Positions 1 through 64,000 of a stretch of DNA of 64,000 bases are shown here, piece after piece. The stretch covers positions 7,323 through 71,322 of the forward strand of contig CACXRO010000004.1 in the NCBI GenBank assembly GCA_902770045.1, in the 5' to 3' direction. Position numbers and translations under genes: made by a program. Under the pieces are notes generated by a model. The model saw only the letters and a list, made by a program, of their open reading frames with translations, was not told the origin of the DNA and did no database searches. Source of the DNA: an uncultured bacterium. Its GTDB lineage: Bacteria; Verrucomicrobiota; Kiritimatiellia; RFP12; UBA1067. Within the stretch, counting starts at the first letter, position 1, and the number at the start of each line of letters is the position of its first letter.

Positions 1-383
1 TCGGCATCGCGCGCTTCGCCGGCGTCCCGGCCGAGGCCGGCGGTTCCGTCGGCGGAGCGATGGTAGGGACCCTGGCGTACATGGCGCCGGAGCAGATGCT
101 CGACCCGCGGACGGTAGACGTGCGCGCCGACATCTATTCGCTCGGGGTGGTACTTTTCGAAATGCTCGCCGGGCGGCGTCCGTTTGGCGGCGACGTCGTG
201 CGCATGGTGGCGGACCGGATCGGCGGCGACGCGGTGCCGGACGTGCGGGAGTTCCGTCCCGACGCGTCCGAGGCGGTTGCGGGCCTGGTGCGGCTCATGT
301 GCGCGGCTGACCCGGAGGAGCGGGTGCGGTCGCCGCGGGCGCTGCTGTCGCTTGTCGACTGGGCGGAGAGGGGGGCGGCATGA
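1..383 (+). CDS. Ser/Thr protein kinase, C-terminal part (5' end lies outside the window)
   Basis: Open frame from position 3: GIARFAG..GTLAYMAPEQ..DIYSLGVVLFEML, i.e. activation-loop/APE and subdomain IX motifs of Hanks kinases. Stop at 381-383. Confidence 0.8.
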   Translation, partial: GIARFAGVPAEAGGSVGGAMVGTLAYMAPEQMLDPRTVDVRADIYSLGVVLFEMLAGRRPFGGDVVRMVADRIGGDAVPDVREFRPDASEAVAGLVRLMCAADPEERVRSPRALLSLVDWAERGAA

Positions 384-1246
384 TCGGCGCGCCGAGGGAG
401 GATATGTTCCAGCCGGGCGACGTGTTCCGCGGCTACCAGGTGGTAAGGATAATCGGCAAGGGCGCGGTGGGCGAGGTGTACCAGGTGCGCCACGAGGAGC
501 TCGACACGCTCTTCGCGCTCAAGGTGCTCTATCCCGAGGTGTCGGCCGGCGACGCTGAGAGCGTGAAGCGGCTCTACCGCGAGGCGAAGATCGGCGCCAA
601 GGTGCGCCACCCGAGCCTCGTGACGGTGCATGACTGCGGCTACGACCTCGACATGCGGCTGAACTACATGGTGATGGACTACGTGCCCGGCTCCAACCTG
701 CGCGTCGCCATCGGCCACACCGGCCGCATCGCCGTCGACCGCGCGGTGCGGATCGTCACCCAGCTCGCCGACGCGATGGCGGCCCTGCGGGGCTTCGGCG
801 TGGTGCACCGCGACATCAAGCCGGAGAACGTGATCCTCCAGCCGGACGGAACCGCCAAGCTCGTCGACCTCGGCATCGCGAAGGCGGTGCATCTCGAGGA
901 CTCGCTGGTGACGCTCGCCGGCGCCGCGTTCGGCTCGCCCATCTACATCTCGCCCGAGCAGATCGTGGACGCGTCCGACGTCGACGCGCGGGCCGACATC
1001 TACTCGCTCGGGATCGTGTTCTTCGAGATGGTGACCGGCCGCTGCCCGTACGCGGGGCGGAACATCGCCCAGGTGCTGCGCGAGATCATGAGCGAGGATC
1101 CGGTTCCGGACGCGCGCGACGTCTGCCCCGACGTCCCGGCGGAGGTGGCGGTGCTTATCCGGCGGATGTGCGTGAAGGACCGCGCCCGGCGGCTGCAGGA
1201 CTTCAACGCCGTCCTCGCCGAGCTCGGCAAGCTCGCCGCCCCTTGA
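380..1246 (+). CDS. Ser/Thr protein kinase (kinase domain only, 288 aa)
   Basis: GKGAVGEVY..ALKVL (ATP site), HRDIKPENVIL (catalytic loop), DLGIAK, SPEQ..DIYSLG. ATGA overlap with the upstream kinase gene. Confidence 0.85.
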   Translation: MIGAPREDMFQPGDVFRGYQVVRIIGKGAVGEVYQVRHEELDTLFALKVLYPEVSAGDAESVKRLYREAKIGAKVRHPSLVTVHDCGYDLDMRLNYMVMDYVPGSNLRVAIGHTGRIAVDRAVRIVTQLADAMAALRGFGVVHRDIKPENVILQPDGTAKLVDLGIAKAVHLEDSLVTLAGAAFGSPIYISPEQIVDASDVDARADIYSLGIVFFEMVTGRCPYAGRNIAQVLREIMSEDPVPDARDVCPDVPAEVAVLIRRMCVKDRARRLQDFNAVLAELGKLAAP

Positions 1247-1263
1247 CGGCTAACACGCCTTTT

Positions 1264-1274
1264 TGGTATACTTC
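1264..1274 (+). promoter_or_regulatory. Extended -10 promoter element TGGTATACTTC upstream of rplY
   Basis: Matches the TGGTATAMTAC motif seen 8 times in this window. About 70 nt upstream of the rplY ATG. Confidence 0.4.
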
Positions 1275-1344
1275 GCGCGTTTTACCGCAAGAGTGTAGCG
1301 CGCGTGCGCGAGAGTATTGCGGAAGATTACCAGAAAAGGCAGGA

Positions 1345-2028
1345 ATGAACCAGATCAAGATCAAGGCGGAGCCGCGCACCGAACAGGGTACGGGCGCCGT
1401 CCGGCGTTTGCGCCGCACGGGCATGATTCCCGGCAGCGTGATGAAGATGAAGAAGGGCGGCACGGAGCTCATCAAGCTTCCGGAGCACGACTTCATGATG
1501 GCTATGCGCGGCCGTACCGGCAAGCAGGTCCTCGTCTCCCTCGACATGGGCGGCAAGGAGATGTCGGCGCTGCTGCGCGAAATGCAGAACGACGTGCTCA
1601 AGGGCACGCCGATCCACGTGGACTTCAGCGAGGTGTCGCTGAGCGAGAAGGTCCGCATCACGGTCCCGATCTACCTCGTCGGCGAGGCGAAGGGCGTCAA
1701 GATCGGCGGCGGCGTGCTGGAGCAGACTCTCCGCACCGTCGACATCGACGTGCTGCCGGCCGACATCCCCGAGAAGTTCGACGTCGACGTCTCGGCGCTC
1801 GACCTCGACCAGACCCTCTTTGTGCGCGACCTCGCCCTGGGCGACAAGTACACGGTAACCACCCGCGGCGAAGTGCCGGTGGCGGTGGTGAAGGCTCCTG
1901 ACGCGGTGCCCGGCGCGACGCCGGCCGCCGGCGCGGCGGCGGCTCCGGCCGAGGCTGCGGCGCCCGAGGTCATCAAGAAGGGCAAGGAGGAAGAGGCTGC
2001 CGCCGACAAGAAGGAGGAGAAGAAGTGA
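1345..2028 (+). CDS. rplY: 50S ribosomal protein L25 / general stress protein Ctc
   Basis: MNQIKIKAEPRTEQGTGAVRRLRRTGMIPGSV is an L25/Ctc N-terminus, followed by a Ctc-type extension with an Ala/Glu/Lys tail. ATG 1345 chosen inside the longer ORF 1168-2028. Confidence 0.85.
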   Translation: MNQIKIKAEPRTEQGTGAVRRLRRTGMIPGSVMKMKKGGTELIKLPEHDFMMAMRGRTGKQVLVSLDMGGKEMSALLREMQNDVLKGTPIHVDFSEVSLSEKVRITVPIYLVGEAKGVKIGGGVLEQTLRTVDIDVLPADIPEKFDVDVSALDLDQTLFVRDLALGDKYTVTTRGEVPVAVVKAPDAVPGATPAAGAAAAPAEAAAPEVIKKGKEEEAAADKKEEKK

Positions 2029-2420
2029 TGAAGAAGTACGACGCACTCTACATTTTCGTCGGCGTGGCCAAGGACGACGTCCTCGAGGCCAACCTCGCCA
2101 AGGCGCTTGCGGAGGTCACCCGCCTCGGCGGCGTCGTCGTGGCGCAGGACTCGCTCGGCAAGCGCACCTTCGCGCGCTCGATGAAGAAGCGCGACAGCGG
2201 CGTGTACGTCAAGGTCCGGCTCGAGATCGACCCGCAGAAGCTCAAGGAGCTCGTCGCGCGCTACCGCCTCGTCGAGGAGGTGTTCCGCGTGCAGTTCCTC
2301 GCGGTCGACGAGCGCCGCGAGGCCAAGATCGCCGCCGAGCGCGCCGCCCGCGCCGAGCGCCAGGCCCGCCGCGAGGCGGCACAGGCCGCGGCCATTGCGG
2401 AGAAGACCGCCCAGGAGTAG
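2025..2420 (+). CDS. rpsF: 30S ribosomal protein S6
   Basis: MKKYDALYIF..GKRTFA..GVYV..VFRVQF is S6-like. It sits in the conserved rpsF-ssb-rpsR-rplI order. The start could be ATG 2028. Confidence 0.8.
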   Translation: MMKKYDALYIFVGVAKDDVLEANLAKALAEVTRLGGVVVAQDSLGKRTFARSMKKRDSGVYVKVRLEIDPQKLKELVARYRLVEEVFRVQFLAVDERREAKIAAERAARAERQARREAAQAAAIAEKTAQE

Positions 2421-2426
2421 CGAGAC

Positions 2427-2834
2427 ATGGCTTCGTTCAACAAAGTCATCATCATGGGCAACCTCACGCGCGACCCCGACGTCCGCGCCGCGGGGGTGAG
2501 CGGCATGAAGGTCGCCCGCCTCGGCGTCGCGATCAACGAGCGCCGGCGCGACCGCAGCGGCCAGATGCTTGACTTCCCCGTGTTCGTCGACGTCGACGCC
2601 TGGGACAGGCTCGCGGAGCTGTGCGGCCAGCATCTGGCCAAGGGCAGCCCCGTGCTTGTCGAGGGCCGGCTCCAGATGGACACCTGGGAGCGCGAGGGCG
2701 TGAGGCACCAGAAGCTCAAGATCCGCGCGACGACCATCAAGTTCCTCCCGCGCCCCGACCGTTCGCAGTCGCCGCGCCAGATGGACCAGATGCAGTCGGC
2801 GTCGGACGACGATGGCGGCGAGATACCGTTCTAA
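2427..2834 (+). CDS. ssb: Single-stranded DNA-binding protein
   Basis: MASFNKVIIMGNLTRDPDVR is an OB-fold N-terminus. The acidic C-terminal tip DDDGGEIPF is the classic SSB tail. Confidence 0.9.
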   Translation: MASFNKVIIMGNLTRDPDVRAAGVSGMKVARLGVAINERRRDRSGQMLDFPVFVDVDAWDRLAELCGQHLAKGSPVLVEGRLQMDTWEREGVRHQKLKIRATTIKFLPRPDRSQSPRQMDQMQSASDDDGGEIPF

Positions 2835-2871
2835 ACAACCTTGAAAACTTAAACAGAGAAGGAAAAAGACA

Positions 2872-3102
2872 ATGGCGTTCAAGAAGAACAGCAGTTCGGC
2901 CGGCGAGGAGTTCGCCGCGCGCAAGCGTCCGCCGCTCGGCAAGGGCGACTCGATCGACGTCAACGACGTCGAGACGCTGAAGTACTACATCACCGACTAC
3001 GGCAAGATCCTGCCCGCTCGCATCACCGGGGTTACCTCGCAGCAGCAGCGGCAGATCCGCCAGGGCGTCAAGCGCGCCCGCAACATGGGCCTCATGGCCT
3101 GA
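2872..3102 (+). CDS. rpsR: 30S ribosomal protein S18
   Basis: YITDYGKILPARITGVTSQQQRQIRQGVKRARNMGLM is the S18 signature region. Confidence 0.9.
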   Translation: MAFKKNSSSAGEEFAARKRPPLGKGDSIDVNDVETLKYYITDYGKILPARITGVTSQQQRQIRQGVKRARNMGLMA

Positions 3103-3121
3103 TCCGGAGGGGAGACGCACC

Positions 3122-3589
3122 ATGCAGATCGAAGTCATGCTCATGGACGACGTGAAGAAGCTCGGCAAGTCCGGCCAGGTCGTCAAGGTCGCCGCCGGCT
3201 ATGCCCGCAACTTCCTCTTCCCGAAGGGGCTCGCGGCGGTCGCAACCGAGGCCGCCAAGCGCCGCCTGAAGAAGCTCGAGGCCGAGCGCGCCGCCCGCGC
3301 CGCCGAGGAGAAGAAGGCCGCGCTCGAGGTCGCGAAGAAGCTCGACAAGCTCGAGATCACCGTTTCGGCGAACACCGTGGACGGCAAGCGCCTCTACGGC
3401 TCGGTCGGCATCTCCGACATCCTTGCGGCAATCGAGGCCAACCGCGGCATCAAGCTCGAGCGCTCGCAGATCGAGCTCGAGGACTCGCTCAAGGAAATCG
3501 GCGAGTACGAGCCCACGATCGACCTCGGCCACGGCGTGAACGTCCGCTTCAAGATCACGATCCTGGACGAGGGGGCCGCCCAGGCCTAA
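3122..3589 (+). CDS. rplI: 50S ribosomal protein L9
   Basis: MQIEVMLMDDVKKLGKSGQVVKVAAGYARNFLFPKGLA is the L9 N-terminal domain. Confidence 0.9.
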   Translation: MQIEVMLMDDVKKLGKSGQVVKVAAGYARNFLFPKGLAAVATEAAKRRLKKLEAERAARAAEEKKAALEVAKKLDKLEITVSANTVDGKRLYGSVGISDILAAIEANRGIKLERSQIELEDSLKEIGEYEPTIDLGHGVNVRFKITILDEGAAQA

Positions 3590-3599
3590 TGGCGCAGCC

Positions 3600-4526
3600 T
3601 TGGCAGGCATAGCGTTATTGCTCACCGCGGCGCTCCTCTGGGGCGCCGCGTTTGTTGCCCAGAAAGTCGGGGCGGAGAGCCTCGGCCCGTTCTCGATAAC
3701 CTTCCTGCGCAACCTCGAGGCCGGCGTGTTCCTGGCCGGCTGCTGGTGGGCGCGGCGGCTCATCTCGCCCCGGGCGCGCGCCGCCGCGCCGGCGTGGACG
3801 CGCCGCGCGATCGTCGGCGGGGCGGTCTGCGGCGCGGCGCTTTTCGCCGCTTCGCTCTCGCAGCAGGTCGGCATCATGTACACCACGCCGGGGATCTCCG
3901 CCTTCCTCACCTCCAACTACGTGCTGTTCGTGCCGGTCATCGGCCTCGCCGTCGGCCGCCGCGCCCACCCGCTCGTCTGGGCGGCGGTGGCGGTGGCGCT
4001 CGCCGGCTCCTACCTCATCTGCCTGCCGGACGGCGCGGACGGCTCCATCGGCCGCGGCGAGCTCTGGACGCTCCTCTGCGCCGTTCTCTTCTCCGTGCAG
4101 ATCCTTGTCGTGGACCGCTTCGCGCCCGGCTGCGACGTCCTCGTGTTCTCCTGCATCCAGCAGTTCTCCGGCGCGGCGCTTTCGCTTCCGTTCGTCCTGC
4201 TCCTGGGGTCGGAGAGCTCGTTTTTCTCCGCCGAGGCGCTCGTCCGCTCGGCCCTGCCTGTCCTCTTCATCGCCGTCTTCTCGAGCGGCATCGCCTACAC
4301 CTGCCAGAACCTTGGACAGAAGCGCACCCCGCCCGCGCTCGCCTCGCTCGTCATGGCCACCGAGAGTGTCTTCGGCGCGGTCTTCGGCTGGCTTTGGTTC
4401 GGCGACCGGATGAGCCTGCTCCAGCTGGCCGGCTGCGCGCTCGTATTCGCGGCCGTGGTCGTCGCCTCCGTAGCCCCATTGCCAACGCGCAGCGTTGGAA
4501 GTCCTTCAGCAGCCAACAGACAGTAA
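3600..4526 (+). CDS. EamA/DMT-family transporter (about 10 TM)
   Basis: Two-fold hydrophobic repeat architecture. LLWGAAFVAQKVG and SSGIAYTCQNLGQKR are EamA-like. TTG start. Confidence 0.7.
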   Translation: MAGIALLLTAALLWGAAFVAQKVGAESLGPFSITFLRNLEAGVFLAGCWWARRLISPRARAAAPAWTRRAIVGGAVCGAALFAASLSQQVGIMYTTPGISAFLTSNYVLFVPVIGLAVGRRAHPLVWAAVAVALAGSYLICLPDGADGSIGRGELWTLLCAVLFSVQILVVDRFAPGCDVLVFSCIQQFSGAALSLPFVLLLGSESSFFSAEALVRSALPVLFIAVFSSGIAYTCQNLGQKRTPPALASLVMATESVFGAVFGWLWFGDRMSLLQLAGCALVFAAVVVASVAPLPTRSVGSPSAANRQ

Positions 4527-4586
4527 TCAGTAATCAGTAACCAGCAGCCAACAGCCAACAGCCAACAGCCAGCAACCAGCAGCCAG
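4508..4586. repeat. Tandem heptamer array (CAGTAAT x3, then CAGCCAA/CAGCAAC x7)
   Basis: Read directly: cagtaatcagtaatcagtaaccagcagccaacagccaacagccaacagccagcaaccagcagccag. It overlaps the last codons and stop of the EamA gene. Confidence 0.9.
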
Positions 4587-4673
4587 TGTTCAGTGGATTA
4601 AGGACAATCCATATTCACTGGCCGCTGCGATGCTGGTTGCTGGACACTGAAACACTTCCAACGGCAGTGCCCG

Positions 4674-4705
4674 TTGACTGTCCGGCGACGTGTTTGGTAT
4701 ACTAC
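4674..4705 (+). promoter_or_regulatory. Sigma70-type promoter TTGACT-18 nt-TATACT with extended TGG; near-leaderless
   Basis: TTGACT at 4674-4679 and TGGTATACTAC at 4695-4705. Only 9 nt separate the -10 from ATG 4713 and there is no Shine-Dalgarno. Confidence 0.6.
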
Positions 4706-4712
4706 GGGCATA

Positions 4713-6845
4713 ATGAATGCTTATGTCAAGACGGCGGCCGCCGCGTTGCTGGCGGCGACTGCGTTCGGCGAGATGTCCGACGCCGAGCGCCACCACTCGA
4801 CGGAGATGAACTCGGCGGCTTACGCCGCGGACCGGAAGGCCGCCGGCGGAGTGAAGGTGCTGTTCATCGGCAACTCCATCACGCTGCACGGACCGAACGC
4901 GGCGATCGGCTGGACCAACAACTGGGGCATGGCCGCGAGCGCGGCGGATAAGGACTTCGTCCACCTCGTCACGCGCGAGGTCGAGCGGCGCCTCGGCCGC
5001 CGGGCAGACCTCGTGGTGCGCAACTACGCCAACTTCGAGCGCGACTTCCGCAGCTGGGACTGGTCGAAGACCGAGGAGCTCGCCAAGGAGGATCCCGACG
5101 TGCTCGTCGTCGCGCTCGGCGAGAACGTGCGGTCGCTGAAGGGCGATGCGGACCGCCTCGCGTGGCGCAACGCGTTCAAGCGGCTTCTCGGCGCGTTCCT
5201 CGACGGACGGAACACCAAGCCGCTCGCCGTCGTGCGCGGCAGCTTCTGGCCGGACGCGGCAAAGGACTGGGCGATGGCGTACGCCGCGAGCGACTACGCG
5301 ATTCCGTTCGTGAAGGCCGACGTCTATAGGCAGCCGGGGATGGATGCGAGCGATGCCGGCTTCTCCCATCCCGGCGTCAGGGCGCATCCCGGCGACCGCG
5401 GCATGGCGGAGATCGCCGCGCGCATCGTCGAGGGTCTGTTCCCGGAGAAGTCTGGCTATGAGGCGTGGATGGACGGCCGTCCGGTGAAGGTGCACGCGAT
5501 TCAGGTCTCGGCGATGGAGTACAACCGGCTCTTCACCGGCTTCCAGCGTCCCGCCGACCAGACGGAGCGCGCCGGTTTCGCCGCGGTCGAGGCGAGGGGC
5601 GCGACGTCCTGGCGGGTGAAGTGCGGCCGCGACTTCAGGAAGGCGGTGGTGCGTCCGCTCTCCGCCGGCGTGAAGCCGGCCGTGAAGGACGGAGCGGTGG
5701 AGTTCAAGCTGCCGAAGTGCGGCCACTACGTGCTCGAGCTCGACGACTACCACCGTCCGCTCGAGATCTTCGTCGAGCCCGAGAACGACTTCGCCGAGTA
5801 CCGCCGGACGGCGACGGTGGCCTTCGGGCCGGGCGTCCACCTGACGCGCGGCGTCCGGCTCAGGAGCCACGACCGCGTCTACATCGACAAGGACGCGGTG
5901 GTGTACGGTGGCTTCGCGATGGACGGCGTCGAGGACGTCCAGATCCGCGGCTACGGGATCATCTGCGGCACGACCTGCCGGCGCGTGACCGCCTACTACA
6001 ACCGCAATCCGGACGACAAGGCTGGGGCGGAGGACATGATGATGCGCCAGCTCACCCCGATCCGCGCGCGCCGCTCGAAGCGGATAGTCGTCGAGGGGCC
6101 GGTGGTCGTGGACTCGTGCGAGTGGTGCGTGGCGACGTTCGGCTGCGAGGACGTTGACGTCTCGCACCTGAAGATCACCGGCGCGTGGCGGTACAACACG
6201 GACGGCATCGACTTCTGCAACACGCGCAACGTGCGCCTCGCCGACAGCTACATCCACTCGTTCGATGACGCGGTGGTGCTGAAGGGGATCCTGCCCGACA
6301 GCGCGCGGCCGGTGGAGAACGTGAAGGTGGAGCGGTGCGTGTGCTGGTGCGGCTGGGGGCGGACGCTCGAGAACGGGCTCGAGACCTGGGCGAGCGCGTG
6401 GCGCAACATAGTCTTCGAGGACTGCGACCTCATCCACAACTCGATGGCCGCGCTGAGCGTGCACCTCGGCGGGCCGTGCGCGGTCGACGACGTGACGTTC
6501 AGGAACATCCGCATCGAGTACGACGCGTCCCGCAGCGACGCCGAGTACCAGCGCGGGCGCGACGACGTCTACTCCAAGGCCGGGAAGCGACCGGCCGTCG
6601 ACTGCTGGTTCGCCGCGCTCAACGCCAAGATGTACGCGCCGGGGTCGATGTACAAGAACAAGGACGTCTCGCCCGACGAGCCGTTCGGCAGCTTCCGCCG
6701 GTGCCTTCTCGAGGACATCGACATCCTGGTCGAGGACGGCGTGCCGCTTCCGAAGGCGGGTGTCTCATTCCAGCAGGGCACGAAGCCGGGCGAGATCGAG
6801 CTGCGCAATGTGCGCATGAACGGCAAGCCGGTCCTGCAGCTGTAG
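4713..6845 (+). CDS. Secreted SGNH/GDSL-like hydrolase fused to a GH28-like right-handed beta-helix domain
   Basis: Signal peptide MNAYVKTAAAALLAATAFG. VLFIGNSITLHG..VVALGEN is an SGNH-like block. NTDGIDFCNTRNVRLADSYIHSFDDAVVLKG is a polygalacturonase-type beta-helix motif. Confidence 0.65.
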   Translation: MNAYVKTAAAALLAATAFGEMSDAERHHSTEMNSAAYAADRKAAGGVKVLFIGNSITLHGPNAAIGWTNNWGMAASAADKDFVHLVTREVERRLGRRADLVVRNYANFERDFRSWDWSKTEELAKEDPDVLVVALGENVRSLKGDADRLAWRNAFKRLLGAFLDGRNTKPLAVVRGSFWPDAAKDWAMAYAASDYAIPFVKADVYRQPGMDASDAGFSHPGVRAHPGDRGMAEIAARIVEGLFPEKSGYEAWMDGRPVKVHAIQVSAMEYNRLFTGFQRPADQTERAGFAAVEARGATSWRVKCGRDFRKAVVRPLSAGVKPAVKDGAVEFKLPKCGHYVLELDDYHRPLEIFVEPENDFAEYRRTATVAFGPGVHLTRGVRLRSHDRVYIDKDAVVYGGFAMDGVEDVQIRGYGIICGTTCRRVTAYYNRNPDDKAGAEDMMMRQLTPIRARRSKRIVVEGPVVVDSCEWCVATFGCEDVDVSHLKITGAWRYNTDGIDFCNTRNVRLADSYIHSFDDAVVLKGILPDSARPVENVKVERCVCWCGWGRTLENGLETWASAWRNIVFEDCDLIHNSMAALSVHLGGPCAVDDVTFRNIRIEYDASRSDAEYQRGRDDVYSKAGKRPAVDCWFAALNAKMYAPGSMYKNKDVSPDEPFGSFRRCLLEDIDILVEDGVPLPKAGVSFQQGTKPGEIELRNVRMNGKPVLQL

Positions 6846-6853
6846 TCCGCCGC

Positions 6854-6885
6854 TTGACTGCGGCGAAGGCAATATGGTATACTAC
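6854..6885 (+). promoter_or_regulatory. Sigma70-type promoter for tRNA-Tyr (TTGACT-18 nt-TATACT)
   Basis: TTGACT at 6854-6859 and TGGTATACTAC at 6875-6885. The tRNA begins about 20 nt downstream. Confidence 0.65.
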
Positions 6886-6902
6886 ACGCCAAATTTGGCA
6901 CC

Positions 6903-6988
6903 GGTGGGATACTCAAGTGGTCAACGAGGGCAGACTGTAAATCTGCTGGCTAACGCCTTCCAAGGTTCGAATCCTTGCCCCACCACCA
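6903..6988 (+). tRNA. tRNA-Tyr (anticodon GTA), class II with long variable arm, encoded CCA
   Basis: Acceptor GGTGGGA/CCCCACC. Anticodon stem-loop GCAGA-CTGTAAA-TCTGC. Long variable arm tggctaacgcc. T-arm CAAGG-TTCGAAT-CCTTG. Ends in ACCA. Confidence 0.9.
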
Positions 6989-7029
6989 ATTAAACCTGTA
7001 GACCAGCGATTTGACGGAGGAAAGGACCT

Positions 7030-7251
7030 ATGGAAGACCAGGTAAAGGCAAAGCTGGAGGAGCTCCGCGCCGGGCTGCAGGCCGACGGGGGCGACCTTGA
7101 GTTCGTGAAGATGGACGGCAAGGTGGTCTACCTGCGCCTCGTCGGCCACTGCGGGAGCTGCCCGTTCGCGATGATGACGCTCAAGCAGGGCATCGAGGCG
7201 TCGCTCCGCGAGCTCGACCCCGAGATCACCGTCGAGAGGGTGGAGGGCTGA
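7030..7251 (+). CDS. NifU-like Fe-S cluster scaffold domain protein
   Basis: GGDLEFVKMDGKVVYLRLVGHCGSCPFAMMTLKQGIE contains the CxxC motif of the NifU C-terminal domain. Confidence 0.8.
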   Translation: MEDQVKAKLEELRAGLQADGGDLEFVKMDGKVVYLRLVGHCGSCPFAMMTLKQGIEASLRELDPEITVERVEG

Positions 7252-7853
7252 TGAAGAAGACGGTCAACGTCTCGCTCGTCGGCGTCGGCGGGCAGGGCAT
7301 CATCCTCGCCGCGGACATCCTCGCCAAGGCGGCGGCGATGGCCGGGTACGACGTGAAGAAGTCCGAGATCCACGGCATGGCCCAGCGCGGCGGATCGGTG
7401 ACGAGCCAGGTGCGCTTCGGCGCGTCGGTCGCCTCGCCGATCATCCAGGAGGGCACGGCCGACATCCTCGTCGCCTTCGACAAGATCGAGGCGCTGCGCA
7501 GCTCCGGGGTGCTGGCGAAGGACGGCACGGCGGTGGTGAACGACCTCTGCCTCGTGCCGGTCACGGTGTCCTCGGGCCAGCAGCCGCCGGTCGAGGACCT
7601 CGACGGCAGGGTGAAGAAGACCTTTAGGCAGCTGGTGCTGGTCGACGCCTCCGCTATCGCGTCCGGCGAGATCGGCAACGCGCGCACGATGAACATGGTG
7701 CTCGCGGGCGCGCTCTCGGCCAAGTGCCCGTTTCCGGAGGAGGTGTGGTACGCGGCGATGGCCGATCTCCTCTCGGGTCCCAAGGCGAAGCTCCTCGAGG
7801 TGAACCGCAGGGCGTTCGCGGCCGGCCGCGAACGCGCCATCGGAGACCGGTGA
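7251..7853 (+). CDS. iorB: Indolepyruvate/2-oxoacid:ferredoxin oxidoreductase, beta/gamma-type subunit
   Basis: VGVGGQGIILAADILAKAAAMAGYDVKKSEIHGMAQRGGSVTSQVRFG is the POR gamma / IorB signature. No adjacent iorA is present. Confidence 0.7.
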   Translation: MKKTVNVSLVGVGGQGIILAADILAKAAAMAGYDVKKSEIHGMAQRGGSVTSQVRFGASVASPIIQEGTADILVAFDKIEALRSSGVLAKDGTAVVNDLCLVPVTVSSGQQPPVEDLDGRVKKTFRQLVLVDASAIASGEIGNARTMNMVLAGALSAKCPFPEEVWYAAMADLLSGPKAKLLEVNRRAFAAGRERAIGDR

Positions 7854-7855
7854 AG

Positions 7856-9127
7856 ATGGCCGAGACGCTGAGCTTCGAGCCGCCGCGCGGGATGCGCGAC
7901 TTCTACCCCGAGGACATGGCGTGGCGCAACCGCGTGTTCGACGCGTTCCGCGCCGCAGGCGAGGCTGCTGGGTTCAGCCCCTACGACAGCTGCGTCGTCG
8001 AGAGCTACGACCTGCTGGCCAGGAAGGCCGGCGAGGAGGTGGGCGAGCAGATCTACCACTTCTTCGACAAGTCCGAGCGCCACATCGCGCTGCGTCCGGA
8101 GATGACCCCGACGCTCGCGCGGATGGTGGCGCAGCGCCAGAAGGAGCTTTCGTTCCCGATCAAGTGGACGACGATCGCCCAGTGCTTCCGCTACGAGCGG
8201 ATGACCAAGGGGCGCAAGCGCGAGCACTACCAGTGGAACGTCGACATCGTCGGCGAGGACTCGGTGCTGGCCGAGGCGGAGGTGCTCGGCGCGGCGTGCG
8301 ACGCGCTGCGGCGGATGGGGCTTTCCTCGGCGGACTTCAGGGTGCACGTCTCCTCGCGGCGGCTGCTCGGCGAGGTGCTGGAGCGGAGCGGCGTGCCCAC
8401 CGACCGCCATGCGCAGGTGTTCCTCGCGCTCGACAAGCGCGGCAAGATGCCGGACGCCGAGATCGCCGCGATGCTGCGCGACGGCGGGCTCGACGACGCG
8501 CTGGTCGCCAAGGTGTTCGAGATCCTCTCGCTCAAGGACCTCGACTCGGTCGTTGCCTACCTTGGCGCGGCGGCGGAGGGCTCGCGCGCGGTGGCCGAGC
8601 TTTCGGAGCTCTTCCGGCTTGCCGGGGCGGCTGGCTTCGCGGAGTCGCTCGTCTTCGACATCGGCGTCATCCGCGGCCTGAGCTACTACACCGGCATCGT
8701 GTTCGAGTGCTTCGACGCCAAGGGCGAGTTCCGGGCGATCTTCGGCGGCGGCCGCTACGACAACCTGCTCACCGCGATCGGCGGATTGCCGATGAGCGCG
8801 GTGGGACTGGGCTTTGGCGACGTGGTGGTGACGGAGCTTCTCAAGTCCCGCCTCGGCGGGAGCGCGTCCTCTGCGCGCAGGGGCGTCGCGGTGGGGTTCA
8901 TGGAGGACGCCCAGCGCGACGCCGCGGTGCGCCTCGCCGCGCGCCTGCGCCGCGAGGGAAAGTCGGTCGACCTCGCGCTCCACTCGATGAAGCCGAAGAA
9001 GTTCTTCGCCCACGCCGGCTCCTCGATGGCGGCGGAGGCGGTGTTCCTGGGGCCGGACGACGTGGAGAAGGGCACCGCCAGGCTCAAGAACCTCGAAACG
9101 CGCGAAGAGTCCGGGATAAGCCTATGA
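7856..9127 (+). CDS. hisS: Histidine--tRNA ligase
   Basis: PRGMRDFYPED, RPEMTPTLARM, QCFRYERMTKGRKREHYQWNVD and GGGRYDNL are class II HisRS motifs. ATG 7856 chosen inside the longer ORF. Confidence 0.9.
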   Translation: MAETLSFEPPRGMRDFYPEDMAWRNRVFDAFRAAGEAAGFSPYDSCVVESYDLLARKAGEEVGEQIYHFFDKSERHIALRPEMTPTLARMVAQRQKELSFPIKWTTIAQCFRYERMTKGRKREHYQWNVDIVGEDSVLAEAEVLGAACDALRRMGLSSADFRVHVSSRRLLGEVLERSGVPTDRHAQVFLALDKRGKMPDAEIAAMLRDGGLDDALVAKVFEILSLKDLDSVVAYLGAAAEGSRAVAELSELFRLAGAAGFAESLVFDIGVIRGLSYYTGIVFECFDAKGEFRAIFGGGRYDNLLTAIGGLPMSAVGLGFGDVVVTELLKSRLGGSASSARRGVAVGFMEDAQRDAAVRLAARLRREGKSVDLALHSMKPKKFFAHAGSSMAAEAVFLGPDDVEKGTARLKNLETREESGISL

Positions 9128-9840
9128 CCGCGCTCGTGCTCGCCGCCGCGATGGCGTCCTCGGAGGCGCTCGTAACCGTGCTCAACACGCGGACCTCGGT
9201 CTCGCAGGACCGCTACGACGCCGCGGTCGCGGTGGTCGAGCGCGACGCCGCGGCGGGCAAGCCGCTCCAGCAGTTCGTCATCGGAGTCACCACCGACGAC
9301 CAGGAGAAGGCGGCGCGCTATCTCGACTCCTCGCGCGGTACGATCAAGTCCCTGGCGGAGAAGCGCGGCAATCCGCTCGCGTGGTACCTCCTCTCGATGG
9401 AGTCGAACGACCGCGCCCTCCTGGAGCGGGCGGCGAAGGGCGGCAACGTGCAGGCGCTCAACGCGCTCGGCGCGATGCTGGTGCAGGAGGCCAACTCGGC
9501 CACGGGCGAGGCGACGAACGGAGTTCGGCGGCTTCTCCGCGAGGGCTTCGAGTGCTTCAGCAAGGCCTCGGAGCAGCGCGACCCCAACGCCTTCGTCAAC
9601 GTCGGCGCGTGCTACATGAACGGCATTGGCTGCAGGAAGAACGCGATGCTCGCGTTCGAGTGCTTCCGCACCGCCGCGCAGGAAGGCGGCCATCCTGAGG
9701 CGATGATGTACCTGTCGACGTGCTTCGACCGCGGCATCGGCGTGAAGGCCGATCCGGAGAAGGCGATGTTCTGGCGGATGAAGGCAAGAGCCTGCCGCGG
9801 CGACAAGGCGGCGGCGAAGTGGCTGGAGAGCAGGAAATGA
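9124..9840 (+). CDS. Sel1/TPR-like repeat protein with signal peptide
   Basis: MTALVLAAAMASSEA, then repeated units of the form A..GN..A.N.LG.M and GCRKNAMLAFECFRTAAQEGGHPEAMMYLSTCFDRGIGV. Confidence 0.7.
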   Translation: MTALVLAAAMASSEALVTVLNTRTSVSQDRYDAAVAVVERDAAAGKPLQQFVIGVTTDDQEKAARYLDSSRGTIKSLAEKRGNPLAWYLLSMESNDRALLERAAKGGNVQALNALGAMLVQEANSATGEATNGVRRLLREGFECFSKASEQRDPNAFVNVGACYMNGIGCRKNAMLAFECFRTAAQEGGHPEAMMYLSTCFDRGIGVKADPEKAMFWRMKARACRGDKAAAKWLESRK

Positions 9841-10610
9841 CGGTGCTCATGGTCGGCGACGTCGTCGGCGGCCCCGGCCGGCGGATCCTCAGGCGCGAGC
9901 TCAAGGGGCTCAAGGCGCGCTTCGGCGCCGCGGCGGCGGTCGTCAACGCCGAGAACTGCGCCGCGGGCTCGGGCATAACCGCCGCGCTTGCGGAGGAGAT
10001 CTTCGACGCCGGGGCGGATGCGATCACTCTCGGCGACCACACCTGGGGCCAGAAGGAGTTCGCCGCGCAGATCGGCGGCGTCGAGCGGCTGGTGCGCCCC
10101 GCCAACTTCGCTGCGGAGTGCCCCGGCCGCGGCTGGTGCCTCGTCAACCTGCCGGTCGGACGCCTCGCGGTCCTCAACCTCCAGGGCAGGGTGTTCATGC
10201 AGGCGGCGGACTGTCCCTTCAAGGCCGCCGACCGCGCGCTGGCGGAGATTCCGAAGGACGTGCCGGTGGTGGTCGACTTCCACGCCGAGGCGACGAGCGA
10301 GAAGGCCACTTTCGCGCACTACCTCGACGGACGCGTCGCCGCCGTCGCCGGCACCCACACCCACGTCCAGACCTCCGACGCCAGGCTGCTACCGAAGGGG
10401 ACGGCGTACATCACCGACCTCGGGATGACCGGCCCCTACGTCTCCTCGATCGGGCGCGACCTCAAGCCGGTCACCCGCAAGTTCATCACCGGCATCCCGG
10501 CGCGCTTCGAGGTGGCCGAGGGACCCTGTACGCTCGAGGGCGCGGCGATTTCGATCGACCCTAAGACCCGCCTCGCCGAGTCGATCGAGTCCTTCCGCGT
10601 CAGGGACTGA
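9837..10610 (+). CDS. YmdB-family (TIGR00282-type) metallophosphoesterase
   Basis: MTVLMVGDVVGGPGRR..VVNAENCAAGSGIT..TLGDHTW..DFHAEATSEK..GTHTHVQTSD. ATGA overlap with the upstream gene. Confidence 0.8.
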   Translation: MTVLMVGDVVGGPGRRILRRELKGLKARFGAAAAVVNAENCAAGSGITAALAEEIFDAGADAITLGDHTWGQKEFAAQIGGVERLVRPANFAAECPGRGWCLVNLPVGRLAVLNLQGRVFMQAADCPFKAADRALAEIPKDVPVVVDFHAEATSEKATFAHYLDGRVAAVAGTHTHVQTSDARLLPKGTAYITDLGMTGPYVSSIGRDLKPVTRKFITGIPARFEVAEGPCTLEGAAISIDPKTRLAESIESFRVRD

Positions 10611-10639
10611 GTTTCCGCTGCGCAGACGGCGCCGTATTT

Positions 10640-10650
10640 TGGTATAATAC
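10640..10650 (+). promoter_or_regulatory. Extended -10 promoter TGGTATAATAC; near-leaderless
   Basis: The -10 hexamer is at 10643-10648. Only 10 nt separate it from ATG 10659 and there is no SD. Confidence 0.5.
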
Positions 10651-10658
10651 ACCAAGAT

Positions 10659-12503
10659 ATGGCCAAGGAATATGGAGACAAAAGCATCGTCACCCTCGAT
10701 CCGGTGACGCACATCCGCATGCGCCCCGGCATGTACGTGGGCGAGCCGGGCACCGGCGCGATGTACCACGACTGCATCTACATCCTGATGAAGGAGGTGA
10801 TCGACAACGCGGTCGACGAGTTCGGGCAGGGCTTCGGCAAGCGCATCGAGGTGACAGTCGACTACGACTCCGGCGAGGTGTCGGTGCGCGACTACGGGCG
10901 CGGCATTCCGCTCGGCAAGGTGGTCGACTGCGTTTCGCAGATGAACACCGGCGGCAAGTACGACAACGAGAACTACCAGTTCTCCGCCGGCATGAACGGC
11001 GTCGGCACCAAGGCGGTGAACGCGCTCTCGGAGTTCTTCGAGGTGCGTAGCTTCCGCGACGGCGAGTTCTCCGAGGCGTACTTCGAGGCGGGCAGGCTCA
11101 AGTCGAAGAAGCGCGGCAAGGACAAGGCGGGCGAGCACCCCGGCACCTTCATCCGCTACAAGCCGGATGTCAAGGTGCTCAAGCACTTCAAGGTGCGCGA
11201 GGAGCATGTCCTCAGGCGCATGAAGATGTACTGCTACGTGAACGCCGGGCTCACCATCGTCCTCAACGGGCAGGAGATCCGCTCCGACCGCGGCCTCGCC
11301 GACCTGATCGCCGACGAGGCGCAGTTCGAGAAGCTCTACCAGCCGTTCCACGTGAAGACCAAGTCGCTGGAGATCATCTTCACCCACACCAACCGCTTCG
11401 GCGAGGAGTACCACACCTTCGTCAACGGCCAGTACACCACCGACGGCGGCACCCACCTCACCGCCTTCAAGGAGGCGCTCACCAAGGCGCTCAACGACTA
11501 TGACCCGAAGAAGAAGTTCGACGGCGACGACATCCGCGACGGACTCCTCGGCGCAGTCGCGGTGAGGATCATGAACCCGGTCTTCGAGGGGCAGACGAAG
11601 ATCAAGTTCGTGATGAACGACATGCGCGCCGACCTCGTCGCCGAGATGAAGAAGGAGATCGAGGCCGCGCTCCACCGCTCGCCGTCCGAGACCGACCGGC
11701 TGATCGCCAAGATCGAGGAGACTGGCAAGATCCGCTCGCAGCTCAACACCATCAAGAAGCAGGCTCGCGAGCGCTCGCAGGCGGTGTCGGTGCGGGTGCC
11801 GCAGCTGAAGGACTCGAAGAACCACCTGCGGCTCGACCGCATCAACAAGAAGACCGGCAAGCCCGAGGGCGACGACACGATGATCTTCCTCACCGAGGGC
11901 AAGTCCGCCGGCGGCACGCTCGGCAACGCGCGCGATGCGCTCAACCAGGCCGTGTTCTTCCTCCGCGGCAAGCCGCTCAACACCTGCGGCGTGGGGAAGG
12001 AGGTGCTCTACAAGAACGAGGAGTTCTTCAACCTCATCAAGACGCTCGACGTGGACGAGTCGCTCGAGCACCTCCGCTACGGCAAGATCATCTTCGCGAC
12101 CGACGCCGACGTGGACGGGCTCCACATCCGGATGCTGCTCGCCACCTTCTTCATGCGCTTCTACCGCCAGCTGGTGACGGACGGGCGCGTGTTCATCCTG
12201 GAGACGCCGCTCTTCCGCGTGCGCAACAAGAAGGAGCAGTACTACTGCTTCTCCGAGGAGGAGAAGGTCGCTGCGCAGGCGAAGTGCGGCCGCGGCTGCG
12301 AGACCACCCGCTTCAAGGGCCTCGGCGAGCTGAACGCCAAGGAGTTCAAGGACTTCATCGGCGAGGACATGCGGCTCACCCCCGTCACCTGCGCGGACGA
12401 CATCGACGTCGAGAAGACGATCAAGTTCTACATGGGCGCCAACACGCCCGAGCGCAAGAACTACATCATGGATTCGCTCGTGTGCGACGCGAGCGACTTT
12501 TAG
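10659..12503 (+). CDS. Type IIA DNA topoisomerase subunit B (ParE/GyrB family, short 614 aa form)
   Basis: RMRPGMYVGE; GHKL ATPase motifs (GGKY, GMNGVG); Toprim motifs TEGKSAGG and ATDADVDGLHIR. Confidence 0.8.
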   Translation: MAKEYGDKSIVTLDPVTHIRMRPGMYVGEPGTGAMYHDCIYILMKEVIDNAVDEFGQGFGKRIEVTVDYDSGEVSVRDYGRGIPLGKVVDCVSQMNTGGKYDNENYQFSAGMNGVGTKAVNALSEFFEVRSFRDGEFSEAYFEAGRLKSKKRGKDKAGEHPGTFIRYKPDVKVLKHFKVREEHVLRRMKMYCYVNAGLTIVLNGQEIRSDRGLADLIADEAQFEKLYQPFHVKTKSLEIIFTHTNRFGEEYHTFVNGQYTTDGGTHLTAFKEALTKALNDYDPKKKFDGDDIRDGLLGAVAVRIMNPVFEGQTKIKFVMNDMRADLVAEMKKEIEAALHRSPSETDRLIAKIEETGKIRSQLNTIKKQARERSQAVSVRVPQLKDSKNHLRLDRINKKTGKPEGDDTMIFLTEGKSAGGTLGNARDALNQAVFFLRGKPLNTCGVGKEVLYKNEEFFNLIKTLDVDESLEHLRYGKIIFATDADVDGLHIRMLLATFFMRFYRQLVTDGRVFILETPLFRVRNKKEQYYCFSEEEKVAAQAKCGRGCETTRFKGLGELNAKEFKDFIGEDMRLTPVTCADDIDVEKTIKFYMGANTPERKNYIMDSLVCDASDF

Positions 12504-12518
12504 GCGACGGAGGACGAA

Positions 12519-12869
12519 ATGGCATATTCGCGATTCGGAACGACTGACGAGAAGGGGCGGCTCCAGCCGCCCAAACCGGAGCCGCGCCCGCAGAAGCGCC
12601 CCGGTGCGCGGCGGTCGGGGAGCCGCCTCTCCTTCGCGGCATCGGTCCTCGTGGCCGTCGCCGCCTCGCTCTGGGCGTGGAAGGTGGCCTCTCCCGAGAG
12701 TTTCTCGCGCACATGGGACGGGCTCGGCCGCTACTTCGCCGACCTGCGCGGCAGCGTCTCGGTGAAGTCAGACCGGTTCCGTCCGCGCCCCGGCGCCACC
12801 GGCGCGGTGAAGGTGACGAGCTCGGCTTCGAAGAAGGTTTCAAAACCAAAGAAAGGAAACTCGAAATGA
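12519..12869 (+). CDS. Hypothetical membrane-anchored basic protein
   Basis: GGAGGA SD 7 nt upstream. One TM helix (SFAASVLVAVAASLWAW). ATGA coupling to the downstream gene. Confidence 0.45.
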   Translation: MAYSRFGTTDEKGRLQPPKPEPRPQKRPGARRSGSRLSFAASVLVAVAASLWAWKVASPESFSRTWDGLGRYFADLRGSVSVKSDRFRPRPGATGAVKVTSSASKKVSKPKKGNSK

Positions 12870-15457
12870 ACAGAACCATCGTAATCGGCGCCGCCGCGTT
12901 GGCGGCGCTGGCGTCTGGATGCGAACCCTCCGGCGGCCGCCGCGTCGCCGCGCTTGACGCCGCGGCGTGGAAGGAGAGCGTGTGGATCAGCGTGCCGGAG
13001 GCGAAGACGCTGCCGGACGACTGGTGGCAGAAGAATATCCAGCGCGCGGCGGACGGCACCAGCTGGTTCGTGGGCAGGCTCGAGAACGCAGCCAAGGTGA
13101 AGAAGGCCACCTGGATGACGGCCGGCCTCGGCGTCTACGAGGTCTACGTGAACGGCGTGCGCGTCGGCAGCGACTTCCTCAAGCCCGGCTTCACCCACAA
13201 CGAGAAGACGAAGTATTCCTTCACCTACGACGTCACCGACCTCGTCAAGGCCGGAGCCGGCGACGAAAACTTCTTCGCCGCCGAGGTCTCCGCCGGCTGG
13301 TGGCGCGACAAGATCGTCAACTTCAAGGGCAGGAAGAGCGCCTTCCGCTCGGTCGTCGAGCTCGAGTTCGCGAACGGCGAGAAGCAGCTCTTCGGCACCA
13401 ACCTGAAGGACTGGAAGTGCGGCGTCGCCGGCGCGGTGAAGCACGCGGCGATCTTCGACGGCGAGGAGTACGACGCGCGCGTCGCGCAGCCATACTTCGG
13501 CGCGGACGACTTCGTCGCGCCCGAGGAGAACAAGGAGTTCAAGGGCGAGATATTCCCGACCGCCGGCGCGGAGGTCGTCTTGCGCGGCGACCTGGCGCTC
13601 AAGCCGGTCGAAGCGTACTGCTGGAAGGGCGTCGAGGGCGAGGACAAGGCGAAGCACGTCTTCGGCAAGGTGGTGAAGACCCGCGTCTTCGACCCCGCCG
13701 CGGCGCTCGCGGTCGAGCCCGGCGAGACGCTCGTCGTCGACTTCGGCCAGAACTGCGCGGCGGTTCCGGCTTTTGTGATGAAGTCCGAGCCCGGCGCCAC
13801 GCTCACCTGCCTTCCAGGCGAGATGCTCAATGACATGAACGGCGAGCGCAGCCGCGGCAACGACGGCCCCGGCGGCTCGGTCTACCGCGAGAACCTGCGC
13901 GTTCCGACCCAGGGGATGCGCGCGGTCTACACCTTCGCGACGGCGAAGGACGAGCTCTATGTGCCGCGGTTCACCTTCTTCGGCTACCGCTACGTCTCGA
14001 TCACCGCCGACAAGCCGGTGACGATCAAGTGCCTGCGGTCCGTACCCGTCACCTCGATCACGAAGGAGATGGAGGCCGGCAGCCTCGTGACCGGCGACGA
14101 GTCGCTCAACCGCTTCATCGCCAACGTCTACTGGGGCCAGCTCTCCAACTACCTCTCGGTGCCGACCGACTGCCCGCAGCGCAACGAGCGCCTTGGCTGG
14201 ACCGCCGACACCCAGGTGTTCACCGAGACCGGCGCCTTCAACGCCGACACCTCCGCGTTCTTCCGCAAGTGGATGCGCGACATGCGCGACACCCAGGACG
14301 GCCGCGGCGGCTATCCCGGCGTCGCGCCGCTCGCGCAGTACGGCAGCGCCGACACCATGCGCATGTGCTGGTCCGACGCGGGCATCGTGGTGCCGTTCGA
14401 GATGTTCAAGCAGTTCGGCGACACGGAGATCGTGAAGGAGAACTGGGCGTCGATGGAGAAGTACATGAAGCGCATGGACGAGACGCGCTGCGAACACTCC
14501 AAGCTGATCGGCGAGAACCGCAACTACCAGTGGGCCGACTGGCTCTCGTTCGAGGACCTGGAGTCGTGCAGCGCCCGCATACGCAGTCCTGACGGCTCGA
14601 TCAAGCCGGCGGCGGTCCTCTACTGGAACTTCCTCTACTCCTGCTACTGGGCGCTTGACAGCGACATGATGGCGGCGATGGCGCGCGGCGTCGGCGACGA
14701 AGCCGGCGTCAAGAAGTACGTCGCGATGGGCGAGAAGGCGCGCGCGCAGATCAGGGAGAGGTTCTTCGACAAAGAGACGGGGATGCTCGTCAAGGAGATC
14801 GCGGGCCTCCAGACCGCGAACGTGATGGCGCTCGCGACCGGGGTCGTCAAGGGCGAGCAGCGCGCAGCGGTCGCCGCGCACCTCAGGGAGCTCATCGAGG
14901 GCGAGAGCGAGATCGACGAGGCCGGCTACCGCAAGCGCGTCAAGGGCGTCCTGAAGACTGGCTTCCTCGGCTCGCATTTCGTGATGGACGTTCTCGCGGA
15001 CAACGGCATGGCGGACCTCGCCTATACGCTGCTCCTAAGCCACAAGTTCCCGAGCTGGCTCTATTCCGTCGACCAGGGCGCGACCACGATCTGGGAGCGC
15101 TGGAACGGCTATGTCAAGGAGCGCGGGTTCGGCCCCGTGGGGATGAACAGCTTCAACCACTACGCCTACGGCCAGGTGGTGGCCTGGATCTACCGCCGCG
15201 CCGCCGGCATCGCCGCCGACCCCGCCTCGCCCGGCTTCAGGACGATCGTGATGAAGCCGCTGCCCGACCGCCGCCTCGGATCCGTTAAGGCGTCCTACCG
15301 CTCGGCCGCGGGTCTCGTGACGAGCGCGTGGAGGTACGAGGGCGAGACCTGGATCTGGGAGTTCACCGTCCCCGAGGGCGCGGTCGCGCGCGTCACCCTG
15401 CCGGGCGAGACCGAGTCGAAGGAGTATCCGGCCGGGTCGTACGTCATCAGGCGCTGA
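12866..15457 (+). CDS. Alpha-L-rhamnosidase (GH78) lipoprotein
   Basis: Lipobox AALASGC. CPQRNERLGWTADTQVF and WLYSVDQGATTIWERWNG are typical of bacterial rhamnosidases. Confidence 0.8.
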   Translation: MNRTIVIGAAALAALASGCEPSGGRRVAALDAAAWKESVWISVPEAKTLPDDWWQKNIQRAADGTSWFVGRLENAAKVKKATWMTAGLGVYEVYVNGVRVGSDFLKPGFTHNEKTKYSFTYDVTDLVKAGAGDENFFAAEVSAGWWRDKIVNFKGRKSAFRSVVELEFANGEKQLFGTNLKDWKCGVAGAVKHAAIFDGEEYDARVAQPYFGADDFVAPEENKEFKGEIFPTAGAEVVLRGDLALKPVEAYCWKGVEGEDKAKHVFGKVVKTRVFDPAAALAVEPGETLVVDFGQNCAAVPAFVMKSEPGATLTCLPGEMLNDMNGERSRGNDGPGGSVYRENLRVPTQGMRAVYTFATAKDELYVPRFTFFGYRYVSITADKPVTIKCLRSVPVTSITKEMEAGSLVTGDESLNRFIANVYWGQLSNYLSVPTDCPQRNERLGWTADTQVFTETGAFNADTSAFFRKWMRDMRDTQDGRGGYPGVAPLAQYGSADTMRMCWSDAGIVVPFEMFKQFGDTEIVKENWASMEKYMKRMDETRCEHSKLIGENRNYQWADWLSFEDLESCSARIRSPDGSIKPAAVLYWNFLYSCYWALDSDMMAAMARGVGDEAGVKKYVAMGEKARAQIRERFFDKETGMLVKEIAGLQTANVMALATGVVKGEQRAAVAAHLRELIEGESEIDEAGYRKRVKGVLKTGFLGSHFVMDVLADNGMADLAYTLLLSHKFPSWLYSVDQGATTIWERWNGYVKERGFGPVGMNSFNHYAYGQVVAWIYRRAAGIAADPASPGFRTIVMKPLPDRRLGSVKASYRSAAGLVTSAWRYEGETWIWEFTVPEGAVARVTLPGETESKEYPAGSYVIRR

Positions 15458-15480
15458 AAGACAGGAGGCTGGTTTTGGCA

Positions 15481-16926
15481 ATGCCTGGAATCAAGAAGCT
15501 TGCAGCCGCCGCGCTGGCGGCAATGACATGCTCCGCCGCCTGCGGCGCAGCGCCCAAGTACGTCTTCCTTTTCATCGGCGACGGCATGTCCACGCCGCAG
15601 CGGATGGTGGCGGAGTCGTTCGCGGAGAAGATCGGCTATGGACGGCTGGCGATGAACTCGCTGCCCTACCAGGCCAACACCCGCACCCAGAGCGCGAACT
15701 CGATCATCACCGACTCCGCGGCGGCCGCGACCGCCATCGCCTGCGGCGAGAAGACCCGGAACGGGATGATCGGGGTCGATCCGTCGACCAACCGGCTATT
15801 CTCCGTGGCCGAGGCCGCGAAGAAGTCCGGGCGCAAGGTGGGGATCGTGACCACGGTCACGATCTGCCACGCCACCCCGGCCGGATTCTACGCCCACCGT
15901 CCGTCGCGCGGAATGAGCTACGAGATCGGGCTCGACATGGTCGACTCCGGCTTCGACTACTTTTGCGGCGGCGGCATCTACTCGAGCTACGACGACCGGA
16001 AGAGCGGCGAATACCGCGGCGACATCCGCGACCTCGCGCGCGCGGCCGGCTACGCCGTCACCACCAACCGCGCCGAATGGGCGGCGCTCAGGCCCGGAGG
16101 CAAGGCATGGAGCATCTTCGGCGACTGGGGGATGGAGTTCGCGATCGACCGCGACGAATCTCAGCCGTCGCTTGCCGAGATCGTGGCCAAGGGCATCGAG
16201 CTCCTCGACAACCCCGCCGGATTCTTCATCATGTGCGAGGGCGGCAAGGTTGACTACGCCGGCCACGCCAACGACGCGGCGACGAACCTGCGGGACGTGA
16301 TCGCGCTCGACGAGGCGGTCAAGACCGCGCTCGAGTTCCAGCGCCTCCATCCCGAAGACACTCTCGTCATCACCACCGGCGACCACGAGACCGGCGGCCT
16401 TTCAATGGGCTTCGCCGGCATCGGCGGCCAGTTCCGGGTGGAGCTCCTCAAGCACCAGAAGGTCTCGGTCGAGAAGTTTTCCGAGTGGTTCAAGTCCCGT
16501 GTGCGTGAAACGAAGGGAAAGATCGAGTTCGAGGACATCAAGCCGGTGCTGACCGAGAAGTTCGGGCTCTTGTTCCCGCCGCCCCGGGATGACGCCAAGG
16601 CGGCGCAGAAGAAGGGGCCTCCCGACCCGATGATGCTCACGAAGAAGGATGTCAAGGTGCTCGAGGAGGCGTTCCAGACCGACGTCGACAAGGTGCGAAA
16701 CAAGGTCAGGGACACCACCGCCCACGACGTCGCGCGCAACTATGTCTTCGCCCAGACGGTGAAGAACGTCCTCAACGCCCACGCCGGCGTCGGCTGGAGC
16801 TCCGGCTCGCACACGGCGCTCCCGACCTTCACCACCGCCGCCGGGCCGCGCGCCGACATCGTCGTCGGCATGCAGGAGAACACCGACCTCGGCCGCCGCC
16901 TCCGCGCGCTCTACGAGGAGAAGTAG
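15481..16926 (+). CDS. Alkaline phosphatase (secreted)
   Basis: Signal peptide, then FLFIGDGMS, ITDSAAAATAIACG (active-site Ser motif), TGDHETGG, HTALP. Confidence 0.8.
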   Translation: MPGIKKLAAAALAAMTCSAACGAAPKYVFLFIGDGMSTPQRMVAESFAEKIGYGRLAMNSLPYQANTRTQSANSIITDSAAAATAIACGEKTRNGMIGVDPSTNRLFSVAEAAKKSGRKVGIVTTVTICHATPAGFYAHRPSRGMSYEIGLDMVDSGFDYFCGGGIYSSYDDRKSGEYRGDIRDLARAAGYAVTTNRAEWAALRPGGKAWSIFGDWGMEFAIDRDESQPSLAEIVAKGIELLDNPAGFFIMCEGGKVDYAGHANDAATNLRDVIALDEAVKTALEFQRLHPEDTLVITTGDHETGGLSMGFAGIGGQFRVELLKHQKVSVEKFSEWFKSRVRETKGKIEFEDIKPVLTEKFGLLFPPPRDDAKAAQKKGPPDPMMLTKKDVKVLEEAFQTDVDKVRNKVRDTTAHDVARNYVFAQTVKNVLNAHAGVGWSSGSHTALPTFTTAAGPRADIVVGMQENTDLGRRLRALYEEK

Positions 16927-16932
16927 GCGAAG

Positions 16933-18045
16933 ATGGGCATGGGGAAGCGAGATTGGATGCCCGTGCCCGTGCTCGCGGCGCTCTGCGTTGCGATGATGTT
17001 CGCGCCGACGGCGGAAAGGGTCGTGAGCGACGGCGGCGAAACCGTCCGCGCGCGCGTCGTCTCCGTCGACGACTCCAAGCTCGTCTACACCGGACTGGTC
17101 CGCTACGGCACCCAGTACCTGGAGGCGGAGGTCGTCTCCGGCCCGGCGGCGGGGACGAAGGTGCGCGCCGAGAACGAGCTCCGCGCGCAGATGGACCTCG
17201 ACAAGGTCTTCGCCCCCGGCGACGTCGCGGTGCTCTCGGTCCCCGCCGGCGAAGTTCGCGCCGGCGACACGCTCGTCGCCCGCGACCACTGGCGCCTCGG
17301 CTGGGAAGTCGCGGTGTTCGCGGTGTTCGCCGCGCTGCTCGTGGCCTTCGCCGGCTGGACCGGACTCAAGGCGCTCTTCAGCTTCGTCTTCAGCTGCGTC
17401 GCCGTCTGGAAGCTGCTCGTGCCGCTCTGCCTCAATGGCTGGAGCGCGCTCTGGACCTCGTTCGCCGTCGTCGCGGCGCTGACGGCGGTAATCATGTACC
17501 TCGTCGCCGGCGCGACTCGCAAGGGCGCCGCGGCGTTTCTCGGCGCGACGACCGGCGTGGCCGCGTCGCTTGCGCTCGCCCGCCTCTTCGCGTCGCTGAT
17601 GCACGTCAACGGCGCGACGATGCCGTTCTCCCAGGCGCTCGTCTACACCGGCTACCCCGGTCTCGACCTCGCCGACATCTTCTGCGGCGGGGCGGTGCTG
17701 GCCGCGAGCGGGGCGGTGATGGATCTCGCGATGGACGTCTCCGCCGGCGTCTCGGAAGTGGCCAGGCATTCGCCGGGCCTCGGCCGCCGCGAGCTCTTCA
17801 TGAGCGGACTCAGGATCGGCCGGGCGGTCGTCGGCACGATGACCACCACGCTTCTGCTCGCCTATTCTGGCGGCTACCTCACCCTGCTCATGGTTTTCGC
17901 CGCGCAGGGTACGTCGCCCGTCGACTTCATCAACTCCACCCTCGTCTCGGCCGAGTTCGTCAAGACCATGGTCGGCAGCTTCGGCCTGGTGCTGGTGGCG
18001 CCCGCCTCCGCGCTCGCCGCCGCGTACCTCCACGACAATGGGTAG
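16933..18045 (+). CDS. YibE/F-like multi-pass membrane protein
   Basis: N-terminal soluble beta-rich segment followed by about 6 TM helices. Family assignment is from overall resemblance only. Confidence 0.5.
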   Translation: MGMGKRDWMPVPVLAALCVAMMFAPTAERVVSDGGETVRARVVSVDDSKLVYTGLVRYGTQYLEAEVVSGPAAGTKVRAENELRAQMDLDKVFAPGDVAVLSVPAGEVRAGDTLVARDHWRLGWEVAVFAVFAALLVAFAGWTGLKALFSFVFSCVAVWKLLVPLCLNGWSALWTSFAVVAALTAVIMYLVAGATRKGAAAFLGATTGVAASLALARLFASLMHVNGATMPFSQALVYTGYPGLDLADIFCGGAVLAASGAVMDLAMDVSAGVSEVARHSPGLGRRELFMSGLRIGRAVVGTMTTTLLLAYSGGYLTLLMVFAAQGTSPVDFINSTLVSAEFVKTMVGSFGLVLVAPASALAAAYLHDNG

Positions 18046-19072
18046 CGGAGTCGAGAAAGGCGTGTCGGCGGCCGTGCTGACCATCGTCGCGCTTGCGTCG
18101 TGCTGGACGGCGCTGGCGGTCGAGGTCTCGAACCGCTACCGCAGCCCACGCAACCCCGAGCGCGCGGTGCGCTCCTCGACCGAGCTCATCGTCCTCCACA
18201 CCACCGAGGCCCCGGCGCGCAGCTCGCTCAACAAGCTCTGCGACCGCGGCGAGGCCCACTACTGCGTCACCGAGGACGGCACGATCTACGCCATCGTCGA
18301 CCGCGACCGCGAGGCGTTCCACGCCGGCCGCTCGATGTGGAACGGCAAGGAGGACGTGGACAAGTTCTCGGTCGGCATCGAGTGCGTCGGCTACCACGAC
18401 AAGCCGATGGGGATCGTGCAGCTGAGGGCGATCGCCGCGCTGGTGAAGGAGCTCAAGGCCATGTACCGGCTCGGCGACGACCGCGTCGTCTGCCACAGCC
18501 ACGTCGCCTACGGCGCCCCCAACCGCTACCACCGCGTCCGCCACCGCGGCCGCAAGCGCTGCGGCATGCTCTTCGCGATGAACACGATCCGCCGGATCCT
18601 CGGCCTTGCGGCCAAGCCGAAGTCCGACCCCGACACCCGCGCCGGGCGGCTGGTCGTGGGCGACCCGTACCTGAAGAGCGTCCTCTACGGCGGCGTCGAC
18701 ACCATGGCCGCGCGCTACCCGAAGCCGGCTCCGGCGAATACGCAGGTCGCAAAGACGCAGCCCGCCAAGGCGACGCCGGCGAAGCCGCAGGTCGTGAAGA
18801 CGCCGCCGAAGCAGCCGCCCGCGAAGGCGCAGCCGGCGCCGAAGCCGCCGCCGGTCGTGCAGGCGAAGAAGGTGCCGCGCACTGAGGCGGAGCTGAAGTC
18901 CATGGGCTATTCGCGCAAGGGCGTCATTTCGCCGGGGCTGACCGCGATGAAGATCGCCGGGGCGAAGTGGAACGCCGACAACACCTACTACGTGGTGCGG
19001 GGCAAGGCGACCCCGGGCTCGATGATCAACCCGGCGCGGATCGAGGTCGGCGCGGCGATCTGGATGAAGTGA
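18038..19072 (+). CDS. N-acetylmuramoyl-L-alanine amidase (Amidase_2/PGRP fold) with Pro/Lys-rich linker
   Basis: LIVLHTTE..HYCVTEDGTIYAIV..AFHAG..GIECVGYHD. Then an AKPQ/PPK-rich linker and a small C-terminal domain. Confidence 0.75.
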   Translation: MGSGVEKGVSAAVLTIVALASCWTALAVEVSNRYRSPRNPERAVRSSTELIVLHTTEAPARSSLNKLCDRGEAHYCVTEDGTIYAIVDRDREAFHAGRSMWNGKEDVDKFSVGIECVGYHDKPMGIVQLRAIAALVKELKAMYRLGDDRVVCHSHVAYGAPNRYHRVRHRGRKRCGMLFAMNTIRRILGLAAKPKSDPDTRAGRLVVGDPYLKSVLYGGVDTMAARYPKPAPANTQVAKTQPAKATPAKPQVVKTPPKQPPAKAQPAPKPPPVVQAKKVPRTEAELKSMGYSRKGVISPGLTAMKIAGAKWNADNTYYVVRGKATPGSMINPARIEVGAAIWMK

Positions 19073-19091
19073 TTTCAACAAGGAGGAAAGT

Positions 19092-19964
19092 ATGCAGCTG
19101 ATAGACGGCAAGGCGCTCGCGAAGCGCATGAGGGAGGAGATAGCGGCGGACGTCGCCGCGCTGAGGGCGGAGCGCGGCGTCGTCCCCGGGCTCGCGGTGG
19201 TGCTGGTCGGCGAGGACCCGGCCAGCGTCTCCTACGTCACCGCCAAGGAGCGTGCCTGCGCCGAGGCGGGGATGCGCTCGGTGGAGGTGCGGCTCCCGGA
19301 GAGCGTCGCCGAGGACAAGCTGGTCGCGGAGATCGCCCGCCTCAACGCCGACCCGGAGGTCGACGGCGTGCTGGTGCAGCTGCCGCTGCCGAAGGGGATC
19401 GACACCAAGCGCGTCATCGAGGCGATTTCGCCGGAGAAGGACGTGGACGGATTCACCCCCGTCAACATCGGGCGGATGATGATCGGCGACAAGTGCTTTC
19501 TTCCGTGCACGCCGCACGGGATCGTGAAGCTCATCGAGTTCGCCGGGATGGACCTGAAGGGGAGACACGTGGTGGTTATCGGTCGGTCCAACATCGTCGG
19601 CCGCCCGCTCTCGGTGCTGCTCTCCATGAAGGGCGTCGACGCCACGGTCACGCTCTGCCACACGGCGACGCGGGACGTCGCCGCCTTCACGCGCACCGCC
19701 GACGCGGTGGTGGTGGCGGCCGGTCGCCCCAACACGCTCACCGGCGACATGATCAGGAAGGGCGCGGTGGTAATCGATGTCGGCGTCAACCGCGTCCCGG
19801 ACGCAACGAGCGCGCGCGGCTACCGCCTCGTCGGCGACGCCGACTTCGCCTCCTGCTCGCGCGTCGCCTCGGCGATCACCCCGGTTCCCGGCGGCGTCGG
19901 TCCGATGACGATCACCATGCTGCTCTGGAACACGCTCGCATCCGCCCGCCGCCGGGCGAAGTAG
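19092..19964 (+). CDS. folD: Bifunctional methylenetetrahydrofolate dehydrogenase/cyclohydrolase
   Basis: PGLAVVLVGEDPASVSYV..DGVLVQLPLP..TPHG..VVVIGRSNIVGRP..PGGVGPMT. Confidence 0.92.
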   Translation: MQLIDGKALAKRMREEIAADVAALRAERGVVPGLAVVLVGEDPASVSYVTAKERACAEAGMRSVEVRLPESVAEDKLVAEIARLNADPEVDGVLVQLPLPKGIDTKRVIEAISPEKDVDGFTPVNIGRMMIGDKCFLPCTPHGIVKLIEFAGMDLKGRHVVVIGRSNIVGRPLSVLLSMKGVDATVTLCHTATRDVAAFTRTADAVVVAAGRPNTLTGDMIRKGAVVIDVGVNRVPDATSARGYRLVGDADFASCSRVASAITPVPGGVGPMTITMLLWNTLASARRRAK

Positions 19965-19967
19965 AAG

Positions 19968-21293
19968 ATGTCCCTCCGGTTCCACATCCACACCTACGGG
20001 TGCCAGATGAACGTGCGCGACTCCGAGGCGGTCGCGGCGATGCTCGCCGCCGCCGGCCATGTGCGCGCAGAGGGCGAGGAAGACGCGGACCTCGTCGTCG
20101 TCAACAGCTGCACCGTGCGCCAGAAGGCGGAGGAGAAGGCGGTCGGCAAGGTGGGCAACCTGATCGCCGCCGGCAAGATCGTCGGCCTCGCCGGCTGCGC
20201 CGCGGAACGCATGGGCGAAGAGGTGTTCCGGCGGCTGCCGAAGCTCCACTTCGCGGTCGGGCCGCGGCAGCTCTGGCGCATCCCGTCGATTGTCGCCGAG
20301 TTCGAGTCCGCCCCGCCCGGACGCATGCCGCGGCGAATCCTCAAGCTCGGCGCGGGCGAGATGCCGCGCGGACTCGACGCGCATCTTGCCGCGGAGAAGG
20401 GGTCGTTCGACGCGTTCGAGAGTTTCGTTACGGTCATGGTCGGCTGCGACAACCGCTGCAGCTACTGCATCGTCCCGTCCGTGCGCGGACACGAGTGGTG
20501 CCGTCCCGAGGCGGAGATCGTCGCCGAGGTGAGGTGCCTGGCGGCGCGCGGAGTGAAGGAGGTGTGCCTGCTCGGACAGAGCGTGCTCCGCTACCGCGGC
20601 GACGGCGGATGCGCCTTTCCGCATCTCCTTCGGGAGCTGCAGGCGGTCGACGGGCTCGAGCGCATCCGCTTCACCTCGGCGCACCCCGCCGGCTGCACCG
20701 AGGAGCTCATCGCGGCCTACCGCGACTGCCCCAAGGTCTGCCGCCACCTGCACCTGCCGGTGCAGTCCGGCTCCGACCGCATCCTGAAGTCGATGGGGCG
20801 GCGCTACGACCGAGCGGAGTACCTGGACGCCGTCGCGCGCCTGCGCGCGTTCGACCCCGAGTTCGCGGTGACGACCGACGTGATCGTCGGCTATCCCGGC
20901 GAGACGGAGGAGGACTTCGAGGCGACTCGTTCGCTGATGGACGAGGCCGGGTTCGACAACGCGTTCGTCTTCAAGTACTCGCCGCGCCCCGGCACGCGCG
21001 CCGCGGAGCTTGCCGACGACGTGCCCGTCACCGAGAAGGAGCGCCGTGACCAGGTGCTTCTCGCCGACCAGGAGCGCCGCGGGCTCGAGCGCAATTCGCG
21101 GCTTGTCGGCTCGGTGCGCACGGTACTCGCCGAAGGGCCGTCGAAGCGCAACCGCGAGCGCTGGAGCGGACGAGACTCCGGCAACCGGATCGTGGTATTC
21201 CCGCCGGTGGACGGAGTGTCCGTCGGCGACGAGGTGGAGGTGCGCGTCGCCGAGGCGCACGCGCAGATACTGGTGGGGGAGGTGGTGAAATGA
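19968..21293 (+). CDS. miaB: tRNA methylthiotransferase (radical SAM), MiaB-like
   Basis: TYGCQMNVRDSE (UPF0004 domain), GCDNRCSYCIVP (CxxxCxxC), and a TRAM-like C-terminus. Confidence 0.85.
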   Translation: MSLRFHIHTYGCQMNVRDSEAVAAMLAAAGHVRAEGEEDADLVVVNSCTVRQKAEEKAVGKVGNLIAAGKIVGLAGCAAERMGEEVFRRLPKLHFAVGPRQLWRIPSIVAEFESAPPGRMPRRILKLGAGEMPRGLDAHLAAEKGSFDAFESFVTVMVGCDNRCSYCIVPSVRGHEWCRPEAEIVAEVRCLAARGVKEVCLLGQSVLRYRGDGGCAFPHLLRELQAVDGLERIRFTSAHPAGCTEELIAAYRDCPKVCRHLHLPVQSGSDRILKSMGRRYDRAEYLDAVARLRAFDPEFAVTTDVIVGYPGETEEDFEATRSLMDEAGFDNAFVFKYSPRPGTRAAELADDVPVTEKERRDQVLLADQERRGLERNSRLVGSVRTVLAEGPSKRNRERWSGRDSGNRIVVFPPVDGVSVGDEVEVRVAEAHAQILVGEVVK

Positions 21294-22171
21294 GCAAGAA
21301 GATCCAGCAGCCAATTGAATTCGTAGACCGGCGCACCGGCGAGCGCGTCGTCGAGACGGTGATGGGCGACGGCGCGCTGCGCTTCGCCTACGAGACGCTG
21401 CTCGGGCGGACGCTCTGGCCGGTCCTCTTCGGGTCGCGCCTGGTGTCATCCCTGCTCGGCCGCCGCTACGATTCGCCGCGGTCGAAGAAGGACATCGCCG
21501 CGCTCGCTAACCTCGCGGGGTGCAGTCCGGAGGAGGCGGAAAAGCCGATCGAGGAGTACGCGTCGTTCAACGACTTCTTCACCCGGCGGCTGAAGCCGGG
21601 GGCGCGTCCGCTCGGCGAAGGGTTCGTGAGCCCGGCGGACGGCAGGCTGCGCCTTTTCCTGGGGGCCGACGCCGACACCCCGTTCCCGCTCAAGGGCGCG
21701 AAGCGTCCGCTCCGCGAGGTGTTCGACTCCGCCGCGCCCGGCGGCACTTACGACGTGGCGGTGGTGCGGCTCGCGCCGGTCGACTACCACCGCTTCCACT
21801 TCCCCTGCGACTGCGAGACGCCCGAGCCGGTGCGCGTCGTGCCCGGGAAGTATCATTCGGTGAATCCGCTCGCGCTGCTGAAGCGGCCCGACGTCTACGC
21901 GGACAACGAGCGCCAGAGCGTGCGCTGCCGCGCCTTCTTCGGCGACTTCTGGATGGTGGAGGTCGGCGCGTTCGGGGTGGGTACGATCGTGCAGACTGCC
22001 GAGGGCCGGCGCCATTGGAAGGGGGACGAGAAGGGCTACTTCAAGTTCGGCGGCTCGACGGTGGTCGTCGTGGTCCCGGCCGGCCTGGTGCGCTTCGACG
22101 ACGACCTCGTCGCCAATTCCGCCGCGGGGCTGGAGACGCGCGTCCTCTGCGGCGAGCGAATCGGCGCTTAG
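21290..22171 (+). CDS. psd: Phosphatidylserine decarboxylase proenzyme
   Basis: FNDFFTRRLKPGARP..SPADG..RLAPVDYHRFHFP..GYFKFGGSTVVVV (self-cleavage G-S site). Confidence 0.85.
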   Translation: MSKKIQQPIEFVDRRTGERVVETVMGDGALRFAYETLLGRTLWPVLFGSRLVSSLLGRRYDSPRSKKDIAALANLAGCSPEEAEKPIEEYASFNDFFTRRLKPGARPLGEGFVSPADGRLRLFLGADADTPFPLKGAKRPLREVFDSAAPGGTYDVAVVRLAPVDYHRFHFPCDCETPEPVRVVPGKYHSVNPLALLKRPDVYADNERQSVRCRAFFGDFWMVEVGAFGVGTIVQTAEGRRHWKGDEKGYFKFGGSTVVVVVPAGLVRFDDDLVANSAAGLETRVLCGERIGA

Positions 22172-22572
22172 CCGAACGACTCCGGCAGCAGTCCGGCGAG
22201 CGTGAATTCGCGCCAGGATGACTCCGACGAGGCCACGTAGACCTTGAAGTCGTCCGGCGCGGCGAATTCGCGCAACGTCTGGCGGCAGAGCCCGCACGGC
22301 GTGCAGTCCGCGGCGATGGAGTCGTCCGGTTTCAGCCCGGCCACGGCGACCGCCGCGAACCTGGTCTCGCCCTCCGCCACCGCCCGCGCCACCGCCGCGC
22401 GCTCGGCGCAGATTCCGCAGGGATACGACGCGTTCTCGACGTTGGCGCCGGTGTAGACGCGGCCGGACGCGGCGACGAGCGCCGCGCCGACGCGGAAGCG
22501 GGAGTAGGGCGCGTAGGCGCGCTTCGCCGCCGCCAGGGCGGCTTGGACCAGTTCCTGTGGGTTGGCTTCCAT
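22168..22572 (-). CDS. cdd: Cytidine deaminase
   Basis: AYAPYSRFRVGAAL..NVENASYPCGICAERAA..TPCGLCRQ (CAE / PCxxC zinc motifs). ATG 22572 chosen inside the longer ORF. Confidence 0.9.
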   Translation of the reverse strand: MEANPQELVQAALAAAKRAYAPYSRFRVGAALVAASGRVYTGANVENASYPCGICAERAAVARAVAEGETRFAAVAVAGLKPDDSIAADCTPCGLCRQTLREFAAPDDFKVYVASSESSWREFTLAGLLPESFG

Positions 22573-23432
22573 CAGAACGCCTCCGCCGCGTCGTTGACCC
22601 GCGCCTTGCGCTTCTCGGCGGCGTTTTTCCGTGCCTCGCGGCGGATCTCTTCCGCCTCCTCGGCCGCGGCGCGCAGCATGTTCTCGTCCCAGGCCACTAC
22701 CACCGTCTCGTAGTCGCGCGTCGCTCCCTCGAGCGCGGCGGTCACGTAGCGGTCGGAGCCGAGGTCGAAGGTGTAGACGGGCCGGCACCAGCTGCGCGGA
22801 CGCGCCCAGGTCTGGTAGCGTTTCTCCAGCGCCTCGATAAGGTAGTTGCGCCTCCAGCTCGAGCCGGAGTCCACCGCATTCTTCGCGCAGGCGTAGACCT
22901 TGACCGCGCGGTGCGTGGTGGGCGTCACGTAGACGTAGTAGTCGTTGAACCCGGCGAGAGCCTTCTTCGGCTTGAACGCGGTCCTGAGGAGCGTCGGTTC
23001 GGACGGGTCCTCGGCGAACTCGCCCTCCTTGACCTCGCTGCCGAACTTGACGCCCATGAACGAGTCGCAGTCGGCGGCGTTTTCAGCCTTGTCGACCTGC
23101 TTTGCGCCGTCTATCCGCCGCGAGAGCGAGGCGATCTCGCCGTCGCCGACGGGGTAGCTCTGGGCGTATTCGCTCGTCGAGCTTTCGAGCAGGTTGCCGT
23201 CCGCGTCGAGCGTGGTGCGCGTTTCGCGGCGGTGCTCCGTGACCATGTTTCCGTTGGTCGTCACCGTCGATTCGGTGAAGACGCGCGAGACCGAGCCGTT
23301 TTCGTTGGTGGTTATGCCAGACTCGGTGTTGGACGACGACGCGCTGGCACCCGACTCGGCGTAGAGCGCGGCGGCAAGCGCGATCATGGCGACTCCGCCG
23401 ATCGCGGTAATCTGGGTTATGCTGGTTTTCAT
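22572..23432 (-). CDS. Hypothetical secreted protein
   Basis: MKTSITQITAIGGVAMIALAAALYA signal peptide preceded by AAGGAAAGGAGAAACC. Stop overlaps the cdd start (TGATG). Confidence 0.6.
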   Translation of the reverse strand: MKTSITQITAIGGVAMIALAAALYAESGASASSSNTESGITTNENGSVSRVFTESTVTTNGNMVTEHRRETRTTLDADGNLLESSTSEYAQSYPVGDGEIASLSRRIDGAKQVDKAENAADCDSFMGVKFGSEVKEGEFAEDPSEPTLLRTAFKPKKALAGFNDYYVYVTPTTHRAVKVYACAKNAVDSGSSWRRNYLIEALEKRYQTWARPRSWCRPVYTFDLGSDRYVTAALEGATRDYETVVVAWDENMLRAAAEEAEEIRREARKNAAEKRKARVNDAAEAF

Positions 23433-23595
23433 GTTGGTTTCTCCTTTCCTTGTTTTCCCTCTTTCGAAGGAACGGTGCGTATTGTACCCTGCCGATGTTA
23501 ACGGATTGTCAATGAAACGCAGATTTCCAATTACCATCCAACCATCAATCTGCCGCGCAAAGTACCGCGGAAACCGCCGCGCAGCCAGACCGTGG

Positions 23596-23643
23596 CCTTT
23601 CAACCTTTCAACATTTCAACTTGTTTAACCAACCACCCAACCC
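23596..23643. repeat. Left island-flank repeat: 3 tandem octamers (C/A)TTTCAAC, then an AACCAACCACCCAACC tract
   Basis: Read directly: cctttcaacctttcaacatttcaac. This is the reverse complement of the GTTGAAAG arrays at 29732-29764 and 31737-31775. Confidence 0.8.
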
Positions 23644-23664
23644 TTCTCCACTTTTCAAACCCCA

Positions 23665-23696
23665 TTGACTTTTGCGCCAAAATTTTCGTATAATAC
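23665..23696 (+). promoter_or_regulatory. Strong sigma70-type promoter TTGACT-18 nt-TATAAT
   Basis: TTGACT at 23665-23670 and cgTATAATAC with the hexamer at 23689-23694. No ORF with an RBS follows for about 530 nt. Confidence 0.65.
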
Positions 23697-23699
23697 ATT

Positions 23700-24175
23700 G
23701 CATCGCCGTTGCGAGTAAGTTGTTCGTGGCGGAGATGTGAGGGATAAAGCGCAGTTGGGATATGCGCAAGCCGCATGAGCGGCGTTGATCTTTGACATAG
23801 GCCGGAGACCCAGCATCCGGCTACCGAGCGGCAGAGTGTGCAATCACAAGTCTCTGCCGCGACCATCGTCCCGGTAGGGTCACGCGTCCCGCGTGACCGC
23901 CGAGGGCGGTGCCAGCGAGACCGAAAGGCCGTCGCTGGGACGTACGCAACAGCGTATTGAGCTTCTAGAGAAAACCGCTAATTTTCACTGCATGAAGCGA
24001 GATACGATTGCTGTGCTGCGTTGGTAATCCACGCGGCGCACTTTCTATTCATATTTCATGCAAGGCTCTTAGCGGTGCCTCTCTAGAGATGCGAATCAGG
24101 GAGTGCGCCGCTTCAATTGTATAAGGAGGGCGGCATTCCCGGCACGGATTGGAACGCCGCCCTCGTCCTTTTCCG
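23700..24175 (+). ncRNA. Candidate ~470 nt structured RNA or long regulatory leader (unclassified)
   Basis: Starts at the promoter and ends at a terminator-like hairpin. Complementary pairs read directly are listed here. GCGGCAGAG 23828-36 / CTCTGCCGC 23852-60. CGTCCC 23867-72 / GGGACG 23937-42, enclosing three hairpins (GGTCACGC/GCGTGACC, CCGCC/GGCGG, CCAGCGA/TCGCTGG). TCTAGAG+CCGCTAA 23964-81 / TTAGCGG+CTCTAGA 24069-88. TGCATGAA 23989-96 / TTCATGCA 24055-62. Pseudoknot GCGGCGCACT 24033-42 / AGTGCGCCGC 24102-11. Confidence 0.5.
24126..24175 (+). terminator. Intrinsic-terminator-like or attenuator hairpin
   Basis: GAGGGCGGC (24126-34) ... GCCGCCCTC (24156-64), followed by gtccTTTTcc. It lies between the structured RNA and the RBS (AAGGAGG) of the first island gene. 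Confidence 0.45.
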
Positions 24176-24226
24176 TGGAACACAAGGTGGGCTACAAGGG
24201 GAACCCTTTAAGGAGGTAGAAAAATT

Positions 24227-25804
24227 ATGAAGTGCGAAAATTGCGGTGCAGAGATCACCGACAAGATGAAGTTCTGCAGTGAATGCGGTACGCGTGTCCC
24301 AACTGATAAGGAGTGTCCGGCATGCCACACCCGGTGCGCTCTCGCGGCAAAGTTCTGCTCTGAATGCGGACATGATTTTTCAAAACTGGAGGAAATTGAA
24401 GAAGACACAGGCGACGATGACAATGACAGCGAAGAGGACACTTCTTCTAGTGGACACTACTCAGTCATACTGAAAGATTGTGGCGAGGACAAGGGCGCGG
24501 TGCTCAGGGATCTCGTTGCCATGACGGGTAAACGTCTTTGGCCGGACATCTCCGATATGGTAGATAATTTGCCTGCTGTCGTTGCCAAAGGTCTTACCCG
24601 AGACAAGGCAGATCTATATTATGGCGGATTGCTTCTTGATGGGGCTCAGGCCGAGATTGTCGCAGATGAAGATGGAGACGGCGATTCAGACGACGATGAT
24701 TCTTCTCCGGGCGAGCCATACCCGGAGATGGTGGATATCCCCGGACGTAACTTCAAGTTGGGCTGTACTCCGGTCACGCAGGCGCAGTGGGAAGCAGTGA
24801 TGGGGTATAACCCTTCTTATTTCACTTATAAAGGCGCGAACCGTCCAGTGGAGCAGGTCAGCTGGGACGATTGTCAGGAGTTCATCGAAAAGCTGAACGA
24901 GCAGACGGGGATGTGCTTCCGGTTGCCGACACAGAAGGAGTGGGAGTATGCCTGCCGCGCTGGCAGCAAGGGTGACTACGGTCTTGTGGAAGGTGGAGAG
25001 GAAGGCGACATCGACGACATGGGCTGGTATGACGGCAACAGTGACGACGAGACGCATCCCGTCGCGCAGAAACAGCCCAATGCATGGGGGCTCTACGACA
25101 TGCACGGCAACGTGTCGACATGGTGCGCAGACGCGTCCGGCCCGTCGAGCCACGTGGTTTGCGGCGGCGGATTCAACTTTGACGCCGGCAGCTGCACGGC
25201 TACGTATCGGAACGGATGCGAGTCAGATTGTAGCGATAACTGGATTGGTCTTCGCCTTGCGATGGATTGCGACTCAGACACGGACGATGACGAGTCCGAA
25301 GAAGAGGATTCGTCATCGGCCGGGAGCAGTCACAAAAGTCGTACCTGTTCGGTTTTCCTAAAGGATATCGGTAACGACAAAAACGCTGTGATCAGGGAAG
25401 TGCGTAGACTTTTCAACAAGACATTCGGAGAGGCGAAGAATCTGGTGGAAACGAACATTTCACCCATACCTCTTCATCTGGACTGTCTCCGCGAAAAGGC
25501 CGAAGAGATTGCCGCGGCGCTGGAGGCGGTGGGTGCCACCGTTGAGATCTCCGACAAGGACGTAGGGACTGTAACAAGCGGGAACTGCTCGGTCGTTATC
25601 AAGAAGCTCCCATTCATGATGGGGCGTGGAGACAGGATGGGGGTCGCTTGTATAATTGCCGAGGCTGAGGGATGTATGCCAGCCAACGCATGGAAGATGC
25701 TAGACAACCTCCCCTTGACTTTTGCAAAGAACATCTCCCGCGAAGAGGCGGAGGAAATCGCTTCTAAAATTGAGGCGAGAAAGTGCAAGGTCGAAATTGT
25801 CTGA
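24227..25804 (+). CDS. Double zinc-ribbon protein with three ribosomal L7/L12 C-terminal-like domains flanking an FGE/SUMF1 (C-type-lectin-fold) domain
   Basis: N-terminus CENCG..CSECG..CPAC..CSECG. Three segments align to the L12 CTD: SVILKDCGEDKGAVLRDLVAMTG..DMVDNLPAVVAKG..GAQAEIV; SVFLKDIGNDKNAVIREVRRLF..AKNLVE..AEEIAAALEAVGATVEIS; SVVIKK..NLPLTFAKNISREEAEEIASKIEARKCKVEIV. FGE motifs: RPVEQVSWDDCQEF, RLPTQKEWEYACRAG, GWYDGNSDDETHPVAQKQPNAWGLYDMHGNVSTW, IGLRLA. Confidence 0.8.
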   Translation: MKCENCGAEITDKMKFCSECGTRVPTDKECPACHTRCALAAKFCSECGHDFSKLEEIEEDTGDDDNDSEEDTSSSGHYSVILKDCGEDKGAVLRDLVAMTGKRLWPDISDMVDNLPAVVAKGLTRDKADLYYGGLLLDGAQAEIVADEDGDGDSDDDDSSPGEPYPEMVDIPGRNFKLGCTPVTQAQWEAVMGYNPSYFTYKGANRPVEQVSWDDCQEFIEKLNEQTGMCFRLPTQKEWEYACRAGSKGDYGLVEGGEEGDIDDMGWYDGNSDDETHPVAQKQPNAWGLYDMHGNVSTWCADASGPSSHVVCGGGFNFDAGSCTATYRNGCESDCSDNWIGLRLAMDCDSDTDDDESEEEDSSSAGSSHKSRTCSVFLKDIGNDKNAVIREVRRLFNKTFGEAKNLVETNISPIPLHLDCLREKAEEIAAALEAVGATVEISDKDVGTVTSGNCSVVIKKLPFMMGRGDRMGVACIIAEAEGCMPANAWKMLDNLPLTFAKNISREEAEEIASKIEARKCKVEIV

Positions 25805-25810
25805 TGTGTT

Positions 25811-25836
25811 GCCAACTCCGCCCGGCGGGTGCTGGA
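25811..25836 (+). promoter_or_regulatory. Conserved post-stop hairpin motif, copy 1 (CCAACTCCG-CCCGGC-GGGT-GCTGGA)
   Basis: One of three near-identical motifs that each follow a stop codon in the island. Stem CCGGC/GCTGG with one G-T pair. Confidence 0.55.
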
Positions 25837-25870
25837 TGCGGAGGAGGTGACGTGAAAGAAGGGAAAGATT

Positions 25871-26107
25871 ATGTTGGATAACAATCAAGACGGCCCAGAC
25901 GAAAACATACGAATCATGCCGAAGGATGTGTTCGCAAATTATAGTAACTCTGATTTACATCGGATACAGAAAGCGATTATCGATTGGGATGTTATGGTTG
26001 ATAAACATCCTGAACTGGAGAAACTCTACGAGACGTATGGTGCGGATTATGAGAAGTTAAAACGGGACATCATAGATGAACTTAAGCGACGCGCGCTCAG
26101 TTCGTAA
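25871..26107 (+). CDS. Hypothetical small protein (78 aa, helical)
   Basis: GAAAGAAGGGAAAG purine-rich RBS upstream. AT-rich codon usage like its neighbours. No recognisable domain. Confidence 0.5.
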   Translation: MLDNNQDGPDENIRIMPKDVFANYSNSDLHRIQKAIIDWDVMVDKHPELEKLYETYGADYEKLKRDIIDELKRRALSS

Positions 26108-26129
26108 AAAACAAAAGGGAGATCAAGCG

Positions 26130-26390
26130 ATGACTTTTACAGAGTGGTTTGAAAGTCTGGACATTCGTGGCAATATCGATGAGATATTTTGTCTGTATCG
26201 CACGGTTCTAGAACATAGTGACACCTGGGGATATGATGTCAAGGTTACTCCACATAGTTTTGTGGTCTCTCGTTACGACATAGAACCGCACCGATTTACA
26301 GAAAAGACGGCAAGTCAGTTTTGTGACTATCTAGATTCCTTGTTTGAATCTGGGGTCGAGGGAGAACATTATCGGGTTAATGGGAAATGA
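26130..26390 (+). CDS. Hypothetical small protein (86 aa)
   Basis: ATG 26130 preceded by AAAGGGAG. The longer ORF from 26076 would overlap the previous gene. No recognisable domain. Confidence 0.5.
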   Translation: MTFTEWFESLDIRGNIDEIFCLYRTVLEHSDTWGYDVKVTPHSFVVSRYDIEPHRFTEKTASQFCDYLDSLFESGVEGEHYRVNGK

Positions 26391-26431
26391 GGTCCACTGA
26401 TAGTGGTTACCGTGCTGATACGGGCATTTTT

Positions 26432-26457
26432 ACCAACTTCGCCCGGCGGGTGCCGGA
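26432..26457 (+). promoter_or_regulatory. Conserved post-stop hairpin motif, copy 2 (CCAACTTCG-CCCGGC-GGGT-GCCGGA)
   Basis: Stem CCGGC/GCCGG with loop GGGT. Confidence 0.55.
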
Positions 26458-26505
26458 AGCAGGGATGGTGAAAACAAAAAGTAAACACCACAAAGGAAAC
26501 AAAGC

Positions 26506-26793
26506 ATGAAAAGAATTCTTGATGGACATGATTTGACTTATTCTCAAATGAATGGATTGTCTTCTCTTTTCGGCGAGCCTGGACGTGCAATGCCTGTTAC
26601 TAATAATAAGTTAAGAGAAACAGGAATGTCAGAGGATGAGGTGGAGGATCTTGTAAATAAAGGATATTTAGAACTTCTTACCAATGGTGATTATCTTTTG
26701 CCTAGAGATACATGTGGGAATGTTATCATATCTAGACTGACGGAGCGGGGAAACGACGAAAGAATTCGACAAATGAATTCAAGAATGTTTTGA
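26506..26793 (+). CDS. Hypothetical small protein (95 aa)
   Basis: AAAGGAAACAAAGC upstream of the ATG. No recognisable domain. Confidence 0.5.
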   Translation: MKRILDGHDLTYSQMNGLSSLFGEPGRAMPVTNNKLRETGMSEDEVEDLVNKGYLELLTNGDYLLPRDTCGNVIISRLTERGNDERIRQMNSRMF

Positions 26794-26941
26794 TCGCTAA
26801 TCTTGTACAAGGAGGTGCAATTTGACACTTCAATCCAAGGCTGTTCGCGAAACAGATTCTTTACTCAGATTCTTTACTCCGACTGGGGGCATGCAAACAA
26901 AAATATAGAGGCGAAAATCTCTAAAAGAAAGAGGAGTTGGA

Positions 26942-27175
26942 ATGAAATTAGTGTCATACTCATATGAATTAGACGGGCACACACATTGTTTGTATGTTGA
27001 TGAGGATTTCGCGGATTCTCTGTTGCCTCCAGAGGTAAAGACAATTACAGCGGGCCGGACAAAGGCGGCGTGTAGTGGGTCTATCAGGTTTGATCCAAAG
27101 GATAAAGAGTCCCTCCAGAAGAAAGGTTATCTGGACACGGGTCACTACTTCATAGAATCAGAGGCGGATTTATAA
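26942..27175 (+). CDS. Hypothetical small protein (77 aa)
   Basis: AGAGGAG SD 6 nt upstream. No recognisable domain. Confidence 0.5.
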   Translation: MKLVSYSYELDGHTHCLYVDEDFADSLLPPEVKTITAGRTKAACSGSIRFDPKDKESLQKKGYLDTGHYFIESEADL

Positions 27176-27181
27176 TGCTTT

Positions 27182-27207
27182 TCCAACTCCGTTCGGCGAA
27201 TGCCGAA
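27182..27207 (+). promoter_or_regulatory. Conserved post-stop hairpin motif, copy 3 (CCAACTCCG-TTCGGC-GAAT-GCCGAA)
   Basis: Perfect 6 bp stem TTCGGC/GCCGAA. The C->T / G->A changes relative to copies 1-2 are compensatory. Confidence 0.55.
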
Positions 27208-27254
27208 TAAGGAGACTAATCTTACAACGACAATAAAAAAAGAAAGAGGTTGGT

Positions 27255-29234
27255 ATGAGCAAGACGAAAACATGCCCTAAATGTGGTGGAAGCGGTATGC
27301 TTGACCATTGTGGACGATGCAATGGGTCTGGCAAGGTGACGTGTAGCACGTGCGGCGGATCAGGAGAAATAAAAGATAGCTGCAGAGCCTGCAATGGGAC
27401 TGGTAAGATTACGAAAACAAGGCTGAAAAATTGCTCTCAGTGTCATGGGGCGGGACAAATATATTTAGACACATATTTAGACCATCGTTGGATCAGCTGT
27501 GGGAAATGCGGTGGAAGCGGACAGGTGGAGGATGAGTACGATGAAGTCTGCCCAAATTGTAATGGAACTGGAGATTTTGGCTCGGGACGAGGATGCTCGG
27601 ACTGCAATGGAACTGGCGAAGTAATCTGTCCAAGCTGTGGTGGCAATGCGCATAAACCGTCCACCTGTGATAGATGTGACGGTTCAGGAGAAGTTGAAGT
27701 ATATACATCTTCCTCATCCTCTTCGTCTGAAGAAGGGAAATGGTGGGAATATGTCCTTGGGCTTCTTATATTGATTGCGCTTTGCTGGGGTGGATGGCGC
27801 GGTTACAAATGGCTATTTGGGGAGCGCGGCGGTAGCGAAGTCATCACGGAAGCCGAGATTATGGAGAAGTGGCAGGAGCATCTCGAAAAGAGGCGTGATG
27901 CTTTTGATGATGGCTTGCCCGAAAAGGAGATCGAAGCAAAGGGGCTAAAAAACTACACTTGGGACGAGTGGCAGGAGAAGTTCAAGAAGGAGCATGAAGC
28001 ACCGGCGAAGCAAGAGGGTTCTGACAAAACAAGGGCGCAGGAAATTGGCGAGCAGGCACTTTCCACGGCAAAAGATCTTGGCGACAAGGCGAAAGGGTTG
28101 TGGCAAAGTATCACAGCCAAGGAAGAGAAGGATCCAGAAGCCGAACTGAAAAGACTCAATGCGCGTCTTGCGGAGTTGGAGGGTCGCAGCAATAGTGGTG
28201 AGACGACTGATGTGGAGAACATCGGAGAAAAATATAGAGAGCATCAACGGAAGCGAAGCGAATTGCTTATGAGCGGGCTTACTGATAGGCAACTTGACGC
28301 GATGGGGTATGCTGACTATACTTACAATGGGTTTAAAAAGAACTACAAGAATATAAAATACAAGACACTGGAAGAGATTCGGCAGGACAGTGAGTCTTCT
28401 GCAAGGCCTGTTGTGGTTCCAGAGAAGACAGCGGAGCCAAAAGATGCAACGTCGAGCACAACGGCTGAGGCGGTAGCGAGGGCGAAGGTGGCTGCCGAGG
28501 ACAAGTCCAAGGCGGAGGCAGAGGCGAGGGCCAAGGCCGAGGCAGAGGCAAAACGACTTGCTGAGAAGTTGGCGCGCAAGGAAGCCGAAGAGAAGGCACG
28601 GGCCGAAGAGCAGGCAAGGGCGAAGAAAAAGGCAGAAGCCAAGGCTAAGGCTGAGGCAGAGGCGAGGGCTAGAGCAGAAGCCGAGGCAAAACGACTTGCT
28701 GAAGAATTGGCGCGCAAGGAAGCCGAAGAGAAGGCGCGGGCCAGAGAGGAAGCACGTGCAAAAATCCAGGCGGAAGATAGGGCTAAAGCTGAAGCTGAGG
28801 CGAAAGCTCGTGCCACGGCGGAGGCTATCGCAAAGGCGGAAGTAAATGCGGATGCCTCTGTCGAACCTGAAGGTTCTGCAGTTGGACAGCAAGACGGTGA
28901 TATGCATAAAGCATCAAAGGATTCGAAAGGTATACGTATCGTAGTCCAGGGAAAGGGCAAGACGAAGGATGCTGCGGTGCGCTGGGCAATTCGTGATGCG
29001 GTGTGGAAAACCGTCGGCAAATGGGTGGATTCAAAGGCTCGGATTCAGGAGAATCATGACAAGGTTGTTGCCCAGGTGAAGACAATCACCGAAGCCGACG
29101 TTGCCAAGTTTGAGGTGATGGACACTCAGATGCAGGACGGCGGTTTTGTCGTCAAGGTGAGAGTCTCTGTCTCGAAGAAGAAGATCGCGCCGAAGTTTGC
29201 GGAAATCTTCCCTGATGTGTTTGGCAATGAATAA
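27255..29234 (+). CDS. Protein with ten DnaJ-type CxxCxGxG zinc-finger motifs, one TM helix, a long Ala/Glu/Lys coiled coil and a C-terminal alpha/beta domain
   Basis: [78 protein letters not shown]. Poly-Ser, then [21 protein letters not shown]. TolA-like [18 protein letters not shown] repeats. The C-terminus [29 protein letters not shown].. is tentatively LPP20-like. Confidence 0.75.
28512..28787 (+). repeat. Tandem ~138 nt duplication inside the coiled-coil coding region
   Basis: [38 protein letters not shown].. is repeated as [38 protein letters not shown]... The copies start at 28512 and 28650. Confidence 0.85.
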
Positions 29235-29268
29235 TAAAAGTAGTGAATGAGAAAAGGAGTTGAATAAA

Positions 29269-29676
29269 ATGAAAAAGCTGATTAAAGGTGTTGTACTCAT
29301 TGTCGCGGCGATTCTGATGCTCGGCATCGTTGGATGCGGAGACGGAGATTCGGCGGACAGCATCGCGGAAAAGTGTGTTGATTGCTTAAAGGAGGCAGAC
29401 TTCGACGGCATGCGGCAGATGTCAACGGGCGGCATGATTCAGTGGATAGACGTTGCCGAACGGAAATACGACGAAATCGCCAGATTGCTAGGCGAGAAGA
29501 CTGCGTCCAAGTTCAGGGAGACATACGACGAATTGAAATACGAGCTTGGTGGCGTCCCTGACGGTGACACCAAGGTGATTGTGCCAGTCAGGATCAACGG
29601 ACAGGATACGCCGATGACTCTCATCAAGCTGGGCGGCAAGTGGAGAATCGAGAAGTTCGACTTCCCGATCATATAG
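29269..29676 (+). CDS. Small lipoprotein (DUF4878-like)
   Basis: AAGGAG SD 9 nt upstream. Lipobox LGIVGCG. The ending KLGGKWRIEKFDF is typical of small NTF2/cystatin-like lipoproteins. Confidence 0.65.
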   Translation: MKKLIKGVVLIVAAILMLGIVGCGDGDSADSIAEKCVDCLKEADFDGMRQMSTGGMIQWIDVAERKYDEIARLLGEKTASKFRETYDELKYELGGVPDGDTKVIVPVRINGQDTPMTLIKLGGKWRIEKFDFPII

Positions 29677-29690
29677 GCCATTTCTGCATT

Positions 29691-29728
29691 GCGCGGGGAC
29701 AGTTCCTTTGAACGGGACTGTCCTGCGC
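29691..29728 (+). terminator. Terminator-like stem-loop after the lipoprotein gene
   Basis: GCGCGGGGACAGT ... ACTGTCCTGCGC (about 11 bp, one bulge). No clear U-tract. Confidence 0.35.
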
Positions 29729-29731
29729 ATT

Positions 29732-29764
29732 GTTCAAAAGTTGAAAAGGTATATTTGAAAGGGG
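29732..29764. repeat. GTTGAAAG-type octamer repeats (internal island copy)
   Basis: gttcaaaagttgaaaaggtatatttgaaagggg. Same orientation as the right-flank copy. Confidence 0.6.
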
Positions 29765-29778
29765 ATAAGGTTCGATAG

Positions 29779-31575
29779 TTGGCAAGCAAATGCGACAAAT
29801 GCGGGAAACTCGTTCCTGACGGTGAGGCGTCTTGTCCCCATTGCGGAACGAAGATCGAAATGGACAATCTTGCAGTAGGTTGTCTTTTCGTGCTTGGTTT
29901 GATTGGCCTTCTCTATCTTATTTTTAAACATTGGCAAGTGATCATTCTTGTTGCCGCTGTTTTGCTTGTTGCGGGGATATGCTATGCTGTCATAAAAAGC
30001 ACTAAAAGTGAAGACGGCAATGATGAAAACCCAGGGGAAGGTGCGGATAAGGAAGGTCAAAGCACAGAGCCCGATAAGGTTGACGAAAGCGGCTCGTCGG
30101 CATGGCCTGAATTCGCTTCCGAGGTTGTAGAGGCGTCTGAAAGCCTGTATTCGGCCTTGTTGAAGATGTCGGGCGACGCGCCTTTTATCGCTACATTGGA
30201 AGCGACTGACTGGTTGGATTTGGGCGGCGAATGGTCGATGAACAACCGTTTGTGCGCACTTGCGCAAATCGACATGTTCAACGTCCTGAGGTTGCTCGGG
30301 CATGATGACATCGAGGAGAGCAAGGAGGGCTTGGCTTGCGCCTACATCGTGACCCGACTGAGTGCGGCAGCCGGTCAGAACATTGATACCTTCACTGCTG
30401 GATACAAGACCAATGAGTCCATGGCAAGGCAATTGGCTAAGATTGCTGAAGAGACAAGGCGTGTTCTCAGTCCGCTGATGGAGAGATGGCGTTCTTCCGT
30501 TCCAAGCGAGAAGAGTTTCTATTCTGCGGTGGTTACATTCTTTGTCGCGAAATGCAATCAGCCGGAGTTGTCGCTAAACTATTTGCGTTCGCTATATCAA
30601 TGGGCTTCTGTGATTGCGAAGGCCGATGGTTCGGTCAGTGATGCCGAGGCAAAGAGCCTTGCGGCAATCATGAAAGCGCATGATGCGGCTAAATCGCCTG
30701 TCGGGAGAACAAGTGTTTCGGGCGGCGAGACGGGCGCGACAGAGAAATGCCAGGCGACGTCTTTTGCGCGAGACGAAGATCCATTCCAGAAACTTGAAGC
30801 GTTGATTGGACTCGCGCCGGTAAAGAACGAGATTATGGCGCTTGCGAATTTCGTTAAGATACAAAAGCAGCGAGTCGATGCCGGCATGAAGGCGGTGCCT
30901 GTTTCATACCATTGTGTTTTTACGGGGAATCCAGGAACCGGGAAGACCACGGTCGCCCGTATCGTCGCCGGGATATACAGGGATTTGGGCGTGCTTGCAA
31001 AAGGCCATCTTGTGGAGACGGATAGGTCGGGACTTGTTGCGGAATATGTCGGTCAGACAGCCGTCAAGACCAACAAAGTGATTGACAATGCGATAGATGG
31101 CGTCCTTTTTATAGACGAAGCATATACGCTTGCTCAAGCCGGGGGGAATGATTTTGGGATGGAGGCTATCGCCACTTTGCTCAAACGCATGGAAGACGAC
31201 CGCTCCAGGCTCGTTGTGATCCTCGCCGGTTATTCTGGCGAGATGGAAACATTCATAGAAGCCAATCCCGGGTTGCGGTCGCGATTCAACAGGTACATAG
31301 ATTTCCCCGACTATAGTGCGGAAGAACTTGTTCAGATATTCATGTCTTTGGCTGAATCCAACGAGTATGACTGCGACGATAGTCTTGCATCGGAGATTCA
31401 CAAGGTTATGGTTAAAACTATCAGGCAGGAAGACGAGAATTTTGGCAATGCCAGATTTGTCCGGAACCTTTTCGAGAAAAGCATCCAGAAGCAAGCGATC
31501 CGTCTTTCAAAGGTTGCGCCCATCACGAACAAGATGCTTCGAACACTTACTGCCGATGATTTACCCTCAGTATAA
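29779..31575 (+). CDS. Zinc-ribbon / 2-TM / TerB-like / AAA+ ATPase (CbbX-SpoVK-type)
   Basis: CDKCG..CPHCG. Two TM helices. [30 protein letters not shown] is a TerB-like motif. AAA+ motifs: Walker [10 protein letters not shown], Walker [27 protein letters not shown] start. Confidence 0.8.
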
Positions 31576-31736
31576 TGAGCAGCAGCTCCAGGGGTTCGCG
31601 CGCATTTGCGTCAACCCGTAGTTCTTCCTGTCGAAAAAGTACAATAGGCAAAAAGGGACAGACCCACCTATATATGTTTTACTGTATATGCTTGACGGCG
31701 GGGAGGCGATGTAAAAGTTCCGCGGCAGATAAACAG

Positions 31737-31775
31737 GTTGAAAAGTTGGGCTATTCCGGTTGAAAAGTTGAAAGG
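31737..31775. repeat. Right island-flank repeat: GGTTGAAAAGTTG ... GGTTGAAAAGTTGAAAGG
   Basis: Inverted relative to 23596-23620. G+C rises again immediately to the right. Confidence 0.75.
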
Positions 31776-31904
31776 CTACCGGCAGGATCAGGCCGGAACT
31801 GCACTCCTCTGGCTGTGCGCCGCGGCTCTACCCGCGCTCCATCCGCAACGACGAGAATTCCGCCGCGTACCTGGTGACGCTGGAGCGCTGAGACTGGGCC
31901 TGCG

Positions 31905-34900
31905 TCAAGCCCGCGCCGCGTGCCACTCCTGCAGCGAGCGGGGCGGCACGGCTTTCGACGAGGCGGTTGCCGCCATGCCGCGCACCGCCTCGGCGAAGCC
32001 GGCGAGCGTCGTCGTGACCGGAACACCCGCGAGCGTCGCTGCCGTGCGTATCTTGACGCTGTCGTGCGCGGCGCTTTCGCCGTCCTCGCGCGTGTTGACG
32101 ATCCACTTCACCTTGCCGCGCCGGATGAGGTCGAGCGTGTTGGGGCTGCCGAGCGGAATCTTGTAGAGGGCGTTCGATTCGATGCCGGCTTTCCAGAGCG
32201 CCGTGGAAGTGCCGCGGGTCGCCCAGATCTCGTAGCCGAGCTTGTCCAGCGTCTTGGCGAGCTCAACGACCTCGGCCTTGTCTTCGTCGCGGATGCAGAG
32301 GACGATTCCGCCATGCCCCGGCAGCGGCAGCGGGCTCCCCGCCGCGATCTGGCTCTTGTAGTAGGCCGTCGCCGCGTCCGCGCCGAACGCCATCACCTCG
32401 CCGGTCGACTTCATCTCCGGCGTCAGCGTGATGTCCGCGCCCGGGAACTTCACGAACGGGAACACCGCCTCCTTGGCGCAGAAATATGGTTTGGTAGTTT
32501 GGTGGTTAGGTGGTTTGGTGGTTTGGTGGTTAGGTGGTTGGGTGGTTAGGTGGTTGGGTGGTTGGGTGTGTAGCCGCTCTCCGACCATGCACCTTGCGGC
32601 GGTGCCGGCGAGCGACCAGCCGACCGCCTTCGAGACAAATGGCACGGTGCGCGAGGCGCGCGGGTTCACTTCGATCATCCACACCTCGCCGTCCTTGACC
32701 GCCAGCTGGATGTTCATGAGCCCGCAGACGTTGAGCTTCTCCGCGAAAGTGCGCGCGATGCGCTCGACCTCGGCGATCGTCTTCGCCGAGAGCGACACCG
32801 GCGGCGTGACCGCGGCGGCGTCGCCGGAGTGGCATCCCGCAGCCTCGACGTGCTCGAGGATCGCGCCGACGACGCAGGTCTTGCCGTCCGCGACGCAGTC
32901 GACGTCGAGCTCGATTGCGTGGGTGAGGAACTTGTCGATGAGGATGGGGCGGCCTTCCGAGATCTTTACCGCCGCCTCGACGTATTCCCGGAGCCGGTCC
33001 TCGTGGTAGACGATCGCCATGCCGCGTCCGCCGAGGACGAAGCTCGGGCGCACGAGGATGGGATAGCCGATCTCCCCGGCGATCTTCAGGGCGTCCTCGA
33101 CGGAGTGGGCGATTCCGCTCGGCGGCTGCTTCACGCCCACCTCGTTGACGAGGGCGCGGAAGAAGTCGCGGTCCTCGGCGAGCGCGATGTCGTGGGGCGA
33201 CGTTCCGAGGACGTTCACGCCTGCCTCGGCGAGGCGCTCGGCGAGGTTGAGCGGGGTCTGGCCGCCGAACTGGACGATCGCGCCATCGCACCGCTCGCGC
33301 TCGTAGATCTCCATCACGTCCTCGAAGGTGAGCGGCTCGAAGTAGAGCCTGTCGGAGGTGTCGTAGTCGGTCGAGACGGTCTCGGGGTTGGAGTTGACCA
33401 TCACCACCTCGATGCCCATCTTGCGGAGCGCGAAAGCCGCGTGGCAGCAGCACCAGTCGAACTCGATTCCCTGGCCGATGCGGTTCGGCCCGCCGCCGAG
33501 GACCATGATTTTATGTTTCTGCCGCAAAGTACGCAAAGAGCGCAAAGGACGTTCTGTCTTTGCGTTCTCTGCGTTCTCTGCGGCTAACGAATAATATGAA
33601 TAATAATACGGCGTTTTGGCTTCGAATTCGCCGGCGCAGGTGTCGACTTCGCCGAACTCGGGGCGGATGCCAAGGGCAAGGCGATTCTTCCGCACCGTAA
33701 TCTCGTCGGTGCCGATCGCCGCGGCGATCTCCTTGTCGCTGAAGCCGAACGCCTTCGCCTGACGAAGGACTTCGGGCCTTAGCATATTTGTGTTTTTGCC
33801 GCAAAGATCGCAAAGGTCGCAAAGTGGTTCAGGGTGAGTGGAGTCTGAACTTGTCTTTGCGTTCTCTGCGTTCTTTGCGGCTAAAAAATGGCCACCAAGA
33901 TATTCCCTGAAAGCTTCGATTTCATCGAGCTCGCGCTTGAACCACGGGTCGAAGCCCGACGCGTCGTGTCCCGCGAGCGGCGCCTCCAGCGACCTGACCG
34001 CCTTCAGGTATGCCTGCTTGAAGGTGCGGCCGATGGCCATCGCCTCGCCGACGGACTTCATCTGGGTGCCGAGGCGCCTGTCGGCGCCCGGGAACTTCTC
34101 GAAGGTGAAGCGCGGCACTTTTACGACCACGTAGTCGAGCGCGGGCTCGAAGCAGGTCGGAGTCACCTGGGTTATGTCGTTCTTGAGCTCGTCGAGCGTG
34201 TAGCCGACGGCGAGGAGCGCGGCGATCTTGGCGATCGGGAAGCCAGTCGCCTTCGACGCGAGCGCGGACGAGCGCGAGACGCGCGGGTTCATCTCGATGA
34301 TGATGCGCCGGCCGGTCTTCGGGTTGACCGCCCACTGCACGTTGGAGCCGCCGGTCTCGATGCCAATCTTCTCGAGAACGCGGATGGAGTCGTCGCGCAT
34401 CGCCTGGTATTCGCGGTCGGTCAGCGTCTGGATCGGCGCGACGGTGATCGAGTCGCCGGTGTGGACGCCCATCGGATCCATGTTCTCGATGGAGCAGACG
34501 ATCACGGCGTTCCCCGCCTTGTCGCGCATCACCTCCATTTCGAATTCCTTCCAGCCGATGAGCGACTCCTCGATCAGCACCTCGTGGTTGAGCGACGCCT
34601 CCAGGCCGCGCGAGACGATCTCGCGGAACTCGCCCTCGTCGTGCGCGATGCCACCGCCGGTGCCGCCGAGGGTGAAGCCGGGGCGGATGATGAGCGGCCA
34701 CGAGCCGATCTCCGCCGCGATCCGCTGCGCCTCCTCCGGCGAATGGGCGCTCCCCGACTTCGGCATGTCGAGTCCGAGCTCCGACATGGCGGCCTTGAAG
34801 AGGTTGCGGTCCTCGGCGCGCGCGATGGCCTCGGCGTTCGCGCCGATCATCTCGACGCCGCATTCGGCGAGGACGCCGGACTTCGCCAGCCCCGTTGCCA

Positions 34901-35189
34901 CGTTGAGCGCGGTCTGTCCGCCAAGCGTCGGGAGCAGCGCGTCCGGGCGCTCCTTGCGGATGATCGCGGCGACGGAGTCGACGGTCAGCGGCTCGATGTA
35001 GGTCGCCTCGGCCATTTCCGGGTCGGTCATCACCGTCGCCGGATTGGAGTTCGCGAGGACGATTTCGAATCCCTCGCGCCGCAGCGCCTTCACCGCCTGG
35101 CAGCCCGAGTAGTCGAACTCGCAGCCCTGGCCGATGACGATCGGACCGGAGCCGATGATCAATATCTTTTTCAGGTCGGTGCGCTTCAT
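31905..35189 (-). CDS. carB: Carbamoyl-phosphate synthase large subunit (with three in-frame repeat insertions)
   Basis: [29 protein letters not shown].., second ATP-grasp half [22 protein letters not shown].., MGS-like C-terminus. ATGA overlap with the pyrG stop. Confidence 0.93.
32488..32568. repeat. GGTTAGGT/GGTTGGGT/GGTTTGGT octamer array (about 10 units) in frame in carB
   Basis: Translated on the minus strand as [28 protein letters not shown]. Confidence 0.9.
33519..33586. repeat. CGCAAAG nonamer hairpin element in frame in carB
   Basis: ctgccgcaaagtacgcaaagagcgcaaagg-acgttctg-tctttgcgttctctgcgttctctgcggc. Translated as [24 protein letters not shown], just before the conserved [13 protein letters not shown]. 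Confidence 0.9.
33796..33883. repeat. CGCAAAG nonamer hairpin element in frame in carB
   Basis: ttgccgcaaagatcgcaaaggtcgcaaag-(30 nt loop)-ctttgcgttctctgcgttctttgcggcta. Translated as [30 protein letters not shown]. Confidence 0.9.
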
Positions 35190-36922
35190 TTCCGCTTCCT
35201 GCCTTTCAGCGCCGCCGCGACGAGGCCGAGGAAGAGCGGGTGCGGGGCGGTGGGGCGGCTCTTGAACTCGGGGTGAAACTGGCCGGCGATGAAGTACGGG
35301 TGCGACGGCAGTTCGACGATCTCCACGAGCTTGCCGTCGGGCGAAAGGCCGCTTACCTTGAGCCCGGCCGCCTCGAGCCTTTCGCACGCCTCGCTGTCGT
35401 AGGCGAGCTCGTAGCGGTGGCGGTGTCGCTCGGAGATTGTCAATGTTCCATTTTTAGCCACAAAGGACACAGAGTTCACAGAGTCTTTGTGCTCTTTGTG
35501 TTCTTTGTGGCTATAGAGTTTATCGGCGAGAGTGCCGCGCTTGATGACGCAGGGATAGGCGCCGAGGCGCATGGTGCCGCCTTTCTGGGTGATGCCGCGC
35601 TGTTCCTCCATGAGGTCGATGACCGGATGCGTTGTGTGCTCGTCGAACTCCGTCGAGTTGGCGTCCGCCCATCCGAGCACATCGCGGGCGTATTCGATCA
35701 CCGTGCACTGCATGCCAAGGCAGATGCCAAGGAAGGGGATCTTGTGCTCGCGCGCGTACTTGATCGCCGCGATCTTGCCCTCGACGCCTCTTGATCCAAA
35801 GCCCCCCGGAACCAGAATGCCGTCGATGTTTGATAATTTTTTGCCACAAAGATCACAAAGGCCACAAAGTCTTTTCCCGCTCTTTGCGTTCTCTGTGTTC
35901 TTTGTGGCTAAAAGTTCTTCCGATTCGATCGGCACGACCACCACCTTGCAGTCGTTCGCCATGCCGGCGTGCTGCAGCGCCTCGTGGATCGACTTGTAGG
36001 CGTCGCGGATGGCGATGTACTTGCCGACGAGCGCGATGCGGCAGTGCTTCTTCGGCTGCGTCGCCTTCCTGACGAGCGTGTCCCAGACGGTGTGCTTCAC
36101 CGGCCAGATGTCGAGGTGGAGCTGCCGCAGGACCTGCTCGTCGAGTCCCTGCTTCCTGAGCTCCCGCGGCACCGCATAGACCGAGTCGGTCACGTCCTGC
36201 TCCTCGATCACGCACTCGGGCCTCACGTTGCAGAAGAGGGCCAGCTTTTGCTTGTGCTCCTCGGGAATCGGCATCTCCGTGCGGCAGACGAGGATGTCGG
36301 GGATGATGCCGATGTTGCGGAGCTGTCCCACCGAGTGCTGCGACGGCTTGGTCTTGAGCTCGCCCGCGGCCTTCAGGTAGGGGACGAGCGTCAGGTGCAC
36401 GAAGCAGGTGTTCTCGATGCCCTCCTCGAAGCGGAACTGCCGCGCCGCCTCGAGGAAGGGGAGCGACTCGATGTCGCCGGAGACGCCTCCGATCTCGCAG
36501 AGGACGATGTCGCAGTCGTGGTTGCCGGCGTCGTGGATCGCCGCCTTGATCTCGTCGGTGATGTGCGGGACGACCTGCACCGTACCGCCGAGGTACCCGC
36601 CCGCGCGCTCGCGCGCGAGGACGGCGGAGTAGATGCGGCCCGAGGTGTAGTTGGACGCCTTGGTGCAGGTGACGCCGGCGAAGCGCTCGTAGTGGCCGAG
36701 GTCGAGGTCGGTCTCCGCGCCGTCGTCGGTCACGAACACCTCGCCGTGCTGGTAGGGCGACATAGTGCCGGGGTCGACGTTGAGGTACGGGTCGAGCTTC
36801 TGCATGAAGACCTTGTAGCCGCGCGACTTGAGAAGCAGCGCGAGCGAAGCCGAGGTGATTCCCTTGCCGAGCGAGCTCACGACGCCGCCTGTGATGAACA
36901 CGTATTTGACTTGCTTTTTCAT
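35186..36922 (-). CDS. pyrG: CTP synthase (with two in-frame repeat insertions)
   Basis: [55 protein letters not shown]. Confidence 0.93.
35455..35513. repeat. CACAAAG nonamer hairpin element in frame in pyrG
   Basis: tagccacaaaggacacagagttcacagag-tctttgtgctctttgtgttctttgtggcta. Translated as [22 protein letters not shown]. Confidence 0.9.
35841..35910. repeat. CACAAAG/CGCAAAG nonamer hairpin element in frame in pyrG
   Basis: ttgccacaaagatcacaaaggccacaaag-tcttttcccg-ctctttgcgttctctgtgttctttgtggcta. Translated as [24 protein letters not shown]. Confidence 0.9.
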
Positions 36923-36933
36923 GGCTGTTGTTT

Positions 36934-36991
36934 TTGCCGCAGAGAACGCAAAGAGCGCAAAGGCTTTGCGTACTATGCGTTCTTTGCGGCT
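36934..36991. repeat. CGCAAAG nonamer hairpin spanning the carA stop and the carA-pyrG spacer
   Basis: ttgccgcagagaacgcaaagagcgcaaagg-ctttgcgtactatgcgttctttgcggc. The last carA residues AAKNA and its TAG stop are encoded by the right arm. Confidence 0.9.
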
Positions 36992-38169
36992 TTTATCATC
37001 GATTTGAATTGGTTAAATAGGTAGTTGGAGTCGTGCGGACCGGGGCAGGCCTCGGGATGGTACTGCACCGAGAACGCCGGGAGCGTCTTGTGCCGGATAC
37101 CCTCGATCGACCCGTCGTTGAGGTTGACGTGCGTGACTTCGAGGCAGTCCGGCACCGACTCCGGGATGACGGCGAAGTTGTGGTTCTGGCTGGTGATCTC
37201 CACCTTGCCGGTCTCAAGGTTCTTCACCGGATGGTTGCAGCCGTGGTGGCCGAACTTGAGCCTGCCGGTCTTCGCGCCGCAGGCAAGCGAGAGCAGCTGA
37301 TGCCCCAGGCAGATGCCCATGATGGGGATTGGTTTGGTGGTTAGGTGGTTAGGTGGTTGGGTGGTGCTGGTATGCGCACTCAAACGCTCAAACCCCAACA
37401 ACTTTCTGATGTTCTCGATGGCATAAGTCACTGCCGCCGGGTCGGCGGGGCCATTCGAGAGGAACACGCCGTCGGGGGAGAGAGCAAGCACCTCCTCGGC
37501 CGGCGTCTTCGCCGGCACGACCGTGACCTTCGCCCACGACGCCAGCGACCTGAGGATGTTCAGCTTGACGCCGAAGTCATAGCAGATGATCCATGGTTCG
37601 TGGTTCGTGGCTCGTGGCTCGGGTGTGAAATCATACGCCTTTTCGCAAGTCACTTTTGCCGCGTAGTCTTGGCCGTCGAGACCGGGCCATTCGTTGGACT
37701 TGGCCATCGCAGCTTCCTCGCTTAGAGACGCGTCAACGCAGAGATACGCCTTCCGGTTGCCGTGCTCGCGGATGTGCAGCGTCAGCGCACGGGTGTCCAC
37801 GCCGTAGATGCCCGGGACGCCGTTCTCGGCGAGATATTCGCCGAGGCTCTTTTCGCTGCGCCAGTTGCTGGGTTCAGTGAGGTCGCCGATGACGAGCCCC
37901 GACAGAAAAAGTCCCCGGGACTCGACGTCCTCGGGGTTGATGCCGTAGTTGCCGACTTCGGCGGTGGTGAGGGTGACGAACTGTCCGGCGTAGGAGGGGT
38001 CGGTCAGGATCTCCTGGTAGCCGCTCATCCCGGTGTTGAAGACGACCTCGCCGAGCGCATCTTTCTTCGCGCCGAACGCGACGCCGTGGAATACGGCGCC
38101 ATCGTCCAGCGCAAGGAACGCCTTCCGCTCCCGCTCGTTCTTCCATTTCTCCTCGTAGCTCATAGCCAT
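36973..38169 (-). CDS. carA: Carbamoyl-phosphate synthase small (glutaminase) subunit
   Basis: GEVVFNTGMSGYQEILTDPSYAGQ..GICLGHQLL..HGCNHPV..SQNHNF..VQYHPE. Confidence 0.93.
   Translation of the reverse strand: MAMSYEEKWKNERERKAFLALDDGAVFHGVAFGAKKDALGEVVFNTGMSGYQEILTDPSYAGQFVTLTTAEVGNYGINPEDVESRGLFLSGLVIGDLTEPSNWRSEKSLGEYLAENGVPGIYGVDTRALTLHIREHGNRKAYLCVDASLSEEAAMAKSNEWPGLDGQDYAAKVTCEKAYDFTPEPRATNHEPWIICYDFGVKLNILRSLASWAKVTVVPAKTPAEEVLALSPDGVFLSNGPADPAAVTYAIENIRKLLGFERLSAHTSTTQPPNHLTTKPIPIMGICLGHQLLSLACGAKTGRLKFGHHGCNHPVKNLETGKVEITSQNHNFAVIPESVPDCLEVTHVNLNDGSIEGIRHKTLPAFSVQYHPEACPGPHDSNYLFNQFKSMIKAAKNA
37331..37365. repeat. GGTTAGGT octamer array in frame in carA
   Basis: ggtttggtggttaggtggttaggtggttgggtggt. 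Translated as [12 protein letters not shown], immediately before the conserved IMGICLGHQ. Confidence 0.9.
37595..37621. repeat. GGTTCGTG/GGCTCGTG octamer array in frame in carA
   Basis: ggttcgtggttcgtggctcgtggctcg. Translated as EPRATNHEP. Confidence 0.85.
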
Positions 38170-38182
38170 AGTTCGGTTTTAG

Positions 38183-38217
38183 CCTTTGTCTTTGCGGTCT
38201 ATGCGTTCTTTGCGGCT
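38183..38217. repeat. CGCAAAG-family half element in the purF-carA spacer
   Basis: cctttgtctttgcggtctatgcgttctttgcggct. Confidence 0.8.
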
Positions 38218-38224
38218 GACAACA

Positions 38225-40171
38225 CTAGTAAGACCTTTCATTTATTTTGTCAAGATAGTTCTTGATCGCCTGGTGCAGGACCTTGTAGCCTCCTGGCGTC
38301 GGGTAGTCGCCGGTGAAGTACCAGTCGCCGAATTCGTGGTTCGTGGTTCGTGGTTCGTGGTTCGTGGCTGGGCGGTTAGGTGGTTGCAGGCATTGGCGAA
38401 GGTTGTCGACGGTCTGGTAGACGACCTTGACTTCCGCCTTCATGCCGGGCGGCGTGAGGAGACGCGCGATTTCCGCGCAGTGCTCCTCTTCGGTGAAGCG
38501 GGCATAGAGTTCGGCGAGAGGGTTTTCTTTGACAGGATTTACAGGATTAACAGGATTGGGATTGGGGGGCTGGGGGGTGTCTCCAGATAATCCTGAAAAT
38601 CTTGTTAATCCTGTCAAAAGATTTTCGGCTTCCTTGCCGAGCAGGTTCATGAGCGCCTTGAAGGCGACGAGTTCGCCGAGGGTGGACATGTCGATGCCGT
38701 AGCAGTCGGGATAGCGGATCGGCGGCGCGGAGGAGGCGACGACGATCCGCTTCGGCCCCAGCCGGTCCAGCATCGGCAGGATGGCGTTCTTCATCGTGTT
38801 GCCGCGGACGATCGAGTCGTCCAGCACCACGAGCGTGTCCCGGCCGGGGCGCACCAGTCCGTAGGTGACGTCGTAGACGTGCTTGTAGAACTCGCGTCGC
38901 GCCGCGGCGTCGGCGATGAAGGTGCGGAACTTCGCGTCCTTCACCGCAATTTCCCCGAAGCGGGGAAATTGGTTAGGCGGTTGGGTGGTTAGGTGGTTAG
39001 GTGACTGCTGAGCTGAACTGTCCAACCATTTTTTGAATAATTCTTCCAGCAGCCCATGGAAGGCGATGCGGGCGGAGTTGGGGATGTAGGAGAAGAAGAT
39101 GTCTTCGATCGGCGCATCCGCCGCGGCGAGGATCTGCGGCACCAGCGCCGCGCCGAGCGCCTTGCGCTCGCGGTGGATGTCGGCGTCGTTGGCGCGGGAA
39201 AAGTAGATGCGCTCGAAGGTGCAGGGGCGGGGTGGTGGTTGGGTGGCTGTGGGAGGATTTTCAAACCGCACTTCGCCGTCAGGAGAAACGACGAGCGTTT
39301 GGCCGGGCGGGAGTTCCTTCACCGCCTCCGGCGGCACGTCGAAGGCGGCCTGGATCGCGGGGCGCTCGCTGGCTACTGCCACCACGTTGTCGTCGAGGTA
39401 GTAGAAGCCGGGGCGGATGCCGCACGGGTCGCGCGTCGCGAAGGCCCAGCCGTCGCCGGTCGTGCCGCATAGCGTCCAGGCGCCGTCGGCTTTGGCGAGC
39501 GCGGAGGAGAGTGCTCTGGCAATCGGAGTCTCACACGGAGGCACAGAGGCACGGAGCCTTCCGTCCTCTGAGTCTCTGTGGCTCTGCGTGAGTTCGTGGG
39601 CGATCAGTTCGCAGATGAGGTAGCCGTCGGACCGGCTGGTGGGGAAGGAGCCGCGGCGTTGGTAGTCGTCGAAGAGCTCGCGCGCGTTGGTGAGGTTGAA
39701 GTTGCCGGCGAGGAGGACAGTGTGGGCGAGTTCGCTCGATTCGTGGATGAACGGATGGCAGAACGCCACCTCGTTCTTTCCGAAGGTGGCGTAGCGGAGG
39801 TGGCCGAGGAATATCCTTTCTTGATTTTTGCCACAAAGATCACAAAGGCCACAAAGGCTATCTCCCTCATTTTTGTGTTCTATGTGTTCTTTGTGGCTAA
39901 ATCTTCTCCCGATGGCGGCGAGTATGTCCGCAAGCGGCGTCGCCGAAGCCGATTTTGCGATCCAGTACGGCGGTTCTCCCGGATTGGGGTTGTTGGAGAG
40001 GATCGCCGCGCCGGCGCCGTCCTGGCCGCGGTTGTGCTGCTTCTCCATGAGGAGCGAGAGCTTCGTTCCGCCATAATCGCCCGCGGCGACGGTGGTCCCG
40101 CGCAGGACCACCATCGCCACGGCGCATTCGTGCTTTAGTTCATCTGACATTTTGTCCGACTGCCATAGCAC
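38225..40171 (-). CDS. purF: Amidophosphoribosyltransferase (648 aa, expanded by at least 5 in-frame repeat insertions)
   Basis: N-terminal nucleophile region HECAVAMV..HNRGQDGAG..GHLRYATFG. PRT motif LVVLDDSIVRGNT. The start may be ATG 40150 instead. Confidence 0.88.
   Translation of the reverse strand: MLWQSDKMSDELKHECAVAMVVLRGTTVAAGDYGGTKLSLLMEKQHNRGQDGAGAAILSNNPNPGEPPYWIAKSASATPLADILAAIGRRFSHKEHIEHKNEGDSLCGLCDLCGKNQERIFLGHLRYATFGKNEVAFCHPFIHESSELAHTVLLAGNFNLTNARELFDDYQRRGSFPTSRSDGYLICELIAHELTQSHRDSEDGRLRASVPPCETPIARALSSALAKADGAWTLCGTTGDGWAFATRDPCGIRPGFYYLDDNVVAVASERPAIQAAFDVPPEAVKELPPGQTLVVSPDGEVRFENPPTATQPPPRPCTFERIYFSRANDADIHRERKALGAALVPQILAAADAPIEDIFFSYIPNSARIAFHGLLEELFKKWLDSSAQQSPNHLTTQPPNQFPRFGEIAVKDAKFRTFIADAAARREFYKHVYDVTYGLVRPGRDTLVVLDDSIVRGNTMKNAILPMLDRLGPKRIVVASSAPPIRYPDCYGIDMSTLGELVAFKALMNLLGKEAENLLTGLTRFSGLSGDTPQPPNPNPVNPVNPVKENPLAELYARFTEEEHCAEIARLLTPPGMKAEVKVVYQTVDNLRQCLQPPNRPATNHEPRTTNHEFGDWYFTGDYPTPGGYKVLHQAIKNYLDKINERSY
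38333..38386. repeat. GGTTCGTG octamer x5 plus GGTTAGGT units in frame near the purF C-terminus
   Basis: Translated as QPPNRPATNHEPRTTNHE. Confidence 0.9.
38528..38618. repeat. AATCCTGTT nonamer hairpin element in frame in purF
   Basis: tttgacaggatttacaggattaacaggatt-(loop)-aatcctgaaaatcttgttaatcctgtcaaa. Translated as LTGLTRFSGLSGDTPQPPNPNPVNPVNPVKE. Confidence 0.9.
38971..39003. repeat. GGTTAGGT octamer array in frame in purF
   Basis: ggttaggcggttgggtggttaggtggttaggtg. Translated as [12 protein letters not shown]. Confidence 0.9.
39533..39590. repeat. CAGAGGC-family hairpin element in frame in purF
   Basis: cacacggaggcacagaggcacggag-ccttc-cgtcctctgagtctctgtggctctgcgtg. Translated as TQSHRDSEDGRLRASVPPCE. 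Confidence 0.85.
39828..39899. repeat. CACAAAG nonamer hairpin element in frame in purF
   Basis: ttgccacaaagatcacaaaggccacaaagg-(loop)-tttgtgttctatgtgttctttgtggcta. Translated as [25 protein letters not shown]. Confidence 0.9.
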
Positions 40172-40210
40172 TAAACCACCAAACTACCTAACAACCTAAC
40201 CACCTAACCA
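40172..40210. repeat. CCTAACC/CCAAACC octamer tract in the glnN-purF spacer
   Basis: ctaaaccaccaaactacctaacaacctaaccacctaacc. Opposite orientation, relative to transcription, compared with the intragenic copies. Confidence 0.8.
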
Positions 40211-42167
40211 TTAGTACAGGAACAGCATGTCGCGGTACTTCGGCAGCGGCCAGCGCTTGCCGTCGACCCGCTTCTCCATGGCGTCGACCGTGGTTCTCAG
40301 CGCGCGCATCGCGGCGATGATCACGCCGACGTCGCTGCCGCCGAGGGCCTCCTCGATGTCGTGGATCTCGAGCCGCAGCGCGTCAAGTCCGGCGCCGAGC
40401 TCGACCAGGCTCTCGCGCAGGGCGGTGGTGCCGGACGACACGCCGACCTTCTCGGCCCGCGCGAAGGCGTCCGCCGTCTCGAGGTACTCGGCCTTGACCG
40501 CCGGGAACACCATCTCCGAGGCGATGTCGCGGGCGCAGGCGCCTTCGATGCGGATCTTCTTCTCGTATTCCTCGAGGAAGATCTCGTGGCGGCTCTCCAG
40601 CTCGCGGCCGGTCATGACGCCGTACTTGGCGAAGAGGGCGATGTTCTCCTTCTTCGCGAGCGCGGCGAGCGCGGACGGTGTGTCCGGCGCGTTGGGGAGC
40701 CCGCGCCTGGCGGCCTCCTCCGGCCACTCGGCCTCGTAGCCGTTGCCGTTGAAGACGGCGCGCTTGTGGGCCTTGAGCGAGGCCTGCAGGATCTTCTGCA
40801 GCGCGTTGTGGAAGGCGGGGGTGTGCTCGCCGGGCTTCGCCTTGCCGGCGACCTTGGCCTTCTCGAGCTCGCCGGCGATGCGGTCGACCGCCTCGGCGAC
40901 GATGGTGTTGAGGACCGTCATCGGACCCGAGCAGCAGATGGTGGAGCCGGGGGCGCGGAACTCGAACTTGTTGCCGGTGAAGGCGAAGGGCGAGGTGCGG
41001 TTGCGGTCGGTCGCGTCCTTGGGGATCACCGGCAGGGTGTCGACGCCGATCTTCATCGCGCCGCCGCCCTTGGACTTCGCGCCGCCGCCTTTCTCCAGCC
41101 GGTCGAGGACTTCCGCGAGCTGGTCGCCGACGTAGATCGAGATGACGGCGGGCGGCGCCTCGTTCGCGCCGAGGCGGTGGTCGTTGCCGGCGCCGGCGAC
41201 GGACGCCCTCAAGAGGTCAGCGTGCCGGTCGACCGCCTCGATGACGGCGATGAGCATCGTCAGGAACACGGCGTTCTCGTCCGGATTGGTGCCGGGGTCG
41301 AGCAGGTTCTTGCCGCCGTAGGCGACCGACCAGTTGTTGTGCTTGCCCGAGCCGTTGACGCCGGCGAACGGCTTTTCGTGGAGGAGGCACTTGAAGCCGT
41401 GCTTCTCGGCGACGTTGCGGAGCGCGTCCATGATGAGCATGTTGTGGTCGCTCGCCAGGTTGAGCTCCTCGAACTGCGGCGCGAGCTCGAACTGCGCGGG
41501 CGCGACCTCGTTGTGGCGCGTCTTGGCGGGGATGCCGAGCTTCCAGAGCTCGCGCTCGACGTCGTTCATGAACGAGAGCACGCGGTCCGGGATGGTGCCG
41601 AAGTAGTGGTCCTCGAGCTGCTGTCCCTTGGCGGACGGCGCGCCGAAGAGCGTGCGGCCGGTGAGCACGAGGTCGGGGCGCTTCTTCCAGTACTCCTTGT
41701 CGACGAGGAAGGGCGGTCGGGATGCAGAGCGTCGCGCCGTTCGAATGGCGCTTGATGAAGGCGGGGCTCGTCGGGTCCCACGCCGTGTAGCCGCGGGCCT
41801 CGAAGGTGGAGCGGATGCCGCCCGAGGGGAAGGACGAGGCGTCGGGCTCGCCGACGATGAGGTTCTTGCCGCTGAAGAGCATGATCGGCTCGCCGTCCTT
41901 CAGCTCCAGGAACGAGTCGTGCTTCTCGGCGGTGGAGCCGGTCATCGGCAGGAACCAGTGGGTGTAGTGGGTGGCGCCGCGGTCCATCGCCCAGTGGCGG
42001 ATGCCGTGCGCGACCTCGTTCGCGATCGACGGATCGAGCGGTTTGCCTTCGCGGATCGTCGCCTGGAGCTTCTTCGCCGTGTCCTTGCTTAGGTAGGTCT
42101 TGATGGCCTCTTCGCCGAATACGTCTTCGCCGAAGTGGGTGGCTTTCTTGGTCTCTTCCGTCATTGC
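40211..42167 (-). pseudogene. glnN: Type III glutamine synthetase (GlnN-like), disrupted by a frameshift and an apparent internal deletion
   Basis: N-terminal part in one frame ([59 protein letters not shown], ending about 41712). The rest is in another frame starting at 41710 ([77 protein letters not shown]). The region that normally links CIPT to EQEYFLVD is missing. Confidence 0.6.
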
Positions 42168-42223
42168 GTTTTCCTTTCGGTGCCGCCGCGTCACCATGAC
42201 GTGGCGAGCGAACGTGTTTTCAT

Positions 42224-42241
42224 TAGCACGATCCGTGCCAA
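42224..42241 (-). promoter_or_regulatory. Sigma54-type promoter for glnN: TGGCAC-ggatc-GTGCTAA
   Basis: The reverse complement of 42224-42241 reads tTGGCACGGATCGTGCTAA. The GG/GC spacing equals the consensus TGGCAC-N5-TTGC. About 45 nt upstream of ATG 42167. Confidence 0.6.
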
Positions 42242-42461
42242 AGCCGAAATGCCGCGGCGCGCGGCCGGATTCTTACGCGCAGCGTCGGATTCTCGGCGAA
42301 GCGATTACTGAAATCGTAACCGGCACCGGATACAATGGCAAGTCCTGATTGGACTTCCCGGACGGCCGTCAACGCCGCCGTTTATTACATGATTGATACT
42401 TTGCGGATGGGCGAATTACATGGGCTGTAAGAAATTCGGTTTTGCGCGGGGTTGTCAGCCC

Positions 42462-42480
42462 ATGGCACGGGTTGTGCTAA
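42462..42480 (+). promoter_or_regulatory. Sigma54-type promoter for gltDB: TGGCAC-gggtt-GTGCTAA
   Basis: aTGGCACGGGTTGTGCTAA at 42462-42480, nearly identical to the glnN copy. The ATG at 42493 is about 15 nt after the -12 GC, so the leader is very short. Confidence 0.6.
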
Positions 42481-42492
42481 GTTGCACCCAAT

Positions 42493-43851
42493 ATGCAACG
42501 GATACACGACATCTACCGCCCGGCGGAGGAGCGCAAGACTGACTGGCGCGAAGTCGAGCGCTCGCTTTCGGACGAAGAGCTGAAGGAGCAGACTTCGCGC
42601 TGCATGAACTGCGGCCAGCCGTTCTGCCACGCCTACGGCTGCCCGCTCGGAAACCTTGTGCCGGACCAGAACCGCGCCGTGGCGCAGGGGGACTGGAAGC
42701 GGGCATACGACCTTTTGACGGTGAACTCGGACTTCCCCGAGTTCACTTCGCGCATCTGCCCCGCGCTCTGCGAGGCGAGCTGCGTCCACGGCCTTGACGA
42801 GGAGGCGGTCATGATCCGCCAGTCGGAAAAGCGCATCATCGAGACCGCGTTTGAGCGCGGCTGGGTGGTGCCGCGGCCGCCGGAAAGGGAAAACGGCAAG
42901 TCCGCCGCGGTGATTGGCGCGGGGCCGGCGGGGCTTTCCGCCGCGGTTACGCTCCGGCGCCGGGGCTGGGCCGTCACGGTCTACGAGCGCCGCGCCCAGA
43001 TCGGCGGGCTGCTCCGCTACGGCATTCCCTGCTTCAAGCTCGACAAGGCGCTCATCGACCGCCGCCGCAAGATCCTGGAGTCGGAGGGGATAAAGTTCGT
43101 GACGGACTGCGAGGTCGGCCGGGACGTCTCCGCCGAATGGCTGGAGAAGGAACACGACGCGGTCGTCGTCGCCATCGGCACGCCCGCCGCGCGCGACCTG
43201 AAGATCCCCGGGCGCGAGCTTGAGGGGATCCACCTCGCGCTCGAGCTACTTGAAGGGCAGAACCGCTTCCTCACCGGCGAGCTGCCGGAGCCGCCGATCA
43301 GCGCCAAGGGCAGGGACGTGCTCGTCATCGGCGGCGGCGACACCGGCTCGGACTGCGTCGGCACCGCGATCCGCCACGGCGCGAAGTCGGTGACGCAGAT
43401 CGAGATCATGCCCAAGCCGCCGGAGGAGCGCGACGCCTCGACGCCGTGGCCGCTCTGGCCCTACATGCTGCGCACGAGCTCCAGCCACAAGGAGGGCTGC
43501 ATCCGCCGCTGGAACCTCAATTCGCTCCGGTTCGTCGGCGACGGGCGCGTCGCGGGCGTGGAGGTGGAGACGGTCAAGTGGGAGTTCTCGCCCGAGGGCC
43601 GTCCGGCGAAGTTCGCCGCGGTGCCGGGGACTAAGGAGACGATCAAGGCCGACCTCGTGCTGCTCGCCATGGGCTTCACCGGCGTCCCCGCCGACCTGCC
43701 GCTCGTCGCGCAGCTCGGGCTCAAGGAGACGCCGCGCACCGCGCTCCTGCCCGACCCGGCGCGGAACATCTTCTGCGTCGGCGACTGCGCCTCGGGCGCG
43801 TCGCTCGTCGTCCGCGCCCTCGCCAGCGGGAAGGCGCTGCCACTTGACTGA
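42493..43851 (+). CDS. gltD: Glutamate synthase small (NAD(P)H) subunit
   Basis: RCMNCGQPFCH..CPLGNLVP..ICPALCEASC..AVIGAGPAGLSAA..VIGGGDTGSDC. Confidence 0.9.
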   Translation: MQRIHDIYRPAEERKTDWREVERSLSDEELKEQTSRCMNCGQPFCHAYGCPLGNLVPDQNRAVAQGDWKRAYDLLTVNSDFPEFTSRICPALCEASCVHGLDEEAVMIRQSEKRIIETAFERGWVVPRPPERENGKSAAVIGAGPAGLSAAVTLRRRGWAVTVYERRAQIGGLLRYGIPCFKLDKALIDRRRKILESEGIKFVTDCEVGRDVSAEWLEKEHDAVVVAIGTPAARDLKIPGRELEGIHLALELLEGQNRFLTGELPEPPISAKGRDVLVIGGGDTGSDCVGTAIRHGAKSVTQIEIMPKPPEERDASTPWPLWPYMLRTSSSHKEGCIRRWNLNSLRFVGDGRVAGVEVETVKWEFSPEGRPAKFAAVPGTKETIKADLVLLAMGFTGVPADLPLVAQLGLKETPRTALLPDPARNIFCVGDCASGASLVVRALASGKALPLD

Positions 43852-43863
43852 AAGAACCAGACC

Positions 43864-46800
43864 ATGAACGATCAAAGCAGAAAAGACCGACAGCCGGGGC
43901 TCTACCGGCGAGAATTCGAGCACGACGCGTGCGGCGTCGGCATGGTCGCGAACCTCTCCGGCGAGGCGAGCCACGACATCGTCGAGAAGGGCATGACCAT
44001 CCTGAAGCGGCTCATGCACCGCGGCGCCACCGGCAACGACCCGGATACCGGCGACGGCGCGGGACTGCTGATGAAGATCCCGTATGGGTTTTTCAAAAAA
44101 GTGCTTAAGTTACCCAACCACCTAACCACCCAACCACCTAACCACCAAACCGAATTCGGAATTGCGATGATTTTCGGCGGCGAGGGCGAGGAGGCGGCGA
44201 TCGAGGGCGTGGTCAAGTCCGAGGGATGCAAGGTCCTCGGCTGGCGCGACGTGCCGACCAACCCCGACGCCATCGGACGCGACGCCCGCGCCGTTATGCC
44301 GCGGATTAGGCAGCTGTTCATAGCCGCTGGATCGGCAAGCTCTCAGAATCCTGTTAATCCTGTTAATCCTGTCAAAGAAGATTTCGAGCGCAGGCTCTAC
44401 ATCGTCCGCCGTCAGATCGAGAAGGCGACGAAGAAGACGTACGTCTGCTCCTGCTCGGCGCGGACGATTGTCTACAAGGGGCTGCTGCTTGCGACCCAGA
44501 TCGAGAGGTTCTACCCCGACCTCTCGGACCCGGACTTCGTCACGCCGTTCGCGATCGTCCACCAGCGGTACTCCACGAACACCTTCCCTTCCTGGGAGCT
44601 CGCCCATCCGTTTCGCGCCATCGCGCACAACGGCGAGATCAACGCGCTCAAGGGCAACCTCAACGCGCTTGCCGCGCGCGAGCCGTCGCTCGCCTCGCCG
44701 CTCTTCGGCGACGAGCTGAAGAAGCTGCTGCCGGTCGTCCACGCGGGGCAGTCCGACTCCGCATCGCTCGACAACATGTTCGAGCTGCTGGTCGCGGCCG
44801 GGCGCGACGCCCCTCACGCGATGATGATGCTCGTTCCCCAGGCCTGGGGCGCGAAGTACCACATGGGCCACGACGTGCGCGCCTTCTACGAGTACCACTC
44901 CGCGCTGATGGAGCCGTGGGACGGCCCCGCGGCGCTGGCGTTCACCGACGGCAAGGGCCTCGGCGCGACCCTCGACCGCAACGGACTCCGTCCCGCGCGC
45001 TGGACGCTCACCAAGGACGGGCTCTTCGTCCTCGCCTCCGAGACCGGCGTCCTCGACATCCCGGCGGATGCGGTAGCCCGCCGCGGCAGGGTGAAGCCGG
45101 GGGCGATGCTCTGGCTGGACCTCGAGAGCCACCGGCTCATGGAGGACGCGGAGGTCAAGACGTTCTACGCCCGCCGCCGTCCCTACCGTCGCTGGGTGGA
45201 CGAGAACCACATCCCGGTCACCGGCCTCTTCGCGGAGATCGTGCCGTCGAAGGCGCCCGGCGGCGCCGGCGCGCTCGCCGCGCAGCAGCGGAGCTTCGGC
45301 TACACGCTGGAGGACGTCGAGCTCATCCTCAGGCCCATGGCCGAGACCGGGCACGAGCCGGTCGGCGCGATGGGCAACGACGCGGCGCTAGCGTGCCTGA
45401 GGCAGGGGCGCTTCCGCCTCTTCGACTGCTTCCACCAGCTCTTCGCGCAGGTCACGAACCCGCCGATCGACCCGATCCGCGAGGAGCTCGTGATGTCGAT
45501 CATGACCTACATCGGCAACCAGGGGAACATCCTTGACGAGACGCCGGAGCACGCGCGGCTCGTCAAGATGACGCGCCCGGTGCTGACCGACGACGAGATG
45601 CGGCGCATCCGGAACATCCCCGACTTCCCGGCGAAGACGCTGCCGCTGTTCTTCGGCGGCTCGCTCGAGGACGCGCTCAAACGGCTCGCCGCGGACGCGC
45701 TCGCGGCGGTGAAGGGCGGCGCGAAGATCATCATCTTGTCGGACCGAGAGGGTTTAGCCACAAAGGACACAAAGGACACAAAGAACACAGAGGGGAAAAG
45801 AATTCCATCGCTCCTTGCAGTCGCGGCGGTCAACAAGTCGCTTGCGGACGCCGGCTTGAGGCCGTCCGTCGGCGTCGTCGTCGAGTCCGGCGAGGTGAGC
45901 GAGGTTCACCACTTCGCCGTCCTGCTCGGCTTCGGCGCGACGGCGGTCAACCCCTGGCTCGCGCTGGAGACCGTCTCTGAGATCGGCCGGGCGGGGCTTC
46001 CCCGCTCCGCCGTCGAGACGACCGCGCTCCACGCGGTGCGTCCGGAGGCCGCCCCCTACCTGGCCACCTCCAACTACGTCACGGCGGTATGCAAGGGGCT
46101 GATGAAGATCATGTCGAAGATGGGCATCTCGACGCTCAGGTCCTACCGCTCGGCGAAGATCTTCGAGGCCGTCGGGCTCGGTCCAAAGCTCATGGCGGAG
46201 TACTTCGAGGGCGTCGTCTCGCCAGTCGGCGGTCTGGAGCTGGAGGATCTCGAGAGACTCGTGGCTCGTGGCTCGTGGTTCGTGTCGGAGAATCACGAGA
46301 CACGAATCGCGAACCACGAATCACGAAACACGACTCTTTCGCCCGGCGGCGAGTACCGCGCGCGCAAGGGCGGCGAGGAGCACCTCTGGACGCCGCAGCG
46401 GCTCGTCGACTTCCGCGAGGCAGTGCGCAACGACGACTACGCCCGCTTCCACCGCTACACCGATGCCATCGACCAGAACAGCCATGTGACGCTCCGCTCG
46501 CTGCTGGAGTTCAATCCCAACCACCTAACCACCCAACCACCTAACCACCTAACCATTGAGGTCGAACCCGTCGATTCCATCGTGAAGCACTTCGTCGGCG
46601 GCGCGATGTCCCTGGGCTCGCTCTCGCCCGAGGCGCACGAGACGATTGCGCTCGCGCTGAACGGGCTCGGCACGATGTCCAACTCCGGCGAGGGCGGCGA
46701 GAACCCCGAGCGCTTCGGCACCGACAAGAACAGCGCGATCAAGCAGGTCGCGTCCGGCCGCTTCGGCGTGACGATCGAGTACCTCCGCAGCGCCAAGGAC

Positions 46801-48384
46801 CTGCAGATCAAGCTTGCCCAGGGCGCGAAGCCGGGCGAGGGCGGGCAGCTACCCGCGCACAAGGTGAACGAGTTCGTCGCCCGCCTCCGCCACGCGAAGC
46901 CGGGCACCCCGCTCATCTCGCCGCCGCCGCACCACGACATCTACTCCATCGAGGACCTCGCGCAGCTCGTCTACGACCTCAAGTGTGCCAACCCCGCCGC
47001 GCGCGTCTCGGTGAAGCTCGTCTCCGAGGCGGGGGTCGGCACGATCGCCGCTGGCGTCGCCAAGGCGCACGCCGACGTGGTGGTCATCTCCGGCTTCGAC
47101 GGCGGCACCGGCGCCGCTCCGCTCACCTCGGTGAAGCACACGGGTCTGCCGTGGGAGCCGGGGCTCGCCGAGGCCCACCAGACGCTGGTCAAGAACAACC
47201 TCCGGCACCGCGTGAAGCTGCAGGTCGACGGACAGCTCCGCACCGGACGCGACATCGTCATCGCCGCGATGCTCGGCGCGGACGAGTTCGCGTTCGGCAC
47301 CTCGATGCTCGTCTCGCTCGGCTGCATCCAGTGCCGCAACTGCAACCTCAACTGCTGCCCCGTCGGCATCGCGACCCAGAAGGAGGAGCTGCGCTGCAAG
47401 TTCGCCGGCAAGCCAGAGCACCTGCAGCGCTACTTCCGATTCCTCGCCGAGGAGGTGCGCGAGGTGCTCGCCTCGCTCGGACTCAAGTCGCTCGCCGAGG
47501 CGCGCGGCCGCACCGACTTGCTGAAGGCGGTCGACGGCTCGCGGTTTGATTTTGGTGATGTGCTCGCGCAGAGACGCGGAGAAGCGGAGAAGCGCAAGGA
47601 CTTTGAGCCTTATGCGTTCTCCGAGGCCGAGAACTACGACTTCCGCGAGCTGATTCCGGCCGTGGAGAAGGGCGAGACCGAGCTGAAGCGCGCAATCGCC
47701 AACCGCGACCGATCCGTCGGCGCGGCGCTCTCCGGCTGGCTCGTCGCCCACCATCCAACCACCCAACCACCTAACCACCTAACCATAAACTTCACCGGCG
47801 TTGCCGGGCAGTCCTTCGGCGCGTTTCTCGCCAAGGGAGTGGAGTTCAACCTCGTGGGCGAGGCGAACGACTACGTCGGCAAGTCGCTCTCCGGCGGCGT
47901 GATTACCATCAAGGCGCAGGATAACAAGTCTTTCCGTCCCGAGGACAATGTCATCGCCGGCAACGTGATTGCCTACGGCGCCACGTCGGGCGCGATCTAC
48001 GTCAACGGGCAGGCGGGCGAGCGCTTCGGCATCCGCAACTCCGGCGCGACGCTCGTCGCCGAGGGCGTGGGCGACCACGGTTGCGAGTACATGACCGGCG
48101 GCACGGCGGTGGTGCTGGGTCCGGTCGGCGTCAACTTCGCCGCGGGCATGACCGGCGGCGTCGCCTACGTCTACGACGAGAAGGGCGACATGGACCTCAA
48201 CTGCAACCTCGACTCCGTCGACCTCTTCCCGGTGGAGGCGGGATCGGCGGACGAGAAGGAACTGCTCGCGCTCATCGACGAGCACATCTCGCGCACCGGC
48301 TCGCCCAAGGCCAAGCGACTCGTCGCAGGCTGGGCGGACGTACGTCCGTATTTCACGAAAGTCCTGCCGGCGCACCGTCGGTAG
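43864..48384 (+). CDS. gltB: Glutamate synthase large subunit (with at least 6 in-frame repeat insertions)
   Basis: EHDACGVGMVANL (Ntn Cys), HQRYSTNTFPSWELAHPF, QVTNPPIDPIREE, SGEGGE, GAKPGEGGQLP, SPPPHHDIYSIEDL, C-terminal GxxGxxG beta-helix. Confidence 0.93.
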   Translation: MNDQSRKDRQPGLYRREFEHDACGVGMVANLSGEASHDIVEKGMTILKRLMHRGATGNDPDTGDGAGLLMKIPYGFFKKVLKLPNHLTTQPPNHQTEFGIAMIFGGEGEEAAIEGVVKSEGCKVLGWRDVPTNPDAIGRDARAVMPRIRQLFIAAGSASSQNPVNPVNPVKEDFERRLYIVRRQIEKATKKTYVCSCSARTIVYKGLLLATQIERFYPDLSDPDFVTPFAIVHQRYSTNTFPSWELAHPFRAIAHNGEINALKGNLNALAAREPSLASPLFGDELKKLLPVVHAGQSDSASLDNMFELLVAAGRDAPHAMMMLVPQAWGAKYHMGHDVRAFYEYHSALMEPWDGPAALAFTDGKGLGATLDRNGLRPARWTLTKDGLFVLASETGVLDIPADAVARRGRVKPGAMLWLDLESHRLMEDAEVKTFYARRRPYRRWVDENHIPVTGLFAEIVPSKAPGGAGALAAQQRSFGYTLEDVELILRPMAETGHEPVGAMGNDAALACLRQGRFRLFDCFHQLFAQVTNPPIDPIREELVMSIMTYIGNQGNILDETPEHARLVKMTRPVLTDDEMRRIRNIPDFPAKTLPLFFGGSLEDALKRLAADALAAVKGGAKIIILSDREGLATKDTKDTKNTEGKRIPSLLAVAAVNKSLADAGLRPSVGVVVESGEVSEVHHFAVLLGFGATAVNPWLALETVSEIGRAGLPRSAVETTALHAVRPEAAPYLATSNYVTAVCKGLMKIMSKMGISTLRSYRSAKIFEAVGLGPKLMAEYFEGVVSPVGGLELEDLERLVARGSWFVSENHETRIANHESRNTTLSPGGEYRARKGGEEHLWTPQRLVDFREAVRNDDYARFHRYTDAIDQNSHVTLRSLLEFNPNHLTTQPPNHLTIEVEPVDSIVKHFVGGAMSLGSLSPEAHETIALALNGLGTMSNSGEGGENPERFGTDKNSAIKQVASGRFGVTIEYLRSAKDLQIKLAQGAKPGEGGQLPAHKVNEFVARLRHAKPGTPLISPPPHHDIYSIEDLAQLVYDLKCANPAARVSVKLVSEAGVGTIAAGVAKAHADVVVISGFDGGTGAAPLTSVKHTGLPWEPGLAEAHQTLVKNNLRHRVKLQVDGQLRTGRDIVIAAMLGADEFAFGTSMLVSLGCIQCRNCNLNCCPVGIATQKEELRCKFAGKPEHLQRYFRFLAEEVREVLASLGLKSLAEARGRTDLLKAVDGSRFDFGDVLAQRRGEAEKRKDFEPYAFSEAENYDFRELIPAVEKGETELKRAIANRDRSVGAALSGWLVAHHPTTQPPNHLTINFTGVAGQSFGAFLAKGVEFNLVGEANDYVGKSLSGGVITIKAQDNKSFRPEDNVIAGNVIAYGATSGAIYVNGQAGERFGIRNSGATLVAEGVGDHGCEYMTGGTAVVLGPVGVNFAAGMTGGVAYVYDEKGDMDLNCNLDSVDLFPVEAGSADEKELLALIDEHISRTGSPKAKRLVAGWADVRPYFTKVLPAHRR
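44113..44151. repeat. CCAACCAC/CTAACCAC octamer array in frame in gltB
   Basis: Translated as [14 protein letters not shown]. Confidence 0.9.
44345..44377. repeat. AATCCTGTT nonamer x3 (half element) in frame in gltB
   Basis: cagaatcctgttaatcctgttaatcctgtcaaa. Translated as QNPVNPVNPVK. Confidence 0.9.
45754..45792. repeat. CACAAAG nonamer x3 (half element) in frame in gltB
   Basis: ttagccacaaaggacacaaaggacacaaagaacacagag. Translated as LATKDTKDTKNTE. Confidence 0.9.
46258..46333. repeat. GGCTCGTG/GGTTCGTG hairpin element in frame in gltB
   Basis: ctcgtggctcgtggctcgtggttcgtg-tcggagaa-tcacgagacacgaatcgcgaaccacgaatcacgaaacacg. Translated as LVARGSWFVSENHETRIANHESRNT. Confidence 0.9.
46516..46555. 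repeat. CCAACCAC/CTAACCAC octamer array in frame in gltB
   Basis: Translated as [15 protein letters not shown]. Confidence 0.9.
47754..47785. repeat. CCAACCAC/CTAACCAC octamer array in frame in gltB
   Basis: Translated as [12 protein letters not shown]. Confidence 0.9.
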
Positions 48385-48400
48385 ATTAGGAAAGGAAGCA

Positions 48401-49948
48401 ATGGAGAAAGTTCGCCAGCGCATCGTCATCTTCGACTACGGCTCGCAGTACACGCACCTCATCGCGCGCCGCATCCGCGAGCAGCACGTCTATTCCGAGG
48501 TCGTCCCGTTCTCGACGACCGCCGAGAGCCTCCGCGCGGACCTGCCGGCGGGCATAGTCCTTTCCGGCGGCCCGAACAGCGTTTTCGCGGAAGGCGCGCC
48601 GTCCATCGACCCCGCGGTGTTCGACCTCGGCGTGCCGGTGCTCGGGATCTGCTACGGGATGCAGATCATGTCCCAGGCGCTCGGCGGCAGGGTCGTGGCC
48701 GGCACCGCGCGCGAGTACGGCAAGGCGGAGCTGAAGGCGGACGGCTCCTGCGCGCTCTTCGCCGGCGTCCCCGAGACGTCGGTCGTCTGGATGAGCCACG
48801 GCGACCGGGTCGAGCGGCTGCCGGAGGGCTTCAGGGCTGCGGCCGTGAGCGCGAACTGCCCGTTCGCCGCGGCGTGCGACGAGTCGCGCCGGCTCTACGC
48901 GCTCCAGTTCCACCCCGAGGTCGTGCACACCCAGTTCGGCGAGCGGATCATCGGCAACTTCCTCTTCGGGATCTGCGCCTGCCGTCCCGACTGGGACATG
49001 GGCAAGTGGATAGAGCGCGCGGTCGAGGACCTGCGCCGGAAGATCGGCGACGAGCACGTCGTCCTCGGCCTCTCCGGCGGCGTGGACTCCTCGGTCGTCG
49101 CCGTGCTGCTCGACCGCGCGATCGGCAAGCGGCTCCACTGCATCTTTGTGGACAACGGGCTCCTCCGCTACCGCGAGGTCGAGGAGGTGGAGGCGATGTT
49201 CGCGGGGAAGCTCGGCCTCGACCTCCACGTCGCCCGCGCGGCGGAGCGGTTCTACTCGGCGCTGAAGGGAATTGAGGAGCCGGAGGCGAAGCGCAAGGCG
49301 ATCGGCCGCGAGTTCATCGCCGTCTTCGCCGAGGAGGCGCGCAAGTTCAGCCACTGCCGGTTCCTCGCGCAGGGCACGATCTACCCCGACGTCATCGAGA
49401 GCTCCTGCGCGCCCGGCGGCCCCTCGCAGACCATCAAGAGCCACCACAACGTCGGCGGACTGCCGCCCGACCTCAAGTTCGAGCTCGTCGAGCCGCTCCG
49501 CGACCTCTTCAAGGACGAGGTGCGCGCGGTGGGTCGGCTTCTCGGCATGGATCCCTCGCTCCTCGACCGCCAGCCGTTCCCCGGCCCCGGGCTCGGCGTG
49601 CGCATCCTCGGCGAGGTGACAGGCGAGAAGGTGCGGCTTCTGCAGGAGGCGGACCGCCGCGTCCAGGAGGAAGTGCGCAAGCTGCCCGCCTATCGGGACA
49701 TCTGGCAGTCCTTCGCGGTGCTGCTGCCGTGCCGCTCGGTGGGGGTGATGGGCGACCAGCGCACCTACGAGTACACCTGCGCGATCCGCTGCGTGAACTC
49801 CATCGACGCTATGACGGCGGACTGGGCTCGCCTCCCCTACGAGACGCTGGCGGCGATCTCGAGCCGGATCATCAACGAGGTGCGCGGCATCAACCGCGTG
49901 GTCTACGACATCTCCTCCAAGCCCCCAGCGACAATCGAGTGGGAGTAG
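48401..49948 (+). CDS. guaA: GMP synthase (glutamine-hydrolysing)
   Basis: GICYGMQ, LQFHPEV, LGLSGGVDSSV (PP-loop), and a C-terminus ending PATIEWE. No repeat insertions seen. Confidence 0.93.
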   Translation: MEKVRQRIVIFDYGSQYTHLIARRIREQHVYSEVVPFSTTAESLRADLPAGIVLSGGPNSVFAEGAPSIDPAVFDLGVPVLGICYGMQIMSQALGGRVVAGTAREYGKAELKADGSCALFAGVPETSVVWMSHGDRVERLPEGFRAAAVSANCPFAAACDESRRLYALQFHPEVVHTQFGERIIGNFLFGICACRPDWDMGKWIERAVEDLRRKIGDEHVVLGLSGGVDSSVVAVLLDRAIGKRLHCIFVDNGLLRYREVEEVEAMFAGKLGLDLHVARAAERFYSALKGIEEPEAKRKAIGREFIAVFAEEARKFSHCRFLAQGTIYPDVIESSCAPGGPSQTIKSHHNVGGLPPDLKFELVEPLRDLFKDEVRAVGRLLGMDPSLLDRQPFPGPGLGVRILGEVTGEKVRLLQEADRRVQEEVRKLPAYRDIWQSFAVLLPCRSVGVMGDQRTYEYTCAIRCVNSIDAMTADWARLPYETLAAISSRIINEVRGINRVVYDISSKPPATIEWE

Positions 49949-49963
49949 CCCGCGGGCACCCGC

Positions 49964-49995
49964 TTTACAAGCCAAACTGAAATCTGGTATACTAC
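49964..49995 (+). promoter_or_regulatory. Sigma70-type promoter TTTACA-18 nt-TATACT with extended TGG; near-leaderless
   Basis: TGGTATACTAC at 49985-49995. 11 nt separate the -10 from ATG 50005 and there is no SD. Confidence 0.55.
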
Positions 49996-50004
49996 TGCAC
50001 AGCA

Positions 50005-50991
50005 ATGAAAATCTGTGTAGTTGGAGACGGAGGCTGGGGAACGGCAAACGCGATGCTGCTCTCCGGGTACGGCCATGACGTGACGCTTTGGGGCGCATTT
50101 CCGGACTATATCGAGGAGATGCGCCGGACGCGCCGCAACGAGCGCTACCTTCCCGGGGTGGAGCTGCCGGCGGCGGTGCGGCTCGAGTCCGACCGTGCCC
50201 GCGCCGCGGAAGGGGCCGAGGTGGTGGTGCTCGCGCCGCCGTCGAAGTACTTTGCCCAGGTGGCCGAGGGCTTCCGCGGGCTGGTGGGGCCGGAGGCGCT
50301 GGTGGTCTCGATCACCAAGGGGCTCTGCGAGCGGACCTGCCGGCGGATGACCGAGCTCGGCGAGGAGACGCTCGGCATCGGGCCGATAGTCGCTCTCGCC
50401 GGTCCCTCGCACGCCGAGGAGGTCTCGCGCGGCGTCCCGACCGCGGTCGTGGCCGCGTGCGCCGATCCAGAAAAGGCGCGGCGGGTGCAGGATATCTGGT
50501 CCGGCCCGCGCTTCCGCGTCTACACCTCCGACGACCCGGCCGGGGTCGAGATCGGCGGGGCGGTGAAGAACGTGCTTGCGATCGCCGTGGGCTGCTCCGA
50601 CGGCATGGGATTCGGCGACAACACGCGCGCGGCGCTGATCACGCGCGGCCTGGTGGAGATGAAGCGCTTCGTAATCGCCTACGGCGGCCGGCGCGAGACG
50701 CTCGACGGGCTCGCCGGCGTCGGCGACCTGATCGTGACCTGCACCTCGGTGCATTCTCGCAACCGCGCGGTCGGCGAGCGCCTCGGGCGCGGCGAGGCGA
50801 TCGAGGCGATAACCGGCTCCATGCAGATGGTCGCCGAAGGGGTGTGGAACTCGCGGGTGGTGCACGAGATCGCCGCGCGGCTCGGCGTCGAGATGCCGAT
50901 CTGCGAGATCGTCTACCGCGTCTGCCACTGCGGGCTCCCCGCGCGCGACGCGGTGGAGCTCGTCATGTCCCGCAGCCTGAAGCCGGAGTAG
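50005..50991 (+). CDS. gpsA: NAD(P)H-dependent glycerol-3-phosphate dehydrogenase
   Basis: MKICVVGDGGWGTA..GPSHAEEV..GAVKNVLAIAVG..AEGV. Confidence 0.9.
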   Translation: MKICVVGDGGWGTANAMLLSGYGHDVTLWGAFPDYIEEMRRTRRNERYLPGVELPAAVRLESDRARAAEGAEVVVLAPPSKYFAQVAEGFRGLVGPEALVVSITKGLCERTCRRMTELGEETLGIGPIVALAGPSHAEEVSRGVPTAVVAACADPEKARRVQDIWSGPRFRVYTSDDPAGVEIGGAVKNVLAIAVGCSDGMGFGDNTRAALITRGLVEMKRFVIAYGGRRETLDGLAGVGDLIVTCTSVHSRNRAVGERLGRGEAIEAITGSMQMVAEGVWNSRVVHEIAARLGVEMPICEIVYRVCHCGLPARDAVELVMSRSLKPE

Positions 50992-51042
50992 CGGCCGGCC
51001 CCGCGTGTTCCACTGCCGCTGCAGCGAAAGGATGTAAGAAAA

Positions 51043-52596
51043 ATGGCACTTGACGAGATTGGCGAGTCGAGGTTTCCGCCGCCGGGGCGGACTCCGCGCG
51101 AGGACACCGCGGCGGTGATGAAGTTCTACCGGCTGCCCAAGGCGTTTCCGCCGGCGGCGCTGGATGAGGCGCGGCGGATCGCCCGCGGCGCGATTCCGGC
51201 GAAGGGCCGGCTCGACCTCCGGAAGAAGTTCGTCTTCACCTGCGACCCCGAGTCGGCGCGGGACTTCGACGACGCGCTCTCGCTCGAGACCGACCGCCGC
51301 GGCAACCGCGTCCTCGGCGTGCACATCGCGGACGTCTCCCACTACGTGAAGCCCGGCTCCGCGCTCGACCGCGAGGCGTACCGCCGCGGCACCAGCGTCT
51401 ACCTCTGCGACCGCGTGGTGCCGATGCTCCCCGAGGAGCTCTCCAACGGCGTCTGCTCGCTCGTGCCCGGCGAGGACCGGCTCGCGTTCTCGGTGTTCAT
51501 GACCTTCGACCGCTCCGGCGAGATGGTCCGCCGCGAGTTCGCGAAAAGCGTCATCCGCTCCCGCGCGCGCTTCACCTACGAGCAGGTGATGGCGGTCATC
51601 CGCGGCGGCCGCGCGTCCGTCGCCGGCGTCGGCCCCAAGGAGCTCAGGACCGTGCGCGCCATCGCCGCGCTCGCGATGGAGCTGCGCGCGCGCCGCTTCG
51701 CCGCCGGCGCGCTCGACATCGAGATCCCAGAGGCGGAGGTCGCGCTCGACCGCGACGGCGAGCTCGAGAGCATCACCGCCCGCCCCTACGACGAGTCGCA
51801 CCAGATGGTCGAGGAGTGCATGGTCGCCGCGAACGAGGCCGTCGCCAAGGAGCTCTGGACGCGCGGGATCAGGATCCTCGCGCGCCTCCACGAGCCGCCG
51901 GACCCGGAGAAGCTGCTGATGCTGCGCGCGGAGCTCAAGTCCATCGGCGTCAAGGCCGGCAACCTCGGCAACCAGAAAGTGATGGCGCAGTTCCTCGCCT
52001 CCGTCAAGGGCCACCCGCTCTACCCGACGATCGCGATGATGGTCCTGAGGTCGATGAAGCGCGCGGTCTACGACGCGTCCACGATCGGCCACTTCGGCCT
52101 CGCCAAGCGCTACTACGCCCACTTCACCTCGCCCATCCGCCGCTATCCCGACCTCACGCTCCACCGCCAGCTCGCGGCGTGGCTGGAGAAGCGGGACGCC
52201 AAGGTGCCGCCGAAGCTGCTCGCGAAGTGGGCAGAGCACTCGAGCGAGCGCGAGGAGATCGCCGCCGAGGCGGAGCGGGGGCTTTTGGAGATCAAGAAGT
52301 ACCGCCTGCTCGACGCCCAGCTCTCGACGCGGCAGATCCTCGACTACGACGCCGTCGTCACCAAGTGCGCGCCGTTCGGCTGCTTCGTGGAGATACCCGA
52401 GCTCGCGGTCTCGGGGCTCGTCCACGTCTCGCTCCTCTCCCGCAAGTTCGTGCGCTTCAACGAAAGCGACCAGACGCTCTCGGCGCCCGGCGGCGGCAGC
52501 TGGCGCGTAGGCGACCGGATGCGCGTCCACGTGGCGCGGGTGGACTTCGACGCGCGGCGGGTGGACTTCGTCCCCGTCGGCCGCCGGGACAGGTAG
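51043..52596 (+). CDS. RNase II/R-family 3'-5' exoribonuclease (RNB + S1 domains, short N-terminus)
   Basis: DPESARDFDDALS..HIADVSHYV..SVYLCDRVVPMLP..HFGLA..YAHFTSPIRRYPDL. C-terminal S1-like GCFVEIPELAVSGLVHVS. The start is uncertain (51043 or 51118). Confidence 0.8.
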   Translation: MALDEIGESRFPPPGRTPREDTAAVMKFYRLPKAFPPAALDEARRIARGAIPAKGRLDLRKKFVFTCDPESARDFDDALSLETDRRGNRVLGVHIADVSHYVKPGSALDREAYRRGTSVYLCDRVVPMLPEELSNGVCSLVPGEDRLAFSVFMTFDRSGEMVRREFAKSVIRSRARFTYEQVMAVIRGGRASVAGVGPKELRTVRAIAALAMELRARRFAAGALDIEIPEAEVALDRDGELESITARPYDESHQMVEECMVAANEAVAKELWTRGIRILARLHEPPDPEKLLMLRAELKSIGVKAGNLGNQKVMAQFLASVKGHPLYPTIAMMVLRSMKRAVYDASTIGHFGLAKRYYAHFTSPIRRYPDLTLHRQLAAWLEKRDAKVPPKLLAKWAEHSSEREEIAAEAERGLLEIKKYRLLDAQLSTRQILDYDAVVTKCAPFGCFVEIPELAVSGLVHVSLLSRKFVRFNESDQTLSAPGGGSWRVGDRMRVHVARVDFDARRVDFVPVGRRDR

Positions 52597-52607
52597 GGGA
52601 GAACGCC

Positions 52608-53342
52608 ATGCGCCGCGCCTTCACCCTGATCGAGCTCCTGACTGTCGTCGCCATCATGGCGACGATGGTCACGGTCGGCGTGGTGAGCCTCAGCTCTTCG
52701 CGCGGCTCCACCCGCGTCTTCGCGGCGGTCAGGGACATGATGGCGATGATCCGCCGCGCGCGGTCGGTGGCGCTCGTCACCCAGAAGCCGGCGCTGGTGA
52801 TCTACTCCAACGCCATGGTCGGCGACGAGCCGTCCATCAAGGTGGAGATCAAGGGCGAGCGGCTCTTCTCTTCGAACGAGTCGACGCGCGAGGTGCGGAC
52901 GCTCGCCGGCGACCTGGTGCCGGCGCCGGAGCCGGCCGACGCCGAGGGCGGCGGCGAGACGATCGAGGACGTCCTCTCGCCCGAGTCGCTCTCCGAGGAG
53001 GTCGGGCGCGGGCTGCGCGTCAAGGTGCTCGTCGGCGACGAGGAGCTCGCCTCCTCCGGCGAGGAGCGCGCCCGCTCGCGGATATCGATCTACTCGACCG
53101 CGGACAACGTCTCGCGCACCCTGGTCGCGGAGGATGAGAAGAAGGCGCCCGAGGCGCCGGAGGGCGACGGCGCCGAGGCCGACGGCCCGGTGAAGGTGGC
53201 CTTCGCCGCCAACGGCACCGTGGACCCAGCCCACCGCATCTGGATCTACCCGGACGGCTCCACGCCGGAGAAGGGCTACTGCATCGAGGTCGACCGATTC
53301 GGCGAGCCCCGCTGCCGCGAACTGGAGGGAGGAGAGCGTTGA
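52608..53342 (+). CDS. Prepilin-type N-terminal methylation-motif pseudopilin (GspH-like)
   Basis: MRRAFTLIELLTVVAIMATMV. ATG 52608 chosen inside a long read-through ORF. Confidence 0.7.
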   Translation: MRRAFTLIELLTVVAIMATMVTVGVVSLSSSRGSTRVFAAVRDMMAMIRRARSVALVTQKPALVIYSNAMVGDEPSIKVEIKGERLFSSNESTREVRTLAGDLVPAPEPADAEGGGETIEDVLSPESLSEEVGRGLRVKVLVGDEELASSGEERARSRISIYSTADNVSRTLVAEDEKKAPEAPEGDGAEADGPVKVAFAANGTVDPAHRIWIYPDGSTPEKGYCIEVDRFGEPRCRELEGGER

Positions 53343-53797
53343 GGCGCGGTTTCACCCTCCTCGAAGTGCTGCTCGCCGCGATCATCCTCGGCGTCGGGCT
53401 TGCCGGTATCCTCACCTCGATGGTCCAGTCGCAGCGGTTCATGCAGACCATGCCAGACCTCGTGACCGCCCAGGAGATGATGGACCTCGGCGACATGGCC
53501 TATCCGCTCGCCGAGGTGAAGGACGCAACCGACATCAACGTCAGGGAGTGCCGGGTGGACGACCTCTGGCGGATCATCGCCGGCGACCACGGCCCGCGCC
53601 TCACCCGCGAGCAGAACGAGAAGTACCACGGCTACCGCTGGGAGCGCGAGGACCTCGACGAGCACGCGTCCGACAAGGACCTGGAGCGCCTCGGCTACCT
53701 CCACCGCGTGCGCGTCACCGTCACCTGGGGCGACCGCTTCCGCGGCAAGAAGAACTCGGAGAGCTACGTCACGCTCTGGCGCGACCCGGAGAAGTGA
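53339..53797 (+). CDS. Minor pseudopilin (GspI-like)
   Basis: RRGFTLLEVLLAAIILGVGLAG. Overlaps the upstream stop by 4 nt. Confidence 0.65.
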   Translation: MRRGFTLLEVLLAAIILGVGLAGILTSMVQSQRFMQTMPDLVTAQEMMDLGDMAYPLAEVKDATDINVRECRVDDLWRIIAGDHGPRLTREQNEKYHGYRWEREDLDEHASDKDLERLGYLHRVRVTVTWGDRFRGKKNSESYVTLWRDPEK

Positions 53798-53800
53798 GGA

Positions 53801-54712
53801 TTGCCCAAAATGCGCACGGAAAGACGCCACAGACCGGCCTTCACCCTCGTCGAGCTCATGCTCGCCGTGGTGCTGCTCGGCGTCATGACCACCATCTCCA
53901 TCCTCACCTTCCGCGCCGTCACCAACGGCTGGCGCGTCTCGCGCGAGTACATGGACCGCCTCGAGCGCACCGACTACGCCCTCGACCAGCTCGTCTCCGC
54001 CCTCAAGTGCGCCTACTACCCCCACTCCGGCTCCCAGAACGGCGAGTTCGGCTTCATGCTCACGGACAACGGCGACGGCGACTCGCCGCGGAAGTCCGAC
54101 ACCATCGAATGGTCGAAGAAGGGCACCGCCCTCATCGGCTCCGACTCCTCCGGCGACGCCGTCCACCGCCTCCAGCTGATGGTGCTCGAGAAGGGCAGCG
54201 ACGACTGGGGCGTGAAGATCGAGCGCACCGGGCTCTACGCCCGCGTCAAGCCCCACGCCAAGGTGATGATCGAGGAAGGCTCCACCAAGGACGAGAAGGA
54301 CTTCGGCTTCGAAAGCGACGAGCGCTACTTCCCGATGCTCGTCGCCGGCGACGTGGACGGCTTCAACTGCCGCGTCCTCAAGGAGCCGCCGCAGAACGAC
54401 ACCCGCGGCAAGGAGGACAAGTCGGAGTGGGAGGACGAGTTCGCCGAGTCCAACGCCGTCCCCTACAAGGTGCAGCTCACCTTCTACATCGAGAAGGAGG
54501 ACCCCGAGTACCGCTCGCGCAAGATCCGCATCCCGCTCCTGCGGACAGTCCGGATGCCCGTCTACGAGCAGTCGAAGGACGGCGCCGCGCTGCCGGGCGA
54601 GGGGGAAGACGGCGGCCGTAGCGCCGGCCCGCGCAGGGTAGGCGGCGGCGGAATCCGCGCGCCAGGAGGCAGAGGCGGCGCGGTGCCAGGAGGCGGAGGA
54701 GGCGGCAGATGA
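53801..54712 (+). CDS. Minor pseudopilin (GspJ-like)
   Basis: RPAFTLVELMLAVVLLGVMTTISILTFRAV. The start may be ATG 53810. Gly/Arg-rich C-terminal tail. Confidence 0.65.
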   Translation: MPKMRTERRHRPAFTLVELMLAVVLLGVMTTISILTFRAVTNGWRVSREYMDRLERTDYALDQLVSALKCAYYPHSGSQNGEFGFMLTDNGDGDSPRKSDTIEWSKKGTALIGSDSSGDAVHRLQLMVLEKGSDDWGVKIERTGLYARVKPHAKVMIEEGSTKDEKDFGFESDERYFPMLVAGDVDGFNCRVLKEPPQNDTRGKEDKSEWEDEFAESNAVPYKVQLTFYIEKEDPEYRSRKIRIPLLRTVRMPVYEQSKDGAALPGEGEDGGRSAGPRRVGGGGIRAPGGRGGAVPGGGGGGR

Positions 54713-55950
54713 GGCGGGGAAGCGCGCTGCTGATGGCCCTCTGGACGATCATGGTCCTCTCCGTGATCGTGATCTCGTTTTCCTTCGAGGCGCGGCTCCA
54801 GGGCGGCATCAACGTCTACGTCCAGAACAAGAACCGCGTCAAGCGGCTCGTCGAGTCCGGACGGATCCTCGGCGAGGCGGTGCTCCTCGGCTACAACGAC
54901 GCCAAGCAGTGGACCGAGGACGAGGACGAGAAGGAGCTCCTCGAGGACGACCGCTGGTACAAGGAGAAGCGCGACCTCAAGTACGCCTCGAAGTGCATCG
55001 TCGGCCCCATCCTGCTCGACGAGGACGACCCCGACTCCGGCACCGTCGAGGTCGAGATCTCCATTTCCGAACACGCCTCCGAGGGCGGCATCAACGTCAA
55101 CAAGCTCTTCTCCGAGGACCCCAACTACATCACCCGCTGGCAGATCATCCTCGACCGGCTCGGCGTCTCGCGCGAGGAAGACTTCCGTACCGAGGAAGGC
55201 AAGACCATCAACCTCCAGCACCGCGTCATCGCCTGCTGGAACGACTACCGTGACGAGGACGACGTCACCACCTCGATCGACGGCAAGGAGTGCGGCGCCG
55301 AGAACAAGGAATACGAGGAGTGGTACGACGACCACAAGAAGGATGTCGCCGAGGAAGACCGCTTCGGCCCGCTCAACGGCGAGATCACCGACATCAAGGA
55401 GCTCTCCCGCGTCCTCTGCTTCCGCGAGTACCCGGCGCTGCTCACCGGCGGCGTGGTGAACCCCTACGACGACCGCAAGAGCCAGGTCACGGTGAAGGGG
55501 CTCCTCAACATGAAGATCCTCTCCGCCACCGGCGACGGCAAGATCAACGTCAACGACTGCACCGTCGACCAGCTCCTAACCGTGCCCGGCATCTACGTCG
55601 AGGACGAGGTGGACGACGACGACAAGACCGAGAGCCTCGAGGTCGCCGAGGCGATCGTCAAGTGCCGCTCGATCAAGCCGCAGGAGTACGACGTGCCCGA
55701 GGACGGCCGCACCGAGTGGGGCTACGGCGAGTTCACCTCCGACTGGTGGTCGGACATGTGCCAGCGCGTCTCGGACGAGTTCGACGTCGAGGTCGACCAG
55801 GCCGCGCAGAAGTACCTCACCGCCGCGCCGTCCGAGTCCACCGTCTTCAAGATGCGGATCACCGCGCGGCTCATGGACATGTCGTACACCGCCGAGTGCG
55901 AGTGCTACGTGAAGGACAAGCAGGTCCGCTACGTGAGCTGGAAGGAGTAG
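54709..55950 (+). CDS. gspK: Minor pseudopilin GspK-like
   Basis: MRRGSALLMALWTIMVLSVIVISF, plus the helix-hairpin-helix-like DCTVDQLLTVPGI typical of T2SS protein K. Confidence 0.6.
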   Translation: MRRGSALLMALWTIMVLSVIVISFSFEARLQGGINVYVQNKNRVKRLVESGRILGEAVLLGYNDAKQWTEDEDEKELLEDDRWYKEKRDLKYASKCIVGPILLDEDDPDSGTVEVEISISEHASEGGINVNKLFSEDPNYITRWQIILDRLGVSREEDFRTEEGKTINLQHRVIACWNDYRDEDDVTTSIDGKECGAENKEYEEWYDDHKKDVAEEDRFGPLNGEITDIKELSRVLCFREYPALLTGGVVNPYDDRKSQVTVKGLLNMKILSATGDGKINVNDCTVDQLLTVPGIYVEDEVDDDDKTESLEVAEAIVKCRSIKPQEYDVPEDGRTEWGYGEFTSDWWSDMCQRVSDEFDVEVDQAAQKYLTAAPSESTVFKMRITARLMDMSYTAECECYVKDKQVRYVSWKE

Positions 55951-55955
55951 CCGAA

Positions 55956-56801
55956 GTGACCGATGTCGCGGTGATAGTGCTGATCGGACGCGAGCGCCTG
56001 CACATCGCGCGGTGCGTGGAGCGCCTCGGCCCCCTCGCGCCGCGGCAGGTCTTCGTCGTCGCCTCGCAGCCCGACGACGGCGGCGAGGCCCTCGCGCGCG
56101 ACGCCGCGCGGCGGCTCGGCTGGGCCGTGGACGCGCAGGACCCCGCGCGCCCGTCGCTGGAGATCCGCTTCCACGAATGGCCGGGCAATCAGGCGGTCCA
56201 GCTCAACTGGGCGATCGACAGCCTGCCGCTCGCGGCGGAATGGGTGCTGCGGCTCGACGCCGACGAGTACCTCCTGCAGGAGACCGTCGAGGAGCTCAAG
56301 GCGACGCTCCCCGCGACCGACGCCACCTCGCTTGCCTTCCCGCTCTCGCGGCGCATCTTCGGCGGACCCATCCGCCACGGCATGCCCGAGATCGTGCTCG
56401 TGCGCGCATTCCGCCGCGGACTCGGGCGCTCGACCGGCGCGGAGATGGACGAGCGGTTCGTGACCGAGCGCGGAACCTGCCTGCGGATGAATGGCGGGTT
56501 CGTGGACGATTCGCTCCTGCCGCTCGCGGACTGGAAGCAGAAGCACCGCGACTACGCGCGGCGAGAGGCGAGGATGGCCGTCGAGGGGCGCGCCAACGGC
56601 AACAAGCGCCTCTACTACCGCCTGCCGCCGTACCTGCGCGCAGTCGCCTACTTCGCCTGGCGCTACTTCCTGCGCCTCGGCTTCCTCGACGGACTCCCCG
56701 GCTGGCGCTGGCACTTCTGGCAGGGACTCTGGTACCGCCTCCTCGTCGACTGCGAGATTTCTTGCCTGAAACGAACCACGAACCACGAACCACGAATATG
56801 A
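55956..56801 (+). CDS. Family 2 glycosyltransferase-like protein (GTG start); C-terminal tail encoded by a repeat
   Basis: VAVIVLIGRERLHIARC..LRLDADEYL (DxD-like). The last residues KRTTNHEPRI come from the GAACCACG array. Confidence 0.6.
   Translation: MTDVAVIVLIGRERLHIARCVERLGPLAPRQVFVVASQPDDGGEALARDAARRLGWAVDAQDPARPSLEIRFHEWPGNQAVQLNWAIDSLPLAAEWVLRLDADEYLLQETVEELKATLPATDATSLAFPLSRRIFGGPIRHGMPEIVLVRAFRRGLGRSTGAEMDERFVTERGTCLRMNGGFVDDSLLPLADWKQKHRDYARREARMAVEGRANGNKRLYYRLPPYLRAVAYFAWRYFLRLGFLDGLPGWRWHFWQGLWYRLLVDCEISCLKRTTNHEPRI
56771..56796. repeat. CGAACCAC octamer x3 (GGTTCGTG family)
   Basis: acgaaccacgaaccacgaaccacgaa. It forms the 3' end of the GT2 gene and abuts the proS promoter. 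Confidence 0.9.
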
Positions 56802-56808
56802 TATAATA
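56798..56808 (+). promoter_or_regulatory. Extended -10 promoter TGATATAATAC; near-leaderless proS
   Basis: The -10 hexamer is at 56801-56806. Only 8 nt separate it from ATG 56815 and there is no SD. Confidence 0.5.
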
Positions 56809-56814
56809 CGCGCC

Positions 56815-58530
56815 ATGAAATGGTCTAAGCTGATGATACAGACGCTCCGGGAGGACCCGGGCGACGCCGAAATCGACTCGCACAAGCTCATGGTCCGCGC
56901 CGGACTCATGAAGAAAGCCGCCGGCGGCCTCTACACCTACCTGCCGCTCGGCATGCGCGTCCTCAACAAGGTCCAGCGCATCGTCCGCGAGGAGATGGAC
57001 CGCGCCGGCGCGCAGGAGATCGTAATGCCGATCCTCCAGCCCGCCGAGCTCTGGAAGACCTCCGGCCGCTGGGAGTCGATGGGCCCCGGGATGTTCCGCC
57101 TCAAGGACCGCGGCGCTCACGACTACGCGCTCTCGCCGACCGCCGAGGAGATGGTGACCGACCTCGTCAAGGGCGTCGTCAGCTCCTACCGCCAGCTGCC
57201 GGTCACGGTCTACCAGATCCAGTGGAAGTTCCGCGACGAGATCCGCCCGCGCTTCGGCCTCATGCGCTCGAAGGAGTTCCTGATGAAGGACGCATATTCC
57301 TTTGATGTCTCGCTTGACGCGGCGGACGCGAGCTATATGGCGATGTTCGAGGCGTACAAGCGCGTCTTCGCTCGCTGCGGCCTCAAGGCCTATCCGGTCG
57401 AGGCCGACACCGGCGACATCGGCGGCAAGTTCAGCCACGAGTTCCACGTGCTCGCCGACTCGGGCGAGGACGGCATCGCCTTCTGCGGCGGCTGCGGCTA
57501 CGCCGCCAACCTCGAGAAGGCCGAGCGCCGCGTCGCCCCGCGCGCCGACGCTCCCTGCGGCGAGATGGAGACCATCCCCACGCCCGGCGCCAAGACGATC
57601 GACGAGGTCTCGAAGTTCATGGGCGTGCCCGGCTCGGCGTTCGTCAAGTCCCTCGTCTATCTCGCCGACGGCAGACCGGTCATGGTCTGCGTCCCCGGCG
57701 ACCGCGATGTCAACGAGGTGAAGCTCCGCCACTTCCTCGACGCCAAGAAGGTGGAGCTCGCCGACTTCGAGACGGTGCTCCGCGCGACCGGCGCGAACGC
57801 CGGCTCGGTGGGCCCGGTCAAGCCGGCCGACGCGTCCCTCCGCATCGTCTGCGACCAGGAGCTCAGGGGCGCGAAGGGCTGCATCGTCGGCGCCAACCGC
57901 GACGACCACCACATCAAGAACGTCGACCTCGACCGCGACGCGAAGATCGCGCCCGGCGACTACGCCGACCTGGTGGTCGTCCGCGACGGCGACATCTGCG
58001 CCAAGTGCGGCCAGCCGCTCGCCATCCGCCGCGGCATCGAGGTGGGTCACGTCTTCAAGCTCGGCACCAAGTACACCGACGCCTTCAAGGCCGTCTACAA
58101 GAACGACAGCCTCGAGGAGCGCACGATGGTGATGGGCTGCTACGGCATCGGCGTCTCGCGCACGGTCCAGGCCGTCATCGAGCAGAGCCACGACGCGAAC
58201 GGCATCGTCTGGCCGGCGTCCGTCGCCCCGTTCCAGGTCTGCATCTGTCTGCTCGACCCGGACAACGCCGACGCCGCCCAGGTCGCCGCGAAGCTCGAGT
58301 CGGAGCTGGAGGCGAAGGGGATCGACGTCATCGTCGACGACCGCCAGGAGCGTCCGGGCGTCAAGTTCAAGGACGCCGACCTCATCGGCTTCACCGTTCG
58401 CGTCGTCGTCGGTGCCAAGGGACTCGCCGCCGGCGGAGTCGAGGTGAAGCGCCGGTGCGACGAGAAGTCCGCCACCCGGGTCGTGCCGCCCGCCGAGGCC
58501 GCCGAGGCCGTAGCCTCTTTGCTCGCATGA
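56815..58530 (+). CDS. proS: Proline--tRNA ligase (bacterial type with editing domain)
   Basis: MKWSKLMIQTLREDPGDAEIDSHKLMVRAG..WKFRDEIRPRFGLMRSKEFLMKDAYSF..GCYGIGVSR. Confidence 0.93.
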   Translation: MKWSKLMIQTLREDPGDAEIDSHKLMVRAGLMKKAAGGLYTYLPLGMRVLNKVQRIVREEMDRAGAQEIVMPILQPAELWKTSGRWESMGPGMFRLKDRGAHDYALSPTAEEMVTDLVKGVVSSYRQLPVTVYQIQWKFRDEIRPRFGLMRSKEFLMKDAYSFDVSLDAADASYMAMFEAYKRVFARCGLKAYPVEADTGDIGGKFSHEFHVLADSGEDGIAFCGGCGYAANLEKAERRVAPRADAPCGEMETIPTPGAKTIDEVSKFMGVPGSAFVKSLVYLADGRPVMVCVPGDRDVNEVKLRHFLDAKKVELADFETVLRATGANAGSVGPVKPADASLRIVCDQELRGAKGCIVGANRDDHHIKNVDLDRDAKIAPGDYADLVVVRDGDICAKCGQPLAIRRGIEVGHVFKLGTKYTDAFKAVYKNDSLEERTMVMGCYGIGVSRTVQAVIEQSHDANGIVWPASVAPFQVCICLLDPDNADAAQVAAKLESELEAKGIDVIVDDRQERPGVKFKDADLIGFTVRVVVGAKGLAAGGVEVKRRCDEKSATRVVPPAEAAEAVASLLA

Positions 58531-59339
58531 CCGCTGCGGTCCTGCTGGCCGCCGCCGCGCTGGTGGCCGCCTCGGCCGCCGGCCCGGCCGGGCGCGGCGC
58601 GCCGACGTTTACGGACGAGTTCGACGGCGCCGGGCTCGACGCGCAAGTCTGGAGCGACTGGGAGGCGTCTTTCCAGGGCCGCCGCGCAGGGTTTCTTTTC
58701 GCCCGGGACAATGTCGCGGTCTCCAACGGATGCCTCAACCTGACCGCGCGGCTGCTGCGCACGGACGAGAAGACGGTGGAGAATCTCCGCCGCGGCTTCG
58801 ACACCTACGCCACCGCCTATGTTCGCCGCCGCGAAAAGAGCTTCTACGGCTACTACGAGTGCCGCGCTCGGACGATGGACTCGAAGGTGTGCAACGCCTT
58901 CTGGCTCTACGACCCGCTCTCCGACCAGCCCGAACGCAAGTTCCGCGTCGGCGACGTCTCGGAGGAGATCGACATGTTCGAGATCTTCGGCTCGTTGCGC
59001 GAATGGTACGGTACGGTCCACTGCCTTAAGACGCCGTATCTCGAGGGAATCGTCCACGGCGGGGTGGAGAAACTGCCGGAGAAGTCGAAGAAGGTGGCGC
59101 TCGATTTCAATCCCGCCGCGGAGTTCCACGTCTATGGCTTCCTCTGGTCCCGCGACCGCCTCGCCTGGTACATCGACGGCAAGGAGGTCTTTTCGCGCGC
59201 GAACGACCGCTTCCACCGTCCGCTCCACGTCACCTTCGACTGCGAGATCATGTACACCTGGGTCGGCGAGCCCGACCGCACCCGCCTCCCGCAGGTCTAC
59301 TCCATCGACTACTTCCGCCACTGGTCCAGTCCGGAATGA
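58527..59339 (+). CDS. Secreted GH16-family glycoside hydrolase
   Basis: Ala-rich signal peptide. Catalytic-type motif SEEIDMFE (ExDxxE). ATGA overlap with proS. Confidence 0.7.
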   Translation: MTAAVLLAAAALVAASAAGPAGRGAPTFTDEFDGAGLDAQVWSDWEASFQGRRAGFLFARDNVAVSNGCLNLTARLLRTDEKTVENLRRGFDTYATAYVRRREKSFYGYYECRARTMDSKVCNAFWLYDPLSDQPERKFRVGDVSEEIDMFEIFGSLREWYGTVHCLKTPYLEGIVHGGVEKLPEKSKKVALDFNPAAEFHVYGFLWSRDRLAWYIDGKEVFSRANDRFHRPLHVTFDCEIMYTWVGEPDRTRLPQVYSIDYFRHWSSPE

Positions 59340-59446
59340 TGGCATAGTCTCTGCTAGTGCAGTGGGCATGCCTAATCCAAACAGCCTGTCGCTAAGGATC
59401 GAACAGCATATTGTCCGGTCACGATTTGAACATAGTATTCAGAATA

Positions 59447-59457
59447 TGATAAAATAC
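59447..59457 (+). promoter_or_regulatory. Extended -10 promoter TGATAAAATAC
   Basis: About 35 nt upstream of ATG 59494, which has a GGGAGG SD. Confidence 0.4.
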
Positions 59458-59493
59458 GCGTCAGCCAATCGAACGAGAAAGGGAGGTGGCGCG

Positions 59494-61002
59494 ATGGAGC
59501 GGAATTCAAACCTGATTCTGACGGGCTGGGGCTACGCGGAATACGTGGCCTCGGCAGCGGTCGCATTGAAGGCACTTGGCGGCAGAGCGGACGTGTACGG
59601 CGTGAGCCGCAGGCGTTTGCCGGAGTTCCTTGGGGAACTTGCGGGAGAGCGCGGAACGCCGCAATGGAAGCACATCTACTTGCTTGGCCTCTCGTTGAGC
59701 GGCGATCCTGAATCGCTCAAGGCAGCTCTTGCAAAGCTGAAGGCAAAGGGCGTGGAGGTGACGTGGATAAGTGCGCTTGAAATGCCCGAACATATCGCCG
59801 CCCTGCTTGACGGCGTCGTGAAGGTGCGCTGCTATGACGGGAGCCTTCTCGAAGCGGTCGGGCAGACGTTTGGAGTGGACGTCGAGGTGTTCATGCCGTT
59901 CCTCAAAGATCGAAAGAGAGTGTCGGCAGATGTTCGCGCCTACTTCACGCTGATCGACACGGCGCAGTTCTATTACCGAAACTACCAGGACGAATCGCTC
60001 TATGCCACGACCGCCCGCTATCTTGCCGGCGGCGTTCGCCCTGCGGCGTGGGAGCCGGATGTCAGGAGTGCTGTCGAACATTACGAACGCTACGGTAGCA
60101 GAGAGCTGCTGGGGAAAAGCGACGAGATCACGACATTGCAGGATCGCATCAACCGGGTGGCGGCGCATGAACACGCCCGTGTCCTCATCCTCGGCGAAAG
60201 CGGCACCGGCAAGGAGACCGTCGCCCAGCAGATTCATACTAAAAGCCCGAGAAGCAAGATGCCGTTCATCGCCTTCAACTGCGCGAGCGTGACGAAAGAC
60301 CTGCTGGAGGATCGCTTCTTCGGCCACGAGCGCGGGGCGTTCACGAACGCCGTGGAGCGGACGGACGGTTTGTTTCTCCAGGCGGACGGCGGCACGCTCT
60401 TCCTTGATGAGATTGGAGAGATGCCGCTGGAGGTTCAGGCGCTACTCCTGCGCGTTCTCGAAGGCGGACGGTTCATGCGCGTGGGCGGCAGGGAGGAGTT
60501 GAAGTGCGACGTTCGACTCATCACGGCCACAAACCGCGACTTGCCGCGCCTCGTGGTTGAGGGCAAGTTCCGCGAAGACCTATACCAGCGCCTCAACGTG
60601 GTGCAGATGAGAACGCCGTCCCTGCGCGAACACAAGGATGACATACCGATCATCGCCAACGCATGGTGGCGCAAGTTCCACGACAACGCCGTTCTCAAAG
60701 AAGAGCAGATTGCCGCGCTGATGGACTACGACTATCCCGGCAATGTCCGCGAACTTATCAACATCCTTGACAGGGCGACCGCCCTGGAGGAGTATGATTT
60801 TGACGCCCTGATGCACGAACACAGGGAGATGAATGCGGGTCTTTCGGGTGGACTGGAATTGAAGTCTGGTCGCGTTCCCGACAAACTCGAAGACGCGATT
60901 CGCCTCCATATCCGCCGCGTGTACGAGAAGTACGGTCAGAATCTCACCCGTGCCGCCGAAGCGCTCGACGTTAGTCGGAATACCGTGCGGAAATATTTGT
61001 AG
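59494..61002 (+). CDS. Sigma54-interacting AAA+ transcriptional activator with an unassigned ~180 aa N-terminal domain and a Fis-type HTH
   Basis: VLILGESGTGKETVAQ (Walker A), GAFTNA (GAFTGA variant), LFLDEIGEM (Walker B), RFMRVGG, LYQRLNV. C-terminus NLTRAAEALDVSRNTVRKYL. Confidence 0.85.
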   Translation: MERNSNLILTGWGYAEYVASAAVALKALGGRADVYGVSRRRLPEFLGELAGERGTPQWKHIYLLGLSLSGDPESLKAALAKLKAKGVEVTWISALEMPEHIAALLDGVVKVRCYDGSLLEAVGQTFGVDVEVFMPFLKDRKRVSADVRAYFTLIDTAQFYYRNYQDESLYATTARYLAGGVRPAAWEPDVRSAVEHYERYGSRELLGKSDEITTLQDRINRVAAHEHARVLILGESGTGKETVAQQIHTKSPRSKMPFIAFNCASVTKDLLEDRFFGHERGAFTNAVERTDGLFLQADGGTLFLDEIGEMPLEVQALLLRVLEGGRFMRVGGREELKCDVRLITATNRDLPRLVVEGKFREDLYQRLNVVQMRTPSLREHKDDIPIIANAWWRKFHDNAVLKEEQIAALMDYDYPGNVRELINILDRATALEEYDFDALMHEHREMNAGLSGGLELKSGRVPDKLEDAIRLHIRRVYEKYGQNLTRAAEALDVSRNTVRKYL

Positions 61003-61016
61003 GGTGGGGTTTGTTT

Positions 61017-61045
61017 CCCGCAGAGACGCAGAGTCGCTGAGAGGA
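61017..61045. repeat. GCAGAGAC-family repeat, ending in the SD of the next gene
   Basis: cccgcagagacgcagagtcgctgagagga. The ATG at 61054 follows 8 nt later. Confidence 0.85.
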
Positions 61046-61053
61046 GTTTCTAA

Positions 61054-61995
61054 ATGGAAAAGAATGAGATAGTGTTGTTTGAGTCCGAAGATGGCGCGGT
61101 ATCGTTGCCGGTATCGGTCGAGGCTGATACCGTATGGCTGACCCGTATGCAGATGGCGAATCTATTTGGCGTCACGCCGCAGAATATCACAATCCACCTC
61201 AAAAAGGTGTATGCGGCTGGCGAATTGGAAAGATCGTCAACTAGTAAAGATTTTTTACTAGTTCAAGAAGAAGGAGGACGTCAGATAGCCCGTTCTGTGA
61301 ATTGTTACAATCTTGACGCAATCATTTCGGTCGGTTATCGTGTCAATTCCTCGCGCGCTACGCAATTTCGCATCTGGGCCACTAAAGTCTTGAAAGAGTA
61401 TATGTTGCGTGGCTATGCAGTCAACCGTGAGCGTATCCGCCAGCTCGGCCAGACGGTTGAGGTGATGAAGCGGGTTGTCAACAACCTTGACACCGAGCAG
61501 GTGCTTGACGTCGTCCAGACCTACTCGGCGGCGCTTGATCTGTTGGACGGCTACGACCACCAGACGATTGAGAAACCGAAGGCAAAGGGGCGCGCGGTCG
61601 AGTTATCCTACGAGGAGTGCCGCCGCTTCATTGACAGCATGAAGTTCGCGGCGGATTCGCCGCTGTTCGGCAACGAGAAGGACGGTTCGTTCAAGTCCGC
61701 GCTCGGGGCGGTTTACCAGTCTTTTGGCGGAAAGGACCTCTATCCGTCTTCGCAGGAGAAGGCGGCGAACCTGCTGTATCTCGTCACGAAGAACCACGGC
61801 TTCTCTGACGGCAACAAGCGAATTGCCGCCGGGCTGTTCCTGTATTTTCTGAAGCGCAACCGGCTGCTTCTTCGCAAGGACGGCTCGAAGCGCATCGCCG
61901 ACCATACGCTCGTTGCGCTTACGGTGATGATTGCAGAATCCAAGCCGCAGGAGAAAGAGCTGATGGTCAATCTCGTGATGACGTTTCTGAAGTGA
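61054..61995 (+). CDS. RhuM-family N-terminal domain fused to a Fic/Doc domain
   Basis: The RhuM-like N-terminus is VWLTRMQMANLFGVTPQNITIHLKKVY..SVGYRVNSSRATQFRIWATKVLKEY. The Doc-type motif is KNHGFSDGNKRIAAGLF. Confidence 0.8.
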   Translation: MEKNEIVLFESEDGAVSLPVSVEADTVWLTRMQMANLFGVTPQNITIHLKKVYAAGELERSSTSKDFLLVQEEGGRQIARSVNCYNLDAIISVGYRVNSSRATQFRIWATKVLKEYMLRGYAVNRERIRQLGQTVEVMKRVVNNLDTEQVLDVVQTYSAALDLLDGYDHQTIEKPKAKGRAVELSYEECRRFIDSMKFAADSPLFGNEKDGSFKSALGAVYQSFGGKDLYPSSQEKAANLLYLVTKNHGFSDGNKRIAAGLFLYFLKRNRLLLRKDGSKRIADHTLVALTVMIAESKPQEKELMVNLVMTFLK

Positions 61996-62004
61996 GTTTA
62001 TATC

Positions 62005-62036
62005 TCCCGCAGAGACGCAGAGGCGCAGAGAGGAGG
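62005..62036. repeat. GCAGAGAC-family repeat (left arm flanking the GxxExxY gene), supplies the SD
   Basis: tcccgcagagacgcagaggcgcagagaggagg, followed by tagatATG at 62042. Confidence 0.9.
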
Positions 62037-62041
62037 TAGAT

Positions 62042-62581
62042 ATGATAGAAGATGACGTGAGACAGATAACTGGCGACGTAATTGATTCGGCGATGAAGAT
62101 TCATAAGATGTTTGGACCAGGAATGTTGGAGTCGGTTTACGAACGGATGCTGGCGATAGAACTTAAGAGACGGGGGCATGGTGTGGAATGTCAGAAATCA
62201 ATCGGCTTTATGTATGAGGGCGAGGCGTTTGAAGATGCATTTCGTCTTGATTTGCTTGTGGACGGGGAAGTTGTTGTCGAGTTGAAATCTACCAGCACGA
62301 TGAATCCTGTTTTTGCCAAGCAACTTCGGACATATCTTGTTCTCTCCGGCTTGGAAATAGGCTTGGTTATTAATTTTGGTATGGCATTGATGAAAGACGG
62401 TATAGTGCGGGTAATCAACAGCCACAATCTAAACTGTTCTCAGAATCCACTCTGCGCCTCTGCGTCTCTGCGGGGAAGAGAAAAAGGGTTTCCCACAGAG
62501 GCACAGAGACACAGAGAAAAGGGCGGAACAACACTCTGCGCCTCTGCGTCTCTGCGGGAAACAAAAAAGGAACAACCATGA
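62042..62581 (+). CDS. GxxExxY-family PD-(D/E)XK-like protein with a ~50 aa repeat-encoded C-terminal extension
   Basis: [17 protein letters not shown] (GxxExxY), [13 protein letters not shown] (D..ExK), GLVINFG. Family-typical length ends near 62430. The ORF then reads through three repeats (..[23 protein letters not shown]..) to a stop overlapping the macro ATG. Confidence 0.8.
62448..62559. repeat. Three GCAGAGAC-family units: inverted (62448-62475), forward variant (62491-62523), inverted (62532-62559)
   Basis: cactctgcgcctctgcgtctctgcggg occurs twice identically. The reverse complement of its core equals 62006-62030 (25 nt). Confidence 0.9.
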
Positions 62582-63192
62582 TCAAGATTATCCAGGGCGA
62601 TATAACGACACTTGCGGTGGATGCCATCGTCAACGCGGCGAACCAGGTGATGCTTGGTGGAGGCGGTGTTGATGGCGCGATTCACCGCGCCGCCGGGCCG
62701 GAGCTTTACGAGGCGTGCCTCAAGGTTCCGGAGGTGCGGCCGGGCGTACGCTGCCCGACGGGCGAGGCGCGCATCACGACGGGCTTCAAGTTGCCTGCAA
62801 AGTTTGTAATCCACACAGTCGGCCCGGTCTATCGCGAGATAACCGCCCCTTGCGGGGGTTCGCGACCCATGGGGAAGCGAACACGCCGAGCGGAGCGAGT
62901 GCCGAGACTTCATGGCGAGCCCGAAAAACTTGCGGCCTGCTACCGCAACTCGCTTGCTCTCGCGATGGAGAACGGCTGCAAGTCCATCGCATTCCCCTGT
63001 ATCTCGACAGGTATCTACGGCTATCCGAAGGAAGATGCCGCGGAGATTGCGGTGCGGGAGGTGGAGGAATTTCTAGCCGCATCCACCTCCGCGCCTTGCG
63101 CTACGGTGGACGAGAAGAACGCAGAGATGGACGTGATCTTCTGCTGCTTCTCGACGCACGATGTGGCGGTGTATGAACGATTGCTGAAATGA
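62578..63192 (+). CDS. Macro-domain protein (YmdB/MacroD-like ADP-ribose-processing hydrolase)
   Basis: [54 protein letters not shown]. Confidence 0.88.
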
Positions 63193-63224
63193 TATATGGA
63201 ATTGAACAGGAAAGGATTTTTGCA

Positions 63225-63833
63225 ATGAAGGCAAACTATGTGATGATAGATTTCGAGAATGTCACCCCTGATAATCTCGACGCGTTGAAGCAGACGGACT
63301 TCAAAGTTATGCTTTTTGTCGGCGAAGGCCAAAAGAGCATCCCGAAACAAATTGCAATGGCGATGCAGCGCATCGGAGCAAAAGGGGAATATGTCGAGAT
63401 TGGAGGGACTGGGCACAATGCGCTTGACTTCCACATTGCCTATTACGTTGGTTGCATTTCAGTAGAGGACAAGGACGCATATTTTCACATTGTCTCAAAA
63501 GACAAAGGTTTCGATCCGCTTGTAAAGCATTTGCATGGTCGTGGCATTTTCATTGATCGTGTTGAGTCAATAGAGGCAATTCCGGCCTTGATGCAGGCCA
63601 AGTCTTCTAAAATGTCTCTCAGAGATCAGGTTGCACAGACGAAAGAGCGATTGTCAAAGCCTGGCGTAACGCTGCCTCGGTCGCGCAAGACGCTGTCCAA
63701 TCATGTCAATGCCATGTTTGGCAAGTTGTTGCCAGAGGAGCGTGTCGTGGCAATTGTTGATGCATTATTTGTAGAAGGGTTTGCATTTGAGAATGGCAAA
63801 CGTGTTGAATTCAAATGTGAGCGCAAAGCGTAA
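63225..63833 (+). CDS. PIN/NYN-like domain protein (tentative)
   Basis: VMIDFENV..MLFVGEGQ..HNALDFHIAYY..HIVSKDKGFD resembles the acidic-residue pattern of NYN/LabA-type PIN folds. AGGAAAGGA upstream. Confidence 0.4.
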   Translation: MKANYVMIDFENVTPDNLDALKQTDFKVMLFVGEGQKSIPKQIAMAMQRIGAKGEYVEIGGTGHNALDFHIAYYVGCISVEDKDAYFHIVSKDKGFDPLVKHLHGRGIFIDRVESIEAIPALMQAKSSKMSLRDQVAQTKERLSKPGVTLPRSRKTLSNHVNAMFGKLLPEERVVAIVDALFVEGFAFENGKRVEFKCERKA

Positions 63834-64000
63834 ATGACTACCTTTCTTTCCAACCGCGACATCTACACCTCCGTCGTCTGCGGGATTGTGCCGCAGGTGA
63901 GGGAACGACTGTGGATTGCAACCGCTGATATCAAGGACATGTATGTTGATTCAGGTGGGCGGGACATGGTGCCGTTCTTGGAGGTTTTAGACGGAATGGT
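63834..64000 (+). CDS. PLD-like domain protein, N-terminal fragment (runs off the window)
   Basis: The ATG directly follows the previous stop (TAAATG). MTTFLSNRDIYTSVVCGIVPQVRERLWIATADIKDMYVD.. resembles N-termini of phospholipase-D-family nucleases. Confidence 0.35.
   Translation, partial: MTTFLSNRDIYTSVVCGIVPQVRERLWIATADIKDMYVDSGGRDMVPFLEVLDGM

Follow-up and report, generated by a model that had tools for sequence, protein, structure and literature searches.

A large structured RNA in front of variable accessory genes of uncultured bacteria: a candidate family of cis-acting leaders

Known leader elements and large structured RNAs

The c-di-GMP-I riboswitches of the GEMM class (RF01051) occur in many copies per genome and precede diverse genes, many of which are related to the cell surface and adhesion. 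The RNA described here resembles them in its overall plan, i.e., a candidate 5' leader with a covarying conserved core followed by a platform of competing pairings with Shine-Dalgarno (SD) and U-tract elements. However, it matches GEMM neither in sequence nor in structure, its core has about double the size and comes after a variable domain of 60-350 nt, the genes that follow it (hereafter the cargo) include restriction-modification and other defence genes, and it is not known to bind any ligand. A second group for comparison comprises ROOL (RF03087), GOLLD (RF01998), OLE (RF01071) and raiA (RF03072). Like them, the present RNA extends over several hundred nucleotides, has many covarying helices as well as long invariant unpaired stretches and comes mainly from uncultured organisms. 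Unlike them, it is strictly coupled to a start codon and carries a tract pairing with the SD region, and no covariance model (CM) of this group matches it. Moreover, ROOL and GOLLD are often borne by prophages, whereas the leader was not found in phage or viral collections.

Promoter-proximal RNAs preceding long accessory operons are also exemplified by HK022 put and Bacillus EAR, which are much smaller and simpler than the leader. Regarding repeats, pneumococcal BOX, Neisseria Correia and REP/BIME elements share with it a multi-copy, intergenic and co-transcribed nature and a variable number of hairpin sub-modules; the leader differs from them by its invariant core, its long-range covarying helices and its fixed orientation and spacing. 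Finally, in type III toxin-antitoxin systems (ToxI/ToxN) and in retrons (msr-msd), a structured RNA likewise sits between a promoter and a defence or effector gene, and part of the cargo of the leader is indeed anti-phage. Yet, in contrast to both systems, the leader lacks tandem short repeats and is accompanied neither by a conserved partner protein nor by an adjacent reverse transcriptase, and its cargo is unrelated between copies. A retron msr-msd or a type III antitoxin was accordingly rejected, a reverse transcriptase domain (RVT_1) being present in 1 of 58 cargo proteins and tandem repeats being absent from the leader.

The locus that led to this family lies in a low-GC island (41-54% G+C, at ~23.4-32 kb) of the window, which designates here the whole stretch of 64,000 nucleotides analyzed, in a genome with ~68-70% G+C. 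A gene on the minus strand starts at 23441 and the next gene at 24227, leaving 785 nt between them. The initial annotation of this region had proposed that the best sigma-70 promoter of the window is followed by a large structured RNA and by no credible ORF. Both proposals hold: the promoter (Table 1) is the sole match of at least 11 of 12 positions to TTGACA-N16-18-TATAAT on both strands of all 64 kb, and 23695-24226 contains only ORFs of 30-44 aa. The RNA 23700-24226 is predicted to fold at -242 kcal/mol, versus -191 +/- 6 kcal/mol for dinucleotide shuffles (z -8.5), the opposite strand having a folding z of -5.5. The island, RNA included, is flanked by imperfect inverted repeats rich in TTTCAAC; a AAACTTCAACTTCC motif related to the left-arm repeat is present upstream of the -35 box in several homologues, and no comparable inverted repeats were found around the other copies of the leader.

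Table 1. Positions in the window of the leader RNA, its promoter and the neighbouring elements
Feature	Position	Strand	Remark
Inverted repeat, left arm (imperfect; tandem TTTCAAC motifs)	23585..23622	.	left edge of the low-GC island
Sigma-70-type promoter, TTGACT-18-TATAAT	23665..23694	+	motif match
Promoter-proximal hairpins (23700-23738, 23770-23783)	23700..23785	+	
Conserved single-stranded block GAUCUUUGACAU	23787..23798	+	5' boundary of the family-wide conserved RNA
Variable 5' domain	23799..23938	+	consensus fold, compensatory changes
P1 hairpin	23799-23822	+	5' domain
9-bp hairpin	23828-23860	+	5' domain
One GGUAGGG + GC-hairpin module	23873-23899	+	5' domain
Pa hairpin, GAAA loop	23912-23938	+	5' domain
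Pb hairpin, ACGUACGC-AACA-GCGUAU	23940..23957	+	almost invariant; search anchor
Core with nested long-range helices Pc, Pd, Pe	23964..24087	+	covariation
Invariant strand AAGCGAGAUACGA	23995-24007	+	within core
Pf hairpin (24018-24034) and 5-bp extension (24013-17/24035-39)	24013..24039	+	
Crossing helix PK ('pseudoknot'), 24033-42 with 24102-11	24033..24111	+	covariation
Local helix Ph	24064-67/24076-79	+	within core
GC-rich hairpin: 5' arm SD copy UAAGGAGGG (24122-30), pyrimidine 3' arm/tail CCCUCGUCCUUUUCC (24160-74)	24122..24174	+	
SD UAAGGAGGU (24209-17) and start codon (24227) of the first island gene	24209..24229	+	
First cargo gene: double zinc ribbon, FGE-sulfatase (C-type-lectin-like), two ribosomal L7/L12 C-terminal domains	24227..25804	+	
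Inverted repeat, right arm (GTTGAAAAGTTGAAAGG...)	31730..31786	.	right edge of the low-GC island

A conserved RNA core and its homologues

Homologues of the leader were found in 41 copies: one in a Kiritimatiellia metagenome-assembled genome (MAG; L003), 39 on metagenome contigs, which judging by their accession series we presume to be of ruminant-gut origin, and one on an ENA contig (L129); the window itself contains a single copy. L003 was among 80 fetched loci encoding relatives of the first island protein. Its homologous stretch (nhmmer E 2e-9) follows a TTGACT-17-TATGAT promoter and precedes an operon, and its long-range helices and 10-bp pairing already differ from those of the window by compensatory changes. 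The 39 metagenome copies were retrieved with a pattern of two conserved blocks and are all true homologues; as they come from one exact-pattern scan, distant relatives have been missed. L129 was obtained by looking up the first island protein, which is identical there and lies behind a diverged leader. A strict link between the RNA and FGE-sulfatase genes was also considered and dropped: of the best 80 FGE loci, taken from species-representative genomes, L003 alone carries the RNA, and FGE is only one of many cargo types. No leader matches were obtained by blastn against phages and plasmids, and in viral contigs a single-block pattern gave chance matches within coding DNA while two specific patterns gave none.

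That the RNA fits no known family, as initially noted, is borne out by Rfam 15 (4227 models). At the gathering threshold, the whole window yields only a tRNA at 6903-6985, and a search of 23300-24400 with E up to 10 returns noise of at most 21 bits against thresholds of 45-73. Eight typical family members give no matches, and the leader of L126 gives, with E up to 1, one miRNA match of 19.8 bits that is likewise noise. Full-text literature searches retrieved no description of the leader RNA. It is a new family, absent from Rfam, whose general kind, a structured leader with competing pairings, is already known.

The core of the RNA (~160-200 nt) is almost invariant across the family. A structure of 8 helices (47 pairs), at a fixed position in the leader as for the structured sensor domain of a riboswitch, is maintained at 98.2% when 34 cores are aligned with MAFFT, 20 pairs and 172 cells being changed on both sides; in a CM alignment of 35 sequences, 98.5% are paired (the two percentages referring to 1590-1637 cells), and 21 pairs and 194 cells have double changes. 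These cells count sequences and not independent events, and most copies are nearly the same in the core. Sliding the 3' partners by 1-3 columns as a control leaves only 33-52% of cells paired, and 0 of 500 shuffles reach any of five covariation measures. Altogether, 20-21 pairs carry compensatory changes. The functional strand is the plus strand, as deduced from the frequent G-U pairs and from CM scores of 109-193 bits on this strand versus 33-55 bits on the opposite one. With 113 bits, the window is a divergent member of the family.

Among individual helices, Pc (23964-70/24081-87) shows covariation at each of its 7 positions, with 3-5 pair types apiece, and Pe (23989-96/24055-62) at 3 positions, while Pd (23975-81/24069-75) is nearly invariant and compensated in the window, L129 and L003. 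The long-range helices predicted from the window (23964-81/24069-88 and 23989-96/24055-62) are present and maintained by compensatory changes in the homologues. Another proposed element, a helix CGTCCC/GGGACG closing a multi-helix junction, is not supported: it has two mismatches in L129, the closest relative, and is absent from the family. Between the core helices lie long invariant unpaired blocks, e.g., AAGCGAGAUACGA, and overall ~100 nt of unpaired sequence are extremely conserved. A translated small ORF, which could have explained such conservation, was looked for and is not supported: copies differ by 1 nt in the length of the most conserved segment (GAAGGUU/GAAGUU), loop lengths differ by non-multiples of 3, and short ATG frames are not kept between copies.

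The conserved element starts earlier than the helices described initially, at 23787-23798, and includes the promoter module. Of the 21 loci whose upstream sequence extends over at least 120 nt, 15 have a promoter of the form TTGNNN-N16-18-TANNNT 56-122 nt before the conserved block; near-matches are present in other loci. In the homologues examined, the block is preceded by a short hairpin. In the family, the 5' domain measures ~60-350 nt and is composed of P1, helices P2/P3, the hairpins Pa (with its GAAA loop) and Pb, and a variable number of GGNRGGG + GC-hairpin modules, one of which also occurs inverted elsewhere in L126. A consensus fold of six sequences including the window has compensatory changes in 16 of its 44 predicted pairs; the 9-bp hairpin reported in this domain is perfect in sequence (23828-36/23852-60). 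Two further ideas on the 5' region were discarded, namely a pairing of the GAUCUUUGACAU block with the core (the candidate partners vary while the block is invariant) and a resemblance of the GGUAGGG modules to the RfaH ops element (GGCGGTAG), the copies reading GGNRGGG and the match being weak.

Competing helices and coupling to the downstream gene

The initial annotation had singled out a perfect 10-bp pairing crossing the long-range helices. This pairing (PK) is real and supported by covariation, with three pairs showing double changes and several one-sided changes that retain pairing, its covariation coming mainly from three divergent sequences (the window, L129 and L003). Pc, Pd and Pe on the one hand and PK and Pg on the other are each more than 98% paired with compensatory changes, as expected for a pseudoknot. 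What the initial description had not foreseen is that the 5' strand of PK has a second, equally conserved partner (24013-17): the 5-bp extension of hairpin Pf and PK compete for 24035-39 (GGCGU in the family). The Pf extension is compatible with 35 of 35 sequences, all one-sided changes keep the pair, and two of these changes (L093 and L098) disrupt the PK pair at that position; the non-overlapping part of PK (24040-42/24102-04) is itself supported by compensatory changes. Since the extension is kept throughout and the distal part of PK is compensated, two mutually exclusive helices both look selected, and the 5' strand of the pseudoknot may be one arm of a switch rather than part of a static pseudoknot.

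The helices sort into two fully nested sets, one formed by Pc, Pd, Pe and extended Pf (state 1) and the other by Pf, PK, Pg and Ph (state 2). The nested energy is lowest for state 1 in nearly all sequences (mean of -69 kcal/mol, versus -49 kcal/mol for state 2). Given this preference of ~20 kcal/mol, the putative switch could be a static double pseudoknot: either a factor would be needed to reach state 2, or all helices but the Pf extension could form together. Two alternating states and simultaneous crossing helices are equally possible.

Regarding the coupling to the next gene, every locus with enough sequence has a co-oriented ORF, whose start lies mostly 190-290 nt downstream of the ACGUACGC anchor, start codons of the metagenome loci having been called by simple rules. 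In most copies, the 3' strand of PK (GGCACGCCAC) is directly followed by UCUUCUUUUCU, and 3' of the latter come a hairpin with a covarying closing stem, a purine-rich SD stretch and the start codon. In 31 leaders folded singly, pairing between the pyrimidine tract and the SD region has a mean probability of 0.70, and the SD window has a mean unpaired probability of 0.27. Composition alone pairs a pyrimidine tract with a purine-rich SD; as the tract can thereby pair with any such SD, this pairing has little covariation support, and RNAalifold found nothing on the 3' platform, which aligns poorly. In the window, the GC-rich hairpin occupies the same position as the SD-pairing tract and hairpin of the family. 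The pyrimidine tail of 24126-24165 pairs with AAGGGGA just before the SD, and the SD core GGAGG has an unpaired probability of 0.1-0.55, so that the window would, according to these folding models, use the SD-pairing logic of the family in another form.

This hairpin had been described as terminator-like. The stem 24126-24165 plus UCCUUUU is real, and GUCCUUUUCC follows the hairpin; the terminator scan, however, calls neither this form nor that of the family, in which the GC-rich helix before UCUUCUUUUCU is made by the GGCACGCCAC strand and a partner ~60 nt upstream. The tract could nonetheless double as the U-run of a terminator built with the PK stem.

Taken together, we consider it an even call that the RNA belongs to an uncatalogued family of 5' leaders (~350-650 nt in the family, ~530 nt in the window) exerting cis control on a downstream accessory gene or operon. 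The fixed coupling to a start codon, the tract pairing with the ribosome-binding site and the two conserved competing helices argue for a cis-acting RNA, so that, of the two options initially left open, the leader is better supported than a stand-alone non-coding RNA. Under this hypothesis, the leader would be transcribed from its own sigma-70-type promoter and would act on the gene or operon located at a fixed distance downstream. Its default fold would hold the ribosome-binding site shut and possibly also block transcription through the U-rich tract, until a signal, for which a protein, a second messenger or another RNA are candidates, tips the balance between the two pairings and releases expression. 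The promoter-leader module would travel with interchangeable cargo and thus keep costly or dangerous accessory genes under common control. The promoter, the ends of the RNA and the read-through are here deduced from sequence. Against a cis-acting leader, its size and variable 5' domain are atypical for cis-regulators, and three copies (L096, L104 and L108) have no recognizable promoter, their RNA lying directly behind the upstream gene.

Cargo genes and rival explanations

The proteins encoded downstream are unrelated from copy to copy. Among the 58 examined, BspA-type leucine-rich repeat (LRR_5) proteins and FGE-sulfatase/lectin-fold proteins account for 7 each, and there are several AAA ATPases. 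Further cargo includes Listeria-Bacteroides repeats, BACON domains, zinc-ribbon membrane proteins, FRG and DUF2971, whereas anti-phage functions are represented by type I and type IIG restriction-modification systems and Mrr. The surface proteins include genes of 1100-1750 codons; many other cargo genes are short. On the upstream side, the genes are ordinary chromosomal ones (LptF/G, ComEC, MnmG, glycosyltransferases), along with some toxin-antitoxin genes, and the median G+C is 0.60 versus 0.53 for the downstream cargo. As the downstream genes share no function indicative of a ligand, a metabolite riboswitch is unlikely. Unrelated cargo fits a general control module for accessory genes. A more specific version, in which a bistable, pseudoknotted sensor of ~200 nt serves as a platform for interchangeable cargo and answers one common signal per cell (for instance a cue from infection or from the envelope, a second messenger, or an RNA-binding protein dedicated to this role), is put forward tentatively, as a possibility more doubtful than probable.

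The first rival is a stand-alone, trans-acting large structured RNA of the ROOL, GOLLD or OLE kind, ending at the helix and U-rich tract and forming an RNA-only or RNA-protein particle, the downstream genes being mere neighbours or expressed by read-through. In its favour, the RNA is large and ornate, with long-range and crossing helices, and has its own promoter; in most copies a GC-rich helix directly precedes UCUUCUUUUCU, and ~100 nt of conserved unpaired sequence exceed the needs of most cis-regulators. In addition, many metagenome contigs start or stop inside the RNA, as expected for a repeat within a genome, which suggests that several copies are present per genome. However, the start codon of a co-oriented gene is always found at a fixed distance behind the RNA, leaving no space for another promoter, a tract is complementary to the SD region of this very gene, some copies lack a promoter of their own and no known large-RNA family is matched. 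We hence regard this explanation as unlikely.

Quite unlikely, in our opinion, is a processive antitermination or anti-Rho leader comparable to put, EAR or the leaders of NusG paralogues, in which RNA polymerase, modified by the RNA or by a factor that this RNA recruits, would transcribe long, foreign, low-GC operons to completion. The RNA is indeed adjacent to a promoter and precedes long, horizontally acquired operons of lower G+C, with the very large genes mentioned above, and one module serving unrelated cargo would be well accounted for. Known antitermination RNAs, however, are 70-120 nt long with two stem-loops, the leader being several times larger; the shortness of many cargo genes also speaks against this function, which leaves the SD-pairing tract and the competing helices unexplained.

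The joining of one leader to unrelated genes at a constant junction, with ordinary chromosomal genes upstream and accessory cargo downstream, also evokes the RNA component or conserved end of a mobile cassette system (guide or bridge RNA, retroelement RNA, integron-like platform), in which cargo movement or exchange would depend on the RNA or on its DNA. The window's island between inverted repeats is in line with this idea, as is the comparison with L129, which is the same as the window from 24064 through the gene and patchwise different upstream, one hairpin module being replaced and Pe changed on both strands. On the face of the two sequences, such differences between leader alleles in front of a shared gene would point to recombination among copies; metagenome assemblies can also falsely join contigs across a repeat. 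Against a mobile system, the leader has no consistent neighbour among recombinases, transposases or nucleases, a reverse transcriptase being as rare among the cargo as stated above, the other copies lack inverted repeats, viral, phage and plasmid collections yielded no copy of the RNA, and its hypervariable segments are paired together, not free as in guides. This explanation thus appears very improbable. Two related proposals were also rejected. For a template RNA of a diversity-generating retroelement (DGR), considered on account of the lectin-fold FGE gene, no TR/VR-type repeat of 23443-24226 exists anywhere in the window and no RT is found among the island proteins. As for an integration hot spot behind an RNA gene of the tRNA or tmRNA type, the window's RNA is itself part of the low-GC island enclosed by the inverted repeats, the first ORF is joined at a constant point, and we saw no integrases.

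A functionless, selfish or neutral modular repeat of the BOX, ERIC or Correia type, which the probable multi-copy nature, the varying number of GGNRGGG + hairpin modules and the inverted module of L126 might suggest, is the only rival that we regard as excluded, because invariant unpaired blocks beside helices that vary freely and yet stay paired (Pc and Pe, 3-5 pair types per position), together with the strict orientation and distance to the downstream start codon, indicate that the RNA is under selection.

Large bacterial RNAs with complex folds supported by covariation are rare, and new classes have tended to reveal new biochemistry. The leader is a useful object in this respect, with its clear position, its testable states (the competing helices and the tract pairing with the ribosome-binding site) and dozens of natural variants. 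If true, the platform with interchangeable cargo would be new in two respects, as a class of large regulatory RNA and as a principle for organizing variable cassettes. As a new family in RNA catalogues, the leader would allow such regions to be no longer annotated as empty intergenic DNA. Finally, anti-phage systems and big surface proteins such as those of the cargo are usually tightly controlled by bacteria, and finding the signal of the leader could show how poorly known uncultured bacteria regulate their variable gene pool.

Boundaries and internal elements of the low-GC island

Inverted repeats enclose the entire low-GC island, including the leader RNA located ahead of its first gene, and the tetranucleotide ACCG, present immediately outside each repeat arm, may represent a short target duplication. 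As several leader homologues carry AAACTTCAACTTCC, a sequence akin to these TTTCAAC repeats, ahead of their -35 box, the island-edge repeats could be transposon ends or sites bound by a regulator. Inside the island, every copy of a 42-nt element contains a small GC hairpin and lies directly 5' of the ribosome-binding site of the following gene. These elements may serve as processing, termination or translation-control sites. Regarding the right end of the window (59000-64000), it forms another stretch of lower G+C content (0.49-0.60), in which no second copy of the leader RNA was found.

Features of the low-GC island and their positions in the window
Feature	Window position	Description
Imperfect inverted repeat, island edges	23585-23622 and 31730-31786	Built of tandem TTTCAAC motifs
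First island protein	24227-25804	Unusual architecture: zinc ribbon/FGE-sulfatase/L7/L12
42-nt element (TTGCCAACTCCGCCCGGCGGGTGC...), three copies	25809-25850, 26430-26471, 27180-27221	Within the island
138-nt tandem duplication	28463-28738	79% identity; within the 659-aa gene

Proteins encoded by the island and by related loci

The first island protein combines a double zinc ribbon and an acidic linker with an FGE-sulfatase (C-type-lectin-like) domain and a pair of ribosomal L7/L12 C-terminal domains. Elsewhere in the island are genes for a zinc-finger protein of the DnaJ type (CXXCXGXG), which carries long coiled-coil repeats, and for an AAA ATPase with a zinc ribbon, whose PADLOC matches are weak and IetA-like. 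The tandem duplication also encodes coiled-coil repeats, which are rich in alanine, glutamate and lysine. Among the accessory (cargo) genes downstream of leader homologues in the metagenome contigs L093 and L126, several large products share the C-terminal motif ...GAATLDGEWK.V......FFKVVVEV(Q/P), which may be an undescribed sorting signal.

Repeats and leader parts outside the leader

In the Kiritimatiellia MAG (locus L003), tandem-repeat arrays (unit of ~95-120 nt, containing the hairpin CCGTGGTGGAAGATAACCACGG) are located on either side of the leader and its four-gene operon, at 3590-3980 and about 12959-13255, both in direct orientation. In contig L121, a second copy of the leader-family promoter sequence (AAAACCGCGATTCCCGCTTGC...GGGAATGGGGTATA) lies past the first cargo gene, about 1660-1700 nt 3' of the near-invariant Pb hairpin (the anchor), and no second core RNA was detected with it; the module's promoter can thus stand alone. 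L126 carries, past its third cargo gene and ~2970-3060 nt 3' of the anchor, two inverted GGTAGGG + hairpin modules identical to those of the leader's 5' domain. These modules hence exist outside the leader too, a property in which they resemble REP elements.

Possible exchange between leader copies

Contig L117 resembles the 5' half of the L105 leader type fused to the 3' half of the L093 type, a mosaic that could be a genuine recombinant or an assembly chimera. Contig L129 encodes the same 525-aa first island protein as the window, and comparison of its positions 1-402 with window 23825-24226 revealed leader alleles that differ in patches, with one hairpin module swapped, the long-range helix Pe altered on both strands and the 3' leader identical. 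Such patchwise differences ahead of the same protein suggest gene conversion among leader copies.

Follow-up and report, generated by a model that had tools for sequence, protein, structure and literature searches.

Eight co-oriented genes of a Kiritimatiellae-type bacterium look like swappable cassettes placed before an uncharacterised membrane module

Do eight neighbouring genes that point in the same direction form one machine, or have several units gathered at one spot? The question was raised by a sequence-only reading of a 64,000-nucleotide stretch of DNA (the window), which had proposed a candidate multi-gene system, membrane-associated, ATP-dependent and linked to translation factors, with a role in stress or defence. 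After comparing about 25 related metagenomic loci that carry the gene F, we find that the locus looks like a series of shuffled, swappable cassettes before a conserved, uncharacterised membrane module and not like one eight-gene machine. The earlier observation is partly confirmed and its interpretation partly supported. Eight plus-strand open reading frames lie at 24227-31575, the membrane-associated module is a genuine uncharacterised accessory locus, and no effector is recognisable in the locus. The eight frames are more than products of chance; independent metagenomes contain homologues of all the large frames and of most small frames:

24227-25804, + strand: A (cassette 1), zinc ribbon, L12 C-terminal domains, FGE domain
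25871-26107, + strand: B, 78-aa helical protein
26131-26390 (alternative start 26076), + strand: C, 86 aa from the ATG after a GGGAG ribosome-binding site, 104 aa from 26076
26506-26793, + strand: D, 95 aa
26942-27175, + strand: E, 77 aa
27255-29234, + strand: F, CxxCxGxG array, putative transmembrane (TM) segment, TolA-like helix, LPP20/FlgT/HP1454-like C-terminal domain
29260-29676, + strand: G, lipoprotein of 135-138 aa
29779-31575, + strand: H, zinc ribbon, putative TM hairpin, all-alpha domain, AAA+ with AAA_lid_6, TTG start

The composition of the locus is foreign. Its GC content is 45-55%, compared with 66-70% in the host genome, and GC3 is 0.39-0.68 for the island genes against more than 0.9 for host genes. 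In the closest MAGs (94-95% nucleotide identity) synteny ends at 23528 and the island is missing, while sister islands adjoin different host genes and share a homology block from about 23749 to 31580-31644. A GTTGAAA-repeat motif has four matches in the 64 kb against 0.03 expected, and these are confined to both island edges and a site upstream of H:

23595-23620, - strand: left copy of the GTTGAAA-repeat motif (GTTGAAAGGTTGAAAGGC and an overlapping copy), at the left GC transition and inverted relative to the right copy
29732-29749, + strand: GTTCAAAAGTTGAAAAGG motif, 47 nt before the TTG with which H begins; L088, L089 and L090 have it conserved in the corresponding position
31738-31786, + strand: right copies of the GTTGAAA-repeat motif, where GC changes on the right side, ahead of the carB 3' end (31905)

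An island of about 8 kb would thus have been gained horizontally by an uncultured gut or rumen bacterium of the Kiritimatiellae type. It appears to be laid out with an expression platform in front and modules behind, namely a leader RNA, variable cassettes and a constant 3' part, F-G-H. The platform comprises two features:

23665-23694, + strand: sigma-70-like hexamers TTGACT-18-TATAAT, a consensus match (11/12)
23749-24226, + strand: conserved, highly structured leader RNA, ~470 nt, core about 23930-24110

The single strong promoter of the sequence-only reading comes down to the first of these, a consensus match that lies ~530 nt before A and is not part of the block shared by the islands. 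The leader lies between the hexamers and A. Its DNA is 81-90% conserved even though the first genes downstream differ, its minimum free energy is -219.5 kcal/mol (z = -7.95), and 13 of the 52 core pairs show compensatory changes among the five sequences compared; no credible Rfam match was obtained. A hairpin (24126-24164) and a U-rich tract (24165-24175) follow at its end, ~50 nt before the ATG of A, so that the platform may start with a structured RNA that closes in a terminator-like hairpin. The core was found in at least nine more MAG loci (Kiritimatiellia/Lentisphaerae), heading other accessory operons, among them operons of secreted proteins and lipoproteins.

Downstream of the leader, cassettes are present or absent at a conserved hairpin of ~40 nt, which is specific to the island family. 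The variable array here would read A, B-C, D-E, with one hairpin closing each cassette:

25809-25850, + strand: junction hairpin repeat, copy 1
26430-26471, + strand: junction hairpin repeat, copy 2
27180-27221, + strand: junction hairpin repeat, copy 3, diverged, its stem with compensatory changes

We counted 23 distinct copies across 16 loci, always on the + strand and directly after stop codons, and none in 780 kb of other Kiritimatiellae DNA. Pairing was kept in 90.5% of cells, compared with at most 49% in slid controls. Locus L088 is without the B-C unit, and the gap falls exactly between two hairpins. The cassettes may be exchanged by plain homologous recombination, or the hairpin may serve as an RNA signal.

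The domain content reported earlier for A was borne out. The protein consists of a double zinc ribbon (aa 1-53; DZR/Zn_Ribbon_1), an L12 C-terminal domain (aa 77-144), a TvpA-like FGE/C-type-lectin domain (residues 159-345; FGE-sulfatase, E 6e-30), which is its most conserved part, and two further L12 C-terminal domains (aa 375-441 and about 455-525), with acidic linkers between the domains. The Ribosomal_L12 profile matches all three stretches (E 5e-25), and neither a TM helix nor a signal peptide was found. Only five or six of the about 25 F loci have A; in the others its slot holds unrelated genes (f6, f17, radical SAM, FRG). A stands by itself in L008, and it is also part of another cluster, made of zinc-ribbon-headed proteins, that lacks F, G and H. 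A would therewith be one swappable cassette that joins a TvpA-type ligand-binding lectin fold to several L12 C-terminal domains in a row; these could bind translational GTPases or serve only for multimerisation. The translation-factor link of the sequence-only reading has its sole basis in the L12 homology of this non-obligatory cassette.

The small genes are swappable cassettes as well: B-C and D-E are present or missing independently of each other, and D and E travel together (L088, L089, L101). Homologues of B in sister islands are longer, 142-155 aa, and carry an N-terminal hydrophobic segment, while C has no homologue among the other islands sampled. D weakly resembles the AbiEi-N winged helix (E about 5e-4, under the cut-off), and E gave no family match.

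The adjacency of F and G, in turn, is strict. G, a lipoprotein, as read before, with a signal peptide and the lipobox IVGC, lies directly downstream of F in all loci that reach past F, and still always follows when F has diverged to 48-70% identity. F begins with the CxxCxGxG array already noticed, nine motifs at aa 7-145 (DnaJ_CXXCXGXG, E 1e-11), and this head is swapped for other heads or lost in homologues. Its putative membrane segment (about residues 163-183) was read from the sequence and stays under the Kyte-Doolittle cut-off, with clear TM helices at that place in homologues. A conserved juxtamembrane motif and a KAEAEA-rich, TolA-like helix with a 138-nt tandem duplication follow; the match to TolA TIGR02794 (38 bits) is below the cut-off of that model. 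At the C-terminus (aa about 558-659) the AF2 model (pLDDT 78) has HP1454 (E 2.8e-3), a Campylobacter motor scaffold, FlgT and Lpp20 as top Foldseek matches, a weak fold match with a TM-score of 0.38, and F itself has no Pfam LPP20 or FlgT match. F would accordingly be a bitopic, TolA-like protein with a replaceable zinc-finger head in the cytoplasm, whose long helix and LPP20/FlgT-like domain would reach the periplasm and pair there with G. P0180 is a fusion of an FGE domain with the part of F that would be periplasmic. The F family occurs in only 1 of 185,579 species-representative genomes, which leaves little for statistics. Downstream of F-G, L096 and L099 have five or six secreted or lipoproteins that carry LPP20/FlgT-like domains, and one of these proteins has a weak FlgT_N match. 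Such neighbours would suit a role in envelope structure as well as one in defence.

H is frequent and dispensable: about 15 loci have it intact behind F-G, two share one nonsense codon in it and five are without it, so that it is missing or nonsense-bearing in about one third of the informative F-G loci. H-like genes also occur alone. It closes the homology block as terminal gene and is the most conserved island gene (95-98% aa identity between islands). Since the sister islands are all close relatives (89-95% nucleotide identity in H), their synteny may owe more to recent common descent than to functional coupling. The protein starts with a zinc ribbon (aa 4-25) and a hydrophobic stretch (residues 26-76) that we read as two TM helices, a putative hairpin at aa about 31-76. 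The AAA+ part (aa about 340-598, with AAA_lid_6) is of the SpoVK/CbbX/EccA class, in line with the earlier assignment; SpoVK (1.7e-90), EccA (4e-78) and CbbX (2e-67) are the best NCBIfam matches, all below the equivalog cut-offs. Walker A, Walker B, the pore loop YVGQT, GLRSRF and GNARF are intact, and the ATPase is apparently active. In between lies a novel helical domain (aa about 106-325), duplicated in relatives of 825-868 aa, whose AlphaFold model is all-alpha and gave no significant Foldseek match; by profile no PDB chain was found at E ≤ 10. H may be a membrane-tethered AAA+ ring that uses this domain to bind a partner or substrate. The TerB-like domain that had been assigned here was not confirmed and went undetected at family threshold, by profile and by fold: Pfam gave nothing for the whole protein at E ≤ 0.1, and the 23-residue 'AKADGxVxxxE' motif (a single AKADG at 280-284) scored E 0.05-0.11 and 13-14 bits, against a cut-off of 24.4 bits. 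With it the Shango analogy fails.

A defence context could be seen in the sister islands. Their cassettes match the PADLOC defence candidates PDC-S01 (5.5e-50) and PDC-S15 (2e-21) and also pVip (1.4e-16), the last through a viperin-like radical SAM protein in a match that may reflect the radical SAM core only, and their neighbours include PIN, ParE/Phd, TerB_N/TerB_C and GmrSD genes. Additionally, L12 C-terminal domain arrays occur with PNP_UDP_1 and pentapeptide repeats, and with DZR. The proteins of the window locus gave only weak AAA-domain matches to IetA, TRIP13 and DolB in PADLOC, in agreement with the earlier failure to match a named system. The expected conservation of the neighbourhood likewise stood in part: it exists, with F-G invariant, but the proposed triad (ZnR-L12CTD-FGE, CxxCxGxG, TerB-AAA+) is not co-inherited as a unit. 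Taken as a whole, the locus is best explained, if tentatively, as a defence-island-like cassette array joined to a novel F-G-H envelope module. Least certain is what the parts do. F-G-H could be a conflict or defence module that sits in the membrane, works with the help of ATP and senses or remodels the envelope, and the upstream cassettes could be interchangeable, largely independent defence or counter-defence genes gathering at one spot.

The strongest competitor to this explanation, although rather unlikely, is an envelope module without a defence role, in which F-G and, in some islands, other LPP20/FlgT-like proteins build a periplasmic scaffold, tether, surface or secretion structure, H is an EccA/SpoVK-like assembly chaperone and the cassettes are cargo or hitchhikers. 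The TolA-like layout and C-terminal domain of F, the secreted neighbours in L096 and L099, the secreted-protein and lipoprotein operons headed by the leader and the kinship of H with the secretion chaperone EccA all speak for it. However, F-G-H is sporadic (see the genome count above), GC-poor and found at varying positions, it is surrounded by PADLOC candidates and toxin-antitoxin genes, a channel, secretin or transporter component is not present, and H is often missing. Doubtful, and less probable still, is a single integrated system in which A, as sensor or translation-factor binder, acts together with F and H, and the small proteins are accessory subunits. Zinc-binding modules open all three large proteins, and N-terminal zinc ribbons could perhaps join them. 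The eight genes are tightly spaced behind one leader, A-F-G are adjacent in L087, L088 has A..F-G-H, and P0180 fuses the two kinds of domain. Yet the FGE domain of P0180 is periplasmic while A has no export signal, and the rarity of A among F loci, its occurrence apart from F, G and H, the independent variation of B-C and D-E and the replaceable head of F do not fit a fixed assembly.

Two further explanations we consider very improbable. A membrane protein with a lipoprotein is the typical make-up of a phage exclusion system, so that F-G, in DNA of foreign composition, could be the remnant of a prophage or satellite that encoded superinfection exclusion by blocking DNA entry. But a search of 2.9 million viral contigs brought up no relative of either the F C-terminus or G, structural, integrase and replication genes were found neither in nor beside the island, and PHROGs matches are limited to FGE, zinc-ribbon and AAA domains. 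There is just as little to expect from a RiPP-like locus for peptide maturation and export or immunity, with the small proteins as precursors or immunity factors and F-G-H for export or self-protection. Radical SAM/SPASM, a second radical SAM, an amidohydrolase and ORFs of 80-100 aa do adjoin F-G in sister islands (L090, L093, L100, L101); however, the island of the window contains no modifying enzyme, nothing in B-E looks like a precursor, the radical SAM units act as one more cassette type, and the 483-aa radical SAM protein scores best against viperin models.

Finally, the cassette array with its F-G-H module can be compared with known systems. Conflict systems that use FGS and L12/ClpS domains (Kaur, Burroughs, Iyer and Aravind 2020, PMC7159879) place non-enzymatic FGE/C-type-lectin domains near an AAA+-type NTPase in diversifying accessory loci, with L12/ClpS domains inserted in some Bacteroidetes proteins. 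The island shares FGE/lectin and L12 domains beside AAA+, but it has no vWA, MoxR, STAND or GTPase core and no DGR, its AAA+ is from another clade, its lectin domain is the best-conserved part of A, and its membrane pair F-G has no counterpart there. Integron cassette arrays, which stockpile phage-defence genes (bioRxiv 10.1101/2024.07.02.601719; PMC12614218), are likewise made of one-directional, small, promoterless, swappable units, each closed by a hairpin-forming repeat, with a common expression region upstream, and the sister-island arrays hold defence candidates too. In contrast to integrons, none of the island loci has an integrase, and the repeat, unlike attC, is without R''/R' boxes, shorter (~40 nt) and nearly identical between cassettes. 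With Shango/TerB the island has in common one helix-loop motif in H and the TerB_N and TerB_C genes beside one sister island, but not the Shango helicase or ATPase, nor a PADLOC Shango match. The periplasmic scaffolds LPP20/FlgT/FlgP/HP1454 share the C-terminal fold of F, repeated in the neighbouring secreted proteins, yet only the fold is alike (E 2.8e-3, TM-score 0.38) and F has no flagellar context. Like TolA (Tol-Pal) and TonB-type proteins, F is anchored N-terminally in the membrane and continues in a long Lys/Ala/Glu-rich helix towards a small globular domain at the C-terminus; it differs in its cytoplasmic zinc-finger head, in a C-terminal domain that resembles LPP20/FlgT/HP1454 and not TolA domain III, and in having, instead of TolQ/R or ExbB/D partners, a small lipoprotein and, as neighbouring energy source, an AAA+ and not a proton channel. 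H, for its part, falls under every equivalog cut-off of the SpoVK/CbbX/EccA clade, is membrane-anchored by its zinc ribbon and two TM helices, and has its novel helical N-domain where EccA has TPR and CbbX has no N-domain. Nevertheless, its ATPase half aligns end to end with SpoVK, EccA and CbbX and keeps the catalytic and pore-loop motifs, so that H likely threads or remodels a protein partner.

The eight genes at 24227-31575 are best read as a modular accessory island gained by horizontal transfer, in which a leader RNA is followed by hairpin-delimited cassettes and a constant F-G-H module. The eight ORFs, named A to H in order and all on the + strand, fill a low-GC patch with sharp bounds (~23.5-31.8 kb), where the GC content is 45-55% versus 64-70% on either side and the GC3 of the genes is 0.39-0.68 versus 0.8-0.97 for host genes. 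In the closest MAGs (94-95% nt), the left flank is conserved as far as 23528, where synteny ends; beyond this point they carry neither the island nor carB at that site. The other flank consists of carB/pyrG-type housekeeping genes, and the host genes beside the sister islands, which are related metagenomic loci carrying F-family genes, differ from island to island. The features are as follows.

22572-23432, - strand: secreted host protein, left flank
23595-23620 (-), 31738-31786 (+) and 29732-29749 (+): GTTGAAA(N)GTTGAAAGG repeat, at both island edges and 47 nt 5' of H
23665-23694: sigma-70-like hexamers, outside the block conserved between islands
23749-24226 (core ~23930-24110), + strand: leader RNA, the 478 nt directly 5' of A
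24227-25804, + strand: A, double zinc ribbon, FGE-sulfatase domain and three L7/L12 C-terminal domains
25809-25850, 26430-26471 and 27180-27221, + strand: junction hairpin, a ~40-42-nt repeat 3' of the stop codons of A, C and E
27255-29234, + strand: F, DnaJ_CXXCXGXG match (Pfam)
29779-31575, + strand: H, Zn_Ribbon_1, AAA and AAA_lid_6 (Pfam)
31905-35387, - strand: carB-like gene, right flank

The translation of the carB-like gene contains odd low-complexity inserts in which AENAENAKT and [20 protein letters not shown] recur. A second low-GC patch lies at 58819-63833 (45-61% GC); it holds a sigma-54 activator followed by RhuM/Fic, PDDEXK_3, Macro-domain and PIN7 genes and resembles a further islet of accessory or toxin-antitoxin type.

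For the next comparison, we gathered ~25 distinct F loci and examined their gene content. G follows F directly in every locus that reaches past F. H comes immediately after G in ~14 loci and, in L090, after a radical SAM/amidohydrolase insert, while it is missing from L087, L096/L103, L097, L099 and L102. Solitary H-like genes (61% identity) occur too, adjoining a PIN toxin-antitoxin pair. A is present in the window locus, L087 and L088, a shortened form with a zinc ribbon and two L12 domains is found in L090 and L116, and A-like proteins occur alone as well (L008). Elsewhere the slot 5' of F is taken by a 215-aa protein, a 195-aa protein, an FRG protein or radical SAM enzymes, all unrelated. 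The amino acid identity to the window is 95-96% for H, 70-88% for G, ~81% for A and 48-71% for F. The sequence-only reading had proposed a conserved triad of ZnR-L12CTD-FGE, CxxCxGxG and TerB-AAA+ proteins. The adjacency of F and G holds throughout, but A and H come and go, and because A, H and the head of F vary across loci, the triad is not a unit. F-G is the unit and H a frequent but dispensable companion. Indeed, the H orthologues at L088:11828-13624 and L089:4736-6532, from two independent metagenome samples, have a nonsense codon in common (CAA to TAA, residue 218) beside intact F and G, showing that H is dispensable at least in that lineage.

The variable units are closed by the junction hairpin. 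We found 23 distinct copies of this element, TTTACCAACTCCGCCCGGCGGGTGCCGGATGCGGAGG, in 16 sister loci, always on the + strand and right behind the gene that ends a variable unit. It folds into a simple hairpin with a GGGT loop and an 11-bp stem that contains a 2-nt bulge; in the alignment 90.5% of cells pair, compared with at most 49% in slid controls, and two pairs carry double changes. In L088, B-C is missing exactly between two hairpin copies. The hairpin was not found in 780 kb of other Kiritimatiellae DNA and is specific to this island family. For the four small genes B, C, D and E, neither Pfam nor PADLOC assigned a family. D has weak similarity to the AbiEi N-terminal winged helix, homologues of B occur in L090, L097 and loci of the L104 type, D-E is present in L088, L089 and L101, and C has no homologue among the sister loci compared.

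The leader at 23749-24226 is 81-90% conserved 5' of differing first genes, and its predicted fold has an MFE of -219.5 kcal/mol (z = -7.95). In the core, an alignment of five sequences including a diverged L010 copy from another MAG gave compensatory changes in 13 of 52 pairs. At the 3' end, a GC-rich terminator-like hairpin (24126-24164) with a U-rich tract is located 50 nt before the ATG of A. None of the 4227 Rfam covariance models reached its gathering score, the best E-values of 0.24-10 being miRNA and snoRNA noise. A 20-nt core pattern picked out nine loci (L164-L172), all upheld by nhmmer, eight of which are labelled as Kiritimatiellia, Lentisphaerae or "Verrucomicrobia" gut MAGs. The genes 3' of the other leader copies are varied and low in GC, and many encode secreted proteins or lipoproteins; the L010 copy (L010:8146-8303) heads a protein with five FGE domains. 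We consider the leader a candidate for a new class of cis-regulatory RNA heading accessory operons, seen in at least nine Kiritimatiellia/Lentisphaerae MAG loci besides this island. If the island reading holds, the ~470-nt leader is a well-supported new structured RNA.

The domain calls made earlier for A from the sequence, namely the zinc ribbons, three L12 C-terminal domains and FGE, all exceed the Pfam thresholds. The bL12 C-terminal domain (PF00542) covers three stretches (88 bits versus a cut-off of 25.9), L7/L12 chains in the PDB are matched with E-values of 3e-5 to 9e-4, and FGE-sulfatase (PF03781) scores 105 bits versus 23.3. A is nevertheless not a full-length bL12, a protein of ~120 aa with an N-terminal dimerisation/L10-binding domain: A has 525 aa and other domains, and TIGR00855 gives 70 bits against a cut-off of 84.4, over model positions 51-124 only. 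In the PDB, the FGE domain is nearest to TvpA, a non-enzymatic variable protein of a diversity-generating retroelement (E 5e-19), with true FGEs at E ~1e-6. Targets of such elements have a hypervariable lectin region at the C-terminus and are accompanied by a reverse transcriptase and by a template repeat that corresponds to the variable region. We reject this assignment for A: the island has no reverse transcriptase domain, neither a second copy of the DNA equivalent to the variable region nor a template repeat was detected in the 64 kb, the equivalent region is nearly invariant in three A orthologues, and no part of A is better conserved than the FGE domain.

The full architecture of A is confined to ~12 protein clusters. 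Non-ribosomal arrays of 3-7 tandem L12 C-terminal domains gave 130 representatives at E ≤ 1e-3 among 1.8 billion proteins, partnered with DZR, LRV/HEAT repeats or PNP_UDP_1 plus pentapeptide repeats (proteins P0365-P0392, matches of window 25262-25801). These arrays are a small class of their own, so far unexplored, which may touch translation factors; conflict systems with L12/ClpS inserts and FGS domains have been described (Kaur et al. 2020, PMC7159879). The idea of a translation tie through the L12 C-terminal domains would apply to cassette A only. Proteins with A-like N-terminal zinc-ribbon heads also form a separate conserved and co-oriented cluster in four loci, L118-L121 (e.g. L118:5439-17609), which comprises ZnR-Peptidase_C25, an 870-aa DZR protein, DZR-L12(-FGE), a 406-aa ZnR protein and a 1270-aa FGE protein; it adjoins GmrSD and an S-AdoMet lyase gene and is devoid of F, G and H. 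No homologues of F, G, H or B-E were present in 79 generic FGE loci retrieved with A, and these loci are uninformative because most matched the FGE domain only.

The array of CxxCxGxG motifs reported earlier in F (nine motifs) and the lipoprotein assignment of G (lipobox IVGC) were both borne out. The F family comprises ~60 clusters, all metagenomic and unnamed, and among 185,579 species genomes it is present in one, a goat Kiritimatiellae MAG. Sequence searches of G and D against the PDB gave no match. From a putative TM segment and the KAEAEA helix, we predict a TolA-like topology of F with the head in the cytoplasm and the tail in the periplasm, which is consistent with P0180, a homologous protein in which a lipoprotein signal and an FGE domain replace the head and TM segment. 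The head is exchangeable, since other F proteins bear different Cys-rich heads. The TolA model TIGR02794 reached 38.3 bits (cut-off 59.45), mostly across the low-complexity helix, and no Tol genes (TolQ/R/B-Pal) were found near the window locus. The helix contains a 138-nt tandem duplication (28463-28738, 79% identity), and its length varies among F homologues.

The C-terminal domain of F is a beta-alpha-beta-beta unit (AF2 pLDDT 78, 58-sequence alignment) with H. pylori HP1454 (E 2.8e-3), a Campylobacter motor periplasmic scaffold, FlgT and Lpp20 as best PDB matches. Some F proteins have one or two further copies of it, and it is also found in secreted neighbours. In the H-less islands L096:8474-17295 and L099, five or six secreted proteins or lipoproteins come after F-G, and several of them contain the same LPP20/FlgT-like domain; these neighbours suggest a larger periplasmic assembly.

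In H, the zinc ribbon and the AAA+ module noted earlier were recovered by Pfam. AAA (PF00004; 72.5 bits versus 21.2) and AAA_lid_6 (PF17866; 62.2 versus 24.3) both exceed their gathering scores, as is the case for the SpoVK/CbbX/EccA clade, and Walker A, Walker B, the pore loop YVGQT, GLRSRF and GNARF are retained. The scores stay below the NCBIfam equivalog cut-offs for SpoVK (302.6/422.95 bits), EccA (263.3/466.65) and CbbX (227.5/459.25). H is a member of the clade but none of these three named proteins. To our knowledge, the SpoVK/CbbX-class clade has almost no defined bacterial substrates. Two TM helices would place the N-domain and the ATPase of H in the cytoplasm, at the membrane.

The TerB domain that the sequence-only reading had placed in H could not be confirmed. 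The whole protein has no Pfam match to PF05099 at E ≤ 0.1, and scans of fragments gave 13-14 bits (E 0.05-0.11) across a 23-residue AKADGxVxxxE motif, where the gathering score is 24.4 bits across ~118 domain positions. AF2 models the domain as an all-alpha bundle (pLDDT 69) for which neither the PDB nor BFVD has a match at E < 0.1, and a seven-sequence profile matched no PDB chain at E ≤ 10. Residues ~106-325 have a handful of relatives only and are duplicated in 825-868-aa versions; we treat them as a new helical domain bearing one TerB-like motif. With TerB reduced to a motif-level hint, the proposed analogy to Shango, a set of SngA (TerB), the SngB ATPase and the SngC helicase, falls: no PADLOC Shango model matched among the 9 ORFs and a helicase is absent from the locus. 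PADLOC returned nothing specific for any of the 9 ORFs, in agreement with the earlier view that the genes match no named system, and we found no matching description in the literature on L12 C-terminal domain or SpoVK-type defence systems.

Several other origins and identities were weighed. IetAS, in which the IetA ATPase is paired with the subtilase-like protease IetS, is rejected: similarity to the IetA models is limited to a weak 33 bits in the AAA core, NCBIfam IteA reaches 28.9 bits where the cut-off is 510, and there is no protease gene. A phage origin finds no support, as PHROGs matches are limited to domains and neither the F C-terminus profile nor G had a match among the viral contigs of IMG/VR. 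The GTTGAAA edge copies are mutually inverted, and in the window the repeats occur only at the edges and 5' of H; the copy 47 nt 5' of H is kept in sister islands, but the edge copies are missing from the edges of those islands, which speaks against transposon ends. The repeats may act as an operator or iteron or mark the end of an element. Finally, the hairpin was considered as an integron attC site and dismissed, because inspection of the 23 aligned repeats revealed neither R'' (RYYYAAC) nor R' (GTTRRRY) boxes.

A serious rival concerns function: F-G could have an envelope-structure role, for which one may point to the periplasmic scaffold, FlgT and Lpp20 matches of the F tail. On the other side stands the company of the island, which, from gene context and in islands that are all closely related, points to biological conflict. 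Among the sister-island cassettes, PADLOC matched an AAA_14/DUF4143 ATPase to PDC-S01 (5.5e-50) and an FRG protein to PDC-S15 (2e-21); viperin models are the best matches of a radical SAM protein (1.4e-16), and various islands adjoin ParE/Phd, PIN, HipA-like and TerB_N/TerB_C genes.

Within the modular accessory island, one may speculate further, although we regard this as rather unlikely, that F-G-H is an undescribed envelope-spanning, AAA+-powered conflict system ending an integrase-less cassette array of shuffled defence genes, all under a new leader RNA class. F would act as a sensor or transducer, built like TolA and bearing an LPP20-type domain in the periplasm, with G as its lipoprotein partner and H as a membrane-tethered unfoldase. 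Shuffling of the hairpin-delimited units would make them a library of defence genes, among which L12 C-terminal domains would serve as decoys or as binders of translational GTPases, and the large structured leader might drive Kiritimatiellia accessory operons, e.g. by processive antitermination through the inter-cassette hairpins.

Gut and rumen Kiritimatiellae are uncultured and barely studied. If the island reading holds, they would carry a compact accessory-gene library whose layout parallels integron cassette arrays but lacks an integrase, offering a new view on the shuffling of defence genes. On the same condition, F-G-H becomes a candidate for a new mechanism, either of defence at the membrane level or of envelope remodelling, with a SpoVK/CbbX-class AAA+ protein as its motor. 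Unlike an integron cassette array, the island has hairpins devoid of attC boxes, and neither IntI nor any other integrase or recombinase domain was seen in it or in the gene tables of the sister loci. F-G-H, the leader RNA and the junction hairpin are without described counterparts; otherwise, the island fits the known theme of defence islands and cassette arrays.

Follow-up and report, generated by a model that had tools for sequence, protein, structure and literature searches.

The reading frame that heads a low-GC island of the window, by which we mean the whole 64-kb stretch of DNA that was analysed, encodes a 525-aa protein in which three folds of the ribosomal L7/L12 C-terminal domain (CTD) occur away from any ribosomal operon. 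The modules follow one another in the order double zinc ribbon, L12-CTD-like copy 1, FGE-fold domain, L12-CTD copy 2 and L12-CTD-like copy 3. The protein is the product of one allele of a family in rumen and gut Lentisphaerae that recombines, is modular and varies from strain to strain. The L12 CTD is the universal landing pad of the translational GTPases, and a role as tether or sensor for these GTPases is plausible, to judge from the residues kept on the contact face, for copy 2 only.

Module layout and the three L12 folds

Table 1. Features of the island and of the 525-aa protein, with positions counted from the first letter of the window
Feature	Position	Strand	Basis and remarks
Low-GC island (45–54% GC), headed by the reading frame below	24098–31579		GC; DNA shared with related loci
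Ribosome-binding site AAGGAGG	24210–24216	+	Seen in the sequence; 10 nt ahead of the ATG
Reading frame of the 525-aa protein	24227–25804	+	ATG start; pI 4.4
Double zinc ribbon (aa 2–53)	24230–24385	+	Pfam DZR, Zn_Ribbon_1
Acidic/serine linker 1 (aa 54–75)	24386–24451	+	55% Asp+Glu; site of module gain or loss
L12-CTD-like copy 1 (aa 76–148)	24452–24670	+	Pfam and fold; optional module
Acidic linker 2 (aa 149–165)	24671–24721	+	Composition
FGE-fold (C-type-lectin-like, 'FGS') domain, TvpA/PvdO type	24701–25267	+	Pfam, model; optional module
Acidic/serine linker 3 (aa 348–370)	25268–25336	+	Composition; also a module junction
L12-CTD copy 2 (aa 371–443)	25337–25555	+	Pfam and fold; constant core; most ribosomal-like
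L12-CTD-like copy 3 (aa 452–525)	25580–25801	+	Fold; constant core; first half strongly diverged
Last gene of the island: zinc ribbon, transmembrane segments and AAA/AAA_lid_6 ATPase	29779–31575	+	Pfam

The same protein, or relatives 74–96% identical to it, was found on several independent assemblies, so the reading frame is not an assembly artefact. Its GC content is 54%, against about 67% in the flanking genome. A hydropathy scan predicted no transmembrane segments in the protein, whose N-terminus opens straight with the zinc ribbon, and it is predicted to be cytoplasmic. An earlier note on this DNA had described three L12 CTDs, one before and two after an FGE-type domain, together with a double zinc ribbon and acidic linkers; Pfam and AlphaFold2 agree on this layout, and the absence of the L10-binding domain claimed there is matched by the Pfam scan, in which PF16320 was not detected. 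Proteins of this kind are called 'ribosomal protein L7/L12' or 'formylglycine-generating enzyme' by annotation pipelines.

At the N-terminus, Pfam DZR matched aa 3–48 with 39.1 bits (GA 27.3) and Zn_Ribbon_1 scored 39 bits; all eight zinc-ribbon cysteines (C3, C6, C17, C20, C30, C33, C44 and C47) are invariant across the family. The three linkers between the modules are 17–23 residues long, with Asp and Glu making up 43–55% of their residues.

The Pfam profile of the L12 C-terminal domain (Ribosomal_L12, PF00542; GA 25.9) matched the whole protein with 88 bits over three stretches, and the three copies were also scanned singly. Copy 2 scored 53.6 bits over aa 375–441 (E 3e-14), copy 1 reached 27.1 bits over about aa 78–143 (E 5e-6), barely over the GA, and in copy 3 the second half only was matched, at 20.8 bits (E 5e-4) and under the GA. 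Copy 2 also matched L12 chains of the PDB by sequence at E 1e-5 and shares 51% identity with the CTD of P0143, a genuine L12. AlphaFold2 predicted the succession beta-alpha-alpha-beta-alpha-beta at aa 78–146, 373–443 and 454–524 with pLDDT of about 70–87, copy 3 included, which has the full L12-CTD topology in the model at pLDDT 80–87. The top PDB matches of a Foldseek search were all L7/L12 CTDs (1CTF and 8YEQ; TM 0.90, rmsd 1.1 Å, 33–38% identity), and all three copies are assigned to the L12-CTD fold by structure prediction and structural search, as the earlier note had expected. A ClpS-like adaptor was considered and rejected, as both Foldseek and Pfam rank L12 above ClpS.

The copies are 27–30% identical to one another, and the lack of DNA repeats between them led us to reject a recent internal duplication; judged by their sequences, they are old duplicates. 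Purifying selection acts on all three, with dN/dS of 0.08–0.14 for copy 1, 0.09–0.10 for copy 2 and 0.08–0.09 for copy 3.

A recombining family at the head of a mobile island

The zinc ribbon and copies 2 and 3 make up the constant core of the family; copy 1 and the FGE domain, like some further modules, are optional. One relative (P0012) lacks the FGE domain and is otherwise the same protein, P0124 and similar forms comprise the zinc ribbon with copies 2 and 3, and extra modules are present in P0013, P0022 and P0036; copy 1 is missing from the minimal forms and dispensable in many alleles. Modules are gained or lost at the acidic linkers, and both breakpoints of locus L010, at window positions 24456 and 25266, lie at linkers. 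Each folded module is under purifying selection (dN/dS 0.01–0.14 across the modules, with 0.07 for the double zinc ribbon and 0.02–0.05 for the FGE-fold domain), whereas the linkers are relaxed, linker 1 reaching 0.5–1.3. Between modules of one and the same pair of alleles dS is strongly uneven (0.22 versus more than 1), which points to mosaic recombination. Because the family is limited to one narrow clade, covariation and phyletic tests on it are weak. Neighbouring paralogues at loci L002 and L005 have the same head and differ in their C-terminus (FGE, beta-helix or Peptidase_C25), and zinc-ribbon heads in another lineage bear L12, Sel1, ankyrin, LRR (LRR_5) or FGE as alternative C-terminal modules.

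The gene heads a mobile island, with flanking genes that differ between strains. DNA in common with related loci begins and ends at the island boundaries given in Table 1, and the interior cargo, which includes FRG/PDC-S15 and AbiEi-like wHTH genes, varies between strains; Radical-SAM/SPASM genes lie within the island of some relatives. The neighbours of the gene are island genes, a cytidine deaminase and carB, not an rplJ–rplL context. The only NTPase of the island is the CbbX/SpoVK-type AAA ATPase at its far end, which is 95% identical at the nucleotide level to L001, L011 and L012 and is again present downstream of the gene in close relatives; among L002–L006, which are more distant, no such AAA gene was called in the 10 kb that follow the family gene. 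No single partner gene accompanies all members of the family, the AAA gene co-occurring in close relatives only, and the neighbourhoods of two L12-containing proteins from other lineages gave no clue to a partner.

PADLOC returned no match for the 525-aa protein, and the AAA neighbour yielded weak, generic IetA/TRIP13 matches only. A known defence system was rejected on these grounds, and the defence context of the gene is circumstantial. A prophage origin is likewise unsupported, since PHROGs gave generic matches only on the island, with no virion genes, and a tblastn search with copies 2 and 3 against 50,697 phage records gave no match. An Rfam scan of the window detected one tRNA and nothing else. 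The Doc-type Fic gene at 61054–61995, with the motif HGFSDGNKR, is real; however, the Doc/EF-Tu theme that the earlier note saw in it is not supported, as the gene is 35 kb off within another low-GC patch, and the related loci whose gene content was listed had no Fic/Doc gene call. The link to Doc is coincidental.

Factor-contact face, tandem arrays and readings of function

A literature search on L12 contact residues gave nothing usable. The copies were compared at nine positions in helices 4–5 of E. coli L12 that we take to be the factor contacts (K65, V66, I69, K70, R73, L80, K81, E82 and K84), residues that reportedly go back to work by Helgstrand in 2007 and Kothe in 2004. At these positions copy 2 reads K N I R R F G E K: it retains K65, I69, R73, E82 and K84, has R in place of K70, and has lost V66, L80 and K81. 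Copy 1 reads K G L R V L P D S, with the face largely replaced, and copy 3 reads R M A C A P A N W, with the face lost. Conservation of the contact helices, which the earlier note had proposed to check for its idea of a decoy, tether or sensor, is therefore partial in copy 2 and gone in copies 1 and 3, so that the loss of GTPase-binding residues, which the note took to speak against that idea, was found in two of the three copies. Conservation of the helix 4–5 motif could reflect folding alone.

The 525-aa protein belongs to a larger class, defined here as proteins with at least two PF00542 domains and without PF16320. A profile of the three copies matched 829 representative clusters, and L12-CTD arrays lacking the L10-binding domain, the spread of which the earlier note had proposed to determine, proved to be widespread. 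Among the matches listed, 128 of 144 additional clusters have two to eight L12 copies, and in 106 of these 128 the array ends at the C-terminus; the L12 N-terminal domain was present in 2 of 105, a subset of the clusters. The arrays are joined to TIR, caspase, PNP_UDP, MACPF, KAP NTPase, dynamin, LRV/HEAT, Pkinase plus FGE, and EF-Tu domain 2/3 partners. Most of them retain the canonical motif VIKxVRxxTGLGLKEAKxLVE at near-ribosomal frequencies, with K65, I69, K70, R73 and K84 each kept in 64–73% of domains and L80 in 83%. The canonical motif, and the fusions of some arrays to EF-Tu domains 2/3, lend indirect support to the idea of a decoy, tether or sensor. The class is almost unstudied and mentioned in the literature in passing only; a cyanobacterial orthocaspase with Ribosomal_L12 has been reported (PMC8283722), and a search for L12 together with TIR gave nothing usable.

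As a tentative explanation, possible when taken as a whole, we hypothesize that the protein is a non-enzymatic adaptor, its modules strung on acidic linkers like beads, which may link a recognised ligand to the translation-factor pool via copy 2. The zinc-ribbon head would serve as the anchor to a partner, specific ligands would be bound by the lectin-fold domain and by copies 1 and 3 in their new specialisation, and copy 2 would transiently bind the G domains of translational GTPases in the manner of the stalk. The protein, in which no effector domain was found, would then act as a tether or sensor in conflict with phages or mobile elements rather than as a housekeeping factor.

It is slightly less likely that we are dealing with a generic polymorphic binding protein unrelated to translation, in which the L12 beads are protein–protein, oligomerisation or spacer modules and the lectin-fold domain and zinc-ribbon head do the work, for instance as an intracellular receptor for invader molecules or glycans. 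Such a protein would fit the absence of the factor-contact face in copies 1 and 3, the exchange of L12, Sel1, Ank, LRR_5 and FGE modules behind zinc-ribbon heads elsewhere, the shared head and different C-termini of the L002 and L005 paralogues, and the term 'multimerizing' applied to the L12/ClpS domain (Kaur et al. 2020, PMC7159879). It fits less well that copy 2 and the wider class keep the canonical helix 4–5 motif, that EF-Tu domain 2/3 fusions to L12 exist, and that the L12 pair, not the FGE domain, forms the constant core of the family.

Two further readings also involve the translation machinery. That all three copies act jointly as a multivalent decoy or sponge that soaks up EF-Tu, EF-G, IF2 and RF3, a strong form of the earlier note's idea, is improbable: three L12 folds on flexible linkers recall the multi-copy stalk, but nearly all contact residues are replaced in copies 1 and 3, and many alleles do without copy 1. 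About as improbable is a surrogate stalk, whose zinc ribbon would take over from the L10-binding domain in docking to the ribosome, with the L12 beads adding to factor recruitment or altering it. Zinc ribbons are common in ribosomal proteins, which is a point in favour of such docking. Phage bL12-domain proteins, moreover, have been reported from ribosome fractions of E. coli (Mizuno et al. 2019, PMC6375957). On the other side, the DZR domain shows no tie to ribosomes, the gene belongs to a variable mobile island instead of a ribosomal operon, and an optional lectin-fold module fits poorly.

The FGE-fold domain is probably a binding module and not a formylglycine-generating enzyme. Pfam FGE-sulfatase (PF03781) matched aa 159–345 with 105 bits against a GA of 23.3, and the best solved relative by sequence is TvpA (2Y3C, E 1e-19). 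This part was poor in the first full-length model owing to a shallow alignment, and remodelling with a deeper one gave a pLDDT of 86; a Foldseek search with the FGE-fold model returned 2Y3C first (E 3e-15, TM 0.79), followed by PvdO, CarF and true FGEs. In the catalytic copper-binding Cys pair (human C336/C341), the first residue is replaced by Phe and the second is kept according to an alignment with the T. curvata FGE, whose low score makes the loss only moderately secure; close relatives share a single-Cys consensus, GGxWxxxAxxC. It is the apparent lack of one catalytic Cys, together with TvpA and PvdO as nearest relatives, that argues for binding, and the 'FGE/SUMF1 domain' of the earlier note stands as a fold assignment but hardly as an enzyme.

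It is accordingly very improbable that the protein is active in formylglycine generation, or as a related oxidative enzyme, for the many Lentisphaerae sulfatases, with the L12 beads as accessories. The strong Pfam match and the Radical-SAM/SPASM genes in the islands of some relatives would suit such an enzyme, but the domain's closest relatives TvpA, PvdO and CarF are non-FGE, the first catalytic Cys aligns, if weakly, with Phe, many alleles have no FGE domain, and no sulfatase gene was seen in the island. That the C-terminal part of the domain is a hypermutated DGR target is scarcely credible: TvpA, a DGR protein, is the best structural relative, and in one comparison the variable-repeat-equivalent region was about nine times more diverged non-synonymously than the domain core, but close alleles are nearly identical in this region, and neither a template repeat of 25112–25276 (repeat search, blastn word size 7) nor a DGR reverse-transcriptase motif turned up across the 64-kb window and loci L001–L009, for which a DGR is rejected.

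We consider it unlikely that L12 arrays are a widespread sensor or bait module of conflict proteins, a free-standing mimic of the stalk that governs attached effectors. An array of this kind might, through avidity, keep translational GTPases bound and signal when these are modified, depleted or hijacked by phages, or it might be an integrated decoy that draws invader proteins directed against the stalk; in both cases the attached TIR, caspase, PNP, MACPF or KAP NTPase effectors would be under its control. The Lentisphaerae protein, as a diversifying member with no effector, would connect a lectin-fold receptor with a translation-surveillance module. Plant NLRs use integrated decoys, and Lit/Gol and Doc are EF-Tu-centred abortive-infection systems. 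Effector-fused arrays off the ribosome suggest that cells or mobile elements watch or manipulate the translation-factor pool through a stalk mimic, which, if true, would be a new sensing principle akin to the plant decoys, with ties to EF-Tu-centred abortive infection. The window protein would illustrate how such a module diversifies, through the exchange of modules at the acidic linkers, copies with new specialisations and the combination with a lectin-fold receptor. If the L12 fold is merely a generic binding bead, the outcome is a modest correction of annotation.

Comparison with known systems

All three copies share the CTD fold of bL12, and the flexible linkers resemble the hinge of the stalk; copy 2 is 33–38% identical to L12 chains of the PDB, with a TM of 0.90 to 1CTF. 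In contrast to bL12, the window protein has no N-terminal dimerisation/L10-binding domain, carries three CTDs per chain on linkers that are acidic instead of Ala/Gly/Pro-rich, and is not encoded in a ribosomal operon. A genuine or paralogous ribosomal L12 was rejected, given the missing N-terminal domain and a TIGR00855 equivalog score of 70 bits, summed over the three copies, against a cut-off of 84.4.

Phage bL12 CTDs sit inside larger polypeptides, are present or absent among homologues, are about 30–40% identical to cellular ones and are reported to keep the residues that contact EF-G, EF-Tu and uL11 (PMC6375957). The window protein likewise has embedded L12 CTDs, of which copy 1 is variably present in the family, and the top viral match in Foldseek was a bL12-CTD protein of a crAss-like phage. 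It differs from the phage proteins in its location, a bacterial chromosome island without phage structural genes, and in having three copies, a zinc ribbon and an FGE fold.

NTP-dependent conflict systems contain L12/ClpS domains as insertions and FGS domains that serve in binding (Kaur et al. 2020, PMC7159879). There as here, the L12 fold and the FGE fold are non-catalytic modules of highly variable modular proteins, whereas the vWA, MoxR, STAND or GAP1 core of those systems is absent from the window protein and the adjoining genes, and no vWA domain was detected in the protein or the island. The two modules, L12/ClpS and FGS, are not described in one polypeptide in that work (PMC7159879); the window protein has both. 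TvpA, the DGR variable protein of Treponema denticola, and PvdO resemble the window domain in having an FGE fold without being formylglycine-generating enzymes, whereas the window domain is shorter (about 190 aa), has L12 folds on both sides and has no DGR nearby.

Within the L12-array class, the Lentisphaerae copies stand apart by their divergence from the canonical motif, and many arrays possess an N-terminal effector of immune type (TIR, caspase, PNP_UDP, MACPF or KAP NTPase), unlike the window protein. They have in common at least two CTDs and the lack of the N-terminal domain; as independent cases, zinc ribbons are found in the arrays P0224 and P0186, and P0239 combines a kinase and an FGE domain with two L12 CTDs.

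Domains of the 525-aa protein

As the earlier note had proposed, three L12 C-terminal domains lie in a single non-ribosomal ORF, copy 1 between the zinc-ribbon head and the FGE-fold domain, copies 2 and 3 behind the latter. Scanned singly against Pfam, copies 1 and 2 score 27.1 and 53.6 bits; for copy 3 the match covers the second half alone and, at 20.8 bits, stays under the gathering score. Structure prediction gave all three the order beta-alpha-alpha-beta-alpha-beta (pLDDT about 70–87), with L7/L12 CTDs as the top PDB matches (1CTF and 8YEQ, TM 0.90, rmsd 1.1 Å) and ClpS ranking behind; these models settle the identity of copy 3 as a predicted L12 fold. The double zinc ribbon and the acidic linkers, each of the three 43–55% Asp plus Glu, were likewise recovered, and the L10-binding domain is indeed absent: Pfam finds no L12 N-terminal domain, and the protein scores below the cut-off of the L12 equivalog model. 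No transmembrane segment was found by hydropathy scan. Since the copies share only 27–30% pairwise identity and no DNA repeats were found between them, they are regarded as old duplicates.

We take the factor-contact positions of helices 4–5 in E. coli L12 to be K65, V66, I69, K70, R73, L80, K81, E82 and K84, which reportedly derive from Helgstrand et al. 2007 and Kothe et al. 2004. At these nine positions copy 2 reads K N I R R F G E K, copy 1 K G L R V L P D S and copy 3 R M A C A P A N W; the GTPase-contact surface is thus partly kept in copy 2 and largely replaced in the other two. Copy 2 is also 51% identical to the CTD of P0143, a genuine L12 with its N-terminal domain, and because of these residues and this identity it alone among the three appears a credible factor binder. 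Copies 1 and 3 are conserved but probably re-specialised.

Features in the window
Feature	Position	Strand	Remarks
ORF, 525 aa, intact	24227–25804	+	AAGGAGG ribosome-binding site 10 nt upstream
Double zinc ribbon	aa 3–48		Pfam, 39 bits
FGE-sulfatase domain	aa 159–345		Pfam, 105 bits
Ribosomal_L12 C-terminal domain	three stretches		Pfam, 88 bits
Sigma-70-like promoter	23665–23694	+	TTGACT-18-TATAAT, near-consensus, 11/12 matches
DNA common to related loci	24098–31579
659-aa protein	27255–29234	+	about eight DnaJ-type CXXCXGXG zinc-finger units, transmembrane segment
138-nt tandem repeat	28463–28738		within the 659-aa protein gene
Doc-type Fic protein	61054–61995	+	HGFSDGNKR motif, RhuM-like N-terminus
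Macro-domain protein	62578–63192		near the Fic gene
8-nt unit arrays	32471–32582, 37314–37377, 38357–38396, 38962–39017
8-nt unit arrays, reverse complement	40156–40219, 44098–44161, 46501–46564, 47739–47802
Palindromic element copies	33514–33600, 33793–33897, 35450–35527, 35838–35924, 36920–36991, 38191–38232, 39825–39913

Cassettes, selection and the island

The architecture recurs in about a dozen clusters at 74–100% identity; the sole match in a named genome is an uncultured rumen Lentisphaerae bacterium, the rest being metagenomes, at least one labelled gut. A cassette build of the gene is evident from its variants: P0012 lacks the FGE domain but is otherwise the same protein, relatives P0013, P0022, P0036, P0145 and P0146 carry extra modules, and a common minimal form of about 240–262 aa consists of zinc ribbon, copy 2 and copy 3. 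DNA of the minimal form aligns to window positions 24098–24456 and 25266–25850, and the limits at 24456 and 25266 therefore place the breakpoints inside acidic linkers. In codon analysis, every folded module is under strong purifying selection (dN/dS 0.01–0.14) and the linkers are relaxed (0.16–1.3). Within the same gene pair, the zinc ribbon and copy 3 show a synonymous divergence of 0.22, against values above 1 in copies 1 and 2 and the FGE domain; such unevenness points to mosaic recombination. One gut metagenome lineage (L015 2554–4165, L016 1239–2850) has the gene split into two adjoining ORFs of 208 aa (zinc ribbon and L12 copy 1) and 322–333 aa (FGE and L12).

The gene is the first in a low-GC island (45–54% GC versus about 67% in the flanks), the last being a zinc-ribbon, transmembrane and AAA/AAA_lid_6 ATPase. 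Copies of this last gene at different loci share 95% identity; the interior, by contrast, varies. In the window it holds a DnaJ-type zinc-finger membrane protein, a lipoprotein and four small ORFs, of which one weakly matches an AbiEi-like wHTH; in relatives it holds an FRG protein and, after it, two radical-SAM enzymes, one of which bears a SPASM domain, and an amidohydrolase. The flanking genes are cytidine deaminase and carB in the window versus hisB and an AAA_14 gene elsewhere, and no partner gene is kept throughout the whole family. The FRG-domain protein (L010 8033–8971, with equivalents in L011, L012, L015 and L016) is a match (E 3e-30) to PDC-S15, one of PADLOC's defence candidates. 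In the 659-aa membrane protein, an Ala/Glu/Lys coiled coil encoded by the 138-nt repeat precedes a C-terminal globular domain; a 138-aa lipoprotein gene follows, and similar pairs (514 or 457 aa plus 135 aa) occur in relatives' islands. The promoter lies about 530 nt 5' of the ORF, outside the DNA common to related loci; the stretch at 23.8–24.1 kb looks, judged by eye, GC-rich and possibly structured, with no Rfam match.

Among more distant relatives, the gene forms part of a tandem array of paralogues. Those at L002 5439–18550 and L005 2609–18925 have in common a zinc-ribbon head, a GDKNVIAGDV stretch, a second zinc finger and a helical/TPR-like region, and their C-termini vary (Peptidase_C25, multi-zinc-ribbon, L12+FGE, FGE of 1284 aa, Lcl_C or beta-helix). 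The ORF 3' of the 1284-aa FGE gene opens with the tail of an L12 copy 3, which suggests a frameshifted fusion.

Elsewhere in the window, an 8-nt unit (TGGTTAGG/TGGTTTGG) forms short arrays at eight or more sites; one array falls within the carB ORF and is read in frame as protein. A REP- or MITE-like palindromic element of about 60–90 nt (TTTTTGCCACAAAG...CTTTGTGGCTAAA) lies dispersed around carB; of its copies, two seem to fall in frame within the 1160-aa carB ORF, giving peptides ...AENAENAKT....

What the protein may do

The protein is predicted to be cytoplasmic and non-enzymatic; it is modular, comes from a recombining family, combines three selected L12 folds with a TvpA-like lectin fold and heads a mobile island. 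Tentatively, we propose an adaptor: the zinc-ribbon head would serve as anchor, copies 1 and 3, like the lectin fold, as ligand-binding modules, and copy 2 would make transient contact with translational GTPases through their G domains, so that a protein built in this way would tether or sense in a conflict setting. Almost as likely, in our view, is the main rival, in which the L12 folds would serve as generic binding beads unconnected with translation. A sponge using all three copies is unlikely, copies 1 and 3 not being credible factor binders by their residues at the contact positions, and a surrogate stalk is unlikely as well. The earlier interpretation as a decoy, tether or sensor for translation GTPases is partly supported; the Doc-based theme of translation factors fell away, the Fic gene at 61054 being real but unlinked to the 525-aa protein. 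That gene lies in a second low-GC patch (60–64 kb).

The nearest solved relative of the FGE-fold domain by sequence is TvpA, a DGR variable protein of Treponema denticola (PDB 2Y3C, E 1e-19), followed by PvdO and CarF (labelled 'CotH' in the PDB sequence file), with true FGEs far below; a second model on a deeper alignment (pLDDT 86) ranks structures in the same way. The first of the two copper-binding catalytic FGE cysteines aligns with Phe, though the alignment, which takes the GG(S/G)F motif as its anchor, is weak; a single-Cys consensus is common to close relatives. On these grounds the domain is read as a probable lectin-fold binding module, and an active FGE is unlikely. Because TvpA is a DGR target, a template repeat and a reverse transcriptase were sought; neither the repeat nor a DGR reverse-transcriptase motif was found in the window or in nine related loci (L001–L009), which makes a DGR target unlikely too.

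L12 arrays as a wider class

The 525-aa protein belongs to a known but barely described kind, and it matters mainly because it points to a large class of non-ribosomal L12 arrays joined to immune-type effectors. A profile built from copies 1–3 was searched against 1.84 billion representative proteins and gave 829 clusters at E ≤ 1e-3. Among the matches listed, 128 of 144 further representatives carry 2–8 L12-like domains, and the array reaches the C-terminus in 106 of these 128; in a subset of 105, PF00542 matches all and the L12 N-terminal domain occurs in 2. Partners include TIR (P0189), caspase (P0218), PNP_UDP with pentapeptide (P0203), MACPF (P0193), KAP NTPase (P0251), dynamin-type GTPase (P0196, P0229), LRV/HEAT and zinc ribbons. 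EF-Tu domains 2/3 are fused to L12 CTDs in P0194 and P0274, with no G domain in the regions matched; P0194 has a signal-peptide-like N-terminus. K65, I69, K70, R73 and K84 are each retained in 64–73% of domains and L80 in 83%, and the wider arrays keep the canonical helix 4–5 motif at near-ribosomal frequencies.

P0239, a Ser/Thr kinase (Pkinase) with an FGE-fold domain lacking the catalytic Cys, two canonical L12 CTDs and no transmembrane segment, and P0375, with zinc ribbons and FGE, bring the same modules together independently in other lineages. Multi-zinc-ribbon heads of another lineage bear alternative C-terminal L12, Sel1, ankyrin, LRR or FGE domains; one such protein is named 'ribosomal protein L7/L12' by its source.

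A literature search for L12 arrays as such, or for L12 together with TIR, found no paper. The FGE-fold domain is equated with what Kaur et al. (PMC7159879) call 'FGS'; their paper describes FGS domains, as well as L12/ClpS insertions, in NTP-dependent conflict systems. One survey of accessory domains in cyanobacterial orthocaspases counted FGE-sulfatase in 39 proteins and Ribosomal_L12 in 1 (PMC8283722). In a viral fold search the top match was a crAss-like phage bL12-CTD protein; phage bL12 domains sit in polypeptides of up to 724 aa, are present or absent among homologues, and have been suggested as interfaces for translation factors (Mizuno et al. 2019, PMC6375957).
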